Virus record (IMG/VR): IMGVR_UViG_3300032193_000091
Coordinates: 1-57,002 of that record
DNA length: 57,002 bases
Source of the DNA: a virus
Lineage: Duplodnaviria; Caudoviricetes
Strand: one strand, 5' to 3'
In this document: positions 1 to 57,002 of the stretch, piece after piece
How positions within the stretch are numbered: position 1 is the stretch's first letter
Layout: every line of letters starts with the position of its first letter
Program-made: the position numbers and the translations under genes
Notes under the pieces: generated by a model
Database searches by the model: none
What the model saw: the letters and a program-made list of their open reading frames with translations, nothing else
What the model was told of the DNA's origin: nothing

Positions 1-481
1 GTTCATAGATCTCAGCAGTGATAGCATAGAATTGAATCTTACCAAACTGGAAGAACGGTTCTTCTTTACCAACAAACTTAATTTCGTAGATATCCTGTGT
101 CAATGGGAAGTACAATAAGTCTCCCTCATTGGGTCTACTAGTAACAGTGAGATTAGGACTATGCTCTGCCACTTCTTCATCCCAGCGTCTTGTAGACACG
201 CGGAAGATAATCTCATCTGTAATTCTCAAACCAAACTTACTGATGAACTCTGCATTGTCACCAAATCCAGTAACATTTTGCAGCAGCATTTCGATCTGGA
301 ATTGTTCTTGATACTTGGAGTATCTAACTTCATCCAGTGTGCTGTCTTGCAGAACTATCCTAGGGATATAGTATACATCTGAACCAAACAGTTTGATTTG
401 CTCGTCCACCAGATCCTGTACGAGATTCTGTTCGCCACTGTGACCTTGGTAGTATGTTGGAAAGTAGGGACTTGTAGGCAT
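1..481 (-). CDS. gp14: T4-like neck protein gp14 (5' part, truncated by the window edge)
   Basis: Not in the ORF track. ATG at 481 reads MPTSPYFPTYYQGHSGEQNLVQDLVDEQIKLFGSDVYYIPR...PNEGDLLYFP...EIKFVGKEEPFFQFGK, a gp14-type sequence directly downstream of gp13. Confidence 0.9.
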   Translation of the reverse strand, partial: MPTSPYFPTYYQGHSGEQNLVQDLVDEQIKLFGSDVYYIPRIVLQDSTLDEVRYSKYQEQFQIEMLLQNVTGFGDNAEFISKFGLRITDEIIFRVSTRRWDEEVAEHSPNLTVTSRPNEGDLLYFPLTQDIYEIKFVGKEEPFFQFGKIQFYAITAEIYE

Positions 482-482
482 C

Positions 483-1283
483 TTATCCGATCATATCCAT
501 TGGTGGGATTGCATACTTGCTGAGAACTTCAGATTCGATCTTTTCGATCTCTGCAAGTGCGTCTGTGTAGATCTCTCTACCGTTGAGAGTAACACCGCCA
601 GGTAACTGGACGTTGTTATACTTAATCAAGTTCGTACCCCACTGTTTCTTCATGAGAGCAGTAGCATACTTTTTGACAAACATATCATTATACATCTCAG
701 TAGCGTCGGTTGGATCAATCATACGATGACACTCAATAAGGATGTTAGATCCGTTCTTGAGGAAGTCTTTATCGAGATCCATATAGAGACGATCACGACG
801 TGCTGTGTATCTGAACTGCTGGAATGATCCATTGTTAAGGACCATATCTAGAGTTTCTAGATACTGCTTAGTCATAAAATAGTTGAGGATATCAAGAGAT
901 CCGAATGCATACAGATCATTCAAGAACAACTGATACTCAACACCAAAAAGATTTGAACGGATTGAGTTGCTGACAAGACCAAATACTTTAGTAATACCAG
1001 TCACATGAGCTGGAATTGGAATGTAGTTAGTTGCTTCATTCCAATCGGTTGTACCATTACTAGTTGTTACGCTAGCAGCAAACCTTGCTTTATCGTCAGC
1101 AGTGATTTCGTGGTATAGGTAAGCACGCTCCATACCGTTATAGCAGTTCTCTTGGAAGAACTGAATGGTGTCATCAATAACGTTGTTTACCTGTTCGTCG
1201 TCAATGTTTACTTGCAGGACAGGCTCACCCAACTGTCTCTTACAATATGTTATGAGATCAGCTCTTGAGTTTGGAGATGCCAT
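483..1283 (-). CDS. gp13: T4-like neck protein gp13
   Basis: YCKRQLGEPVLQVNID at the N-terminus; KKQWGTNLIKYNNVQLPGGVTLNG...PPMDMIG at the C-terminus. Start placed at MASPN (1283). Confidence 0.93.
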   Translation of the reverse strand: MASPNSRADLITYCKRQLGEPVLQVNIDDEQVNNVIDDTIQFFQENCYNGMERAYLYHEITADDKARFAASVTTSNGTTDWNEATNYIPIPAHVTGITKVFGLVSNSIRSNLFGVEYQLFLNDLYAFGSLDILNYFMTKQYLETLDMVLNNGSFQQFRYTARRDRLYMDLDKDFLKNGSNILIECHRMIDPTDATEMYNDMFVKKYATALMKKQWGTNLIKYNNVQLPGGVTLNGREIYTDALAEIEKIESEVLSKYAIPPMDMIG

Positions 1284-1290
1284 TACACAC

Positions 1291-1328
1291 AAAAAATCCC
1301 TTCTTACCTATTTAGGAAGAAGGGATTT
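1291..1328 (-). terminator. Rho-independent terminator-like hairpin with a late promoter core in its loop
   Basis: Minus strand AAATCCCTTCTT-CCTAAATAGGT-AAGAAGGGATTT followed by a T-run; CTAAATA at 1309-1315. Confidence 0.75.
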
Positions 1329-1333
1329 AGTAT

Positions 1334-1531
1334 TTATTCAGCAGGTGTTTCTGCTGGAACGTCTGGGTCTGACTCGCCTTCTAGAAGACCTAGAGTCTCC
1401 AGACCACCAATGAGTTTCAATTTGTATTCTTTTGCTTTGTCTAGATTCTTTTCTAGGTCTGCAATTTGCTTATCTGTTTCAGCAATTTGCTTTTCAAAAT
1501 TTTCTTTTAGTTGTGCTGGATCCATTGCCAT
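1334..1531 (-). CDS. small coiled-coil hypothetical protein
   Basis: Heptad-like QLKENFEKQIAETDKQIADLEKNLDKAKEY; CTAAATA at 1560-1566 upstream. Confidence 0.75.
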   Translation of the reverse strand: MAMDPAQLKENFEKQIAETDKQIADLEKNLDKAKEYKLKLIGGLETLGLLEGESDPDVPAETPAE

Positions 1532-1558
1532 TTTTATCACCTGGGAATAGTGTGTGTA

Positions 1559-2185
1559 TTATTTAGTGGGTAAAATTGTCATCATATTTGTGGAATGTGA
1601 CAGTGGAGTTGTGATAGTAAAATCAAACGCCATAGACCACCTTTCAAATGATGTCATATTTGCCCCAACACTATGTTTTAAATGAGATGGGAACAAATAT
1701 ATGTCACCTTTTCGGGGAATATAAGTAATCCTTTTACTGTTAAAAGAATTGTACTGATCGAAATGTATGTTAAAGAACTCTGTAAATGGATAGAAAGAGT
1801 GATCGATGAAAGTTAAAGGTCCTGCCTTCTCTGCTGGTTCTGGAATATCAATATAGAATATGCCACTTACCAAAGCATGGCAATGTGCGTGTTCGAAAGT
1901 GATATCTCCAGGATCATGCTTATTCACCCATGCACCATTACATGCATAAGTGTACTTTTTGTCAGCATGAAAGATCCAATCCATGTATCCTTTTACATGC
2001 TTGCCAATTTCTTCAATTAAGAGAGTGTACTTTTCTTTGTGTTCTATTCTAAGAAAAGATCCATTGTCAGAAGGACTTCTTACAACTGGTTCAGATTTTA
2101 GATCCAAATACACAGAGTCTGGAACACTCAGAGTTGACTTGTAAATTGGAGTAGCGAATGGCGAATCAACCTTATAATCTACCAT
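1559..2185 (-). CDS. 2OG-Fe(II) oxygenase (TIGR02466-like)
   Basis: WVN...HAH...SGIFYI...GDIYLFPSHLKHSV...N...RWSMAFD: facial-triad motif plus the RxS 2-oxoglutarate motif. Confidence 0.88.
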   Translation of the reverse strand: MVDYKVDSPFATPIYKSTLSVPDSVYLDLKSEPVVRSPSDNGSFLRIEHKEKYTLLIEEIGKHVKGYMDWIFHADKKYTYACNGAWVNKHDPGDITFEHAHCHALVSGIFYIDIPEPAEKAGPLTFIDHSFYPFTEFFNIHFDQYNSFNSKRITYIPRKGDIYLFPSHLKHSVGANMTSFERWSMAFDFTITTPLSHSTNMMTILPTK

Positions 2186-2361
2186 TTACCTAGAGGACAT
2201 GACATAGTTTTCAATTTGGTTTTGATAGGCATAAAGCACATGCATTTTTTGCATTGCTTTGAGGGTTTGATGAATTTGTCGCAGGACTTACAGATATCCA
2301 TTCTATCTGCTCTAACGTCCTCGTCAACCATAAATCCCTCTTCAAAAGGATTTGGTAGCAT
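2179..2361 (-). CDS. small Cys-rich, probably metal-binding protein (DUF6171-like)
   Basis: RMDICKSC...QCKKCMCFMPIKTKL...CPLGKW pattern. Confidence 0.75.
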   Translation of the reverse strand: MLPNPFEEGFMVDEDVRADRMDICKSCDKFIKPSKQCKKCMCFMPIKTKLKTMSCPLGKW

Positions 2362-2366
2362 AAAAT

Positions 2367-3518
2367 TTACTCACTCAACCATGTCATTTTAACATATCCA
2401 GCACCACCATAACCACCTTCGCCACCAGTGTTACCACCTGCAGTAGCAGAAGTGTTTCCAGTAGAAGCGTTATATGATCCACCGCCTCCACCGTGTGTGC
2501 TATATGAAGACCACTGACCTGCAGTACAACCGCCAGTGTATCCGCCCCCGCCACCAGGACCAGAGAGCTGACCTCCGCCACCTCCTCCAAATCCACCAGA
2601 GTTTGCAAGACCACCTGTTGTATAACAAGTGTTTCCTGTTCCTCCTTTAAGTCCACTACTAAAGCCTTTTCCGCCAATTGCGGTACTACAGTGAGTACCA
2701 CCATTAGCACCGTCACTTAGATATCCACCACCAGCGCCACCGTGATAGTTTCCATTAGAGTTTCCGCCTTCACCAACAGATGGTGCAGAAACAGTATACG
2801 CACATGTGAAACCTTGTACGCCCTGAGTAGTTTGTCCTCTAGCAATAGTAACGTCTCTAGTACATGAAGTTCCCCATGTGTTGCCAGCAGAACCACCTGC
2901 TGCACCAGCACACATCAATAGAGTTTCATTAGTTTCATCATAGATCCAAGTTGCTCCACCACCACCTGCTTCATTACCGTGAGGAGATGAATAGTCTCCG
3001 CCACCAGATCCAACAGCAAATGAAATTCTAGTGTCTTTTGTGATGTAGAATTCGCCAGAAATTTTTGCACCGTAAATATCAGTTAATCCTCTGTTCTGAC
3101 ATTTACCACCCCTTGCTCCACCAACTTCGAACTCATAGAGTCCATCTTTTGGCATAGCAACTGTTTGGAATCCTTCTCTTGATTGATAGAAGAATCTAAC
3201 ATTACCAGCTTGGGGAGTTTGGAAGATATATGCAGTTTGCATCTCTGCCAAGGTAGGACCTTCATTATCACCCTTCTCTACGATGGGTTTGAAAGTAAAT
3301 TCGTTATTCTCTCCAAGACTCCAAAGGTCATTACCAGTACCAATATTGGTTACCGCCCAGTTGTCAAAAGGACCTCTTACTTGTAGATAATTAATATCTG
3401 AATTATATACAATCATTCCTGCTTCCAAACCAGTCAAAGCATCAATCTCTGCCTGGGTTAAAACTGGGAACTTAAGAGGACCAGTTAAGTTAACTGTTTC
3501 TACTGTAATCGAAGACAT
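2367..3518 (-). CDS. glycine-rich fibre/adhesin-like protein
   Basis: N-terminal fibre-adaptor motif (LKFPVLT...GMIVYNSD). C-terminal polyglycine motifs GGGGAT, GGAGGGY, GGFGGGGGG, GGGGGYTGG, GGGGGSY and GYVKMT, as in ALK/LTK-type Gly-rich domains and T-even gp38-type adhesins. Confidence 0.75.
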   Translation of the reverse strand: MSSITVETVNLTGPLKFPVLTQAEIDALTGLEAGMIVYNSDINYLQVRGPFDNWAVTNIGTGNDLWSLGENNEFTFKPIVEKGDNEGPTLAEMQTAYIFQTPQAGNVRFFYQSREGFQTVAMPKDGLYEFEVGGARGGKCQNRGLTDIYGAKISGEFYITKDTRISFAVGSGGGDYSSPHGNEAGGGGATWIYDETNETLLMCAGAAGGSAGNTWGTSCTRDVTIARGQTTQGVQGFTCAYTVSAPSVGEGGNSNGNYHGGAGGGYLSDGANGGTHCSTAIGGKGFSSGLKGGTGNTCYTTGGLANSGGFGGGGGGQLSGPGGGGGYTGGCTAGQWSSYSTHGGGGGSYNASTGNTSATAGGNTGGEGGYGGAGYVKMTWLSE

Positions 3519-3545
3519 TTTGTATCAAGCTTAGTTTACTGGTTT

Positions 3546-4133
3546 TTAGTATTTAGGTGATTCGTCGGTATCAGATCCATCATTAATTCTGTCATCGCGA
3601 CTTAGTGCTAATGTGGGGTCTGCTTCATCTACCTCCAAAATCCAACGTTTTCCTTCCTCATCCCACGTAGCAGTATCTTTTACTCTATTATCTTCATAAT
3701 AAGCATCTGGTAATGGGATGGGAGCAAACCATTCAACACCATTCCACATCCATGATGGATATGGTTGCTCTGGCATTGGGACAGTTACATCTTCTGTATG
3801 TAAACTGTCGAAAGATGATTCTGAAGATGCAAATTCAAAGACATAATCTTCAAAAACATCTACCGTAAAATCATATGTCTCTAGAATTTGTTCTCCATTA
3901 TTGGTTGTGTATTCTTTTTTACCAATAGGGTATCTTCTTCTCAACAAAAGATCGCCAGTTTCTTTATTGAGAATCTTAATCCCAAAAGAAAGTTTATTGA
4001 AAGCAATCTCTGTCATTCCTTCACGAATGAAACCAATAGAAATTGTCAACTCTCTAACGGGTTTCATATCTTTTCTAACTTCCCACTTGCCTGTGGTTAA
4101 GTTATGAATAGCAACAATTCTACTTCTTTCCAT
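3546..4133 (-). CDS. hypothetical protein with a fibre-assembly-like C-terminal motif
   Basis: C-terminal PEQPYPSW...WFAPIPLP...WDE...W motif; lies next to fibre genes. Function inferred. Confidence 0.6.
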   Translation of the reverse strand: MERSRIVAIHNLTTGKWEVRKDMKPVRELTISIGFIREGMTEIAFNKLSFGIKILNKETGDLLLRRRYPIGKKEYTTNNGEQILETYDFTVDVFEDYVFEFASSESSFDSLHTEDVTVPMPEQPYPSWMWNGVEWFAPIPLPDAYYEDNRVKDTATWDEEGKRWILEVDEADPTLALSRDDRINDGSDTDESPKY

Positions 4134-4153
4134 GATTGTATCCTAGTGTTTGT

Positions 4154-4378
4154 TTAAGCTACGAAAGTAACTTCAGTCCATTCAACTCCATCATAAAACT
4201 CCCATGCGCCATTGCCTCCATCAAGATCTGTATTCCAGATCATCACACCTTTCTTATCCTGATTAGGAGTAGAATTTCCGTATGGGAGTGCGTCTCTAGT
4301 CGCAGTCGTATACAGTGGAGCCTTTAAAGTATTGAGAATCTCAATATTGGCACAATTTAATACAGATCCTACAGACAT
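4154..4378 (-). CDS. small stand-alone fibre-adaptor-like protein
   Basis: LKAPLYTTATRDAL...GVMIWNTD...WEFYDGVEW; ATAAATA late promoter at 4401-4407. Confidence 0.7.
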   Translation of the reverse strand: MSVGSVLNCANIEILNTLKAPLYTTATRDALPYGNSTPNQDKKGVMIWNTDLDGGNGAWEFYDGVEWTEVTFVA

Positions 4379-4400
4379 TTTTCTTAAAGACGGATATAGT

Positions 4401-4407
4401 TATTTAT
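4401..4407 (-). promoter_or_regulatory. T4-like late promoter ATAAATA
   Basis: Intergenic, about 22 nt upstream of the ATG at 4378. Confidence 0.65.
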
Positions 4408-4410
4408 GGT

Positions 4411-7400
4411 TTACAGAATAGTCCAACTAGAGTTATCACCGAACACAATGTTTACACCTGATACCATGGTAATTGGACCAGTTGATACGTTGGTGCTATT
4501 AGCGTCAATATTAACATCATACGCAATTTCAGTATTGTATGCTCTAATAATACCCTGTGAGTCTTGGTACTGCTTGACACCACCAATATATGTAGTACCA
4601 GTAACGTTGAAATCACCTTCAACATCGAGAGCATACCCAGGATCTTTATCGGTAGTGAATCCAATACCAACTCTAGATGCTCTGTAAATATCATCACCAT
4701 TAGGTGATTCAGTCCATCTGGATGTTACGAATGGTGCGTTATTCTGGAACAACTGACCGTTAACGTTCATGTCGCCATTGATATTGGCAACATAAAGTCT
4801 GATAGTAGAATCATCTGGATCAACACCTTGGAAAGCGTTGGTGTTGACTGCCATTCTATGAACGTCAACAGGAGTTGTACCTCCATTACCATCATCAACT
4901 TGTACCACATCTACGGTGAGAGCCATAGCTGGAATTGTTGGATTCCAATCAGTTCCACCTGCAGTCTGAGATGCACGAACAGTAAAGATATTATCGCCTA
5001 GGATATTGTTTCCGACTTCATAGTTTCTGAATCCAGAAGAACCTAGGAAGTACAATGGAGCACCACCGTTATCATCGGCATGTCCTAGTGTAATAGAATC
5101 TTTGATTCTTGTGTCGCCAGTAACATCTAGTTCGTATGCATCATCTGGTGTCATATTAACACCAACTTTACCGTTGCCAGTAATTGTTAGAGCATCAGAG
5201 AAGTTCTTTGTGCTGAAGCGCATTGCAACTGCAGTTGTCAGACCATTAAATAATTGATTGAAGTAAACATCACCAACGTTATTGTCATAGTGAATTTCAA
5301 ATCCTTCTGTAGTTGCGTCACCACCTTGACCTAAGAGTCTTAGTCTTGCATCGTGATCTGCACTCTGACTATAGATATCAACGATTACATCTTGTGCTTC
5401 ATCGTCAGTAACTGTTAGTTTAACTGTTGCAGGAGCAGTTGCAGCACCAATAGCAACAGAATCGTTGCTAGCATCAACGAAGAAAGTATCTGTGTTGACG
5501 GTAAAGTCAGTTCCAACTGTTGCATCTGCTAGTAGATTTGCTGTTCCACCAACACTCAAGGTTGCTGTGCCACTAATGTTGAGGTTACCAGTCATGGTAT
5601 CGCCACCCTTGAGAACGTTCAAGTTGGCAGAACCTTCGATAACTGCACCATTTGCAGTGTCAAGAGTAATAGTTCCACAAGAGAACTCTCCATCAGGACC
5701 ACGAAGAACAGCAGTCTCTGCAACATTCAGAGTTTGGAATGTGATGTTTCCTGCGTTCCAAATCTTATTACCATTGATGGAGAATCCATCAACAGTCTGT
5801 ACCTGAGCGTTTAGAGTACCAGAACCAGCAGTAGCGTTACCACCCTGTGCGACAAGAGCAACGTTGTAAGTTGCTGCAAGAGCAGAACTGTTAAAGTAAA
5901 TACCAGGAGATGATCCTGATCCATCTGTTCTACCAAGTCTTAGGTTACCTGTACCGCCATCACTTTCGAGTGTAGCAACATTAATTGTGTTACCCTCGTC
6001 AATGGTGAAGTCTTGGAAATCTTTTCTGTCAGTTGCAGAACCGATAGTTAGAGCACCTACGAAGTCACCAGTTGTAAGTCTACCAATGATAATTGTGTAG
6101 TCATTAGAGTTATCAACGGTATCGTTATTAACGATGATGTTGTCAATCTCGATTGTACCAGTACCTTGTCCCTGTGCGTTATAGAGGTTTACTGCCTCAC
6201 CAGGAACAAATGGGGAAGATGCAAGAACTAGACCAGAAATATAGATCTTATATCTTCTATCACCAGGGAAGTATCTAATTTCAATCTGATCTTGGAATGC
6301 GGTTTCATCAATAAAGTCTGGTAGTCTATTATCAGAAAGAGTTCCATAGTTAATATTGAGAGCGTTTTGATACCAAACACCTTGCTTGTTATCAAGTTTA
6401 TCTGCATCAAGTCCTGAATCAATACCATCGTTGAGTGCAGACCAGACTTTACCCCATGAACCGAATGATGTAACACCAGTTCCAGAACCACGGATATACA
6501 GGTTATCGTTATCAGTAAGTGCAAGTTGTCTTACACCACCGAATGAGGTATCGAAACTAGTACCACCTGCTCTGAAGGTAAGAACCATGTTCTTGGTTCC
6601 ACCATCATTAAGTAGGTTTGCACTGTTATTAATCGTGTTAGCAACAACACCACCAACGAAGTTGTCTGGAGTTGGGCTGGAAGTTGGGTTGTTAGTACCA
6701 GATGCCAGTCTCAAGGTATTACCAGACTGGTTAGCAATACTGATGTTGTATGTACCAGAGAGGCGATCTTCGCTCAATCTACCAGCACTAATGTTACTAG
6801 CATTGAGGTAGTAAGAACCTTGCTGACCGTCGAGAAGGTCAGCATCAAGACCAGAGTCAGCACCAACATTCAGTTCGACAGAACCATTACCCGATACACC
6901 GATGTTGAACTGAGATTTCTTGAATCTTGCAACACCAATAGTACCAAATAGGTCTGTAGAAATTGTTTGATCCGAAACTCTCTGGATGTCAACAGCAACG
7001 TTTGCATACTGTCTGTTGACTGTACTTACTTTAGCAAGTAAGATTAGACCAGATCCAGCACCAATCTCTGTTGGTGGAGTTGAAATTGTAAAGTCGCCAT
7101 CATAACCAGAACCAGAGGAAGTAATAGTAAGTTCAGTAATTGCACCACCAGCAACAACCAAGTTACACTTGAGACCGTTACCTGTACCACCAACTAGATC
7201 AATATCAAAGTATTGACCGTTTGTGAATCCTGTACCACCATTTGAAATAATTACAGAATCAACAAAGTTACCAGCGGTGAATGTTGACTCGAAGATCATT
7301 GGGGATGATCCTCTTTCAAATTCGACGATTGTTCCAGCAGGAATTGATGTTGTTACTGGATTGTTGATAGCAACAGTAGTCTCGCCGTCTACTGTTAGAA

Positions 7401-10400
7401 CACCAGTGATATTAGTGTTTGGTTGAATACCAACAATGTTGTCTAGTACCTCGTGACCGATCAGCGCATCTGCTAGAGTATTGAATATAAATTCGGAAGA
7501 TCCAGCATTTGCTGCAGAAATCAACTGTGCGAAATATCTTGTTTCAGCACCCTTAATAGATTGAACTGCAAGCGCCCAACTTGAGTCACCTCTTAGGAAG
7601 GTGTAAGAGTTTGCTGCTCCAGTCTGAGCGAGAACATCTGTACTGATAGGACCACCAGTAATCGAAACACCATCAACAACATTACTGGATAGAGATACCC
7701 AGTTAGCATCATTGAATGAAGAAGTGTTGACTGCTCTGTTAATATCAATGTCAACAGCAGGAATATCACTACTTTCAATTTGATCTGTATCTTCTAGTTT
7801 AATTCTGTTAACGATATTGCCATATAGTCTGCTTTCGATGAAAGCATTTGCAGTTGCCTGTGAACCACCACCCTGAGGTGCATCAATTACTACGGATGGT
7901 TGAGTGGTATAATTTAAACCACCTACGTATCCATTGAACTTAATTAATTCAACTAGAACAACTTCTCCATTGGCAACGGTAGCTTGTGCCTTTGCCTCAA
8001 TAGATCCAGATGCAGGATTACCACCAGAGATAGTAACAGTTGGTGGTGATGCCACCAGATAGTTCGTACCACCACTAGTCAACTGAATACTGTATACAAC
8101 ACCCTGTCTATATTCGGTTGCCTGCATACGACCACCAGAAATGCTACCAGTGAAGATGTCACCGATAGTAAATGACAGTGTTGGATCGACATCAAAGGAT
8201 ACAAACTGACTATCCAAATCATTGTTTAGAATATATGACGTGGATGTATCTTGCTCGATAGCAATGTCACCAGCAAGTGCTCCTTCAATCTCTAGTCTTG
8301 CATCTTCATCAGGAACAGTGTAGACTTCAAATGGTCTTAGTGCTGGGATCTGGTCCACAGAAATCTTACCAGAGTCGGTAAGTTGAACCAGTGCCTGAGG
8401 AACAGCGTTAGTTGAATATGGTTTGTTGATGTATGGACCAAGGTTGTTAGTGATATAATCTCTAACTGCCTTTTGAGTTGGGATTTTGCTGTTAGATGAG
8501 TTAGCACCGCCAAGAGTATTGGATGCGTCGAAACCAGTAACAACAACGTCTCCACCTTTCAGTTTCAAGAATTCAACTTCAGAGATGGTAACAGTACCCG
8601 TGAAGGTAATAGCACCAGTTCTGTTTTCAATCTTAGCGAATGTACCAACCTTGAAGTCACCAAGTTCGTCAGTACCAGAGACATATACACGACCATAGAG
8701 TTCAGAAACCTGTTCGTATGCTTCAATCTTAGTACCACCGTTCTCGGGTAGTGCGAGGTAGTTAGTACCAGAACCAGCAAATTCCCAAGTGTGTGAGGAA
8801 GAGTTAACGATAGAAGGTCTATGTAGTTTGATTGTTGCTCCAACAGGGGGAGTGCCTTCTTCCAAACCACTTGCTAGGTTTGTTAGGTTAACTGGTTCAC
8901 CAGTACCGTTATCAATAGTTAGATCCGCTGTGAAAGGAGGTCCCACAGTAACACCACTTACGGCATCTACGAAGAACTCAATATCTGTATTAGTGTTTCT
9001 ATATCCATCAAACTTACAGATATAGTGTTCTAGTGGTTCTCTTCCAAGTCCACTAACACGTAGAATAGTTCTGCCAGTTGGAGTTGCAGAGACATTGCTA
9101 ATTGTACCAATGTCAAACTCATAACACTCTCTTCTAAATCCAATAGAACGAAGAGCAAATGTACCAAAGTTTGTAGCGGAGTTGGTGATAGAGCAATAAC
9201 CACCAGTATCTGCTAGGACACCATCTTCGCAGAAGATAACGAAGACCGAAACCAACTGGGTGTATCCATCTTCGATAACCTTATAACCTGTACCACCAAA
9301 GGAAACGATGGTGAATGCAGATGCAACCATCGACTTACCCTGGTTGGGGAAGGATGCTGTTCCGTCTAGTTCTAGACCAGGGAAAGGACAGTTGGGTTGC
9401 TTGACCTTAGAACCATCGACCAGAGCACCACTACCACCAAGGAAGGAGATAACAGAAGAGTTCTGAGTATATGGTGATGCTTCAATGATTGGGTAATCAT
9501 CGTAGTTACCACGAATTGCCATTCGTGTATTGTTCTGATCGTAGATAAAGTTGTCTGGATATGTGATGATGTCAGTCTCATCCCAAAGAACACCAGTATT
9601 CTTTACAGTTTCTCCTGGCGCAATAGAAGTTTCAGAATCTGGATCTGCTGCATACTCCAGAATTCCGTCTAAGAGTCCAAACTCAGTATCAATAGTTGCT
9701 TCTACATTAGCGCAGATAGGAGCAGAAGGATAAAGAAGAATGTTCCAATCTTCAAACTTAGGAATTGGAGTGGTTGTTGCAACAGGATCGTAAATTAGAA
9801 TAGTGCCGTTCGTGAGAGACTCAACGTATGTGTGACTTACGCCAGCAGCACTTCCTGCATCACCAACATTAACAGTAACAGTAGTTACACCACTGTTTGA
9901 AGTTGCACTAATAACTTCTAAACTCTTACCATAGTTTCTGTCTGTTGGAGTAGGAGAAGCATGATTTCCGCCACCATTAGAAGAACAGCTAAATGTAATA
10001 GCACCCTCTTTGAAAGCAACTCTACCAGATGATGGGAATGTTTGTGCTGGATCTGCAAAAGAGAATGATAGAGCACCAGATGCAGAATCGTAAGATGCAA
10101 ATGAAGGAGTTATAGCAATGGAATTTCCATTACTCCAGTTCCTCATTGCAGCTTTTGCATAGAGTTCTACTCTCTCATATGCATAACGAGTTTCATCTAG
10201 TTTATCTGCATCGATACCAGTAAGTGCTAGACCTGTGTAGTATGCCTCAGCATTTGTTACAATACCTGAGTTTCCACCCAGTGCAAGGTCTCTGATTAGA
10301 CCTCCAAGAATAAAGTTGATATCACGACGACACTTTCTCTCATTAAGATCACTTAGATTAAGAGTAGGATATAGTGATTGAGTATCTAAGAATGCTTGAT

Positions 10401-13400
10401 CTGCAATGACATCTCTGTTTCTTGCAATCAAATATGCAGCATCTAGGTATGTTCCACTGGTGTTGTTAGCAACAACATCGATGAAGAGATATGTTAGAGT
10501 ATCAATAGCAGCTCTTACATCATTACAAGCATATCCGCTATTGTTTACTGTGCCATCTGCATTTAATAGTGCAGTGCTTGTGATTACTGTTGGATCAAAA
10601 TATCTTTCGACAGAAGAATATTCAGGAACATAAACTGGATCAGATGGAGTACCATACTCGGTTCTCCAGTTTCTCATTGCATAAGTTGCTAGAGTTCTAG
10701 CATACTCCATTGCACGAACTGTCTGAATAATCTCATTTTCTACATAATCAATCTTTGCACCAACAACGTATTTTTGACCTGCCTCGATGATGTTGTGGTT
10801 GGTTCCAAATTCTAGGTCTCTACAGAGAGCATTGAGGAAGTGTACGATATCCTGCTTACATTCCTCATCACTTACTGGAATATTGAAGCTTGGATAAACT
10901 TTAGTGCCATTGGAACACTCAACTTCCAGACCCGCAATCTTAACAATCTCATCCTCTGAAATTGTTGCAATTGGATTTACCGTACTAACGGTAGCAACTC
11001 CAGTTACAGCAGCATCATAATTGAAATCGTTAACAGTGTAATCAACACCATTGTATGTTACTGTTCCGCCAGTAACATATGTGTGCTCGAATCTAGATGG
11101 ACCGAGGAAAATATCAAAGGTAGAACCACCAACTTGAATTGCGTTAGCAACTGCTCTTCTAAACGTATGAGTTGATTGTGGTAAGTGCTTAACTGCTCCA
11201 GTTGTAGCACCAGCAAATGTATGTACTGCTCTAGGCTCATGCTTGATAGCATTGATATTTTCGTCGCCTGGTACAAATGTATGAACGGAAGTATCAGATG
11301 ATGTTCCTACATTAATAGTGAACGTTCCATCCTGTCTCTTCAATCCATTGCTGGTTGCAGAAACAAAAGTGTGTGCTGATAGATCAGTAGAAGTTCCAAC
11401 CTGAACGTCAAATGTATTTGAAGTTACATTGCTGATCTTCAACCATCTGCCGCTTGCATAATCATATGATCTTGGATATGTGTGCTGAGTAGCATTTCCA
11501 TCTAGATCACATGTAAAAGTAAGACTATTGTCTTCTAGTAAGATGTAATCATTCTGTTGGAATCCATGACTAGTAATACCAATCGTGGCTACTCCAGTTT
11601 CTGGATTGTAATCTGCTGATTCTACTGTGTGAGAATTGCTACCAACAGAAGTAATAGTGATAGACTTACCAGCATATGGATCAATTCCTGGTCTTGGGTA
11701 TGAGTGCTCTGTTTGGTTATTATCTAAAGCGCATGTGAATGTGAACGAATTGTCGTTAAGAACAACACTTCTGCCAACACCAAGACCATGCTGACCGACA
11801 GTAACAGTCAAGTCACCCGTAGAAGGATTGTAATCAGCAGCAGTAGGAGTGAAATATTCGTTCTCTCTAGATGCACCAATATTAACAGTAATTTCAGTGT
11901 CAGTTACTGCAGTAATTTTGGTTGACTTACCTGCATATGGATCAATTCCTGGACGTGGATATGTCTTTACAGAATCATTTCCATCCATCGTGCAAGTAAA
12001 GCTGATGGAGTTATCTGCAAATACAATACCTTCGCCAACACTCAGGGTGTGTGATCCAATGTTTAGAGTAATATCACCTGTTGATGGATCGTAATCAGCA
12101 GCAGAAGGAGTGAACTCTTGGTTAGGTCCAGATACTCCAACATTAACAGTAAACGTATTTGTTGTTACTGCATCAACGTTTAGAGTTCTGTTGCTAGCGT
12201 AGTGATGATCTTCTGGTGTAGCGTGTTCGGTTTTATCACCGTCCATGGAACAGGTAAAGATGATAGACTCATCTTGAATCCTGATTCCATCACCTACTTG
12301 CAATCCGTGGTTTGCAACAGTAAATACTGCCTCGCCAGTTGATGGATCATAAGTTGCATCAGTTGGAGTAAACTGCTGTGCTGGTGTACCACCAATATTG
12401 TATACAGCAAAATACTCTTTCTTAAACTCATCATTGACTCTTCCAACTACTTCATCTGCAATGAAGTCTCTGTTGTTACGAATAAACGTAACAGCGTCCT
12501 GGAATCTTCTTTCGACAGGAGTTGCTAGTGGGAAAGTGTTTGGTGAGTTTAGTAGCGATAGAGTAATAGACTTTGTATAAGACTTAACTGTTGCGTTTTG
12601 TCCTGGGTCAAAGTGCGAGTATGATTCGTCGCCTGGATCTACTGCTAATGCAGGGAACTTTTTAGGAATAACAAATCTTCTAGAGCGACCGTCAGCGTCC
12701 TCAAGAATTTTGTAGATTCTTTGATAACCGTTTAGAGCAGAACAATCGATTGGAGATGTTGGTAGACCTTCAATGAAAATTTCTTGTCCTTCTCTATAGT
12801 CATGAATATTAGTTCTACCGACTAGTTCATTGGTGTAAAGGACAACACCACCAAGATCCTCGGCATCACCAAACTGAGCGTTTTGGAAACCACCTGTAGC
12901 AATACTTGGATCGCCTTGTAGGGTAAAATCAATACGCTGAATAGGTAGAGGAGCACTATAGTTATCATCAACAGAAACAACCTCACCTTCTGCTCTAATT
13001 GATTTCAGTGCAGTGGTATCAATTTGGTTTTGTACGATTGATGCTTCTGAAATATCAATCGATGCTGCTACTTCAGTATCCCAACTAGGAGATCCTAAGA
13101 TAGGTACAACAGTGATATCCCAATATGTTGGTGAATTATCATCGTTGATTCCAGCAACTTCATAGAAACCTTCTGTGAAGTTTGTATCATTGGTATCATC
13201 TAGGTGAATGTAAGTTCCTGGTGGAATGAGAGCATCGGGATCATCCGTTGTACGGAAGATATTTTCGCCAGCAGTTTGTGTGATATTGAGGGAAATTGCA
13301 TTGCCCTTTGTACCAGTAATGATATATCTGTAACTCTCACCCTCTAGGAAAGAACCACTATTCAATGTAACGTCGATAGTACCAGTCAGATATGCATCTG

Positions 13401-14847
13401 CTCCAGAGGTAGTATCAAAGTTAACATCAATAATAGTTGCTCGCGAACCAGTGTTTAAACCAACAACCTCTAGACCTGCTTGTAGGTTCGAACCACCCGT
13501 GTTTTCTTGGAAGTCAACACGGAATTGATCTGGTCCAAAGATCTGATGTCCGACTGGGAAGAAAGTACCAAAGTCTCCGTTTACTTGGGAGTCTACTAGA
13601 AGTCTTTGCTTATCGTCAAAGACCATAGCAAAGTCCCAAGTGGCGACTGCATCTCCAACAGAGTCAATCTGATCTCGATACGTAACACCAATGATATAGT
13701 TCTTATCACCGAACTTCATGATGTGTTTGTTGGGATTCGCTGGTCTAATAATTACCAGACGAAGGTTGTCACCAACAATTGATGCGTCAGGTGGAATAGA
13801 GATTGGGTTATCTTCTACGTAATCACCACCAGAAACGATAATTGTTTCTTTAACACCAGGAGTAGTCCATGCCAACTGACATGCTTTCTTGATAGTTCTA
13901 ACTGGGTTTACAGCAGAACGACCGTCATTCTCATCGTTACCAATCTGCTGTGAAACGTAAATACGACCACCAACGTCATTCGTTGCTAGGTTAAGGACGT
14001 ATTCTGTAGTAGCAATCTTGTCTGATCTATCTCCCAATAGTGGTGTGATAGAACGTGGGTATACGCCTGCTTCTCCAGTATTATTGTAAGCAAATGCATT
14101 TTCGTCTTCTACACGGAAACCAATATGCTTAAACTGAACTTCTCCATTAAGTTCAATACCATCAGTATGTGTAGGAGCATCACTTCCAGTCTGTCCTGTA
14201 TTCAGTGCTTGATAAACATTAGCACCGAAGTATCTGTAGGAATTTTCCTGCAGGATAATATTGGAATCCCAAATGGTTCCAGTGTTGTTAACATAAGTCT
14301 TAAGGTTTGGACCTCTGAGAACTAGGTCAGGGGTAACAAAGTTGTCAATGTCTAGGTTTAGAACTCTCGCCGTGTCTGAAATGATAGACGTTGATGTTCT
14401 AATAGCACCGTTGATATCAAGTTCGAAGTCAACAGTATCAAGGAAAGCGTCAGCAGCAGCACCAAATCCGTTATCACTTGTAAAAGTGATTTCTGGCGGT
14501 TCTGTATAACCACTACCAGGCTCGTTAATAGCAACGTTGACTACTTGCCCGTTGAAGATAAAAGCAGTAGCAAGAGCTCTAACACCACCACCTGGAGGAG
14601 GAGCAATAGAAACTGCAGGAGCAATGGTATAACCAGAACCGCCAGCAGTAATGGTGATATTATTAACTCGCTGTCCCGTTCTGTTAATACCAACACGAGG
14701 CAATCCAGTGGTATCGTCTAGTAGAGTTCTTAGAATCTCTCGTTCACTAGAACCAGTACCACCTCTAATTGCTAGTTCATTATCCCCGATTAATTGAGGA
14801 GCAACGCCTCTAATTCTTTCTTTATCGGAATTGATATTAAAACTCAT
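4411..14847 (-). CDS. giant tail fibre / virion structural protein (3478 aa)
   Basis: GSGY beta repeats; GND...G...PVRTIKKA beta-helix entry; His/Cys nested repeats; helical C.RD repeats; two DSGLDAD.LD motifs; C-terminal VGI-type fibre repeats. CTAAATA at 14885-14891. Confidence 0.85.
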   Translation of the reverse strand: MSFNINSDKERIRGVAPQLIGDNELAIRGGTGSSEREILRTLLDDTTGLPRVGINRTGQRVNNITITAGGSGYTIAPAVSIAPPPGGGVRALATAFIFNGQVVNVAINEPGSGYTEPPEITFTSDNGFGAAADAFLDTVDFELDINGAIRTSTSIISDTARVLNLDIDNFVTPDLVLRGPNLKTYVNNTGTIWDSNIILQENSYRYFGANVYQALNTGQTGSDAPTHTDGIELNGEVQFKHIGFRVEDENAFAYNNTGEAGVYPRSITPLLGDRSDKIATTEYVLNLATNDVGGRIYVSQQIGNDENDGRSAVNPVRTIKKACQLAWTTPGVKETIIVSGGDYVEDNPISIPPDASIVGDNLRLVIIRPANPNKHIMKFGDKNYIIGVTYRDQIDSVGDAVATWDFAMVFDDKQRLLVDSQVNGDFGTFFPVGHQIFGPDQFRVDFQENTGGSNLQAGLEVVGLNTGSRATIIDVNFDTTSGADAYLTGTIDVTLNSGSFLEGESYRYIITGTKGNAISLNITQTAGENIFRTTDDPDALIPPGTYIHLDDTNDTNFTEGFYEVAGINDDNSPTYWDITVVPILGSPSWDTEVAASIDISEASIVQNQIDTTALKSIRAEGEVVSVDDNYSAPLPIQRIDFTLQGDPSIATGGFQNAQFGDAEDLGGVVLYTNELVGRTNIHDYREGQEIFIEGLPTSPIDCSALNGYQRIYKILEDADGRSRRFVIPKKFPALAVDPGDESYSHFDPGQNATVKSYTKSITLSLLNSPNTFPLATPVERRFQDAVTFIRNNRDFIADEVVGRVNDEFKKEYFAVYNIGGTPAQQFTPTDATYDPSTGEAVFTVANHGLQVGDGIRIQDESIIFTCSMDGDKTEHATPEDHHYASNRTLNVDAVTTNTFTVNVGVSGPNQEFTPSAADYDPSTGDITLNIGSHTLSVGEGIVFADNSISFTCTMDGNDSVKTYPRPGIDPYAGKSTKITAVTDTEITVNIGASRENEYFTPTAADYNPSTGDLTVTVGQHGLGVGRSVVLNDNSFTFTCALDNNQTEHSYPRPGIDPYAGKSITITSVGSNSHTVESADYNPETGVATIGITSHGFQQNDYILLEDNSLTFTCDLDGNATQHTYPRSYDYASGRWLKISNVTSNTFDVQVGTSTDLSAHTFVSATSNGLKRQDGTFTINVGTSSDTSVHTFVPGDENINAIKHEPRAVHTFAGATTGAVKHLPQSTHTFRRAVANAIQVGGSTFDIFLGPSRFEHTYVTGGTVTYNGVDYTVNDFNYDAAVTGVATVSTVNPIATISEDEIVKIAGLEVECSNGTKVYPSFNIPVSDEECKQDIVHFLNALCRDLEFGTNHNIIEAGQKYVVGAKIDYVENEIIQTVRAMEYARTLATYAMRNWRTEYGTPSDPVYVPEYSSVERYFDPTVITSTALLNADGTVNNSGYACNDVRAAIDTLTYLFIDVVANNTSGTYLDAAYLIARNRDVIADQAFLDTQSLYPTLNLSDLNERKCRRDINFILGGLIRDLALGGNSGIVTNAEAYYTGLALTGIDADKLDETRYAYERVELYAKAAMRNWSNGNSIAITPSFASYDSASGALSFSFADPAQTFPSSGRVAFKEGAITFSCSSNGGGNHASPTPTDRNYGKSLEVISATSNSGVTTVTVNVGDAGSAAGVSHTYVESLTNGTILIYDPVATTTPIPKFEDWNILLYPSAPICANVEATIDTEFGLLDGILEYAADPDSETSIAPGETVKNTGVLWDETDIITYPDNFIYDQNNTRMAIRGNYDDYPIIEASPYTQNSSVISFLGGSGALVDGSKVKQPNCPFPGLELDGTASFPNQGKSMVASAFTIVSFGGTGYKVIEDGYTQLVSVFVIFCEDGVLADTGGYCSITNSATNFGTFALRSIGFRRECYEFDIGTISNVSATPTGRTILRVSGLGREPLEHYICKFDGYRNTNTDIEFFVDAVSGVTVGPPFTADLTIDNGTGEPVNLTNLASGLEEGTPPVGATIKLHRPSIVNSSSHTWEFAGSGTNYLALPENGGTKIEAYEQVSELYGRVYVSGTDELGDFKVGTFAKIENRTGAITFTGTVTISEVEFLKLKGGDVVVTGFDASNTLGGANSSNSKIPTQKAVRDYITNNLGPYINKPYSTNAVPQALVQLTDSGKISVDQIPALRPFEVYTVPDEDARLEIEGALAGDIAIEQDTSTSYILNNDLDSQFVSFDVDPTLSFTIGDIFTGSISGGRMQATEYRQGVVYSIQLTSGGTNYLVASPPTVTISGGNPASGSIEAKAQATVANGEVVLVELIKFNGYVGGLNYTTQPSVVIDAPQGGGSQATANAFIESRLYGNIVNRIKLEDTDQIESSDIPAVDIDINRAVNTSSFNDANWVSLSSNVVDGVSITGGPISTDVLAQTGAANSYTFLRGDSSWALAVQSIKGAETRYFAQLISAANAGSSEFIFNTLADALIGHEVLDNIVGIQPNTNITGVLTVDGETTVAINNPVTTSIPAGTIVEFERGSSPMIFESTFTAGNFVDSVIISNGGTGFTNGQYFDIDLVGGTGNGLKCNLVVAGGAITELTITSSGSGYDGDFTISTPPTEIGAGSGLILLAKVSTVNRQYANVAVDIQRVSDQTISTDLFGTIGVARFKKSQFNIGVSGNGSVELNVGADSGLDADLLDGQQGSYYLNASNISAGRLSEDRLSGTYNISIANQSGNTLRLASGTNNPTSSPTPDNFVGGVVANTINNSANLLNDGGTKNMVLTFRAGGTSFDTSFGGVRQLALTDNDNLYIRGSGTGVTSFGSWGKVWSALNDGIDSGLDADKLDNKQGVWYQNALNINYGTLSDNRLPDFIDETAFQDQIEIRYFPGDRRYKIYISGLVLASSPFVPGEAVNLYNAQGQGTGTIEIDNIIVNNDTVDNSNDYTIIIGRLTTGDFVGALTIGSATDRKDFQDFTIDEGNTINVATLESDGGTGNLRLGRTDGSGSSPGIYFNSSALAATYNVALVAQGGNATAGSGTLNAQVQTVDGFSINGNKIWNAGNITFQTLNVAETAVLRGPDGEFSCGTITLDTANGAVIEGSANLNVLKGGDTMTGNLNISGTATLSVGGTANLLADATVGTDFTVNTDTFFVDASNDSVAIGAATAPATVKLTVTDDEAQDVIVDIYSQSADHDARLRLLGQGGDATTEGFEIHYDNNVGDVYFNQLFNGLTTAVAMRFSTKNFSDALTITGNGKVGVNMTPDDAYELDVTGDTRIKDSITLGHADDNGGAPLYFLGSSGFRNYEVGNNILGDNIFTVRASQTAGGTDWNPTIPAMALTVDVVQVDDGNGGTTPVDVHRMAVNTNAFQGVDPDDSTIRLYVANINGDMNVNGQLFQNNAPFVTSRWTESPNGDDIYRASRVGIGFTTDKDPGYALDVEGDFNVTGTTYIGGVKQYQDSQGIIRAYNTEIAYDVNIDANSTNVSTGPITMVSGVNIVFGDNSSWTIL
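11060..12400 (-). repeat. four nested ~100-aa repeats (A.Y.P.TG...H.L...FTC..D...YP...VNVG...HTF) in the 3478-aa fibre
   Basis: Unit starts near 12372, 12115, 11855 and 11631; the closing HTF segments cluster at about 11130-11375. Confidence 0.8.
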
Positions 14848-14893
14848 GGTGCTTGCCTAGCTCCCGCCGTTATTTCCTCTGTTATATTTAGCA

Positions 14894-15394
14894 TCAAGCC
14901 CACTCGATGCTTACGACTTCCGTTGCAGCAACCCACTTAATTTGGTTTGTAGTACCTGCAATATTTGTCGTGTAACTAAACTGATTTACTGATGATAGTG
15001 GAGAAATATCCCAATTTTGACCTTCTGGAACATCATCTTTGATAACAGTTGTCATCGTAGATAATACTGTTGTTGCACCCGCTGCCGTACATAGAACAGC
15101 AGTTTCCATCTTCAAAGAGTACACATTACCAAGTGGATCTGCACCCACAACAGTTCCTGTAATAAAACTCAGGGTGTTGTTTGTAAGAGGAATTTGTGAT
15201 CCTACATTGTCAATAGACAAAATAGCAGTACCAGCACCTCTTAAGATAAATCTGTGAATGTAACTATCCGTGAAATGAGAGTTCTTAATTTCCAAAGAGT
15301 TTAAATCTTTGGCATTTCTCAATTCATCAACTACCGTGGTTTTTCCGATGGAAAATCCACCCACAGAATCAAACTTATCTCTAGTTGTTGCCAT
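14894..15394 (-). CDS. virion structural protein (beta-rich, 166 aa)
   Basis: FDSVGGFSIG N-terminus and IKWVA C-terminus; sits between two fibre genes. Confidence 0.75.
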   Translation of the reverse strand: MATTRDKFDSVGGFSIGKTTVVDELRNAKDLNSLEIKNSHFTDSYIHRFILRGAGTAILSIDNVGSQIPLTNNTLSFITGTVVGADPLGNVYSLKMETAVLCTAAGATTVLSTMTTVIKDDVPEGQNWDISPLSSVNQFSYTTNIAGTTNQIKWVAATEVVSIEWA

Positions 15395-15396
15395 GT

Positions 15397-18300
15397 TTAT
15401 TTCTTAGTAATGTGTGAAACAATGGTTAGGTTTACAGTCTGTGTGTTTCCTACAGTAGCCCCTACTGTGATATTTAGTCTCACCACCCCAGCCGTGAGTT
15501 CGAACACTGGAGTAAATAGTGCTCCGTTGGTCTGGATGTTACCGTATTCAGTAAAGAATACATCTGCGCCATCATCTGTAACACCAAATTCAATGAACTC
15601 TTTTTCATTGTCATTTGTATTCTCTGCGATCAATACAATTTTTGCTCCTTTATTTGAAGCAGTTTCGTAAATATTGAATACTGCAGTATCAACAGTTCCT
15701 TTGGTGAGAACAGCATCTTCAGTCTTAACTCTGAGATCAGTAGTTTCAAATGTCTTCAGGTCTGCATCAAACAACTTAATGTTGGATGGAGTTCCTGTTC
15801 CAAAGGAAGTATTATAGAACAGATCACCATCATTAGACAGTGTTAGAACTGGATCTACATTAATACCACCAGAAAGACCAATCTTGAAATACTGCTTAGA
15901 TGTGTGTAAGAAAGTTGTATCTGCTGTGGTGTTGTCTAATGTTGTTGCAGCATTATCTAGAGTTAGCAGTGATGCTGTTAGTTCAAATTCATCACTAACT
16001 ACGGATCTTACAACATCAATATTTTCGAATGATAGTTGATTTTTGTTTAGAGTTAATGTTAGAATACCCTCATTGAAGAAGGTCAATGTATCTTCATCAG
16101 AACCAGCAGAAGACTCTGCTTTGATTTGAGTATCCTGGTCTACGTCTTTTACGCCACCAAGAGAACCCCAGTTAGCTCCATCGTATCCTTCAAACTGACT
16201 TGCAGATGTATTGAATCTCAAGGAACCTTGGATTGCACTACCTCTTTGGTTTACGTCACCAACAGGAACTGCAATACTAGTTGTTGCATCAATTTTAACT
16301 TTCTTGCCAGCAAGTGGTTGAATTACTACATCATTAATGTCTGTGCTGATGACATTATTTTTGAGTCTGAGATCACCACCAATAACAACAGGAATATCAC
16401 CAAATGGACCAATTCTTACTTGAGATACTTCATCGATTACAATTTCACCTACAGCAAGTTGAATCCATTTTAGAGTTGCATCACCGTTAGTAAAATCATC
16501 ACCAGACACATCAACTGGTGGGTTACCGCTGGTTCCAGTAGTACCAGATAGAACTACTTCATATACATTGTTTCTGTATCTTAAGTAGTTGCCAGTAAAT
16601 ACTGCTAGGTTTGCAACCCAGTTGCTGTAACTAACACCTACAGTGTTTGACGATTGAATCGTTTTAGCACCATCAAGAATTACATTGTCCTTTGTATTTC
16701 TAAATGCTAGAATATCATCGTTGTAATAATACAGTGTGTTATCATTAGCACCAGGAGATGCTTCTGCTTTAATGTAAGTATTGCCATCTAGGTCTCTTAC
16801 ACCACCAAGAGAAGACCATACACCAGATCCAGAAATATCACTATAACCTTCATACTGGTTTGAATCAGTATTAAATCTGATCGCTCCATTTTCTGCATAC
16901 AGAGTAGGTCTCTGACTATCAGTTCCTTTTGGAACTACAAATCCAGTTGAAGCGTCAACTTTAAGAAGTCTATCTGAGTATGGTTGAACGACTACGTTAT
17001 CATTCGACGTTGTTGAGATGATGTTATTTTTGATTTGAAGTCTATCGTTAGAATTGAATCTATCGATGACTTTGATCTCACCTTGTGACAGAATATTACC
17101 TGTAGAACCAGTAATAACTGCCTTGTCGGTAACATTAATGTTACCAGTAAAATTAGCGTTGATAGTTTGAATGCTAAGTCCATCACCAGAATCTCTTACT
17201 TGTGGAGTTTTAACATAAGTGCTACCCTCAACAAAAGGAGATGTAACTAAATTAGTTCCAGTGTAATCGGTGCTATTAATTTCTGTTGCATTAAGAATAG
17301 ATAGTGTAATCGTGCCAGTCTCTACATCAGCATAGATAGAATCTTCTGTGTTGATAGTAGCAGCAACAAATGTAGCACCAGAACCATAAGTTCTAGTGGC
17401 ACCCTGATTTACTGTAATTGCTACTTCATCACCATCGAATCCACCCATGTTTTCATGCTCTGACTCCGAACGACAGTAGTAATAGAGGGGATTTGGAGTC
17501 GATGAAGTAACATTTATAGTTACAAAATTAGAATCTCTAGTCACTCCATCTGTATATTCAACACCACGGAATTCTAGTTGTGTTTCTCCAGTTACAAGAG
17601 CGTTTTGACTAATCTCTAATGTAGTTCCATCTACAATAGAAGTAACAGTAGTGCCATTGACAACTCCTTGTCCTCCAAGCACGGTAATCACCATGCCTTC
17701 TGCAATAGAAGACGTATCATCAACGGTAACTTGATTTGATCCAGTAGTGATATTTACAATCTTTGTTACTCTACTGGGACTATATGGACCATCTGGGTAT
17801 TTGCTGAGAGCAAATTCGTGGCTTTGGTTGGTACTATCTGAAGTATCAAATACATATGAACTACCAGCATCTAAAGTGATCGATGGTTCAAATTGATTGT
17901 TGATAACAAATCTATGAGATTCTACTACCGTATCTGTAATAAAGGTAGAATTATCAGTTACTCTGGTAATTTCTTGTCCGCCATCTGTACTAAAATTAGA
18001 TCCTTCTAGTACGATATAATCGAAAGTACCTCCAGATTCTTTTACGAGAACAACTTCGAAAATATTATCACCGTCTAGAGTAAGTCTGTCTCCAACTGAG
18101 AACGTTCCTGAAGTGATTGCAGTAGTAAATGTGAGTTTTTGAATATCAACAACTCTTACCATGTATGTTGTTGGACTTACCAGATTAGTTGGATTAACTG
18201 AAAGTACATCAAACTGTTCGTATCCATTACCAGGATTGTTAATAGCAAGTCCAGTAATAGGTCCGAGATCATTTACAACATATGTAAAGTCTGTTGTTGG

Positions 18301-20196
18301 GTTTGCACCATATTCAGGTGTAAATGTCATAGTAGCAGAGCCTGGCTCATTGCTATCATCGGACATTGTTAGTGTATTTGTAGCATAATCAATCTCAGTA
18401 ATTGTAGCTCCACCAAACAAATCTGCATTACCACCAGTTTGTGTCACTGACATTCCTGGGAAAAGACCAGTAGTGTCAGTTACTTGAATTTGATCCGCAC
18501 CTTGGGATGTAGAATATTCAATAGGAGTGTTTGATTCAGATGTAGTAGCAGCGTTTGACAACGTGATAGTTGTAGCATTCACGACGGTAATAGTCGTTCC
18601 TGGATCTACGCTAGTAGATCCTTGGATTTCCATTCCATCAATAAGTTGAGCTGTGCTTGCAACTGTAGCAGTTGTACTACCTTCAGTTAGAGTTGTTTCA
18701 ACTGTAATATTACCAAATACAGTACCTTGAACTCCAGTAGTTTCGTCTGGTAGAATTAGTGTATCCCCAGGTTGATATCCAGTTCCTTGAATACTGAAAC
18801 TGAATTCACTTACAATACCAGGAATAGTGGTAACAGTAAACTCAAACCCACTGCCACCTACGTTTCCTAAGTCTGCTTGGTCGATAGATAGGACATCATT
18901 TTGTAGATATCCAATACCATTTTCGTTTGTATCTACCGATGTAACAACACCAGTGTACGTTGTTGTAGCACCCAAAGTATATTCAAATCCAGTTCCATTT
19001 GGAAGATTCAATTCTAGAACATCATTTGGGTTGTAATCTTCACCAATGTTTATAACATTGATGGTAGTTACATTACCATTTGAATCTACAGTAGCATCAC
19101 AAAGTAGTCCATTGCCATGCTCTCCTACTGTACCAGTTTGAACTGTGATAGTTGCACCCATGCCAGCATGAGCGGAGCAATCATATTTGATATCTCCAAT
19201 AGGAGCTCCTGGTTTGATGATAAGATCAATGAATCCAGTTCCATTTTGGGTTAGGAATGATCCTGGATCAAGAGCAGTATCATTTGTGTTTCTAAAGATT
19301 AAAGGATGACCGTCGTTTGAAGAATCCGAAATATTAAATCTATATGTGTTTCCAGCTGTGAGAGTTAATGCCTGTTGAGTAGTACCATCAATTTGATAAA
19401 CATTTGCTGGAGGTGGACTACCAGGATTTGAAACAGTAGTTACTACAAAAGTTTGCTGTGGGGAGTTGAAGAATGCTACTCCATTATTAATTCCTTCAGA
19501 GTATCCGCTACCAGCATTAGTGATAGATCCATTATAATTAACTTCACCAGTTACAGTAACCGTAGCCGTTTCTCCGCTACCACTACTAGAAATATTTGTG
19601 AAAGGAACGTTAGTGTATGTTCCTGGATAATATCCGCTACCACCGTCAGTAATAGCACCATCAACACCCTTTACAGTGAAAGAGCAGACTGCTCCAGTGC
19701 CACTACCACCCTCTAGATACTGGTCGTTATAAGTACCAAAGTCATAACCAGAACCTTCAGATGTGATATTTCCATTATACTCACTGACAGTAATATTTGC
19801 AGTTAAGTTATTACCAATACCACCAGTAATTGGAATATTGCTATAATTTCCTGGGTCATAGTTAAGACCAGGACTTGTAATAACAAGTTCCCCAACAACG
19901 TTCTTTTGGGTGATGATATCTTTAAATGAAACAAACGCTTCTGGTGAAAGATTAGTAAGTTTCTTGCCTGCAGCAACAAATCCTAAAACGCTATTATCTA
20001 CTCTATAAAATCCTAGTTGATTATCCGAAGTAAACGACAGAGCTGGATTGTCAACTGATCCATCACCAAGTTTTAGGATACCTGTTTGTAGGTCACTACC
20101 ACCTGCGTTGATACTAAAGATCTGGTCTGAGATTTCATTAATCTTTACCCTCTGCTGCTCGAAGGTATCAGTTCTAGCGACGTTGATTGCTGGCAT
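15397..20196 (-). CDS. tail fibre / baseplate-associated structural protein (1599 aa) with two cupredoxin-like domains
   Basis: N-terminal TDTFEQQRVKIN fibre-type motif; GSGY repeats; H...CSAHAGM and H...CRSESEHENM motifs; duplicated RFNT...EGY...WxSLGGV.D.D module. Confidence 0.85.
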   Translation of the reverse strand: MPAINVARTDTFEQQRVKINEISDQIFSINAGGSDLQTGILKLGDGSVDNPALSFTSDNQLGFYRVDNSVLGFVAAGKKLTNLSPEAFVSFKDIITQKNVVGELVITSPGLNYDPGNYSNIPITGGIGNNLTANITVSEYNGNITSEGSGYDFGTYNDQYLEGGSGTGAVCSFTVKGVDGAITDGGSGYYPGTYTNVPFTNISSSGSGETATVTVTGEVNYNGSITNAGSGYSEGINNGVAFFNSPQQTFVVTTVSNPGSPPPANVYQIDGTTQQALTLTAGNTYRFNISDSSNDGHPLIFRNTNDTALDPGSFLTQNGTGFIDLIIKPGAPIGDIKYDCSAHAGMGATITVQTGTVGEHGNGLLCDATVDSNGNVTTINVINIGEDYNPNDVLELNLPNGTGFEYTLGATTTYTGVVTSVDTNENGIGYLQNDVLSIDQADLGNVGGSGFEFTVTTIPGIVSEFSFSIQGTGYQPGDTLILPDETTGVQGTVFGNITVETTLTEGSTTATVASTAQLIDGMEIQGSTSVDPGTTITVVNATTITLSNAATTSESNTPIEYSTSQGADQIQVTDTTGLFPGMSVTQTGGNADLFGGATITEIDYATNTLTMSDDSNEPGSATMTFTPEYGANPTTDFTYVVNDLGPITGLAINNPGNGYEQFDVLSVNPTNLVSPTTYMVRVVDIQKLTFTTAITSGTFSVGDRLTLDGDNIFEVVLVKESGGTFDYIVLEGSNFSTDGGQEITRVTDNSTFITDTVVESHRFVINNQFEPSITLDAGSSYVFDTSDSTNQSHEFALSKYPDGPYSPSRVTKIVNITTGSNQVTVDDTSSIAEGMVITVLGGQGVVNGTTVTSIVDGTTLEISQNALVTGETQLEFRGVEYTDGVTRDSNFVTINVTSSTPNPLYYYCRSESEHENMGGFDGDEVAITVNQGATRTYGSGATFVAATINTEDSIYADVETGTITLSILNATEINSTDYTGTNLVTSPFVEGSTYVKTPQVRDSGDGLSIQTINANFTGNINVTDKAVITGSTGNILSQGEIKVIDRFNSNDRLQIKNNIISTTSNDNVVVQPYSDRLLKVDASTGFVVPKGTDSQRPTLYAENGAIRFNTDSNQYEGYSDISGSGVWSSLGGVRDLDGNTYIKAEASPGANDNTLYYYNDDILAFRNTKDNVILDGAKTIQSSNTVGVSYSNWVANLAVFTGNYLRYRNNVYEVVLSGTTGTSGNPPVDVSGDDFTNGDATLKWIQLAVGEIVIDEVSQVRIGPFGDIPVVIGGDLRLKNNVISTDINDVVIQPLAGKKVKIDATTSIAVPVGDVNQRGSAIQGSLRFNTSASQFEGYDGANWGSLGGVKDVDQDTQIKAESSAGSDEDTLTFFNEGILTLTLNKNQLSFENIDVVRSVVSDEFELTASLLTLDNAATTLDNTTADTTFLHTSKQYFKIGLSGGINVDPVLTLSNDGDLFYNTSFGTGTPSNIKLFDADLKTFETTDLRVKTEDAVLTKGTVDTAVFNIYETASNKGAKIVLIAENTNDNEKEFIEFGVTDDGADVFFTEYGNIQTNGALFTPVFELTAGVVRLNITVGATVGNTQTVNLTIVSHITKK

Positions 20197-20389
20197 TTTC
20201 GATTAACTCTCGCAGTAAAGACTTGATTTCAGAAACTTCGTTCTTCAACATATTTATGTCTTCCAACGCGGAAGTTAGTGATTTTGATTTACGTCTCGCT
20301 TCAATGGCAGATTCGTCCAAATTAATGATGGCACCAGTGTTTTGGTCTCTTACGAGACCATTGTGCCCTGAGACTTTGATATAATCCAT
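20174..20389 (-). CDS. conserved cyanophage small protein
   Basis: IKVSGHNGLVRDQNTGAIIN...LKNEVSEIKSLL; directly follows the VrlC-like gene. Confidence 0.8.
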   Translation of the reverse strand: MDYIKVSGHNGLVRDQNTGAIINLDESAIEARRKSKSLTSALEDINMLKNEVSEIKSLLRELIENASNQRR

Positions 20390-20397
20390 ACGCGGAA

Positions 20398-23300
20398 TTA
20401 GAATGCAGCGACTGCTCTGATATCTTGAATCTTAGGAATGTATGCTGGATCTACACCCTTCATAACAATCTTAATAGCAAAGGATGAGAATTCTGGTAAA
20501 TTCTCTACGCTATACTTAAGATCTTGGTATGATGATTGCTTCTCGACAATACTAGAAATGCTATTGTCTGCTGTAGCAATTTCAAAGTTATCTGGTTCAC
20601 CAGACTCATTGAAGTAGAACCATTCAGAATCCCCAAAGTTCTCTTGACTAGATGCTCTCTTGTACTTATAAAGAACTTCGATATTGGAAATATCTGTAGT
20701 ATTTGCTAGGATGTGTACGTTAATTGCAGTAGCAGGACTTGCAATGTAAACTTCCTTAGTTACATACTTAGCAACAGAAGAACTATTCTTTGTAGAATCT
20801 TCAGAAACAAAGTCAATACCATCGGTATATGATACTCTAGAAACCTCTACCAAGAATGCTTCATCCTCAGGTTGAGTCGCATATGAGATAATATCTCCTA
20901 CGCGGAAAATATCAGGTTGCTGATCTGCAATGATATTGTTTCTGGTGTATAGATTCGCATCAACAATCTTAGCATTATAGTCGTCATTGATTGGTTGTGC
21001 GTCAACTCTTAGAGTCAGTTTTCTTTCTGCTCTATTCCAGATGATAGATCTTCCAGTAATCTTATTATCATATGTTTCAGTGATCTTAGATTCAACTGGA
21101 TTTCTAGCAGTAATAGTAATATCTTCACCTGCTGGTGATTGTGTAGAACTATTGATGATAGGTGTTACTAGAAGTGGGATAGAACCAACCGCACATGATC
21201 CAGTGAAGTCAGTATTGTTTGTAAACTGAGTAAACTCTAGAGGTTCATTTAGAGCAAATCCTTGCTTAGTTCTTACCTTGATCCAAACGTTATTACCTTC
21301 CACCTTAGCGACAGATCCTGTCGCTTGAGAAGTAGAACCCTTGACACTCTGGTTGTTGAAGATGCTTGGGGTCTCTTGACCTTCTGGGGTTGTGATGGCA
21401 ACAGTGAACTTATATACTGGATAGAATTCTAGAACCTGATCTCTTCTACCATATCTGTCTTCTTGACCTTCTGCATTTTCAATTCTGTTACTTACAGTCT
21501 TAACAGTACAGGATGAAAGATCAACAACTGGCGACAGATATGAACGATCTGAACTTAACGCCATCTTATAGGTTAATGACCTATCAATGTTGTTAAGAGT
21601 TTCATTGATATCAGAAGCAATAAACTTCTGGTTATCAAAGTAATGTGGTTCGTTGAGGAATGTTCTCTCAAACTCGGTTTGTGAATATGAAGTATAGTTA
21701 GTTGTTGAAGAATCAACAGGTACAACATTAGTTGTTTTTACTTCGGTATTGAGTGTGGTGCCAGTTACGGTTAGGTATTGTACTTGTGGATATAGAACTT
21801 CGTACTTTCTATTGTAAGTAGCGTACATGTTTGATCCTCCGCCAACTGCTGTCTTAGATGCAGACAGTGGAGATGCAATAGTATAATTATCGATACCAGA
21901 GTTGGTAACTTGATACAAGTTAGTGTTAAGCACCTCAGATGTTACGCCACCGACACTTTCACTTCCACGGAAGAAGACATATGAATGTCCCATTCCCTCA
22001 TATCCATTATCTCTATGATGTACTTTGAGAACTCTGTTATTATTCTTAAACAGAGTTGAAGTAGCAATAGAAGATGCAGTAGCATTGGTTTCAATAGAGT
22101 CTACTGACAGTGGTTCAAATCCAAGAGACTCGTTCTTGATTAGTAGTTCCGAAGGTCTGCTGATATCAAATTCTGCTCTGTATAGAGTGAACTTAATATC
22201 TTCAAAGTTATCTTCAGTCCAACTTTCAGTATTCTGTGACTTATAAACAGAACCCAAAGATGGTTGAGTGGTGATAACTGTACTGGTAGACAGATCTGTT
22301 TCACCTAGTCTAGAAGCCCACATCATATACTCATTTGAGTCGGTCTCGACTACCAGAGCATACTCAGTATCATTAGCAAGATATACAGGATAATCAAACT
22401 TGAAGTTGGTTGGAGTAGTGGACTCTGTGAGACCAACGAAATCGCTTGCTACACCCATTGTAACTGCGGGAGTATCAATATCAATCAATGTCTCTACTTC
22501 GCACCCTCCAGCGCCATTACCGATGCCTCTGATAACAACAGCAGGTGCTTCGGTGTATCCAAAACCAGGAATAGAAACTTCGGTGTTGTAGATCTTACCG
22601 CCCGATACATTTACTGTTGCTGTTGCAACAGATCCACCAGGAAGTTGAGGACTCTCGATGGTAAATACCGCACTATCATAGTTTTGACCTGGGTTTAGAA
22701 TTCTAATCTCGGATAGTTTTCCACTGTCCTTAGCAATTGTAAGAACTAGATTAGTACCACCTGTGTCATTAGCAAGAGTTACTGATGGGATAGTAAGTTG
22801 CTCGTTTGGCAAGAATGAACGACCGTTATGATTTTCTAGGACTAGAGTATAAACTTGTTCGTTAGTGAGAGAGAAGATACCATTGGAAGACGGTACTAAA
22901 TCAACACCATTCTTATCAACAATCTTTAAGATTGGACCAGAAGCAGCAGAACTGTTTCCAACAACATATTCTCCTTTTGTAACTAAGACATTGCCATTAG
23001 CATATACTTTCAGATATGTTTCTGGAGTAAGAACTCTTTCAGTTCCTGGAACAATGTTTTTGCCTGGTTTCTCAAAGTCTACGTTAGTAATATAAGTCTT
23101 GATTGGAATAGAAGAACTCTTCTTATTGAAGTATAGATCTACACCAGTAACAAACACACCACCATCATAGTTCTCGACTTTGAAAGTTTGTGCTAATGGG
23201 TTAGGTCTAATTGGATTATCAGTGTTGCTATCAACAAACTGAACGCCTTCGTTAGACTTAAAGTATGATGGTTTTGTTGAAATAATGCTGACAGGATTTT

Positions 23301-26300
23301 CTGGTAGAATACCTGTTGCATAATACTTGACTTCTGCGTATGTATCTACAGTAGACTTGTCGGCATCAACATCACTCGATGTAAATCTGAGTGTTAGAAC
23401 TCCAGTAGTAAATCGGATTTCTTCTGATGATTCATCATAATCTAGGGTTGATACATCACCACTCCATGTAGCATTTTTAGCAGGTGGTTTACCACCAGGG
23501 ATCAGAATAATACCACTAGCATTACCATTTGAATCTGTTACAACCTCACCATTAAATGCTGATAGTGAGTTGCCAGCAATACCACTATACCTCAGATCGG
23601 GATTAACCCAACGGTTGATATTTCTGCCTTCTAGGAATACATTGATCTTGGTATTTGGTTTTAGTCTTCTAATTACAAACTTAACCTCTTGTGATCTAGC
23701 AAAGAATTGAAGTGCTGTTCCAACAGAGTTTTCTCCAACAGACTTACTTTGAACTCCCTTAGCAAGTTCATTGTTCTGTGGTGCAATGTTAGAAGAACTT
23801 CCTACTGATGCTGCCTGAACTTCTGCAGAAGAACTGCTGCTGTTTAGTTCTCCAAGAGAATTAATTGCAGTGAAAGAAGGTGCTGTTCCAACCCAGTTTA
23901 CAATAAATGAATTGTATAGACTTGAGAAACTCTCCTTGACATCATCTTTTGCTAGGAAAATATTGTAGATACTAGTATTGGTATCTACAACCAGTGGAGC
24001 AACTGTCTGATCGTACCATTGATCGATAGCAGGAGAAATATCTCCATCACCAACATATTGGACGACTACAAAAGGATTTGGATTGATAGTCTTAGAAGCG
24101 AAATCGTTACCCAGCAATGAAAGTTCGCTATAAGGTAGAGTTACAATTCCATTTGTATTTGTATAACCAGATACTACTCTCTGGTCTTCTCTGGTATTGA
24201 CTTCTACCAACTTAACAGAATCTTCTTTAGACTGTGGTCTTAGGACTGACTGTCTGCTGTCAATCGAGCAGAGATAATCCTGAGAAGTTAGAGCACCAAC
24301 ACCATGAGTTTCGAAGTTATCAACAAAGAATCCAGACTTAAATCTGTCTAGACCGATTTCATCTTTAACTTGCATGTTGAGAGCTTGTTGCTCTAGGATG
24401 CTTAGAGTGGTATAATACTCAAGACGCTCAATACGCTTCTCTAGTTTACCGATGTCACGCATCGTGTAACGACGGTTGTCAACTGGAGTAATTCTTACAT
24501 CCTTTGTTGTCTTTGTAAAAGCAGGAATGTAGAGATAGAAGAGAGGAACTGCATCCTTGACAGGATCTGGTTTTGATGGATTGAGTGAAGAGTTTCCTTC
24601 CTTGACGATAAACTCCCCGTTCTTATTGAGGAAAATACCATCCATACGATCTAGGTACTGCTTCTGACTAAACTTAAACGTATATTCAAGGGTAGTATCT
24701 GGTGCTGGTGTAGCAGCAAATACAGAACCAATACCAGAGAAGTTACTTGAAGTTACTTCCAGAGATGCAGTATCTTGGAAACCAGCAAGAATGGTTTGAC
24801 TATTAACTTTAGGTCTAAAGTCAATAAGGTTTTTCAATTCTACTGTACCGAGAACTGATGATTCAAATGTTGGAATTTCTCCTTCTAAAACACCTGCTTC
24901 ATGTAGATATGAATCAATAGTACAGAAATCACCTTGTGAATGCTCGAAGTAATCAAATGCAATGACGATCTGACCTGCAGGAGATTCTGCTCCTGGTTTT
25001 AGATTAATTCTAGAAACGTCATATAGAGTATCTCTTTGACCGTTATCAAATGTAAATCTGCTGGTAATATCGGAACCAGAAACTAGATTACCTGCGCTAT
25101 CAATCTCTGGTGGAGCAGTTGTAGTTCCTTCGTAGACATACAGTAGTCTAAATGCATCAGAATATGATAGAATTTCTACTGCATCACTATCGTAGTCAGT
25201 TCCTCTGAATGGGATTACTCTATCACCAGCAGAATCTACAACAATTCTCTTATTTCTTACTGCAGTTTTGAGTCTTGGTTTTGCATTAGTGACTTCAATA
25301 GTTGCAGTCAACTTAAGAATAGGAGCTGTATATGTTTGCAACTCTTCTTCTGTTAGTGCTCCTGAGTTGAAATAATTTGTTGGTAGATTGAATGAAATGC
25401 TACCAGAAGTCAATCCACTGGAAGTATCTGTAGAAGATCTAATCTCAACTAGATCGGGATCGATGTATACGATATCACCTTCTGAAACTAGGTCTGCATC
25501 ATTCTGTTTAAGAACAGTTACAATGTAGTTGTTCTCATTGAAAGCAGTAAATCTCTGCGTACCGAATGGTAACTGTGCTGCAAATGTAATAAGACCACCA
25601 CCAGCAGAACCAGATGTTACAAAATCTCTTCTGAAGTTGTATACAATCTTTGTATCTTCTGGACTATTTACAATCTTAGAGATCGACCTACTACCAGTTG
25701 GGAATAGTAATGTTCCTCCGTTTGGATTTCCTAGTTTAGGACGGAATCTTACAACACTGGTTGCATCAACGTCACGATATAGTGTTTCGTCAATGTAGAT
25801 TCTTGACTTGGCAGATCCTTTCTGTTCTGTAGCATATTGAACGATTGCTCTAACTACATTATTTTCGGAATCTGAGAATTGAATCAGATCACCTTGCTGT
25901 AGAATAGAAGCTGCATTTGCACTGAAACTGGTAGACTCTAGGAACTTCGATCCCATCTTACCAAAGAATGTGAATGCAGTGACATCATATAGTTCACCAT
26001 ATTCTCTATCATCAATTAGAACATCTGCAGTGAAGTTATTAACACCACCAGATCCATAATTAGCACCAAGTGATTTTACATTATTTGGAGTGTAAGTGAC
26101 AACAGTATTCTTGTGTAGTACAGTATCCAGAACACATGCAGTCGTGATAGTTCCAGATGAAGTTGGAACTACTAGAGGTGGTTTTGTGTATACTGTGCTT
26201 ACTGCTGAGCGATCAAGAATATCAATTCTATAAATGGACTCTCCTACCTGACCGAAAGTAATTTGGGTCTCATCAAACTCAACACCATCAATTCTTAGTT

Positions 26301-28584
26301 TGGGATCGCTGTATCCAGCACCTCTTTCACTAACAATGAAGTGAGAAATAGTACCTTCTGTAGCAATCTTTGTTAGAACGCCATCCTCATCTTTTAGTGT
26401 TTCTCCTGGGAAGAATCTTCCTGAGATTGTTTTAACAAATAGTCTTCTTCCAAATGAATAGTTACCTGCTGCTGGACCTTCGATAACGCCATATGCACCA
26501 CTAGTCAATCCAAAGATATACTTACCAATACCATAAGATCCATCTGCTGGTTCTGTTTCTAATGTAATCTGTGTAAAGAACTGTGGGTCAAAGTATGACA
26601 CTCCAAAGATTGCATTGTATGCTTTAGATCCATCAGCAAGATTGCCCTGTGAAATAATCTTATCTAAATCACTATTGAATCCAGTTCCTCTATTTTTGAG
26701 GTAGAAGTTGCTTGGTTTTACTGTACCAATTACTGGAGTGATAGTATTACTATAATCGACAACTCTACCATAAGTAACAGAACCACTATCTTCCTTCTCG
26801 TCGCCTAGGGCATCTGCTTGAGTTAAGAATACTTTTCTATACTTTTCACCTGAACTCTCGTCATACTCAAGGAATGTTCTTTCCAAGTCTGCCTTGTTAC
26901 CGATGACAGTAACTTCTAGATATTGAGCTGAGAGATCATCGAGGTTATCATTCAACGCTGGTTTGAATACCTTTGTAAAAGATACAACATCAACATAGTC
27001 AACAACGTTAGTTCCTGCTCTACTTCTTACATACCAGAGTTTTGCAAAGTAGTTTGCACTCGCTGGATTTGTAAGATCGGATGGAACAACACCTGCAATA
27101 GGTAGATTGTCGTTGACAGTTTTGATCGTTAAAGTTTTAATCGCTTTATTTGGATCTACAAAACTACCTCTACGTGCTACTGAGGTTCTGTAATTTCCGT
27201 CTTCCTCGTTTCCATTAGTACCAATGTATCCATCATTATACACTGATGACAGATAAACTGTTGGATATGCGGTTAGTTCCGATCCTTCTTGGTTTAATGG
27301 AACACTACCAAAAACATTGGTAATAGTATAAGTTGGAAGACCTTTTGTCTTAAGTGTTACGTTATCAGTGCTAAGACTTTCTCTTGCCTTATTAACTTCG
27401 AGATACTTAGTCTCTTTGTTTACAATTTCGAAACCTCTGATATATGCTTTACCAGGACCAACGCTAGCGATCATCTTTCTAGATGCATCAGTAGACTCTA
27501 GTCCATTGTAAAGACCAAATTCATCAGCAGCGTAAATGCCATTGTTGCCATCTTGCTGGATGTAGTCTCGTACATCTACAGTGAAGTTGTCAACAACATA
27601 GTCACCACTTTCATCATATGTTCTTCTTGCAAGTGTCTGCTCGATGATGCTATAATCAGCAGCAGTTACTTTTCTTAGAATACTTCCTCTCTTTACAGTA
27701 ATCAACTGGATAAAGTTTTTATCCGTGATTGCATCTAGAGCAAACTCTTTTAATTGAAGAGAAATCTTTAATCTATGCGCTCCAGGTGCTGTGTAGTTTG
27801 AACTACCGATAGCATTATCATATAGAGAAGAATCTTCTTCTGGTGTTACAATCTCTTCTTTGATTGTAAATCCAACTTTTGCGGACGGTTTGTCGTAGTA
27901 TTCGTCGATAACGAGGAGATCTTCATCATTACGGACAAAGAATCCATTGACAAAATAGATGCCTTCTTCTACTTTAACACCAGAAGCAAATCCCATAGCG
28001 GGGCTACTGACATTAACTACATCTTTGGTGTCAGGATCTATGACTTCGATACTAGTTGGTAGAACACTACCATCTGTTCCTACAACCATTAGTGGTGTAT
28101 TGACACCATCGATGACTTCTAGAGTCTCACCTTGTCTAAAAGTAGACTCAGCGTTGGAGTTGCCACTGTTAACATAGTTAACATAAAGTGTATCAGCGGA
28201 AGTTTCTGTTGCCAGATTTGTTGCTAGTACGTTACCGATAACACCAGATGTTAGTCCACGAACCTGTAATCCTTTTAATTGAGTGATATCATACTTTTTG
28301 TATACGATATCATCACCCTCTGAAACTGCTACTTCAGATACAGAAGATAATTTTACATAATCTAATTTTGTATTAAGACCTACCTCACCAGGAATAACCA
28401 ATTCTCCCTGCTTAAATGCATATCTACCAAAGGACTCAATCTGGTTCTGAAGCAGAGATTGAATCTGAGAAAGTTCTCTACCTTGAATAGAGTATCCAGG
28501 ACGGAATAGAATCTTATAAAAATTCTTATTTGCGTCGAAGTCCTCGTAATAAGGATTTACATTAAGGTTAGTCTTTTGTGGCAT
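20398..28584 (-). CDS. VrlC-like (DUF4815-type) virion structural protein
   Basis: N-terminal NLNVNPYYEDFD...ILFRPG...QGRELSQIQS; ARRTYDESGDY; RIERLEYYTTLS; RFKSGFFVDNF; PLAQTF; C-terminal FAIKIVM...PKIQDIRAVA. Confidence 0.88.
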   Translation of the reverse strand: MPQKTNLNVNPYYEDFDANKNFYKILFRPGYSIQGRELSQIQSLLQNQIESFGRYAFKQGELVIPGEVGLNTKLDYVKLSSVSEVAVSEGDDIVYKKYDITQLKGLQVRGLTSGVIGNVLATNLATETSADTLYVNYVNSGNSNAESTFRQGETLEVIDGVNTPLMVVGTDGSVLPTSIEVIDPDTKDVVNVSSPAMGFASGVKVEEGIYFVNGFFVRNDEDLLVIDEYYDKPSAKVGFTIKEEIVTPEEDSSLYDNAIGSSNYTAPGAHRLKISLQLKEFALDAITDKNFIQLITVKRGSILRKVTAADYSIIEQTLARRTYDESGDYVVDNFTVDVRDYIQQDGNNGIYAADEFGLYNGLESTDASRKMIASVGPGKAYIRGFEIVNKETKYLEVNKARESLSTDNVTLKTKGLPTYTITNVFGSVPLNQEGSELTAYPTVYLSSVYNDGYIGTNGNEEDGNYRTSVARRGSFVDPNKAIKTLTIKTVNDNLPIAGVVPSDLTNPASANYFAKLWYVRSRAGTNVVDYVDVVSFTKVFKPALNDNLDDLSAQYLEVTVIGNKADLERTFLEYDESSGEKYRKVFLTQADALGDEKEDSGSVTYGRVVDYSNTITPVIGTVKPSNFYLKNRGTGFNSDLDKIISQGNLADGSKAYNAIFGVSYFDPQFFTQITLETEPADGSYGIGKYIFGLTSGAYGVIEGPAAGNYSFGRRLFVKTISGRFFPGETLKDEDGVLTKIATEGTISHFIVSERGAGYSDPKLRIDGVEFDETQITFGQVGESIYRIDILDRSAVSTVYTKPPLVVPTSSGTITTACVLDTVLHKNTVVTYTPNNVKSLGANYGSGGVNNFTADVLIDDREYGELYDVTAFTFFGKMGSKFLESTSFSANAASILQQGDLIQFSDSENNVVRAIVQYATEQKGSAKSRIYIDETLYRDVDATSVVRFRPKLGNPNGGTLLFPTGSRSISKIVNSPEDTKIVYNFRRDFVTSGSAGGGLITFAAQLPFGTQRFTAFNENNYIVTVLKQNDADLVSEGDIVYIDPDLVEIRSSTDTSSGLTSGSISFNLPTNYFNSGALTEEELQTYTAPILKLTATIEVTNAKPRLKTAVRNKRIVVDSAGDRVIPFRGTDYDSDAVEILSYSDAFRLLYVYEGTTTAPPEIDSAGNLVSGSDITSRFTFDNGQRDTLYDVSRINLKPGAESPAGQIVIAFDYFEHSQGDFCTIDSYLHEAGVLEGEIPTFESSVLGTVELKNLIDFRPKVNSQTILAGFQDTASLEVTSSNFSGIGSVFAATPAPDTTLEYTFKFSQKQYLDRMDGIFLNKNGEFIVKEGNSSLNPSKPDPVKDAVPLFYLYIPAFTKTTKDVRITPVDNRRYTMRDIGKLEKRIERLEYYTTLSILEQQALNMQVKDEIGLDRFKSGFFVDNFETHGVGALTSQDYLCSIDSRQSVLRPQSKEDSVKLVEVNTREDQRVVSGYTNTNGIVTLPYSELSLLGNDFASKTINPNPFVVVQYVGDGDISPAIDQWYDQTVAPLVVDTNTSIYNIFLAKDDVKESFSSLYNSFIVNWVGTAPSFTAINSLGELNSSSSSAEVQAASVGSSSNIAPQNNELAKGVQSKSVGENSVGTALQFFARSQEVKFVIRRLKPNTKINVFLEGRNINRWVNPDLRYSGIAGNSLSAFNGEVVTDSNGNASGIILIPGGKPPAKNATWSGDVSTLDYDESSEEIRFTTGVLTLRFTSSDVDADKSTVDTYAEVKYYATGILPENPVSIISTKPSYFKSNEGVQFVDSNTDNPIRPNPLAQTFKVENYDGGVFVTGVDLYFNKKSSSIPIKTYITNVDFEKPGKNIVPGTERVLTPETYLKVYANGNVLVTKGEYVVGNSSAASGPILKIVDKNGVDLVPSSNGIFSLTNEQVYTLVLENHNGRSFLPNEQLTIPSVTLANDTGGTNLVLTIAKDSGKLSEIRILNPGQNYDSAVFTIESPQLPGGSVATATVNVSGGKIYNTEVSIPGFGYTEAPAVVIRGIGNGAGGCEVETLIDIDTPAVTMGVASDFVGLTESTTPTNFKFDYPVYLANDTEYALVVETDSNEYMMWASRLGETDLSTSTVITTQPSLGSVYKSQNTESWTEDNFEDIKFTLYRAEFDISRPSELLIKNESLGFEPLSVDSIETNATASSIATSTLFKNNNRVLKVHHRDNGYEGMGHSYVFFRGSESVGGVTSEVLNTNLYQVTNSGIDNYTIASPLSASKTAVGGGSNMYATYNRKYEVLYPQVQYLTVTGTTLNTEVKTTNVVPVDSSTTNYTSYSQTEFERTFLNEPHYFDNQKFIASDINETLNNIDRSLTYKMALSSDRSYLSPVVDLSSCTVKTVSNRIENAEGQEDRYGRRDQVLEFYPVYKFTVAITTPEGQETPSIFNNQSVKGSTSQATGSVAKVEGNNVWIKVRTKQGFALNEPLEFTQFTNNTDFTGSCAVGSIPLLVTPIINSSTQSPAGEDITITARNPVESKITETYDNKITGRSIIWNRAERKLTLRVDAQPINDDYNAKIVDANLYTRNNIIADQQPDIFRVGDIISYATQPEDEAFLVEVSRVSYTDGIDFVSEDSTKNSSSVAKYVTKEVYIASPATAINVHILANTTDISNIEVLYKYKRASSQENFGDSEWFYFNESGEPDNFEIATADNSISSIVEKQSSYQDLKYSVENLPEFSSFAIKIVMKGVDPAYIPKIQDIRAVAAF

Positions 28585-28618
28585 TGTACTCCGCCAAATA
28601 CTAGCATCTTGTCCCTAG

Positions 28619-28625
28619 TATTTAG
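28619..28625 (-). promoter_or_regulatory. late promoter CTAAATA
   Basis: Lies between the gp8 terminator and the ATG of the VrlC-like gene. Confidence 0.6.
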
Positions 28626-28632
28626 TAGAGAT

Positions 28633-28660
28633 AAAAAAAATCCCCCGCTTTCGCGAGGGA
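28633..28660 (-). terminator. Rho-independent terminator after gp8
   Basis: TCCCTCGC-GAAA-GCGGGGGA followed by a long T-run (GNRA loop). Confidence 0.9.
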
Positions 28661-28681
28661 CTTAATAATCTGAGTTTTAGA

Positions 28682-30532
28682 TCAGAACTCGATAACGAGT
28701 TTGATGTCTTCAATCTGGTCGGGAGCACGAGTGATTAGACGACGGTTCTCAACGTAGATTACGTCACCTGAGTTGTTCTCGATCTCAGGAGCAGCAAGAC
28801 CTGAGTTGAATGTCTTACCTAGGAGTTCAGTTCCGTTAGCAAGTCCAGTCTCAACATCACCTGAAGCAGCAGATGTGTCACCAGTGATTGCGTTAGCAGA
28901 AGATTCGAATGCTCTTACAACACCTGAATCTAGGTGAGCTTCTACAGTTTGGATGTACTTAAGAACGCCTTCGCCAGCAATGTCATTGCCGTTGCCGTCC
29001 TTATCAAGAGTCCAGGAAACAACTGTTCCGTATGCAGTACCACCAGTTACGGTCTGCTGGATTCTCTCGTCAACGATGTAGTCAGCGTCTGCACCAGTGA
29101 CCTTGACTGCCTTAAGACCTGAAGCGGTATCTGCAGTTAGGAATGCAGTTGAACCCCACTGAAGAGGATCCTTAAGAATACCGATTCTACGGAAGTCGTT
29201 GTCAACTGGGAAGTCACCTGAACCCTCATCATAGGTGAGGCGAATGTTAGTCATTACGCGCTTACCGTTGAGTTCTACTTCGTGGTCTGAACCATGACCG
29301 CCTTGAGGAGGCATGACTGCTTGGAGTGAACCGTAAGCAGTGTTAGGTACGGTAGCAGTAGAAGATAGACCAGAGTTGGTGAATACGAAACCTTGCTCTA
29401 GGAGAACGTTACCATAGGTGTAACCTGAACCACGAGCAAACATTTCAGCAGAGGTGATTGCACCAGCAGCACTGGTGGTAAATCTTACGATAGCACCTGA
29501 ACCATCACCTTGAACCTCGGTGTAGAGGGTAGAGGATGCAGGAAGATCATCGCCAGCATCTTCGATTAGAACTACATCGAGAGCGCCGTCAACTGCTAGA
29601 CCTTCTACAGAAACTCTGGAAGGATTGCTTGACTCAACGATTGGCATGAAGTCCGATGAAAGGAACTTGATAACATCATCGGTTGGGATGGTATACATGT
29701 GCTTCCAGAGGTAGTTGCCACTTGGAGCGGACCAGATACCAGTTGAACCATCGTAGTTTGCACCATCGGTAGTTCTGGGTTGCTCTGCTTCTAGAACATC
29801 AACACCAGTTGGGTTCGAAGGAGTCTCACCATTATAGAGACACTTGAATACTTCGTAGTCAGAGTTCATTACATAGAACTTAGCGTCTGCAATTGAAGTA
29901 ACAGATGAAGAAGATACACCAGAGATACCTGTCTGACCGTTGCCAGATGCAGAGTAGTTAGGCTTCCACATGTCAAATCTTGGGTTGACAGAGGTGCTCC
30001 AGTTGTAACGACGGATTACTGTTCTTGCGTGCTGGGAATCAATTTTCTTAGCAGCAATAATCTCATCATAGAGAGAAAGCTTTTCGGTCTGGTTATCCAG
30101 AGGAGCAGGAGGATTGTCCTCGGTGCCGTAACGATAAACGCCAGTTTGTGCTCCTACGCTAGTGGAGATAGTTGAACCACCGTCTGCTGTTTCTCTGATG
30201 TCGGAACCTAAGGCAGGTGCAGAGTTAACTCCGCTTGCACCAAATACGTCGGTAAGAAGAAGAGCGTTATCGTAGATACCTGCAACAGTGGCACGGAAGG
30301 AGGTACTTGCATAATCACCAGCGGCAGTTCCTACAAAGATTTCTCTGCCAACTGTAAAGTTGTTCTGGAGCTTAGAGTGAATCTCTAAGTATGCGTACCA
30401 TCCTTGTGGGCGTCCCACAAAGAAATACATTCGAGAGCCGTCGCCAGCGGGATCGGCATCACTCTCTTGGAGTGATTCTAGGAATTGGCTCGCATTAAAA
30501 ATGCGAAACTTATCAGAGATAATAGCAGTCAT
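28682..30532 (-). CDS. gp8: baseplate wedge subunit gp8
   Basis: AIISDKFRIFNA; FYVMNSDYEVFKCLYN; YLWKHMYTI; PPQGGHG; C-terminal SGDVIYVENRRLITRAPDQIEDIKLVIEF. Confidence 0.92.
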   Translation of the reverse strand: MTAIISDKFRIFNASQFLESLQESDADPAGDGSRMYFFVGRPQGWYAYLEIHSKLQNNFTVGREIFVGTAAGDYASTSFRATVAGIYDNALLLTDVFGASGVNSAPALGSDIRETADGGSTISTSVGAQTGVYRYGTEDNPPAPLDNQTEKLSLYDEIIAAKKIDSQHARTVIRRYNWSTSVNPRFDMWKPNYSASGNGQTGISGVSSSSVTSIADAKFYVMNSDYEVFKCLYNGETPSNPTGVDVLEAEQPRTTDGANYDGSTGIWSAPSGNYLWKHMYTIPTDDVIKFLSSDFMPIVESSNPSRVSVEGLAVDGALDVVLIEDAGDDLPASSTLYTEVQGDGSGAIVRFTTSAAGAITSAEMFARGSGYTYGNVLLEQGFVFTNSGLSSTATVPNTAYGSLQAVMPPQGGHGSDHEVELNGKRVMTNIRLTYDEGSGDFPVDNDFRRIGILKDPLQWGSTAFLTADTASGLKAVKVTGADADYIVDERIQQTVTGGTAYGTVVSWTLDKDGNGNDIAGEGVLKYIQTVEAHLDSGVVRAFESSANAITGDTSAASGDVETGLANGTELLGKTFNSGLAAPEIENNSGDVIYVENRRLITRAPDQIEDIKLVIEF

Positions 30533-30569
30533 GGTTGTTCTTCCGACGTTGTGATTATTGTGCCAAAGT

Positions 30570-30594
30570 TATTTATATTTATACGATTATTTAG
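30570..30594 (-). promoter_or_regulatory. tandem T4 late promoters (two overlapping TATAAATA plus one CTAAATA)
   Basis: Perfect gp55 consensus at 30570-30577 and 30576-30583; CTAAATA at 30588-30594; upstream of gp8. Confidence 0.75.
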
Positions 30595-33500
30595 TCAACC
30601 TCAATATTAATCATTTCATCACCTGCGGAGATGGTTGTTGGTCCACTGTAGACAGTACATCCATCGAAGGTTGTTCCAGTCTTGCTCGTATATTGGATAA
30701 TGGATCCTCCGCTTGTAAAGAGGTAACCAGAATCCAGGAAGTATTTAGTAGGTTCAGCACCTGGGTCTCCGCTGTTATCAACTGCAATTGTTCCGCTGAT
30801 GAGACCAGTCTGTGAAGTAATTGCAATTGCATTCTGAATAGATGGATTAGCGAGATTGAAGTAGTCACCGTTGATTGTGTAACTGGAGTTTGGACGATCT
30901 TCGAAGTCCGCAAGAGTCATTTGTGGGAACAATGCGGAGAATCTTTCGATAGAAACTCCAGATGCATTCGCGGAACCATCGTCATATCCAACATAATTCC
31001 AGTTTCTTAGGGTAGGTCCAGCATTACCTGTGGTATAATTACCTAGGTAATCTCCAGAACCACTAGAACCAAATAGTTGGTTGATAACATCAATTAGATC
31101 TCCGTCTCTCTGTAGGACATCATGATCGTCAGTGATATCTACAGAACCGCCATCTCTGGTTGGAACTGGGTCGCTGAGGAAGATCGATTCGACGAATCCA
31201 TCAACAACACCAGTTCCAGGATGGATTCTGAGTAGTTCTGTTGGACCGTTGTGTACGACTTCATGCTGAATGCTAATATGATGTAACTCTTCAACATGAT
31301 TGACTGTTGTTCTGACAACAGAGTCAGCGAAGATTCCAGACTCTTGTGGGCGGGTTGTGATTGCGTCTGCTTCGATAGAAGACGCGGAAACAGAAGAGAT
31401 TGTTGGAGCAAGACTGGAGCGAATCTGCTTATGGGAGACTTTCCAATCTGCCAATCTAACTGCAGACTTCTTGATATCGACTTTGATTTCAATGTTGTCG
31501 CGGGTGAGAGATTCGAACCTTGCTTCGGAGTTGATTGCACCCGCACCAGCAGCACCACCAGACTCAGTAACAATATTTGCCTGTACCGTAGCAAGAACGG
31601 TAGGTCTAACCTGAGACTTGATGATAGTCTTGGCAATCTTCCAGTCAACAATCTGTACGGCATCTTTCTTGATGTCCGCCTTGACTTCAGTTGCACCAAC
31701 ACTGAGGGAGTTGAAGGAAGCGATAGAATCCTTAGGAGCAATGCTAAGAGCATCACTGACAATAGAGATCTGTGAAGTAGATGTAACAGTAGGTGCGACC
31801 TGTGCCTTGACGATTGTCTGTGTAACCTTCCAATCAACCAGATTGATATCCGCTTTCTGAATCTCAAGTCTGTCTGGTTGCTTGTAGTAATACATTTCAC
31901 CAAACGCTGCCTCAGATGCCTGAGGAGCGATGCTGAGAGCCTCACTAATGATATCAACTCTATTGGTAGACGTAATAGAAGGTCTGAGAGTTGCCTTGAC
32001 GATTGTCTGCTCGACTCTCCAATCATATAGATTGATATCTGCCTTCTGAATCTCAAGTCTATCAGGTTGTGTATAATGTGTGAGACTATCAATAGAGACG
32101 AATGTCTCAGAAGGACGTGTTGTGATTGCCTCAGTCCTAGTGAGGAATGTTGTATTGGTGGAGACAATAGAAGGTCTAACTTGCGCCTTAACGATTGTTT
32201 GAGTGACCTTCCAGTCAACAATCTGAATTGCTTCCTTCTTAATATCTCTCTTGACAAGAGTTTCATTCCAAGCAAGAGATTCAATAGCAGAGAACGACTC
32301 TTTAGGAGCAATACTGATTGCTTCACTAATGATACTAATTTGTGAAGTAGAAGATACAGTAGGTCTGACAGTTGCCTTAGCGTAGATCTGGGTGATCTTA
32401 ACGTCGGGAACAACTGCTTCCTTCTTAATATCTTGCTCGATAAGAGTCTCTTTCCATGCAAGACTATCGAGTTTCTCAAACGAAGCGTATGGTTTGACAG
32501 TGACAGATTCAGAGAATACGTTGAGTAGAGTAACCTCTGTTGTGATTGCCTTATGAGCGGCAGCTGTGACAACTGTCTGAGTTACTACAGGAGCAGGGAA
32601 GAAGATGTCCTGTCTCTGCAGTTCACCGCGAATGATTGTTCTGTCTGCCTGTAGAGAAGAGAATAGTCCGATGACTTTTCTAGCACCAATATCAGTCTTA
32701 CGCTGAGTCTTAGCAGTGACATAAGATAGAGAGTCAATTGCTTGGACTGATTGAATCTGAGCGGTGATAACTCTTTCATTGAGAGTTGCTTTCTGCTCGA
32801 CACTAACTGGTGCTGGTTCAAACCACTTAGCAAATTCGTTATCTTCGTTGAACTTAACTTCAGAATCAATTTCCTTGACTCTGACAGATGCAACAGACTG
32901 AATAGCAGCAACACCACCAGAAACAACTTCAACTTTCTTAGGAATCTGCTTGAGGAATGTTCCTGCCAACCATGGTTTGGGTGTAGTGCCATCTACGCCT
33001 CTCTGTAGACTTAAGAATCTATCAGTGAGTTTACGGTAGTATCTGACGACCTCATCACCAATCATTAGGTAACCGTTCGTCTCAAACTTGCTAGTATCAG
33101 CAATGTATGCAACAGTATCTGTTGCGGTCATGTCTAGATCTAGGTAAGCACCAGTCTCATAGTAGTTGAAGTTTCCTAGAGAATCGTTGAAGATTCTCTT
33201 CTGTGACTGTGTGGTAAGTTTTCTTGCTGTTTGAGTGATAGAAACAGACTTGACGAAAGGAGTTCTGGTAGAAGCAATAGAAACATATTCGTTCTGACCC
33301 AAGAACATATCAACCAGATATGTCTGAACCTTCTTATTCTTAGTATCAGTAAACTTAGTGAGAGGTTGTACTACCCTAGCATCCAATCCTTCCTTGAAGT
33401 TACCGTCTTCTTCTACCTGAATGATTGCTGTAAGTGCCTTGAAGATTGCTCTTGGGGAATCTGCAATAATAGCAGAAGAAGTAAATGCCAGTGGAACTGG

Positions 33501-36500
33501 TAGACTTGCAATAGAAATTTCGGACGTAATAGTCCTGAGATCTGCATCTAATTTTGGTTGAATACCAATGGTAACTAGAGATACAGCAATGTCTCTTTCG
33601 ACTAAAATGTCGTATCCTCTTGCAACTACTGTCTTAGGAGCAGAGGTATATCCACTACCAGGATTGATTAAATCAACACTGAGGATGTGACCGCCAAGAG
33701 TTAGAACCTCTGCCTGTGCGCCACCACCATTGCCATCTTCAGGAATAAACTGAATGATTGGTGGTGTATAGTATTGATATGCTGTAGGTTGTGTGTTAGG
33801 ATTATAGTTACGCTGGTTCCACTCTAGTCTTTCAATTCTACCAGTGAGAACTTTGTTTCCATCTTCGTCCTCTACCGTCTCCATAATAGGAACAACACTT
33901 AGACCTGTTCCCTCGGTAGATCCGTTGTATGCTTCAACACCAACAATACCAAAGATGGAGTTATTAGATGGAATAGAATTGCTGTAATCCTTAGAGGTTA
34001 CAATGCTAGGAAGTGCAGAGATCTTCCTGTAAGCAGACTCACCATCAACTTTAATGGTATCACCACTGTTTAGTGGTAAGAAAGTCTTTCTGTAAGATCT
34101 ACCTAGTTTGGTAGCATTCCACTTGCCATTTCTATCTGCAAGACGAATTCTTCCTGTCTCGTCTGTAGTGATAGTTCTGTCAATTTGATTGACAACAATT
34201 TCTGTGGTAATTGAAGCATCAGCAATAGATGCTAGTAGTAGTCTATATCTTCCTGTAAATAATTGATTTGTTACAAGTTCGTGATATTGCGAAACAACAA
34301 ATCTTGCTTTAATAGTTACAATATCGCCATCTTCGCTGAAGATATATGGATCAATAATATCTCCTATAGGAGCATCATAAGCTGAACCATCGGATCTAGA
34401 TCCAATCGCTCTATATCCTGCATATCTCTTGTCTTGCATCCAAGAACTATATGATACATTATCATCATTCCTAGCAAGTTTATTAATTGCCTCGGTTGCA
34501 AAAGTTGTTGATTTATCGAGAGTGAATGTAATGTCACCTTGAATATAATAAGTGTTTGGTGAATAGTCGTAGATATTAAGGATCTGACCGACATCTCTAC
34601 CATAAAGCAGTCTCATGTCAACATCATTTTGTTCCGTGATTGGAACATTAAAGTAAATGTTAGGACCAGAAATGGTGTAACTATAACCTTCTCTCTGTAG
34701 GACACCATCGACAAAGACAAACAAGAACTCTTTCTCGTCGATCTTCTGGACTGAGCGATCCTCCATATCCAAGATTAGGAATGGACCAGATCTTACACCA
34801 TCTACTAAGTTGTAATCAATTGTAAGTCTCTTGTAATTACCAACGCCAAGACCTACAACTCTTTCAACTGCAGTTGGTTCGCCAATACTCTTGGCACCAA
34901 AATCTTGATCCCAGATAGGAGCAACATCAAATACAATCTTGTTAGGAATTACAGTTCTGTCAATATAATATGCATCGCCACCTGGGTAAGTTGCGTTATA
35001 CTTGGGTTGCTGTAATACGGCATTGATAGTGATGAAGAAGTCCTCATCTTCCTCAGAGTTAACTTCTGTGCCATCTTCCCAATAGAGTTCGAACTCTTTG
35101 GTTTCTCCGTCAACGTAATCAGGAAGAGACCTTGAAACTGATTCTTCATTGAGAATATCAGTAACATTAGCAAAGAGAGAATCTACTGAAGAAATGACAT
35201 CAGCACACTCACTATCTGGAAGCAGAGGATCTTCAATGATGTTATAATTTGTGTATACTCTCAGTGAAGTCCAGTTACCTTCACTGTTTAGATTTTGTGG
35301 TGTCGCATCAACATATCCAGTTCCGAAAGCAAGGATGTCCTTGACAATTTGAATGTAAGAACCCAGTGCTGACGCTACATTAGCACATGCTGGGACGAGA
35401 GAATCAATAGCAACGTCTGGATCTATAACAGGAGCAATGTTGGTATAAGTTCCTGCACCTAGACTGTTTCTCATTGCTAGTGTCATCTTCTCGACTAGCA
35501 AATCCCATGCAGCAATGGCCGCGGCAGTCTCTTCAACACTTCTATTAATATGTGTTAAAGTTTCTCCATAAGGATATCCTGCATTCGTATAATATAGTCT
35601 TCCAAATTCTACAACTTGCTCTGTACCACCAAACTTAAGATGATAGACAATTGCATCAATAAGATATCCTAGATCTCTAGCACATTTTTCGACGGTTGTC
35701 TGGAGAGTGTAGTTGTTGTAGATAGTAGCACTGACTTCTTCCTGCAAGTATGCTTTGTTTGCAGCAATTAGATTTGCAGCATCGTAGAAAGTACCAGTAT
35801 TAATACCACTGAAGTAGAATGTTGCAGTATCAGATCCAGAGAATGATGGAGGAACACTGAAGGTATCTCCATCATCAACAATAAATGTATCTCCTGGTTC
35901 TACCGCTGCCGTACTAGTTGGGCTAGTGGTATTACCATCAGTAGTTCCATCAAAAGTCGTAGTTCCCGCAGGAGCTCCACCTCCTCCACCAGAGTTAGAG
36001 AGTGCTGCTCTAGTCAGTGTAATTTGAATCTCACTGTCAATAGATGAGATTCTAGTGCCTTCTGGGAAAGCACCACCAGCACTGATAAGCATACCAACAG
36101 CAACGTTGTTGGTGTCTGCCATCGTCAGGATTCTAGATCCTTGAATGAAGTTGACATTGTTGACTACAATATCCCAGTTCCTGATTGCCAGTTTAGATAG
36201 ATTGGTGGCGTATCTAAAGATGTCAAGAGAAGGTACTTTATTATCAGTAATATAATCGTAACTATTATCTTCGTTAAAATATGATAGATAATCGACAGTC
36301 TTTACATTACCACCAAACCTTAGATCATGCTCGTATGCCTTGAGAATATTTCTCAGATCTGACTCATAACTAGACCCTTTGGTACTCCAGTCTAGTGTTG
36401 GATGAATCTCTTTACCGTAACCGATAGATTCTGAGATAATAAAGTCAAGGTTTCTTTCGATCTGATTAGCAGAATCCAACCACCTTCCGTTACGCTGGAA

Positions 36501-39500
36501 GATGTTTCTGATTTTTCTTAGATACCTGTCATTTGATGTGGTATCCTTGAATGCAAAATATCTGCCATAGAATTGCATTCCGTTGTATTCTGTTACATCA
36601 CCAAGTCTAGATCCAGTCAGTTTTTCACTATCACCAAGAGGTGCTTGTGCGAATACAATATCACTTCCATCAATTGTATATGCTACTCCTGGTTCTTGTA
36701 AGATTCCATCTAAGGTAATAAAGATATTGTTTACTTTTGCAGGAACAAAAGGATTATCAAAAGAATCTCTTAGTTGGAACCTAGTCGTACCAACGGTTTT
36801 GATATTTGCTCCAGTATAAGCAGTATCATTAATATCAACACCATCAAAGGAATTCTTTGCATACCATGGTTTGCCATCATCAAGAACATCATCATAGAAT
36901 CCAGGAGTTGGATTGTATACTCTAATAGTATATGCTCTGAATTCATTGAAGTTGAATTCTGAAGATGCGATGGCACCAGGACCTCTTCTGACCCTATTAT
37001 TTTCTATCTTCTGAATAGACTGAGTAACAACCCTTTGCTTAATGTCACTAGTAATAGTATTGACTTCTGGGTTCCAAAGTTGTATAATAGAAGCTTTGCC
37101 AGATCTAGGCATCTTGGCAGGCATTCTTGTATTAGCATCAGTCTCGATATCAACCTGACCGAACAGTTTAAAACCAGCAGGGTGTGTAGTTGACTTGATT
37201 AAGTCTCTCCACTGATCGATTGGAGTTCTAGACTTGACAACATAGGAATAATCCTGATAGAAGAAACTATCAGTTATTCTTTGTGATCTGTCACTAACTT
37301 TACCTCTAGCAGAATTATAGAATCCAGCATTGTCATAAGATGATGTGATATTCTCAGTTAGTGTACTAGAGTATACTGCCTTTACAGCAGCTCTATTCGT
37401 TGGATTGCTGACACTGACAATAGGGAAATTATTCCTTACAATCCCTTGCAGTTGCTTGAGTTTCAGTAAATTCGTTCCAACCTTAAATTCGCTAACTACT
37501 GCTCGGAAGACTTCTCTTCCTGCTGAATTAGTTTGTGTTACAACCTCTCCTTTTTGGAATCTACCAATAGTTTCCGTTGAAGATGGTCTCTTCAGTGCAA
37601 CAGTAAAATGAGAAGTAAAACTAGATGCTACAGTTTTATCTAAGTGGAAGGCACCACCGTTGCGAATAATCTTAATGCTCTGAGGTACACCAATAGTATT
37701 ACTATCAACATACAACTCAGTATCAGATTCAATGATCTCTACTGTTGGTTTGTATGTGTATCCTTTTCCTGCATTCTCTACAGCAATAATAGAAATCTTA
37801 CCATTAGTTACACTTGGTTTGAATCTAGCACCCTGTCCGTCTCCGTCAGTAATTACAACAACTGGATTGGTGTAATTTGATCCACCTTCAGTTACAGTTA
37901 TGCCAGTGATAACTTGTACTTTTTCGTCATACTCTACTTCAGCAGTTGCTTTGTATGTTGGGGTGATATCTACACCAGTAATTACAGGAACTTTCTTATA
38001 GTTAAGTCCAAGGTTAGTTACCTTAATAGTATTGATTTCTCCAATAGAGAAAGCACCTTTTGATGTGTATGTAATAACCCCTGATCCATCCCACAGAGGT
38101 TTGGAATCGACGTTGTATACAATTCTTGTAGGTGTTACATAAATTACAGTCTTCTCGCCTTGTAGAGGATCTGTGATGAGTTCTAGATATGCATCATCAG
38201 ACGTTACAACACCGTTCTTATCAAAATAGTAGAATGTTGTAAAATCAGTTCCTACCTTGGTATCATACTGGTTCTCGGCAATCCTAGGACCAAAACCAAA
38301 TTTAACTTCAGTAAATGCCCCTTCGTTTCCAGGAAGAGTGGTGGATGCAAGTTTCTCTTCTGTGATAAGATTGTATGCTCTACTTGGACTTAAGTCGAAA
38401 TAAGTTCCAGTTAGAGATGAGTGTGAAGTATCGAACTTGTAACGATAGAATTCCTGAATCTGAATATTTGGATTAGGAGTGAATACAATATTATCTTCAG
38501 AAATTTCAAACTTAAAGTTAGGAGATTCAATACTAGAAACAGTTACAAGTCTTGCTGGTGTGCTGCCATCAAAGAACGTGCTGCTATTCTGAACTGAAGT
38601 AGCGGTATTTCTCTCAATACCATAATTGTAAACCAGGATTACTGATTGAGTGTCTCTATCATAAGTTAATACTTTTCCTGATGTTGATAGTCCACCAACT
38701 TGGAAGTTTTCTGGGAAGTTATATTGTGCTTTATATAAAGTTACTGCTTGACCGTCGTAGTGATTCGTATCTTCAGAACCTTCAATGCCACGATTGACAG
38801 TAACCTCTGTTGGACTATCAATAGAAGTTACTTCTAGAATCTCAGATCCAATTTTAATCAGATCACCAATTGCAAGACCAGTGGTGCTCTTTAGTACAAG
38901 GTTTCTCTTTCCTTCTGCAAACCCAACGTGATCGACGTAGATAGAAAGTCTGGCAGTGCTTCTAGAAGCAGATGATCTGAAAAGGGATTCATCATCGACA
39001 GAAAGATAATCACCTTTTCTGTATCCAGTTCCTTTGTTGGTAATATCAACAGTAGCAACAGTAGCAGATACTGTTGCAACAATCTCTAAACCTGTGCTAG
39101 TTACCAATCCATCATTATCAAACACTTTAATGTAGTCTGGAAGGTCATCATTAGTGATGACAAATGATCCTCCAACGTAATTGTATCCAGGTGTTTTTAC
39201 ATAAACTTTATTACCTACAATTTCGCCATTATTAATTGTAAATGATGCAACCAACCCCTCACCGTCACCACCAGAAATAACAATATTATTGTAAACGCCA
39301 TCGCGGTATCCAGAGTGAGTTCCTTGGACCTGCAAATCAGATACAACATTGTTTTTGACAACGATAGTTGCAGTTGCACCAGTTCCAGATCCGCCAGTTA
39401 GTGCTACATCAGCGTATGTGTCAGGAGCATAATCTGCTCCACCGTTTAGAATTTGGAATGCTCCAATACCAGTGTCAGAAATTTCTGATTCGTATTCTGG

Positions 39501-42500
39501 TGTTTTGAGAACTACATTTTGATATAGTCTCTTTCTAACATAATAGTCTTTTGTCTTGATAGAATCATCTGGTCTAATATCAACTGTGATTTTATCATCA
39601 ATGCCTAGACCATGTGGATTTGAAGTCTCAATCAACGCAACACTTTGATTAACCTCAAATGGTTCTAAGTTATCACTAAGTGAAGTGAGGACTACTGGTT
39701 TAGATCCAGAAGTGTTGAAGAAGTCAGAAGACTGTAGGAAGTAATCACCACCAATTTCTTCTGCAATACCATCACCAGTTGGTTCGTTTGCATTAGAAGT
39801 AAATTCTTGTCCTACTTGGAACTGTAGTCCAGCACCAATCTGATCCCAGTTGGTGTCTCCAAGTTCTACAATTCTGTATTGTTTATTTGGTAGAATAGAA
39901 GTTGCTGTAATTCTACCCTGGTTGAGGGGAACCCAATCACCCTCTGTTACTTTAATCTCTACTGTATTCTGACTGCTGGTTCCATTTAGAATTTCACCCT
40001 TTGCTACAGCTGGGTTAACACCATCAGTTAGACTAAGGATTGCTCCTTTGGTGTATGAACTCTTCTGGTCGAGTAGAATGAAGAAGGTTTTGATGTCAGC
40101 AGAAAATGTTCCAGTATTGTCAAATGTACCAATAACATCCTTTAGAACAATTTGATTGTCGTTTCTGACTTCACCAACAATAACACCAGATGCATTGGAA
40201 GATGGTTGTCTTAGAGTATCATCTTCAAATAGATAAGCATTTTGAATAGTAGTTAACTTGACTACCTTATTTTCATAACTGTCAATATATTCTACAGGTT
40301 GTCCCTTGACAGATTCAACTAATGCTTCTGCCTGAAATCCATCTGTGCCTTTATTGTCAAAGTACAGTTTTGAATTGACAGAAAATACGTTTGCAGATCT
40401 CTCAACAGTTACATTGTCAACTGTGCCTGGTTTTACGCTACCAATCTCTGCAATGACACCTTCGCCATTTCCAGGCATACCCAATTCATTGAGTCTTCTG
40501 GATTTTTTGGGAATGTCGTTCTGGTTAATATTCGAATTGTAATTACTATCCACTGGTAGTGAATAGAAGTTCTTCCCTAAAATGTATGGGAATTGCGGTA
40601 CTTGATCGCTATTAATAGTAGTGAAATAAGCATAAACTCCCTCTGGAAAATCGGGGGTAACGCAAAATCGTCCATTGTTTTCGTCTAGTGAACCATTCTT
40701 GTGTCTATAGGTGTAATCATTTGTGAATGTACCTAAAGGATATTGATTTGTTCCAGGTCCTCCACGCCTGGTAGCGTTGAGAACGTAACTGGATGTCATA
40801 CGAGCAATACCAGTAGTGGCATCTAGTGGATCCTCAAATCCATAAGGACCATAGATTGGATTGCCGTCATAAGCAAAACCAATAATTGGTGAGTGGGTTA
40901 GACTACCAGTCTCTTGGTTGTTAGCAGTAATATTGTCATTCAGGGCATATCTGAATGCCTTTGGATTTGCAAATTGTCCGTAACCATACTCATATGAAAT
41001 ATTGAAGTTCTCAAAGACATAACCATTCTGGTCGTCCATTACAGACTTATACTTCTCATATCTGTTGAAGTTCCACTCTGTTAGTTCAACTTGTGCCTTT
41101 GCACCAGAACCAACAGGAATGATATCAACTCTCACTGTATTCTGATTGTAGAATACACCTTCGGCATTCTTTTCAAATCCAGTAATTCTTCCGTCAACAT
41201 CAACGATAGCAGTAAAGTCTGCAAAACGACCTTTACCATTATTGTCAGTGATTCTTACAGTTGGTGGAGAAGAATAGAACTCACCAGCATTATCGATAAT
41301 CAAACTGGTTACTTTATCACCAGTTACAACTGCACGAACAATAGCACCTCTACCAGAAGTTACCTCAATCGTTGGTACAACAGGAAATACCTTTTGTGAA
41401 GTTACAGTATAACTTTCAATAACTGATCCTGATAGATTTGCTTGTACCAGATCAGGAACACCATCAACTAGAACAAATGGTGGTTTAGCATATCCTGAAC
41501 CTTGCTCTACAACAGATACAGATTCTAAATTTCCATATCTGACACTTTCTTCGTCTTTGTATCCATATAGACGAACACCATTAAGCAGAAGTCCAACTTC
41601 TGATTTTGGAGTGGCATACTTCTCAGTAGTCTTAATCGCTTCTTTTCTAAGAATACGAAGAAGTTTCTGATCTTTAATTGGTTGATTATCTAGAACACCT
41701 TCTTTAAAGATTTCATATGAAGGAAAACTAGATGATGTGATATAATAGTATTGATCGTCTGCAAAAATAGCAGATACATCACTTGAAACTGAAGACAGTT
41801 GTGCCTCAAGAGTTGGTTTAGTTGGAATCTTGATGGGAAGATTATTATTCAGGATCCATCTGTAAATGTTAGATCCCGTCTGAGTGATCTTATTGTCAGC
41901 AGTCTGGAAACCAGGAATAGAGATTTGAACCTTATCGTTTGGATATGAATAAGGTTGAGCGTCAGTAATCTGGAAATCGTAGACTACACCTAGGGTTACG
42001 AGTTCTACATTAGCACCCTTGATGATAACTGGTTTGTATACAGGCGTACCTTCTTCATGAGTATAGGTAATGTCGCCTCGTCTCTCAATAGTAAATTGAG
42101 TTACATTCTTGTCATTGAAGGAGATGACTTCTTCTCCAATCAAAATCTCACCTTTTTCTTTCCATCCAATAGTAGAGAACACATTAACTCTCTTACCAAT
42201 ACCTGTTGTATTAGAAAGAGTCTTAGTGAGACTAGTTTTCGTAGAGATGGCAAATTCACCAGTTACGGTCTCTGGTGCGAGAACTAGATTGACGATTGCT
42301 TCTCCATCTGCAGTAATGTCACCAATTACATTGTCTACAGTAGCAGAGACATATCCATACTCTGCGGTCTCTTCCTGTACTACTACATTACCAATCAGAT
42401 CATTAACATCACCACTAATCACCTTTACTTTTAGAGCATAGATGTTAGTCCAGTCAGAATCGGAAGACTTAAGGGTGAAATCTGTTGGGTTGTATACCTC

Positions 42501-43163
42501 TGGTTTTTCCTTAGCATCCTTGGAGATGATGGTGTTGAAGATGAACTTAATCGAACTCTTCGTACCCTTTGCCTTATAGAACTTATTAATGTTCTTGATA
42601 AGAGTTCTTTTGTCAACTTCACCCTTAAGATACTTCTCTGGGAAAGAACCTAAGTATTGCGATTCAAAATTCTTGACAAATGCATACAGGAAAAGGTTAC
42701 TAACGTTGTAAACCTTTGCACCATAATTATGACTTGCTGCATCTGTGCTTGTAAAAGTGCTAGACTCATACAAGTCGCCTAGCGATGTATTGCCGCTTAC
42801 TCCTCTGTGGCAATTTCTAAATTCTGTTTCTGTTCTAGTCTCATAGAACATGATCTCATCATTGATTCTGATGTAACCATTCTTCTCTGGGAATGAAGAT
42901 GCATCATCAACAACGATGATTGTTTCAGTAGCATTAACTGTTACTGATAGTTCTGTATACTGCTTTAGAAGACTTTTCTCATAATAATCGATATCAGCGT
43001 ACTTCTGGATATTGTTGATAATATCCAAAGTGCCACCTTGCACCTCCTGTGCTTCATAATACTTCTCTACAAACTTGCTAAAAAGTTCGTATTCAGAAGA
43101 AATGAATTCAGGAAGCTGCGACTCAATTAGAGTTGAAATTCTCTTAGTCTTTACAGCAGGCAT
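30591..43163 (-). CDS. gp7: giant baseplate wedge initiator gp7 (4190 aa)
   Basis: Position between gp6 and gp8; N-terminal ISTLIESQLPEFI...YY; FYKAKGT; YHYH-like HSPIIGFAYDGNPIYGPYG...LDENNGRF; DSFFYQDYSYVVKS...HPAGFKLFG. Confidence 0.88.
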   Translation of the reverse strand: MPAVKTKRISTLIESQLPEFISSEYELFSKFVEKYYEAQEVQGGTLDIINNIQKYADIDYYEKSLLKQYTELSVTVNATETIIVVDDASSFPEKNGYIRINDEIMFYETRTETEFRNCHRGVSGNTSLGDLYESSTFTSTDAASHNYGAKVYNVSNLFLYAFVKNFESQYLGSFPEKYLKGEVDKRTLIKNINKFYKAKGTKSSIKFIFNTIISKDAKEKPEVYNPTDFTLKSSDSDWTNIYALKVKVISGDVNDLIGNVVVQEETAEYGYVSATVDNVIGDITADGEAIVNLVLAPETVTGEFAISTKTSLTKTLSNTTGIGKRVNVFSTIGWKEKGEILIGEEVISFNDKNVTQFTIERRGDITYTHEEGTPVYKPVIIKGANVELVTLGVVYDFQITDAQPYSYPNDKVQISIPGFQTADNKITQTGSNIYRWILNNNLPIKIPTKPTLEAQLSSVSSDVSAIFADDQYYYITSSSFPSYEIFKEGVLDNQPIKDQKLLRILRKEAIKTTEKYATPKSEVGLLLNGVRLYGYKDEESVRYGNLESVSVVEQGSGYAKPPFVLVDGVPDLVQANLSGSVIESYTVTSQKVFPVVPTIEVTSGRGAIVRAVVTGDKVTSLIIDNAGEFYSSPPTVRITDNNGKGRFADFTAIVDVDGRITGFEKNAEGVFYNQNTVRVDIIPVGSGAKAQVELTEWNFNRYEKYKSVMDDQNGYVFENFNISYEYGYGQFANPKAFRYALNDNITANNQETGSLTHSPIIGFAYDGNPIYGPYGFEDPLDATTGIARMTSSYVLNATRRGGPGTNQYPLGTFTNDYTYRHKNGSLDENNGRFCVTPDFPEGVYAYFTTINSDQVPQFPYILGKNFYSLPVDSNYNSNINQNDIPKKSRRLNELGMPGNGEGVIAEIGSVKPGTVDNVTVERSANVFSVNSKLYFDNKGTDGFQAEALVESVKGQPVEYIDSYENKVVKLTTIQNAYLFEDDTLRQPSSNASGVIVGEVRNDNQIVLKDVIGTFDNTGTFSADIKTFFILLDQKSSYTKGAILSLTDGVNPAVAKGEILNGTSSQNTVEIKVTEGDWVPLNQGRITATSILPNKQYRIVELGDTNWDQIGAGLQFQVGQEFTSNANEPTGDGIAEEIGGDYFLQSSDFFNTSGSKPVVLTSLSDNLEPFEVNQSVALIETSNPHGLGIDDKITVDIRPDDSIKTKDYYVRKRLYQNVVLKTPEYESEISDTGIGAFQILNGGADYAPDTYADVALTGGSGTGATATIVVKNNVVSDLQVQGTHSGYRDGVYNNIVISGGDGEGLVASFTINNGEIVGNKVYVKTPGYNYVGGSFVITNDDLPDYIKVFDNDGLVTSTGLEIVATVSATVATVDITNKGTGYRKGDYLSVDDESLFRSSASRSTARLSIYVDHVGFAEGKRNLVLKSTTGLAIGDLIKIGSEILEVTSIDSPTEVTVNRGIEGSEDTNHYDGQAVTLYKAQYNFPENFQVGGLSTSGKVLTYDRDTQSVILVYNYGIERNTATSVQNSSTFFDGSTPARLVTVSSIESPNFKFEISEDNIVFTPNPNIQIQEFYRYKFDTSHSSLTGTYFDLSPSRAYNLITEEKLASTTLPGNEGAFTEVKFGFGPRIAENQYDTKVGTDFTTFYYFDKNGVVTSDDAYLELITDPLQGEKTVIYVTPTRIVYNVDSKPLWDGSGVITYTSKGAFSIGEINTIKVTNLGLNYKKVPVITGVDITPTYKATAEVEYDEKVQVITGITVTEGGSNYTNPVVVITDGDGQGARFKPSVTNGKISIIAVENAGKGYTYKPTVEIIESDTELYVDSNTIGVPQSIKIIRNGGAFHLDKTVASSFTSHFTVALKRPSSTETIGRFQKGEVVTQTNSAGREVFRAVVSEFKVGTNLLKLKQLQGIVRNNFPIVSVSNPTNRAAVKAVYSSTLTENITSSYDNAGFYNSARGKVSDRSQRITDSFFYQDYSYVVKSRTPIDQWRDLIKSTTHPAGFKLFGQVDIETDANTRMPAKMPRSGKASIIQLWNPEVNTITSDIKQRVVTQSIQKIENNRVRRGPGAIASSEFNFNEFRAYTIRVYNPTPGFYDDVLDDGKPWYAKNSFDGVDINDTAYTGANIKTVGTTRFQLRDSFDNPFVPAKVNNIFITLDGILQEPGVAYTIDGSDIVFAQAPLGDSEKLTGSRLGDVTEYNGMQFYGRYFAFKDTTSNDRYLRKIRNIFQRNGRWLDSANQIERNLDFIISESIGYGKEIHPTLDWSTKGSSYESDLRNILKAYEHDLRFGGNVKTVDYLSYFNEDNSYDYITDNKVPSLDIFRYATNLSKLAIRNWDIVVNNVNFIQGSRILTMADTNNVAVGMLISAGGAFPEGTRISSIDSEIQITLTRAALSNSGGGGGAPAGTTTFDGTTDGNTTSPTSTAAVEPGDTFIVDDGDTFSVPPSFSGSDTATFYFSGINTGTFYDAANLIAANKAYLQEEVSATIYNNYTLQTTVEKCARDLGYLIDAIVYHLKFGGTEQVVEFGRLYYTNAGYPYGETLTHINRSVEETAAAIAAWDLLVEKMTLAMRNSLGAGTYTNIAPVIDPDVAIDSLVPACANVASALGSYIQIVKDILAFGTGYVDATPQNLNSEGNWTSLRVYTNYNIIEDPLLPDSECADVISSVDSLFANVTDILNEESVSRSLPDYVDGETKEFELYWEDGTEVNSEEDEDFFITINAVLQQPKYNATYPGGDAYYIDRTVIPNKIVFDVAPIWDQDFGAKSIGEPTAVERVVGLGVGNYKRLTIDYNLVDGVRSGPFLILDMEDRSVQKIDEKEFLFVFVDGVLQREGYSYTISGPNIYFNVPITEQNDVDMRLLYGRDVGQILNIYDYSPNTYYIQGDITFTLDKSTTFATEAINKLARNDDNVSYSSWMQDKRYAGYRAIGSRSDGSAYDAPIGDIIDPYIFSEDGDIVTIKARFVVSQYHELVTNQLFTGRYRLLLASIADASITTEIVVNQIDRTITTDETGRIRLADRNGKWNATKLGRSYRKTFLPLNSGDTIKVDGESAYRKISALPSIVTSKDYSNSIPSNNSIFGIVGVEAYNGSTEGTGLSVVPIMETVEDEDGNKVLTGRIERLEWNQRNYNPNTQPTAYQYYTPPIIQFIPEDGNGGGAQAEVLTLGGHILSVDLINPGSGYTSAPKTVVARGYDILVERDIAVSLVTIGIQPKLDADLRTITSEISIASLPVPLAFTSSAIIADSPRAIFKALTAIIQVEEDGNFKEGLDARVVQPLTKFTDTKNKKVQTYLVDMFLGQNEYVSIASTRTPFVKSVSITQTARKLTTQSQKRIFNDSLGNFNYYETGAYLDLDMTATDTVAYIADTSKFETNGYLMIGDEVVRYYRKLTDRFLSLQRGVDGTTPKPWLAGTFLKQIPKKVEVVSGGVAAIQSVASVRVKEIDSEVKFNEDNEFAKWFEPAPVSVEQKATLNERVITAQIQSVQAIDSLSYVTAKTQRKTDIGARKVIGLFSSLQADRTIIRGELQRQDIFFPAPVVTQTVVTAAAHKAITTEVTLLNVFSESVTVKPYASFEKLDSLAWKETLIEQDIKKEAVVPDVKITQIYAKATVRPTVSSTSQISIISEAISIAPKESFSAIESLAWNETLVKRDIKKEAIQIVDWKVTQTIVKAQVRPSIVSTNTTFLTRTEAITTRPSETFVSIDSLTHYTQPDRLEIQKADINLYDWRVEQTIVKATLRPSITSTNRVDIISEALSIAPQASEAAFGEMYYYKQPDRLEIQKADINLVDWKVTQTIVKAQVAPTVTSTSQISIVSDALSIAPKDSIASFNSLSVGATEVKADIKKDAVQIVDWKIAKTIIKSQVRPTVLATVQANIVTESGGAAGAGAINSEARFESLTRDNIEIKVDIKKSAVRLADWKVSHKQIRSSLAPTISSVSASSIEADAITTRPQESGIFADSVVRTTVNHVEELHHISIQHEVVHNGPTELLRIHPGTGVVDGFVESIFLSDPVPTRDGGSVDITDDHDVLQRDGDLIDVINQLFGSSGSGDYLGNYTTGNAGPTLRNWNYVGYDDGSANASGVSIERFSALFPQMTLADFEDRPNSSYTINGDYFNLANPSIQNAIAITSQTGLISGTIAVDNSGDPGAEPTKYFLDSGYLFTSGGSIIQYTSKTGTTFDGCTVYSGPTTISAGDEMINIEVD
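31330..32500 (-). repeat. about six tandem 62-66-aa repeats (186-198 nt) near the gp7 C-terminus
   Basis: Consensus (D/E)I(K/Q)K.....DWK(V/I).QTIVKA.VRP.I.ST.....I.SEA.SIAP; near-identical DNA at about 31852 and 32041 (189 nt apart). Confidence 0.85.
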
Positions 43164-43167
43164 TTAC

Positions 43168-44964
43168 TTACTCTTTGTATGCAGTGAACGAGGAATTAGC
43201 AACGTCAACGTCAAGATAAACCTCGCGGAGTGCCTTGATATCATTAGAAAGTGGTTTCACAGTAACTGAGATACGGTTATCAAAATAACTACCTTTGATG
43301 ATAGTTAAATTATACATCTTGAGCTCACCTCTATCATAGTCAATATCACCGACTTCCTTGTCTAGAACGACTTTTTCACCTGTTGCGGTATCTAGTCTAT
43401 ATAGGACAATTTTGCCATCCCTATCTTCGAGATAGACATCAAAATTAGGATATTCAGTAACTCTAAACCCTGTTGTAGAAAGGGTTGCACCATCGCAGTC
43501 TTTATCGAAGGAATTCTGGAAACAAACTTCGTAATAGAACGTAGAATTCAACTGTGGATAGAAATCTTTTCTCATTCTGACTGAAGTCAAGTTAGAGTTA
43601 ATCGATCTGTCTGCATCATCGATTACACCAGTAAATTTACTGTGTCTAAACTTACCGTTGAACTTCTCAGTGTCTGATGTGTCGATATAGTCTTGTACCG
43701 ATCCAATAACTTTGTCACGGATCTGTGTTGGTGTCTGATCTGTCTTACCACCATTATAATAAATCTTACTTTCCATCTCAACATACAGTACAGATGGATC
43801 TACGATCACTGGGGTAACAGAAGCAACTGAATATTTCTTCAGTTCATCAACAATTTGCTTTTTGGTAACACTTGTTACATAAGTAGCATCCTTCGGTTTC
43901 AGTACAATGAATACTCTGCCATACTGAGGAGGATCTGCTTCTTCACCGCCGTAGATAATGATATCACTGGTAGCAGGATAGATCTTTCTGATGATAGATC
44001 CGTAGTCATTTGATGTTACTGCTCTATCTTGTGATCCATATGCTTTAGGAGCGTTAAACTTGATCTTACTAATAGACTCCAGTCCTTCGCCTCCAGAGGC
44101 AGGAACAGTCGAATCGATAGTTATATCAAAAGAGTTAGGAGAGACCCCTTGTGGGTTCTCCAGGACGCCAGAGAAGACGAATGTACGTACACTATTGCTC
44201 TCTGGACCAGAAGTGGTTAGGTAAGACACTTCTACTCTCGCACCATTGTCAAGTTTCTTGCCTAACACACCATCGCCAAAAACTAGTTCGTATCTTTCAT
44301 CTTCGATCTCGTCTAGAAAGAATACTTTAGAATCTTGATCTACATCTAGAATATTATCTGATACTAGATATGGTTCACTGAACGATCCACCAGTAGGGAA
44401 TACTTTTGCTCTTACTGTATTGGTGTCAATGTTCTGGTTGTCAAGAATAAACCTTTGTGACTTCAGTGATGTGTTAACAGTGTAAGTGTTTGTTAGAAGA
44501 GTTCCTTCATATACAGGAACTTCTTCGAAAATTGCTCTTTGATTTGATACTTGTGCCTTTACATCATCAAGAACAACATATTGATATGTTGTATTGTCAT
44601 ATGACGCAACAAATCCTGTTCCTTTCTTCAGTAGGAGTTCAGTATCAGTTGTTGCGTTATTGTAATTGACTGTAAAGTCAATATAAGCAACGGGAGCTGT
44701 GATGCTCTTGGGTCTGTAACCCAGTTGCTTTGCCAGAGCAACCACATTGTCCCTCAGGGTGGCAGAATCAATGAATAGTTCATTGACTACCATGTTAGTG
44801 TTAAACGCCGTATAGTAGGTGTTATAGGCGAGTGTGTCGATCAGCGTTGATAACGCAGATCCTTCAAAGTCATAGTCAGTAAAATCTGACTGCGCTCTAA
44901 GGTACTCCTTCAGAGCAGACTTGATATCTTCAAAGTCTAAATTAGCAACTTGAGTGTATGGCAT
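43168..44964 (-). CDS. gp6: baseplate wedge subunit gp6
   Basis: LDFEDIK...FTDYDFEGS...LAYNT; QDRAVT..DY; PPQYGRVFI. Confidence 0.95.
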   Translation of the reverse strand: MPYTQVANLDFEDIKSALKEYLRAQSDFTDYDFEGSALSTLIDTLAYNTYYTAFNTNMVVNELFIDSATLRDNVVALAKQLGYRPKSITAPVAYIDFTVNYNNATTDTELLLKKGTGFVASYDNTTYQYVVLDDVKAQVSNQRAIFEEVPVYEGTLLTNTYTVNTSLKSQRFILDNQNIDTNTVRAKVFPTGGSFSEPYLVSDNILDVDQDSKVFFLDEIEDERYELVFGDGVLGKKLDNGARVEVSYLTTSGPESNSVRTFVFSGVLENPQGVSPNSFDITIDSTVPASGGEGLESISKIKFNAPKAYGSQDRAVTSNDYGSIIRKIYPATSDIIIYGGEEADPPQYGRVFIVLKPKDATYVTSVTKKQIVDELKKYSVASVTPVIVDPSVLYVEMESKIYYNGGKTDQTPTQIRDKVIGSVQDYIDTSDTEKFNGKFRHSKFTGVIDDADRSINSNLTSVRMRKDFYPQLNSTFYYEVCFQNSFDKDCDGATLSTTGFRVTEYPNFDVYLEDRDGKIVLYRLDTATGEKVVLDKEVGDIDYDRGELKMYNLTIIKGSYFDNRISVTVKPLSNDIKALREVYLDVDVANSSFTAYKE

Positions 44965-45356
44965 TATCGAGTACGCTCTAGGAAGAGTTCTACATTTACA
45001 GGTGCATCATCCCTGCCTACAATAAAGTAACTCAACTCAACATCATATCCGTTATCCAACTCATTTGGAGTGCAGCGGATGTTGTCAACAGTAATCCTAG
45101 GTTCATACTTAGCAAGACAATTAGAAATCTCACCTCGGATAAGACCAGCACTACCATAATCTAGAGGTTCGAACAACATTCTAGTAATGTTCGATCCTAG
45201 ATCAGGACGAAATGGACGTTCTCCCTTTACAGTAAGAAGCAAGGCAGTAATCGACTGAGCGATAGCTGCCTTGTCTTTCACCTGTACTAGATCATCTGAT
45301 ACAGGATGCTTCTTAAATGTAACACTCAGATCTTTAAATGTCTGAAAGGAAGGCAT
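44964..45356 (-). CDS. gp25: baseplate wedge subunit gp25
   Basis: AIAQSI..LLLT..GERPFRPDLGS...LFEP...YEPRI. Confidence 0.95.
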   Translation of the reverse strand: MPSFQTFKDLSVTFKKHPVSDDLVQVKDKAAIAQSITALLLTVKGERPFRPDLGSNITRMLFEPLDYGSAGLIRGEISNCLAKYEPRITVDNIRCTPNELDNGYDVELSYFIVGRDDAPVNVELFLERTR

Positions 45357-45379
45357 TTAGGCACAGCATGGGCTGTTTT

Positions 45380-45386
45380 TATTTAT
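45380..45386 (-). promoter_or_regulatory. late promoter ATAAATA upstream of gp25
   Basis: Intergenic, about 23 nt before the ATG. Confidence 0.65.
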
Positions 45387-45605
45387 TCACTCCGTCCAAC
45401 GCTCTACGAAATCATCAAACCCACCTTTACCTCCACACGGGCGATCTAGGCGATTCTCTGGTACAGGATATAGTTCTTCCTTTTTCTGGTCTCTGCGCCT
45501 CTTCGAAGCAGCAGCAAGATACCTATCACTGTCAGTTTCAGTGATTAGTGTCATGCCCTCATCGATGAAACTTTGACTTTTATCTACTTTATGGTGATTA
45601 CCCAT
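45387..45605 (-). CDS. conserved hypothetical protein
   Basis: Start placed at MGNHHKVDKSQSFIDEGMTLITE, overlapping the upstream stop. Confidence 0.75.
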   Translation of the reverse strand: MGNHHKVDKSQSFIDEGMTLITETDSDRYLAAASKRRRDQKKEELYPVPENRLDRPCGGKGGFDDFVERWTE

Positions 45606-46110
45606 AGTATCTCCAGTGATTGTTTGGTCTTTCCCACCAGAAGTGAAGATCTTCCACTTCATCATTATAATACAGTGACACAAGGTCACTCTTATATTTA
45701 CTACCAATGTTTTCGCAAAGACTTAGTGTGTAGTAATTCTTCGGAACAAACTGTTCCATTACATTGGTAATCCAAGTGTAGTTCCCACCTCTGATGACAC
45801 CTGCCTCACACAAGACAAAGTTATCCCAATCTAGGACTAGATCAGCAAACTGAACCGAGAAGTTGACTTCGTAGTTAACTCTAGATTCATCTGGAAATGG
45901 TACATTGACTGCTTCAATGTGGTAACACTCCCCACCCTTTGATAAAGCATGAGACAAGTGCTGTGTGACAATTCCAGAATAGTCTGGTGACACACATAAG
46001 AAGCATGTCTTAGCAGGATCAATATCCCACTTTGCCATTTGAATTTGATACACCATCTGTTGGATGAGTGCCATCTCTTTGTCTTGTGAGATAAACAGGA
46101 GATCTTTCAT
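45598..46110 (-). CDS. phosphoribosyltransferase-fold-like protein
   Basis: FVLCEAGVIRGGNY resembles a degenerate PRPP-binding loop; C-terminal FWWE motif. Confidence 0.55.
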   Translation of the reverse strand: MKDLLFISQDKEMALIQQMVYQIQMAKWDIDPAKTCFLCVSPDYSGIVTQHLSHALSKGGECYHIEAVNVPFPDESRVNYEVNFSVQFADLVLDWDNFVLCEAGVIRGGNYTWITNVMEQFVPKNYYTLSLCENIGSKYKSDLVSLYYNDEVEDLHFWWERPNNHWRYYG

Positions 46111-46673
46111 CGTTCAATCATCATGTTGAAGGACAGGATAATTCTTTCCTTATCGCTCTGATTCACTTCAGTATAGTGATTACAGGCAGCAGGGAAGATA
46201 ATTAGAGAACCTTCAGTAATCTCATCGGGTTGATGTGTCATTGTCAATCCTTTCATGAAATCTCCAAAGGGAGAGACAAATGTTGTTGGAGTATGAACTT
46301 CTGGGTCAAACTCAATGAATAGCACTGCGCTATACCCAACAGAACCATGATTATGCACTGTATGGTTCATGCCATACATTGACCTTTCAAACCACCACCA
46401 CTGAGGGTGAATACTAGTACAACCAACAGCATCACCAAAACGATTGATATCACTTTCGATAATATCAACGACTGGTTGAAAACTCTCTTTTTCTTCTTTG
46501 TTGTAATTTGTAAGTACGTTATCCTTTAGGGACAACTCTTTCTGCTTATACAGTTCAAGGAGTTTTGGTTTTTTAAGATCCCAGTCCCGAATCTGCAACT
46601 TGAAGATCGGAACTGAGAACATTGGATATGCTTTGACATCCTCCTCGACTGCAGGAGTCGAGACCTCACTCAT
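46107..46673 (-). CDS. 2OG-Fe(II) oxygenase (TIGR02466-like)
   Basis: FSVPI; HTVHNH...SAVLFI; EGSLIIFP...HYT..N.S...RIILSFN. Confidence 0.88.
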   Translation of the reverse strand: MSEVSTPAVEEDVKAYPMFSVPIFKLQIRDWDLKKPKLLELYKQKELSLKDNVLTNYNKEEKESFQPVVDIIESDINRFGDAVGCTSIHPQWWWFERSMYGMNHTVHNHGSVGYSAVLFIEFDPEVHTPTTFVSPFGDFMKGLTMTHQPDEITEGSLIIFPAACNHYTEVNQSDKERIILSFNMMIER

Positions 46674-46816
46674 CGTCCTTGACCCCGATAACGCTTCTTA
46701 GCACCGTTACGAGAGGTTGCAGACAACTTGGTATGCTGTGATTTACCCTGGCGAGTCTTTTTTGGGGTAGAATCAATCATCTTACCGCCCATCAGACCAA
46801 CTTTGCTTCGTGCCAT
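46670..46816 (-). CDS. small basic conserved phage protein (48 aa)
   Basis: Below the ORF-track cutoff: MARAKVGLMGGKMIDSTPKKTRQGKSQHTKLSATSRNGAKKRYRGQGR; ATGA-coupled to the downstream gene. Confidence 0.8.
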   Translation of the reverse strand: MARSKVGLMGGKMIDSTPKKTRQGKSQHTKLSATSRNGAKKRYRGQGR

Positions 46817-46845
46817 AATTTAACTCAATTGACTTGTTTATTTTA

Positions 46846-47184
46846 CTAGATAGGTCCTTGACTGTCAACTGTAACGGTAAACGCTCCAGCAGACGCTACA
46901 ACCCCTGCAGGACCGACAGGAGAGGTTAGAAGACTTCCAATGACTGCCATCGGTGTCCCGTTCACCATAACGGTTGGAGAACCCGTGGAGATCACGTCAC
47001 TATGCAAGTCTGGCGGTACAGGAAGTGCCGCAAAATGTGGCACAGTAGTATCACCTACCTTATGGACGTTCCTACCGTTGATGATAACATTAGGGGATGC
47101 ACCAATGTATCCAACAGGAGACCAGGGACCATGACCTGTAGTCATATCCCATGGTGTATACAATGCGGGAGTATTAGACAACAT
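46846..47184 (-). CDS. PAAR-repeat spike tip protein (gp5.4-like)
   Basis: D.TTGH...ASPNVIING..VHKVGD....H...H...ISTGSPTVMVNGTPMAVIG. Confidence 0.88.
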   Translation of the reverse strand: MLSNTPALYTPWDMTTGHGPWSPVGYIGASPNVIINGRNVHKVGDTTVPHFAALPVPPDLHSDVISTGSPTVMVNGTPMAVIGSLLTSPVGPAGVVASAGAFTVTVDSQGPI

Positions 47185-48040
47185 TGAGTGGTACAGGAAC
47201 CTTTGGAGTATTTATTCCGTACTCCAACCGCTTAATCGCCGCATCCTGATCGTTCTGTACGGTCATATGCGCTGTGAAAGGAAAAGTGCCCGCGCTACTG
47301 ACAATCACTATGTCAAAGAACACTCTCAACTTCATAATGTCACTAGGTTTGTAACTAATAATATCGGAGCAACGCTTTAACCACTCCTCCATAACTGCAG
47401 CATCATACATATTCGCATCCACTGCAGTTAAGGGATAGAAGTTCTCGGCGCTTATGCTGCTGGGATACTTCTTAACTAACATCGAAGGATCAAACAATTC
47501 CCCCGCTGCTTCCTTCTTCTCAATAACTTCTAAAGTCTCGTAAAACACCCCTGCTCCCGAAACCTTGACAATGGCATTGGGTAATCTCAGTAACCATTCC
47601 CTATCATGGAAGTTACGTTCGCTGAAATACCCCTGTATCGTCACCAGAGGCGTCGGACCAGGGGAGGATGTACTATTCAGCACAAATGGTTCTAAGTACA
47701 GTGGTGCCGCCCACAGGGGACTCACAGGGATTTCAAAGTCGGTGTCAAAACTTCTGGTGGTATCAAATGTTGGAAGGGGTTCCTCCAATAAGCAGTAAGA
47801 TGGACCGTTCACTGTGAGACTTGTGATAACCTCATTCGGAAGTGTTGGGATAGCACTCACCTCTAACGCAAAAAACTGATAAGGTTTTACATACGTTGGT
47901 TCTGCGTCTGGAATGAGGTCTACAGTCGGTTTGAACTCATATGTACCAGCGGGCACTAGAAGCGTCTCCAGGGACCTCACAGCACTCGCTGGTAGAGGAT
48001 ATAGTCCTACTTCGAATCCATCTGTTAATACTGCTGCCAT
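47174..48040 (-). CDS. hypothetical protein (288 aa)
   Basis: Long ORF coupled to neighbours on both sides in the late operon. Confidence 0.75.
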   Translation of the reverse strand: MAAVLTDGFEVGLYPLPASAVRSLETLLVPAGTYEFKPTVDLIPDAEPTYVKPYQFFALEVSAIPTLPNEVITSLTVNGPSYCLLEEPLPTFDTTRSFDTDFEIPVSPLWAAPLYLEPFVLNSTSSPGPTPLVTIQGYFSERNFHDREWLLRLPNAIVKVSGAGVFYETLEVIEKKEAAGELFDPSMLVKKYPSSISAENFYPLTAVDANMYDAAVMEEWLKRCSDIISYKPSDIMKLRVFFDIVIVSSAGTFPFTAHMTVQNDQDAAIKRLEYGINTPKVPVPLNVV

Positions 48041-48270
48041 TAGACTGCCCTAGCGACCCTTAGCAAATCTTTTTTAATCCCTTCTACATTATTGTGAAGA
48101 TAGTCTAAAGTATCTGACAGTGTTTCGTACTCATTCGCCTCGGGGCGACGGTACGCTAGTGTCGGTCTCTCCAAGTTCGACACCCGTACTTCCAGACTCT
48201 CCAATCTCTGTAACAGCACTAGGAGTTTTTCCTCCAAGCTTGTCGGTTGCTGCTCTGACGACGTTTCCAT
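48040..48270 (-). CDS. coiled-coil hypothetical protein
   Basis: LESLEVRVSNLERP...YRRP...TLSDTLDYLH. Confidence 0.75.
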   Translation of the reverse strand: METSSEQQPTSLEEKLLVLLQRLESLEVRVSNLERPTLAYRRPEANEYETLSDTLDYLHNNVEGIKKDLLRVARAV

Positions 48271-48385
48271 TATTTGAATCTCCTCTCATGAATGATTCCG
48301 CTGCCTTCGTTTCGAACTCATCGCAAAATGCATCAAAGTTACTTAGAATGGCATCGAAGTTTTCAAAATCAACTTTCTGGGGCAT
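48131..48385 (-). CDS. hypothetical protein, first gene of the late block
   Basis: DFENFDAILSNFDAFCDEFE; ATAAATA at 48428-48434; overlaps the next gene by 140 nt. Confidence 0.65.
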   Translation of the reverse strand: MPQKVDFENFDAILSNFDAFCDEFETKAAESFMRGDSNNGNVVRAATDKLGGKTPSAVTEIGESGSTGVELGETDTSVPSPRGE

Positions 48386-48427
48386 TTTTTTCTGGCGGAA
48401 TTTTTTTATAACGGGACTTTACAACAA

Positions 48428-48434
48428 TATTTAT
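48428..48434 (-). promoter_or_regulatory. late promoter ATAAATA at the head of the late block
   Basis: Intergenic, upstream of the ATG at 48385. Confidence 0.6.
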
Positions 48435-48513
48435 CGGTCGTCTGGATACTTTTGTAGGTTAGGAAGGACCCGCACTTTTGGAAACCGCTTGGCGACCCTA
48501 TCTAACATTTAAG

Positions 48514-48533
48514 GGGGACAATTAACTGTCCCC
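48514..48533 (-). terminator. GC-rich hairpin ending the early gene cluster
   Basis: GGGGACA-N6-TGTCCCC; weak U-tract. Confidence 0.55.
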
Positions 48534-48561
48534 AGTGTTATCTACTGTGTGTCGCTAAGTG

Positions 48562-48894
48562 TCACTCATCGTCACCTAATTCCCACAGCATTTCGTTCAT
48601 CTCATCTGCATCGATTGCAGGATCATTCCATGCAACGCCATCGCCAGTCTTGCCGAGGAAACTACCAATCTGTCCCTCCATCATGCACCGCACAAACTTA
48701 TCCCAAGGCGTCTCCAATCCTTCTCTGTAGATTACACATGCCTTAGCAGTGTTGTAGAGAAACTCATCATTGTTGATCCAGAGAGATGCATTCCAGGTCT
48801 CGTAATTCGCCCAACCATTGTAAGTGTCACTGATAGGCACAACGGTGGCGTCAGGGTTAACGTCTTGCCACTGTTGCAGGAGGGTGTCAGTCAT
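48562..48894 (-). CDS. conserved phage early hypothetical protein
   Basis: YNGWANYETWNASLWINND...TGDGVAW motif. Confidence 0.85.
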   Translation of the reverse strand: MTDTLLQQWQDVNPDATVVPISDTYNGWANYETWNASLWINNDEFLYNTAKACVIYREGLETPWDKFVRCMMEGQIGSFLGKTGDGVAWNDPAIDADEMNEMLWELGDDE

Positions 48895-48932
48895 GTGATG
48901 AATGTGTGTGTGGTTAGTGTAGAGAAATGGGG

Positions 48933-49139
48933 TCAGCGACCGTACCCATAGCGGCGGGCGTCTCGCTCGTAACGGCGGCGGTCGTAGTCCTCTGCCGTGA
49001 AGTTGTCGTCAAAGTCGCCATCCCATGCCATGGGTTGCCCTGCCCTGCCCGTGAACGTGGCGAAGGTGGCACGGTGGCAGAACTGACGATCGTGGAGGTC
49101 CTGTGCCATGAGATAGTCAGAAGGTCGTTTGTTTGTCAT
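48933..49139 (-). CDS. hypothetical early protein
   Basis: Start placed at MTNKRPS, immediately after the TATACT -10 at 49146-49151. Confidence 0.7.
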   Translation of the reverse strand: MTNKRPSDYLMAQDLHDRQFCHRATFATFTGRAGQPMAWDGDFDDNFTAEDYDRRRYERDARRYGYGR

Positions 49140-49145
49140 GTGCCT

Positions 49146-49206
49146 AGTATAAGGGGTCAGCAGTGGGGAATGGGGGTGATGCTGTGCCAGTTCCTCAATC
49201 GAACAG
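49146..49206 (-). promoter_or_regulatory. early promoter with palindromic upstream box
   Basis: TATACT at 49146-49151; box TGTGCCAGT-N6-ATCGAACAG at 49183-49206 (plus-strand reading, second half degenerate), 31 bp away. Confidence 0.7.
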
Positions 49207-49410
49207 CAGGGCAGCGATTGCCTCAATGCCTGCCTCTTCTGCTTTGACGCTGACCCATGGCATGGGGTCACCCTTAGCGGGGCACTTCCAGATCACGGCA
49301 TCAACGCCTAGGGCAGCGGCGAGGGAATAGGCGTGGGACATATCGGTCGCCCACTCGCAACCGTGAGGGTCAAAACGTCCGAACGATTTCGGTTGTACTG
49401 CGATTGCCAT
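49195..49410 (-). CDS. hypothetical early protein
   Basis: MAIAVQPKSFGRFDPHGCEWA; has its own promoter upstream. Confidence 0.75.
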   Translation of the reverse strand: MAIAVQPKSFGRFDPHGCEWATDMSHAYSLAAALGVDAVIWKCPAKGDPMPWVSVKAEEAGIEAIAALLFD

Positions 49411-49433
49411 GTGTGGTTCGTTTCGTTCCCTTA

Positions 49434-49493
49434 ATTATAAGGGCACGGATGCCCCTGCCAAGGAGTTCATAGGACAGTTCGACAATTGGACTT
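49434..49493 (-). promoter_or_regulatory. early promoter TTGGCA-N16-TATAAT with upstream box
   Basis: Box TAGGACAGT-N6-ATTGGACTT at 49470-49493. Confidence 0.7.
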
Positions 49494-49550
49494 CTGCCGA
49501 CGACGGGAAGCGACGGCATGGTGTAGTGTGCCACGGTCTGCCATAGTTAA

Positions 49551-49578
49551 CAACAAAGGGGGAACGATTGTCCCCCCT
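49551..49578 (-). terminator. Rho-independent terminator
   Basis: AGGGGGGAC-AATC-GTTCCCCCT followed by TTGTTG, downstream of the gene ending at 49589. Confidence 0.7.
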
Positions 49579-49588
49579 CGGTGAACTA

Positions 49589-49945
49589 TCAGGCGAGCAG
49601 ATCTTGAGAAGTAAGGGCACCAAGTCGCATTCCAGAGCGAAACTCAGTGACGAAGAATTCAGTGCCATTGTAGAGACGAATGAACCACTGATAGTTCTTC
49701 TGGAATACACCTTCGCCTGCAATACCATGCTCAGTCAGAATAGCATTGAGGCGAGACTTTGTGGTGTTGGACTGCCAACCACCGTCGTAAAGTTTGATGC
49801 CATTGTCATCAACCTCAGCAATCAGATTGCCATGGAGACGCACATAGGAAACGCCGTCAATTGTCTCAACGGAAGTGTTTGCTTTGGACCAATACTCATT
49901 GTTGTTGCTGATAGCGACGTTCATGAGTTGTTCGATCTTACGCAT
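49589..49945 (-). CDS. conserved phage early hypothetical protein
   Basis: MRKIEQLM...VRLHGNLIA...GGWQSNTTKSRLNAI...VFQKNYQWF. Confidence 0.85.
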   Translation of the reverse strand: MRKIEQLMNVAISNNNEYWSKANTSVETIDGVSYVRLHGNLIAEVDDNGIKLYDGGWQSNTTKSRLNAILTEHGIAGEGVFQKNYQWFIRLYNGTEFFVTEFRSGMRLGALTSQDLLA

Positions 49946-49976
49946 GGAGTGAAAGCGGTTTGTTTGAACTGAAGTT

Positions 49977-50037
49977 ATTATAGGCACAGGGTCAGCGAGA
50001 ATGCTGGGGTCACTGTGCCAGTTCCCCAAGTGGTTTA
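49977..50037 (-). promoter_or_regulatory. early promoter with upstream box
   Basis: TATAAT at 49977-49982; box TGTGCCAGT-N6-AGTGGTTTA at 50014-50037. Confidence 0.72.
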
Positions 50038-50187
50038 GTCGTAGGGGAAGAATGATGACGTGGTGCTAGATGTTGTGTAGGGGATATCACTCTCCCCACC
50101 AAACATTTCATAGTAGAGTTCACTGAAGATAGCGAAATCATCTGGTGTTTCGCTATTCCAAACTTTGAGGATTTCAGCGTAGTTCAT
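50035..50187 (-). CDS. small acidic hypothetical protein
   Basis: MNYAEILKVWNSETPDDF; starts 1 nt after the upstream stop. Confidence 0.6.
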   Translation of the reverse strand: MNYAEILKVWNSETPDDFAIFSELYYEMFGGESDIPYTTSSTTSSFFPYD

Positions 50188-50188
50188 G

Positions 50189-50311
50189 TCAGTCATCGAG
50201 CAAAGGATCGTCTTTTTCAATGTCATCTTGCATGTCAGGTGGCATCATCTCTCGATCATCAATATCGAGATCGAAGATCTCACCAGGCATGTCCTGAATT
50301 TCATCCCACAT
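50189..50311 (-). CDS. small acidic hypothetical protein (40 aa)
   Basis: Not in the track: MWDEIQDMPGEIFDLDIDDREMMPPDMQDDIEKDDPLLDD; tightly packed between neighbours. Confidence 0.7.
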   Translation of the reverse strand: MWDEIQDMPGEIFDLDIDDREMMPPDMQDDIEKDDPLLDD

Positions 50312-50313
50312 AA

Positions 50314-50478
50314 TCAGTTACCGTTGAGAAAATCTGCCATTGCTTCCTGATACTCTTCGAAGGTAGCGAAGCGATCAGCGAAGCGGGAAGGCACCTTACC
50401 CGTGCTGGGTGATGCCTTGGGGAGGTCTCGCCCCTTAGCGAGGATCTGTTGCTCGTAAACGTTGTGGTTTTTTTCCAT
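50314..50478 (-). CDS. hypothetical early protein
   Basis: Start placed at MEKNHNVY, just after the -10 at 50485-50490. Confidence 0.72.
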   Translation of the reverse strand: MEKNHNVYEQQILAKGRDLPKASPSTGKVPSRFADRFATFEEYQEAMADFLNGN

Positions 50479-50484
50479 GTGTCT

Positions 50485-50542
50485 ACAATACACGGTTTGA
50501 GGGGCAGTGCCAAAATCGTGTGCCACCTGTTCGATCGTCCAC
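50485..50542 (-). promoter_or_regulatory. early promoter TTGGCA-N17-TATTGT with upstream box
   Basis: Box TGTGCCACC-N6-ATCGTCCAC at 50519-50542. Confidence 0.65.
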
Positions 50543-50565
50543 TCGCGGCCGACCAGTTTGTAACA

Positions 50566-50823
50566 CTAACTCTGTGTGGTGTAGTCTACATCGAAGGGGA
50601 CAACACATTCACCCGCTTCAATATCATCTAGGATGATACGGTAGTCTATACTTTGGATGCAAAATCCTGCAGATGATGTTAACTCCTCAATCAAATCATC
50701 TTCATCATCTGCTTCCCAAAATGTTCCGATATAATCTTCATAGATCTCAAGTTGTTGTGAAGGTGATAACTCAAAGTTGTCATCTTCAAAATCAAACTGA
50801 ATCGAGGTAATTTGGAATTGCAT
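50566..50823 (-). CDS. acidic hypothetical protein
   Basis: MQFQITSIQFDFED...WEADDEDDLIEELT...GFCIQSIDY. Confidence 0.8.
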   Translation of the reverse strand: MQFQITSIQFDFEDDNFELSPSQQLEIYEDYIGTFWEADDEDDLIEELTSSAGFCIQSIDYRIILDDIEAGECVVPFDVDYTTQS

Positions 50824-50840
50824 TGTTGTTAGTTAGAGAA

Positions 50841-50920
50841 AGAAAAATCCCGAACATGTATACATTACACGATCGGGATTATTAATCAAGTGTTATTGTG
50901 CCAGTTCAATAAGTGTCATC
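50841..50920 (-). promoter_or_regulatory. terminator-like hairpin overlapping an early promoter (TTGATT-N16-TAATGT) with upstream box
   Basis: Stem AATCCCGA.CGTGTA/TACATG.TCGGGATT followed by a T-rich tail; box TGTGCCAGT-N6-AGTGTCATC at 50897-50920. Confidence 0.65.
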
Positions 50921-51064
50921 ATACTCATTGACTTCTCGTTTAAACTTCGCTACCTTCTTTTTAGTTTGTCTGCGAATATTCTTCACTTCATAACCAAAGT
51001 CTTCGAAATCATCATCGAATTGTTGATACCTTTGGTTTTCGGATTGATTGTAACGCTTACCCAT
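50906..51064 (-). CDS. small hypothetical protein (52 aa)
   Basis: Not in the track: MGKRYNQSENQRYQQFDDDFEDFGYEVKNIRRQTKKKVAKFKREVNEYDDTY. Confidence 0.75.
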   Translation of the reverse strand: MGKRYNQSENQRYQQFDDDFEDFGYEVKNIRRQTKKKVAKFKREVNEYDDTY

Positions 51065-51098
51065 GATTTGCTGTTGATTGTTGTATCAAACTGTGTGA

Positions 51099-51329
51099 TT
51101 ATTTAGTTACAGCAACTAGTTCACCTTGTTTGATACAACTATTGACTAGTTTACCCATTGATTCTTCATTCTCAATGGTTTTACTTACTTTTTCAATGAA
51201 TTCTTCAGTATTTTGACAAATAAACTCGTATTCTTTGTCAATATTACTCTTATAAGTGATATATACACTCTTTTCTTCTACTTTTAACTCATTAATAGCA
51301 GTAGAGTCTTTGATTTCAATGGTTTTCAT
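51099..51329 (-). CDS. KTSC-domain-like protein
   Basis: STAI...V.ITY......YEF...S.GK..N..IK pattern. Confidence 0.6.
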   Translation of the reverse strand: MKTIEIKDSTAINELKVEEKSVYITYKSNIDKEYEFICQNTEEFIEKVSKTIENEESMGKLVNSCIKQGELVAVTK

Positions 51330-51708
51330 TGATTTGTGTGTTAATGTGCGTTATTTAAAGTTTAAAAAAGAAAAACTCTTAAAAATTAAGAATTCTCAGT
51401 TTTATAACTTTTTAAAAAAGTCGTTTTTTTGACTTTTTAAGAATTTGAGAAATCCCCCAAATCCATGAATGTAGTATACAGTGCTTTCGAGGGTTTCTGA
51501 GGGGTCTCTGTGCCACTAGAAGCACTGTCACACCCTCGGTTGACTTTCGAGTGGTAGCGTGCTAAGCCAACATCTCCAGCGCACCTTACCCCCATTTAAT
51601 CAACCTTTTTTTATTATTGATTCTCAACTAGACTATCTTATTGAGAACCATTGGTATGACTAGCGCGGAAGCACCTTGAAAACCTTATTGATTCTCAATA
51701 GCAAGTGG
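51330..51708. other. long non-coding region with an AT-rich tract, divergent promoters and repeats (candidate origin)
   Basis: No ORF. AT-rich 51350-51450; TATACT (minus) at 51473-51478; palindrome at 51509-51532; TTGACT-N17-TAAGCC (plus) at 51540-51568; TTATTGATTCTCAA at 51614 and 51685. Confidence 0.6.
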
Positions 51709-52716
51709 TTACTTGTCTATGTACTCCCATACGTGATTATATGCATGTTTTGTTTGAAATTGGATGTGTCTAGTGATGTTACCAGAAGCAGATCTATCAC
51801 CTTCTCCTTTGAGATAGTATGATGCATTAGATATTGATTCAAACTCTACAACTTCATTAGTGTGTATGTGTGTACCACGTACTGGTTTTGCTTTAACTAG
51901 TTTAGATAGTTGTGAGATCTCTTTTGCTTTCTCACTAGTAAGACCATTTCTTTCTGCTCTTGTAAATGGTGATGTTGCATCATTCTTTGATCTAAAGCAA
52001 TACCATCCCTTTGCTTGTAGTTTGTTTGAGTTGGGTGAATTAAGTGAGTGAAATATAGAGTTATTTTGTTTTCTATCACCTAGGATTGCTTCTGCTGCAT
52101 CTGCTTGTGATTTAAAGTATCGCTTCTCATTTGTTGTTGGATTGATAGCATAGATGCCACCTCTACGATTAACACGATTGTTTACTTCTTTTAGTGGTTC
52201 ACCTTGCCAACTCCAACGATGACCTGATGATTGAAATGTTGTACCTTTGATACATGCTTTTACAGCACCACGTTCAGATAGTGTTGGATCTCTTCCTAAT
52301 ACTGTACGTAGGGCAACACCAGTTGTTGGGTATGTTGTTAGGTATCTACCTTCTAGATCATAACAATCTACTGGTTTAGAGTATGGATGATTACCCCAGT
52401 ATTTGGGTGGTTTCTTAATACCATCACCACCTAGGGTAATATTATATCCATAGTTGTACGTATCGTATTCTTGAATGTAATGTCTTTCTCTATCATTTAC
52501 TACTTCATCGGGGCATTCTTCAATGAGAGTAAAGATAAAAGAATCTGCACCATACTTACGAATTGCTCGTAGTATAGGCATTGACTGTGCTTGCTTATTG
52601 TTTAGTCTTGCTGTGTTCTTATGTTCTTTCCAGCGATCGAATGGATTATGTTTAGTTGTCTTACCAATGTACTTCTTATCGTTAGCAAGATTTGTTATCA
52701 AATATATGTGCGCCAT
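51709..52716 (-). mobile_element. free-standing GIY-YIG homing endonuclease (seg-like) with NUMOD1-type repeats
   Basis: HIYLITN...KKYIGKT...RWKEH...AIRKYG...E...I...GYNITLGGDG, followed by three helix-turn-helix modules (e.g. FKSQADAAE, FESISNASYYL) ending in W.W/WEY. Confidence 0.88.
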
Positions 52717-52720
52717 ACTA

Positions 52721-53272
52721 TTATTTTTTGAATTGACACCATCCTGTTGCAATGAACTTGGTTGATGTTGTTGGTGTTACCCCTTTATGTGGGTGAGTCC
52801 AGTATGCAGGCCATACTGCCATCATACCTTGTCTTGCACGTAGTTTCATATTTTGAAACGGAAACTCCGTGCCTTCATTACAATCATTGAGATAGATCAT
52901 CCATGCTATATGTCTAAGTGGATGATAGGATGAGTATTCACAATGTGGGGAGAAATAACCTTCACCTTCATTATAACGTTGAATGTTATAGTAGTGGCAT
53001 ATCTCCCACGGTTCAATTTGTTCTAGGAAGTGATATTTATTGACGTAGTTCTGTATACCTTTAACAACAGCAGGATAGATGAAAGAATTGTATTGAATGA
53101 ATTGAGTTTCAAAGAAGTTAAGATGAAGATCAGTAGAGCGTTTAAACTCTAGGTTGACTTCATCATGATTGATTGCACCAGGGACTGTGCGCTTATCCTT
53201 TTGGAATAAGGCACAACAGGTAGCAGCATCCTGCTTCTCCATTACATTATAAATCTCAATCATTGCTGACAT
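52721..53272 (-). CDS. 2OG-Fe(II) oxygenase (prolyl-4-hydroxylase-like)
   Basis: NIQRY...HCE...WMIYLND...GTEF...WPAYWTHPHKG...KFIATGW. Confidence 0.9.
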   Translation of the reverse strand: MSAMIEIYNVMEKQDAATCCALFQKDKRTVPGAINHDEVNLEFKRSTDLHLNFFETQFIQYNSFIYPAVVKGIQNYVNKYHFLEQIEPWEICHYYNIQRYNEGEGYFSPHCEYSSYHPLRHIAWMIYLNDCNEGTEFPFQNMKLRARQGMMAVWPAYWTHPHKGVTPTTSTKFIATGWCQFKK

Positions 53273-53275
53273 ATT

Positions 53276-53611
53276 CTATCTCTCATCATTATTCCAGAAC
53301 TTTAGATTTGCTTCTAGCAGTGCTTCAGTGACATCTTCTTTGAATGAGCGTCGTGGGATAAAGATATCATCTTCATCTTGTTTATACTCTGGGTATTGTT
53401 CTTTGAATGTGTATTCTACATCATAGATGAGCGATTGTGTGATGTCATTGAGAACTTCTAGTGTTTGTGGTTGAAGTGTTTCCCACATATATCCAGGGAA
53501 CATATCATCCTTGACACGATCTAGCAATGCTTTCTTACATTGCCAACGTGCATCAAAGAGAGATGTAAATGCTTCCCAGTCTTCGTTAGATTTAAAATTA
53601 GGAATTGTCAT
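53276..53611 (-). CDS. hypothetical protein
   Basis: 111-aa ORF coupled to neighbours. Confidence 0.75.
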   Translation of the reverse strand: MTIPNFKSNEDWEAFTSLFDARWQCKKALLDRVKDDMFPGYMWETLQPQTLEVLNDITQSLIYDVEYTFKEQYPEYKQDEDDIFIPRRSFKEDVTEALLEANLKFWNNDER

Positions 53612-53789
53612 CAGGATTACTCTTCTTAGATGGGATGAGTTGGTATGCTAGTCTATCACGTAATAGATTAATACGCTCTTCATCATATTGTTGAAAGTTT
53701 GTGTGTTTATCTACTTTCTTGTAATGATGAAGGGCGTTGAGGATGATCGTGTAATCTTCTAGTGAAAGCGTGAACGTTTGACCTTCCAT
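53598..53789 (-). CDS. hypothetical protein
   Basis: LSLEDYTIILNALHHYKK...I..LRDRL. Confidence 0.75.
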   Translation of the reverse strand: MEGQTFTLSLEDYTIILNALHHYKKVDKHTNFQQYDEERINLLRDRLAYQLIPSKKSNPDDNS

Positions 53790-53848
53790 GTCATTTCAAG
53801 TGTAATAGTGAGTAGTATAATGAAGAATATGATGAAGATGGTACTCAT
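53759..53848 (-). CDS. 29-aa membrane peptide
   Basis: Not in the track: MSTIFIIFFIILLTITLEMTWKVKRSRFH; ATGA-coupled to the upstream gene. Confidence 0.55.
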   Translation of the reverse strand: MSTIFIIFFIILLTITLEMTWKVKRSRFH

Positions 53849-53982
53849 TGATGTGCTAGTTTGTATAGTTCATCTAAGATTGGTTTTAATTCATCATATC
53901 GTGCGTTGTTGAGATGTTGTAGAGCACGTTCTTGTTCTTTACGGACGATTGCTTCTACTTCTTGCCATTGACGTTGGTTCAT
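53845..53982 (-). CDS. small helical hypothetical protein (45 aa)
   Basis: Not in the track: MNQRQWQEVEAIVRKEQERALQHLNNARYDELKPILDELYKLAHQ; ATGA overlaps at both ends. Confidence 0.7.
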   Translation of the reverse strand: MNQRQWQEVEAIVRKEQERALQHLNNARYDELKPILDELYKLAHQ

Positions 53983-54221
53983 GTGAAGTTCCTGAGTGAA
54001 TGGTATACTGCTTCAATATGCATGTTCCCGTGTATATATCCTGCCACGATGATAGCAATAGCGAAGAAGAAACAAGCGGCAAGTGATAGTACAAGAGGGA
54101 CAGTAGGATTAGCTACCTGTGTATTGGTAGCATTTGTATTGTGGTTGGTATCGATCGATGTACTTTTGGGCGTGTTCGATACATGTGAACCAGCATCGTT
54201 TTCCTTCTGATTTGTCATCAA
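53979..54221 (-). CDS. single-pass membrane protein
   Basis: Transmembrane segment VPLVLSLAACFFFAIAIIVAG followed by YIHGNMHI; ATGA-coupled. Confidence 0.75.
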   Translation of the reverse strand: MMTNQKENDAGSHVSNTPKSTSIDTNHNTNATNTQVANPTVPLVLSLAACFFFAIAIIVAGYIHGNMHIEAVYHSLRNFT

Positions 54222-54588
54222 GGAAAATAGGGAAAGTTGGATGGTGGGGAAACAACTCGCTCTTTCGTGAGTTTAACACCTTGATCCCAGGATCCTTCTG
54301 CTTCTGGCGAGAACGAGTAGAGGTACGCTTCGTATTGTTGGTCGAAGTCTTTGTACTCTTTGCCTTCGGACTCGCTTTCGAGGTACTCTTTGATTGCTTC
54401 TTCTTTGACTGTGTACCAGTCGTAGTCAGCGATTGTTGGTTCTTCTTTAGTGCTGCTTGAGTCTTTGACCTTGGTGAGGATGATTTTGCCTTGGGAGATA
54501 CTCCAGCAGAGTTCGTCACCTTCTTGCCAGTTGAGCGTTTTGAGGATGTGGTTGGGGATTTCGATGTAGTAGTCTTCCGTGTCGGCAT
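54109..54588 (-). CDS. overprinted basic protein (K/S/T-rich N-terminus, globular C-terminus)
   Basis: 159 open codons; C-terminal FPHHPTFPIFLDDKSEGKRCWFTCIEHAQKYIDRY looks like a folded domain; fully overlapped by two other genes. Confidence 0.6.
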   Translation of the reverse strand: MPTRKTTTSKSPTTSSKRSTGKKVTNSAGVSPKAKSSSPRSKTQAALKKNQQSLTTTGTQSKKKQSKSTSKASPKAKSTKTSTNNTKRTSTRSRQKQKDPGIKVLNSRKSELFPHHPTFPIFLDDKSEGKRCWFTCIEHAQKYIDRYQPQYKCYQYTGS

Positions 54589-54622
54589 ACTGTTGAACCT
54601 CAGTGATGAACTTACTTGACAT
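54218..54622 (-). CDS. AbrB/MazE-like (swapped-hairpin) DNA-binding protein with acidic tail
   Basis: YYIEIPNHILKTLNWQEGDELCWSISQGKIILTK. Confidence 0.75.
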   Translation of the reverse strand: MSSKFITEVQQYADTEDYYIEIPNHILKTLNWQEGDELCWSISQGKIILTKVKDSSSTKEEPTIADYDWYTVKEEAIKEYLESESEGKEYKDFDQQYEAYLYSFSPEAEGSWDQGVKLTKERVVSPPSNFPYFP

Positions 54623-55286
54623 AATTATTCTCCTTCAACCATTGATATGTCAAGGGAGTAGGATTATATACTTCCCACATATTACCAGCGGCACATGCAT
54701 TTAGTGCTTTTTGCGTCATTCCATCTGTTCTACCCGCCCATCCTGCTTCTGCCTCCCAGGGCACAGCAGATTTAGGATATGTACGCTCTGCCATGACACG
54801 CCAGACCATAGGAACAGATTCCTCAGGCATAATAATAGCAATCATGTTATTCTTGATGCTACCTGCCATACAGTCTTGTGCTGCGTGCCAACCCTCATGA
54901 CGCATTACTTGCATCAAATAATGAGGTTTATCCATGTACTTCTTATTCAAATAGAAGTTGTTGGAGACAGTATGGTACACACCACGATGCCCTGGTGGGA
55001 AATAACGCTCATCAGCAAGGTAGACTTTACTACCAATTTGATTGAGTGTCATCAGTAGAGTATTGAACTCTGGAGCATTTGATGTGTAACGCTCTGGGTT
55101 CTCATATTGTGAAGAGATGTCGAGCATGGAATGGACTTCCTCAACATCTTTGGTACACTCACGGAGCAACATACACCCCATTGCGTCCATGGTGTTGTAT
55201 CCTTTGGTAATCTTACCTGGCTTAGCATATGCTACTGTGCCGAGACTAACAGCAGTGAGGAGCGCAAGGAGTGTTTGTTTCATCAT
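54612..55286 (-). CDS. secreted/periplasmic HExxH zinc-metallopeptidase-like protein
   Basis: Signal peptide MKQTLLALLTAVSLGTVAYA; GVY; MRHEGWHAAQDC; WEAEA. Confidence 0.75.
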   Translation of the reverse strand: MMKQTLLALLTAVSLGTVAYAKPGKITKGYNTMDAMGCMLLRECTKDVEEVHSMLDISSQYENPERYTSNAPEFNTLLMTLNQIGSKVYLADERYFPPGHRGVYHTVSNNFYLNKKYMDKPHYLMQVMRHEGWHAAQDCMAGSIKNNMIAIIMPEESVPMVWRVMAERTYPKSAVPWEAEAGWAGRTDGMTQKALNACAAGNMWEVYNPTPLTYQWLKENNYVK

Positions 55287-55432
55287 GATTGGATTGGTTC
55301 AGTCTTACGTTTTTCTTGAATTGCAGCAAATAGTTCTGCTTGACGTGCGTCATCCTGATCTACAACTGCTTGCATGAAGTCAGTGACTAGTTGACGCATC
55401 TCATCAGAGATCGAAGGTTGTTCTGAGCTCAT
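55283..55432 (-). CDS. small hypothetical protein (49 aa)
   Basis: Not in the track: MSSEQPSISDEMRQLVTDFMQAVVDQDDARQAELFAAIQEKRKTEPIQS; ATGA-coupled downstream. Confidence 0.65.
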   Translation of the reverse strand: MSSEQPSISDEMRQLVTDFMQAVVDQDDARQAELFAAIQEKRKTEPIQS

Positions 55433-55619
55433 CGTAGTTTGTGTAAAGGGTTTCTTCTGACTCGTAGTTTTCAGGATCTAACCACTCGAACCACTCATCT
55501 GCAAAGCAGATAGCATCGTCGTGACGATCTTCAGCAATGAGTTCACGGAAATGTTCTACAACCCACTCACAAATTTCATCACGTTGTTCGGAAATGCGAA
55601 GTGCGTCAAGGTTATTCAT
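55404..55619 (-). CDS. acidic hypothetical protein
   Basis: 71-aa ORF, ATGA-coupled. Confidence 0.75.
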   Translation of the reverse strand: MNNLDALRISEQRDEICEWVVEHFRELIAEDRHDDAICFADEWFEWLDPENYESEETLYTNYDELRTTFDL

Positions 55620-55864
55620 AGTTTTTTGAGGAAGAGAACGTTGGCGAGGTGATCGTATTCAATAAATTCTACATCACGAGGGAGTAGAGAGACTGCTGCT
55701 GCCGCAAAGTCGTTAGGAAACTTCTTAAACAAGCGCCAGAACTTCTCAACACCATCATAATCTAGATCTTCGTGCGGAAGGACACGAACTTCATACTCTC
55801 CACGAGTGTAACGATTGGGGAATGGATTGATGAACTCGCGGATATGCTCTTGGAGCAAATTCAT
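55616..55864 (-). CDS. hypothetical protein
   Basis: 82-aa ORF, ATGA-coupled. Confidence 0.75.
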   Translation of the reverse strand: MNLLQEHIREFINPFPNRYTRGEYEVRVLPHEDLDYDGVEKFWRLFKKFPNDFAAAAVSLLPRDVEFIEYDHLANVLFLKKL

Positions 55865-56091
55865 TTGACAAATACCTCATCAGTATGTTCGGTGTGTAGC
55901 ATTGCTGCTTGCTTCAAATAGTAGCACATGTGTGCCACATACTCAACATCTTCTTCATTAGGATCGAAATCAAATGAATTATCCCAATCAGGATTACCAT
56001 TTTCATCGACAGGCGCACCAAATGGTACGTCATCACAATCTAGAGCGAACGCGGTATCATCAGCAACAAGATAGAACTGAGGAGCGGACAT
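55861..56091 (-). CDS. acidic hypothetical protein
   Basis: 76-aa ORF downstream of a canonical sigma70 promoter. Confidence 0.75.
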   Translation of the reverse strand: MSAPQFYLVADDTAFALDCDDVPFGAPVDENGNPDWDNSFDFDPNEEDVEYVAHMCYYLKQAAMLHTEHTDEVFVK

Positions 56092-56113
56092 TGGTTTGAA
56101 GCGAAGGAACTAC

Positions 56114-56142
56114 AGTGTACTATGTATGGGGCAGATTGTCAA
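56114..56142 (-). promoter_or_regulatory. canonical sigma70 promoter TTGACA-N17-TACACT
   Basis: Near-consensus; heads the coupled operon running from about 56091 to 52721. Confidence 0.8.
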
Positions 56143-56561
56143 CGCATGTAGAGATAACCACCCGCCCAATCTGCATTCTCCAGCAACCACTCACGATCTT
56201 TAATCAGGCAGAGGTTGAAGCGAACGTGCTTAGCAGGTGCTTTGAATGATGCTGCCTTGTAGACTTCACCAGTCTTCTTATCTACGAAAGCGTGAACGCT
56301 ACGGGAGGGAGGACGATTGTTGTTGGGAACCTCCATGATGATCTTGTGGTATTTGCGACCAGACTCGATCACGAACTTGTAGGATGGTGCTTCATACTTA
56401 CCACCAATCGTGCCCTTGTTACGGGACCTGAAGTTGTGCTCCAGTGCATCACACAGCATCAGAGTCCACTTGCGGATGTTGAGTTGGATCTCGTTACGAG
56501 CGTCCTGGGTAGCGCAGAAGTCAGCGAAGGTCTTAGAGGTGGGGTTGGGAAGGGAGATCAT
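56139..56561 (-). CDS. conserved phage early hypothetical protein
   Basis: GRKYHKII...SVHAFVDKKTGEVYKAASFKAPAKHVRFNL...DWAGGYLY. Confidence 0.85.
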   Translation of the reverse strand: MISLPNPTSKTFADFCATQDARNEIQLNIRKWTLMLCDALEHNFRSRNKGTIGGKYEAPSYKFVIESGRKYHKIIMEVPNNNRPPSRSVHAFVDKKTGEVYKAASFKAPAKHVRFNLCLIKDREWLLENADWAGGYLYMR

Positions 56562-56583
56562 GGTCTCTTGTGTTGATGAACTT

Positions 56584-56642
56584 AGTATAGGGTAAGATGG
56601 GGTCAGTTGACGACCATCTCGGTCACTTCTTCAGCTGGCACA
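56584..56642 (-). promoter_or_regulatory. early promoter with box embedded in the upstream CDS
   Basis: TATACT at 56584-56589; TCGGTCACT-N6-GCTGGCACA at 56619-56642. Confidence 0.6.
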
Positions 56643-56842
56643 CGGGAGACAGTCAGGCGACGGAAGTTATAGTTGCGCCATTGCTCGCAAGACTCAGTGG
56701 TAACACGATTGTGCTGACGATCCATGCCCTTGGCGGTCTTGCACTTGCGCTCCTTGCGGAAGAACACGATAGGGTGCTGAGGGCTCTCAGCGAAGTCGAT
56801 CTCGATGCGGTAGAAGGAGTGCTTCACGGTTTGGACGGTCAT
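56603..56842 (-). CDS. hypothetical early protein
   Basis: 79-aa ORF with its own promoter. Confidence 0.8.
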   Translation of the reverse strand: MTVQTVKHSFYRIEIDFAESPQHPIVFFRKERKCKTAKGMDRQHNRVTTESCEQWRNYNFRRLTVSRVPAEEVTEMVVN

Positions 56843-56867
56843 GTGGTGTTCCCTTGACGACTTCTGT

Positions 56868-56926
56868 AGTATAGGGCTCAGGAGAGCAGTTCCAAGGTCT
56901 CCTGTGACAGTTCTTCCATTGGCATG
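56868..56926 (-). promoter_or_regulatory. early promoter TTGGAA-N16-TATACT with upstream box
   Basis: Box TGTGACAGT-N6-ATTGGCATG at 56903-56926. Confidence 0.7.
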
Positions 56927-57002
56927 TTCTTCTCCATCTCGATCACATCGTATTCTTCTTCGATCTGTTCCAGGAGCCAGCGGTCGAGCATTACTTCAGA
57001 AA
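56878..57002 (-). CDS. 3' end of an acidic hypothetical protein (truncated by the window)
   Basis: ...SEVMLDRWLLEQIEEEYDVIEMEKNMPMEELSQETLELLS-stop. Confidence 0.65.
   Translation of the reverse strand, partial: SEVMLDRWLLEQIEEEYDVIEMEKNMPMEELSQETLELLS

Follow-up and report, generated by a model that had tools for sequence, protein, structure and literature searches.

How are two strings of short repeats and the domain between them organised in the phage protein P0001? The protein, of 1599 aa, is encoded in a 57,002-nucleotide stretch of viral DNA (Caudoviricetes), hereafter the window. The first-pass annotation had read four N-type and four C-type repeats as halves of nested domains, with a cupredoxin-like domain at their innermost point. 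We consider it probable (about 0.8) that aa ~100-690 of P0001 form a recursively nested arm tipped by the cupredoxin-fold domain, with N1-N4 leading out and C4-C1 leading back.

Repeat units of the carrier protein

P0001 matched two PHROG families, 'virion structural protein' (phrog_6005, E 0, aa 713-1599) and 'baseplate wedge subunit' (phrog_32294, 1.2e-72). Its top tblastn matches were to T4-like Synechococcus and Prochlorococcus phages at 38-44% identity. The phage is a marine, T4-like cyanophage, and P0001 a structural protein associated with its tail. N-type motifs started at aa 106, 144, 182 and 225 (nt 19881, 19767, 19653 and 19524), and C-type motifs at aa 374, 416, 460 and 645 (nt 19077, 18951, 18819 and 18264). 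The features of P0001 and the basis for each are as follows.

15397..20196, minus strand: P0001, predicted virion structural protein, 1599 aa, carrying the proposed nested arm (ORF list and translation)
19777..19890, minus strand: N1, N-half of level 1, aa 103-140 (N HMM i-E 3.3e-17; within the interface of the split-chain model)
19663..19776, minus strand: N2, aa 141-178 (N HMM i-E 9.5e-17)
19534..19662, minus strand: N3, aa 179-221 (N HMM i-E 1.4e-14)
19462..19533, minus strand: N4, shortened N-half hosting the cupredoxin, aa 222-245 (N HMM i-E 7.7e-05)
19084..19461, minus strand: cupredoxin-fold domain, innermost guest, aa 246-371 (VIA-align fold matches and conserved candidate ligands)
18952..19083, minus strand: C4, aa 372-415 (C HMM i-E 6.5e-10; interface residues 284-325, fragment numbering, split-chain model)
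18820..18951, minus strand: C3, aa 416-459 (C HMM i-E 2.2e-14)
18688..18819, minus strand: first part of C2, aa 460-503 (C HMM i-E 8.5e-12)
18301..18687, minus strand: two ~65-aa 'r' domains inside C2, aa 504-572 and 573-632 (homologue comparison, fold match)
18265..18300, minus strand: last strand of C2, displaced, aa 633-644, the strand itself at 635-641 (in P0163, where C2 is uninterrupted, it aligns with the end of C2)
18127..18264, minus strand: C1, closing level 1, aa 645-690 (C HMM i-E 1.9e-16; interface residues 555-583, fragment numbering, split-chain model)
17482..17910, minus strand: second cupredoxin-like domain with an r domain inserted, aa about 763-905 (CUP HMM match at aa 763, r HMM match at aa 817)

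The order and positions of the units in the first-pass annotation agreed with the motif starts and HMM matches, but its boundary for N4 did not hold. N4 is not a full N-half: it is shortened (aa 222-245), covering only positions 1-18 of the N HMM, and 'QQTFVVTTV' already belongs to the cupredoxin, as its first strand. C2 ends with a strand that comes after both r domains, which are therefore guests inside C2 and do not lie between C2 and C1. The translation of the second cupredoxin-like domain contained 'SHEF' and 'YYYC..SEHENM'.

The eight units were compared profile against profile, each profile consisting of 88-92 orthologous rows of A1. Probabilities were 61-98% for N-N pairs (n=6) and 60-98% for C-C pairs (n=6) but 0.1-13% for N-C pairs (n=16), which indicates two genuine classes, ordered NNNN..CCC..C. 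Pooled N and C HMMs (i-E<1e-5) gave 11 matches in the window's seven large proteins, and none in 20 shuffles or in the reversed sequences of these proteins. DSSP of the AF2 model assigned 3 + 3 strands per level to the ~80-residue N+C domain, which has no Pfam name.

Units were also found at two other places in the window, both named in the first-pass annotation.

7039..7257, minus strand: uninterrupted N+C unit in the 3478-aa protein (HMM; N at aa 2531-2568, 3.1e-09, then directly C at aa 2568-2603, 3.6e-05)
38928..39467, minus strand: two-level nest NNCC in the gp7-like 4190-aa protein, aa 1235-1399 (HMM matches)

The uninterrupted unit was present as claimed (HMM matches at aa 2531-2603, nt 7257-7039), and so was the two-level nesting: most orthologues of the gp7-like protein have one uninterrupted N+C, and that of the window has a second N+C between the halves. 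Five aligned one-level orthologues lacked anything corresponding to the inner ~80 aa. In the AF2 model of this nest the outer halves were confident and the inner domain had a pLDDT of 37-62. The 4190-aa protein matched phrog_2885, phrog_708 and phrog_17744 'baseplate wedge subunit', and its flanking genes matched phrog_219 and phrog_438 with the same description. Given the gene order, with gp6-like and gp8-like neighbours, it is probably gp7 itself.

Nesting order and depth among relatives

The order of N and C units was surveyed in 391 related proteins, 321 of which had both unit types. Nesting depth, for which the first-pass annotation had suggested such a survey, varied from 1 to 7 levels. 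The order was balanced, in the manner of brackets, in 241 of the 321 proteins; the other 80 were unbalanced, which we tentatively attribute to missed or truncated units. Unmatched symbols numbered 37 of 385 compared to 121.5 (minimum 87) after shuffling (500 shuffles), and 14 of 39 distinct strings were balanced compared to a mean of 2.6 (maximum 7) in 2000 shuffles. The strings took the forms NC, NNCC, NNNCCC, NNNNCCCC, seven-deep, branched NNNCNCC.. and (NC)x22, and an (NC)x11 protein also exists. The host domain thus also occurs uninterrupted, the gap within the innermost pair being shorter than 25 aa in 279 of 438 cases. Where the innermost pair was interrupted, the cupredoxin was the guest in 147 of 159 cases of this biased sample.

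Level-specific HMMs read three-level homologues as N1N2N3 followed by C3C2C1, and two-level homologues as N1N2 followed by C2C1. The outer N was kept together with the outer C across homologues, and therefore both halves of a level are lost together, inside first. P0145, P0151 and P0163 had no N4, cupredoxin or C4, and P0183, P0188 and P0206 retained N1 N2 with C2 C1, so that the arm has two, three or four levels in related phages. P0115 had a full-length N4 and no cupredoxin, with nothing else missing. The r domains varied as well: P0163 had none and its C2 was uninterrupted, and the two-level homologues carried a single copy. An N4-type profile directly N-terminal of a cupredoxin was also found in the unrelated architectures P0142 and P0150. 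At the level of sequence statistics and comparison, these data establish that there are two unit classes, that their order follows a bracket grammar and that the innermost levels are lost first.

Pairing of the halves and shape of the arm

The AF2 monomer model of aa 91-705 had a mean pLDDT of 93.9 and a pTM of 0.72. In addition, aa 100-258 and aa 372-692 were folded as separate chains with ESMFold2, together with three controls. The ipSAE was 0.68, 0.70 and 0.71, compared to 0.00 for the best of the three controls, in a test that halves of one gene tend to pass; in its calibration, 58 of 80 complexes of known structure reached the mark, as did 2 of 110 mismatched pairs. The models contained 636-685 contacts, at least 84% of them shared between runs, and the partner pLDDT was at least 82. 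The pLDDT of the N-part was 80-81 with its partner and 33-34 without it (controls). All of the 25 least-error contacts were same-level: 12 were N2-C2, 10 were N3-C3, and 3 joined the start of N2 (aa 144-146) to aa 638-639 of the displaced C2 strand. These contacts cover levels 2 and 3 only, and the pairing of N1 with C1 and of N4 with C4 is suggested by the residues listed at the interface and by elimination. The r domains lay mostly away from the N/C interface.

The anti-diagonal pairing (N4-C4, N3-C3 and so on) predicted by the first-pass annotation is supported by the bracket grammar, the level-specific HMMs and the split-chain models; physical contact between the two halves of a level within P0001 was seen in the models only. 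Covariation (92 rows, Neff 69.5) did not favour matched pairs, N1-C2 scoring 0.223 vs 0.201 for N1-C1, and the score of N4-C4 was low (0.168).

In the architecture that we propose, each ~80-residue domain would consist of a three-strand N-half and a three-strand C-half, and guests would enter the hairpin between the halves. The chain would run outward via N1, N2, N3 and the shortened N4 into the cupredoxin-fold domain, and return via C4, C3, C2 and C1, completing the domains in reverse order, with the two r domains budding from a C2 loop during the return. Since the chain both enters and leaves through level 1, the arm would branch off the main body of P0001, and whole levels could therefore be gained or lost without disturbing the remaining protein. 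Strands running up-down-up and then down-up-down would put the insertion hairpin opposite the termini. This 3 + 3 layout suggests a rod-like arm, and in a rod the cupredoxin would be distal.

The best surviving alternative, which we regard as unlikely, is that the domains, though nested in sequence, pack on the baseplate as a compact globule, with the cupredoxin buried or lateral instead of at a distal tip. A pTM of 0.72 indicates fixed relative positions and is no proof of a rod, and the r domains bud sideways. However, an insertion hairpin opposite the termini would favour end-to-end stacking, and the listed least-error contacts were all within levels, with none between non-adjacent levels.

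Much less probable is a domain swap, in which the N-halves would be completed by the C-halves of a neighbouring subunit to give an inter-subunit zipper in an oligomeric fibre. The fibres of many phages are trimeric, their chains intertwined; the grammar and the indel evidence are blind to pairing in cis or in trans, and the split-chain test says no more than that the two halves fit together. Against this stands the confident single-chain AF2 model described above. Furthermore, the uninterrupted N+C units with gaps below 25 aa (279/438 innermost pairs) can hardly pair in trans, and the short innermost linkers favour closure in cis.

Slightly less credible still are two independent tandem arrays, an N string and a C string that fold separately with the cupredoxin merely between them: both classes carry a G-x-G-Y turn and resemble each other weakly (probability up to 13%), so that each could stand alone, equal-length arrays would also yield NNNNCCCC, and covariation gave no matched-pair signal, but N and C counts stay equal over depth 1 to 7, branched bracket strings exist, level-specific profiles keep the outer N with the outer C, and both the split-chain ipSAE (0.70 vs 0.00) and the low pLDDT of the unpartnered N-part (33-34) speak against them.

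The tip domain and known systems

The cupredoxin-like fold assigned to the innermost point of P0001 by the first-pass annotation was upheld by VIA-align. Residues 154-268 of the AF2 model (aa 244-358; pLDDT >90) gave a Greek-key fold match to nitrite reductase 6tfd_A (Z 8.5, rmsd 3.0, 98 aligned), and matches over the same range at Z 5.9-7.6 included many laccases as well as rusticyanin, plastocyanin and auracyanin. When aa 245-372 were scanned against Pfam with E up to 10, no cupredoxin family came up and the one entry listed was FlgD_ig (0.089), and a profile search against the PDB gave plastocyanin at a weak E of 0.7-1.5. The r domain matched 8eci_2 (Z 9.2, 34% identity, 68 aligned).

The candidate copper ligands of the tip domain are H297, C340, H343 and M346. 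Their columns were at least 90% conserved in 92 rows, and likewise in 16 diverse rows. The set was complete in 186 of 465 cupredoxin-HMM matches (54 of 81 in the diverse set), and a further 226-243 of the 465 had a gap in at least one of the C-terminal Cys, His and Met columns. In the plastocyanin profile alignment (E 0.7, weak), C, H and M fell on the ligand motif. Judged from sequence, the His/Cys/His/Met set appears typical of blue-copper sites, its canonical placement being suggested by general knowledge of such sites and this weak alignment.

The tip domain resembles type-1 (blue) copper proteins in its fold, in an upstream His and in a C-x2-H-x2-M motif near its C-terminus, with a spacing that we take to be the same as in amicyanin. 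In contrast to these soluble electron carriers, it is part of a virion protein, its copper site is putative, and it has no significant Pfam cupredoxin sequence match. Its position on the arm is presumably distal, and the tip may be the working part, a head that binds surfaces and is either stabilised by copper or dependent on it. That the virion displays a true blue-copper site is a speculative and rather improbable proposal. If it were true, marine cyanophages would bear heads loaded with copper, and possibly redox-active, on nested arms of adjustable length; the heads would recognise the host surface or react with it, and their reach would depend on whether the arm has 2, 3 or 4 levels. Such a virion-borne metalloprotein module would be without described counterpart.

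The tail sheath protein gp18 of T4 (PDB 3FO8, 3FOA) is likewise a phage tail protein formed by successive domain insertion. Between residues 10-191 of the gp7 nest model, 74-75 residues superposed on a contiguous gp18 domain at a weak Z of 4.2-4.4. The best match among the 50 listed was gp18 domain I (residues 99-188) to the outer N+C of the gp7 nest (Z 4.4, weak at <5; rmsd 2.8, 74 aligned, range 11..191). However, no sequence similarity was detectable between gp18 and the nested N+C domains, and the domains of gp18 are unlike one another, whereas the nests of P0001 and the gp7-like protein place one family inside itself. In the fold search with the P0001 model, the matches listed were to the cupredoxin and the r domain, with none covering the N/C domains.

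A close parallel is Si3 of RpoC2, the cyanobacterial RNA polymerase beta' subunit. As described in Protein Sci 2026 (PMC13114784), its hybrid-motif domains are recursively inserted, six levels deep in Prochlorococcus marinus, and recursive domain insertion is defined as A1-B1-C-B2-A2. P0001 likewise has guests that are also hosts, over four levels, and in models only its separated host segments form one domain in space. The two systems share the A1-B1-C-B2-A2 recursion, a small beta domain serving as both guest and host, a depth that differs by lineage, and the occurrence of the same domain in uninterrupted tandem copies. Among the 50 matches listed for the gp7 nest model there was no RNA polymerase chain, the best Z being only 4.4. 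Compared with Si3 as described there, the arm of P0001 belongs to a virion protein and is built from a different, unnamed domain family, with near-equal halves of 3+3 strands and a foreign cupredoxin-fold guest innermost. Recursive domain nesting is already published for cyanobacterial RpoC2.

Half-domains of the arm and their gene setting

The window comes from a T4-like cyanomyovirus and covers its tail and baseplate module, in which the following features were located.

15397-20196, minus strand: gene of the 1599-aa virion structural protein, among giant structural genes
30591-43163, minus strand: gene of the 4190-aa gp7-like protein, upstream of the 1599-aa protein gene (phrog_2885, phrog_708, phrog_17744)
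Upstream of the 1599-aa protein gene: gp6-like gene (phrog_219)
Upstream of the 1599-aa protein gene: gp8-like gene (phrog_438)
17482-17910, minus strand: second cupredoxin-like domain of the 1599-aa protein (aa ~763-905), after the arm, with an r domain (a ~65-aa unit that also occurs in the arm) inside it (HMM matches)

By tblastn the 1599-aa protein matched 58 phage records, every one at less than 60% identity, and in 24 of these at least 80% of the query was covered at one place. By the first word of the organism name the 58 records were Synechococcus (36), Cyanophage (11), Prochlorococcus (10) and Pelagibacter (1). The protein had no significant match in Pfam; in PHROG it matched phrog_6005 ("virion structural protein"), and its C-terminal part matched phrog_32294 ("baseplate wedge subunit"). 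Its identity as a fibre was an assumption of the first-pass annotation; we can say only that the protein is structural and associated with the virion and its baseplate. The N-terminal ~90 residues were near-invariant among homologues of differing arm depth, and homologue matches started at residue 91; aa 1-100 (19897-20196, minus strand) are probably an attachment domain. Within aa ~1000-1599 (15397-17200, minus strand) phrog_32294 was matched in five stretches, and the long motif IRFNT..QYEGY...W.SLGGV.D.DGNTYI.AE...DN.L.FYND occurred twice. Adjoining the baseplate module, a 188-aa ORF (46107-46673, minus strand) matched phrog_81 ("2OG-Fe(II) oxygenase"), an auxiliary gene.

The arm (aa ~100-690) had been read from its motifs as four N-halves, a cupredoxin-like domain and four C-halves, at positions that proved correct to within a few bases. 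The eight units (N1-N4 and C1-C4) were excised from the 92-row homologue alignment and their profiles were compared pairwise. The six N-N pairs matched at 61-98% probability and the six C-C pairs at 60-98%, whereas the 16 N-C pairs reached only 0.1-13%, indicating two unit classes and no single tandem repeat. An initial reading as one unit in simple tandem, suggested by the G-x-G-Y turn common to N and C, was ruled out by these separate classes and by the matched counts of N and C.

Pooled N and C HMMs were built solely from the arm family of the 1599-aa protein. They detected N followed directly by C at aa 2531-2603 of the 3478-aa protein, confirming the uninterrupted unit noted there earlier, and N, N, C at aa 1235-1399 of the gp7-like protein (the gp7 nest). 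In seven large proteins 11 matches reached i-E 1e-5, and none did so in shuffled (20 replicates) or reversed sequences.

Depth and order of the halves among relatives

The number of levels differed among orthologous arms. P0115 and P0141 had four levels without the cupredoxin, and a full-length N4 directly abutted C4. By their best level-specific profiles, P0145, P0147, P0151, P0157 and P0163 read N1 N2 N3 / C3 C2 C1, and P0183, P0188 and P0206 read N1 N2 / C2 C1. The three- and two-level homologues keep the outer N with the outer C; loss of levels has therefore proceeded from the innermost outwards, each N going together with its C. Among these sequences, such inside-out loss is the evolutionary expression of the predicted anti-diagonal pairing and the strongest comparative point.

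The gp7-like protein had been described as a two-level nest, and its orthologues agreed. Five aligned one-level orthologues had one uninterrupted N+C at the nest site; relative to these, the gp7-like protein of the window and P0270 carried ~80 extra residues, themselves an N+C unit, between the two halves. In nearly all of the first 70 gp7-region homologues scanned, a single N was followed directly by C at this site. Precomputed annotation assigned Pfam PF14240 to gp7-like homologues, and the 4190-aa protein itself matched the cupredoxin HMM at ~aa 1565 and contained an r domain at ~aa 2341.

The order of the halves was also evaluated in 391 proteins, comprising arm homologues, gp7-region homologues and the other large proteins of the window. 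Each was scanned with level-specific and pooled HMMs and reduced to a string of N and C. Both kinds of unit were present in 321 proteins, and 241 of these strings were balanced bracket words. With distinct strings counted once, 14 of 39 were balanced, compared with a mean of 2.6 (maximum 7) over 2000 shuffles, and 37 of 385 symbols were unmatched, compared with 121.5 (minimum 87) over 500 shuffles. The balanced forms included NC, NNCC, NNNCCC, NNNNCCCC, a seven-deep N7C7, (NC)x11 and (NC)x22, as well as branched words such as NNNCNCCNNCCCNNCC. Of the 80 unbalanced proteins, most had one surplus symbol, and in several of them a close relative showed the missing partner (P0126 has N at 825, P0133 none). 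We read the unbalanced strings as probable detection failures or truncated metagenome proteins. With this bracket grammar, domain boundaries in these proteins can be parsed from sequence alone, which is of use in annotation.

Within the gp7-region homologue set, P0286 (2528 aa) and P0320 (2522 aa) had 22 uninterrupted N+C units in tandem, together with precomputed Pfam matches PF00460, PF06429 and PF07559. We take these to be flagellar rod/hook families, and the N/C domain family would therefore not be confined to phages.

Predicted pairing and course of the arm

An AF2 model of aa 91-705, made with the 92-row alignment, had a mean pLDDT of 93.9 and a pTM of 0.72, a high value for some eleven small domains in one chain. 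The N-part (aa 100-258) and the C-part (aa 372-692) were then given as two chains to a different model, ESMFold2. The ipSAE was 0.68, 0.70 and 0.71, compared with 0.00 in the best of three controls; such tests usually succeed when both halves come from a single gene, and the outcome means that the halves fit each other and no more. When the predictor was calibrated, 58 of 80 solved complexes attained the mark, as did 2 of 110 mismatched pairs, which is only a rough guide here because our own alignment was supplied. There were 636-685 contacts, the runs shared at least 84% of them, and partner pLDDT was at least 82. The pLDDT of the N-part was 80-81 with the C-part but 33-34 with unrelated partners.

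The run was informative chiefly through its 25 least-error pairs. Of these, 12 joined N2 to C2, 10 joined N3 to C3, three linked aa 144-146, in the first N2 strand, with aa 638-639, and none crossed levels. Along these pairs, residue numbers rising in the N-part were falling in the C-part. The anti-diagonal pairing proposed earlier is supported by the bracket grammar and the inside-out loss and, for levels 2 and 3, by the same-level placing of all 25 pairs; levels 1 and 4 appeared in the interface residue lists only, outside the 25 pairs. APC-corrected mutual information between N and C blocks (92 rows, Neff 69.5) showed no matched-level preference, at a depth too low to decide. The physical pairing of N with C is taken from models throughout.

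For the gp7 nest, AF2 gave pLDDT of 76-95 in the outer halves and 37-62 in the inner unit, for which the alignment was shallow. After the low-confidence middle was trimmed, 74-75 residues spanning model residues 10-191 superposed on one contiguous domain of T4 gp18 (residues 99-188) with Z of 4.2-4.4, and several baseplate proteins gave Z of 3.1-3.6 over the range 1..193. These superpositions show the outer halves lying together in the model, at Z too low for naming the fold.

By DSSP, the N-half and the C-half of each level both consisted of three strands. In the split-chain model the last N strand paired with the first C strand (aa 171-174 with 462-467, aa 212-215 with 418-422) and the first N strand with the last C strand (aa 181-184 with 451-453). 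An up-down-up and then down-up-down course would put the insertion hairpin at the end opposite the termini, so nested copies should stack end to end as a rod, whose far end, away from the entry and exit of the chain, would carry the cupredoxin. We infer this rod geometry from the models. The arm would be a lateral excursion whose length changes by whole levels, as in the two-, three- and four-level homologues, leaving both arm ends in place. This suggests a growth rule for giant cyanophage tail proteins, by which a domain of 80 residues that tolerates insertion receives further copies of itself in its central hairpin.

Two details of the arm were revised. A strand taken at first as the end of N4 was assigned to the cupredoxin as its first strand, since the cupredoxin fold match starts at aa 244, the family consensus begins with this very strand, and aa 246-258 lay outside the split-chain interface; N4 is thus a shortened N-half, aa 222-245. 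The same N4-type profile also precedes the cupredoxin in the otherwise different architectures of P0142 and P0150, and N4 with the cupredoxin has the look of a cassette. One reading had the two r domains (aa 504-572 and 573-632) as spacers separating C2 from C1. P0163 is without r domains, and its C2 runs directly into the strand corresponding to aa 635-641 of the 1599-aa protein; in the split-chain model that strand contacts the beginning of N2, in the way that the last C3 strand contacts the beginning of N3. The spacer reading was therefore rejected, and the r domains are guests of C2, inserted in one of its loops. The r region (aa 484-627, AF2 model residues 394-537) gave several phage tail protein fold matches with ~68 residues aligned over a 144-residue span, a hint of a possible insertion of one r domain into its neighbour.

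The cupredoxin-fold tip and known counterparts

The innermost domain, earlier called cupredoxin-like, has the cupredoxin fold by structural match: 6tfd_A (Z 8.5, rmsd 3.0, 98 aligned), 3t9w_A (Z 7.6), rusticyanin (Z 6.3), auracyanin (Z 6.1) and plastocyanin (Z 5.9). In the 92-row family alignment the columns of the candidate ligands His297, Cys340, His343 and Met346 showed at least 90% conservation, and likewise in 16 diverse proteins having only the cupredoxin domain in common. Their arrangement, a His upstream of C-x2-H-x2-M, is that of type-1 copper sites. Profile alignment put the candidates on the plastocyanin ligand motif, at E 0.7. The full HCHM set was found in 186 of 465 domain-HMM matches, and in 226-243 more at least one of the three columns towards the C-terminus (Cys, His, Met) had a gap, in many cases from a guest splitting the domain. 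Matches from the diverse proteins P0197-P0265 had HCHM in 54 of 81 cases. There was no match to the Pfam cupredoxin families, and we call the tip a cupredoxin-fold domain with a probable copper site, outside named families. The complete blue-copper ligand set of this domain raises the question of what part copper would play in a phage particle when sea water is poor in that metal.

Among 438 innermost N-C pairs, 279 were uninterrupted, 147 held a cupredoxin-fold domain, nine had a gap of 25-60 aa and three held at least 60 aa without assignment; since recruitment of the sample relied in part on the cupredoxin itself, these counts do not measure the frequency of other tips. The re-tipping put forward in the first-pass annotation is a proposal. 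The second cupredoxin-like domain (aa ~763-905) had a candidate ligand set of different spacing (SHEF ... YYYC..SEHENM). P0197 (958 aa) and P0241 (627 aa) had six to eight tandem cupredoxin-like copies without N/C units.

Neither the arm nor the uninterrupted N+C unit had any match among PDB sequences at E up to 10, and Pfam gave nothing for the arm, the N+C unit or the gp7 nest. ESM Atlas gave unnamed clusters only. In fold searches the best 50 matches of the arm model were all to the cupredoxin or an r domain, and the gp7 nest gave weak matches only (best Z 4.4). The N+C unit points to a domain family, widespread and unnamed, whose members range from baseplate proteins of phages to flagellar-hook-like proteins of bacteria. 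Among listed titles and opening lines of abstracts, no published description of the arm was found, nor any paper on a cupredoxin in cyanophage virion proteins or on domain insertion of this kind in cyanophages.

Recursive domain insertion itself has a phage example in T4 gp18, which was also the best, though weak, fold match of the gp7 nest model. It is also known from Prochlorococcus RpoC2, whose six-level hybrid-motif nest serves as the example of hierarchical complexity in a 2026 survey (PMC13114784). Compared with these, what is new here is another self-nesting domain family with near-equal halves, natural two-, three- and four-level alleles of one arm as read from homologous sequences, and a conserved, blue-copper-like guest.
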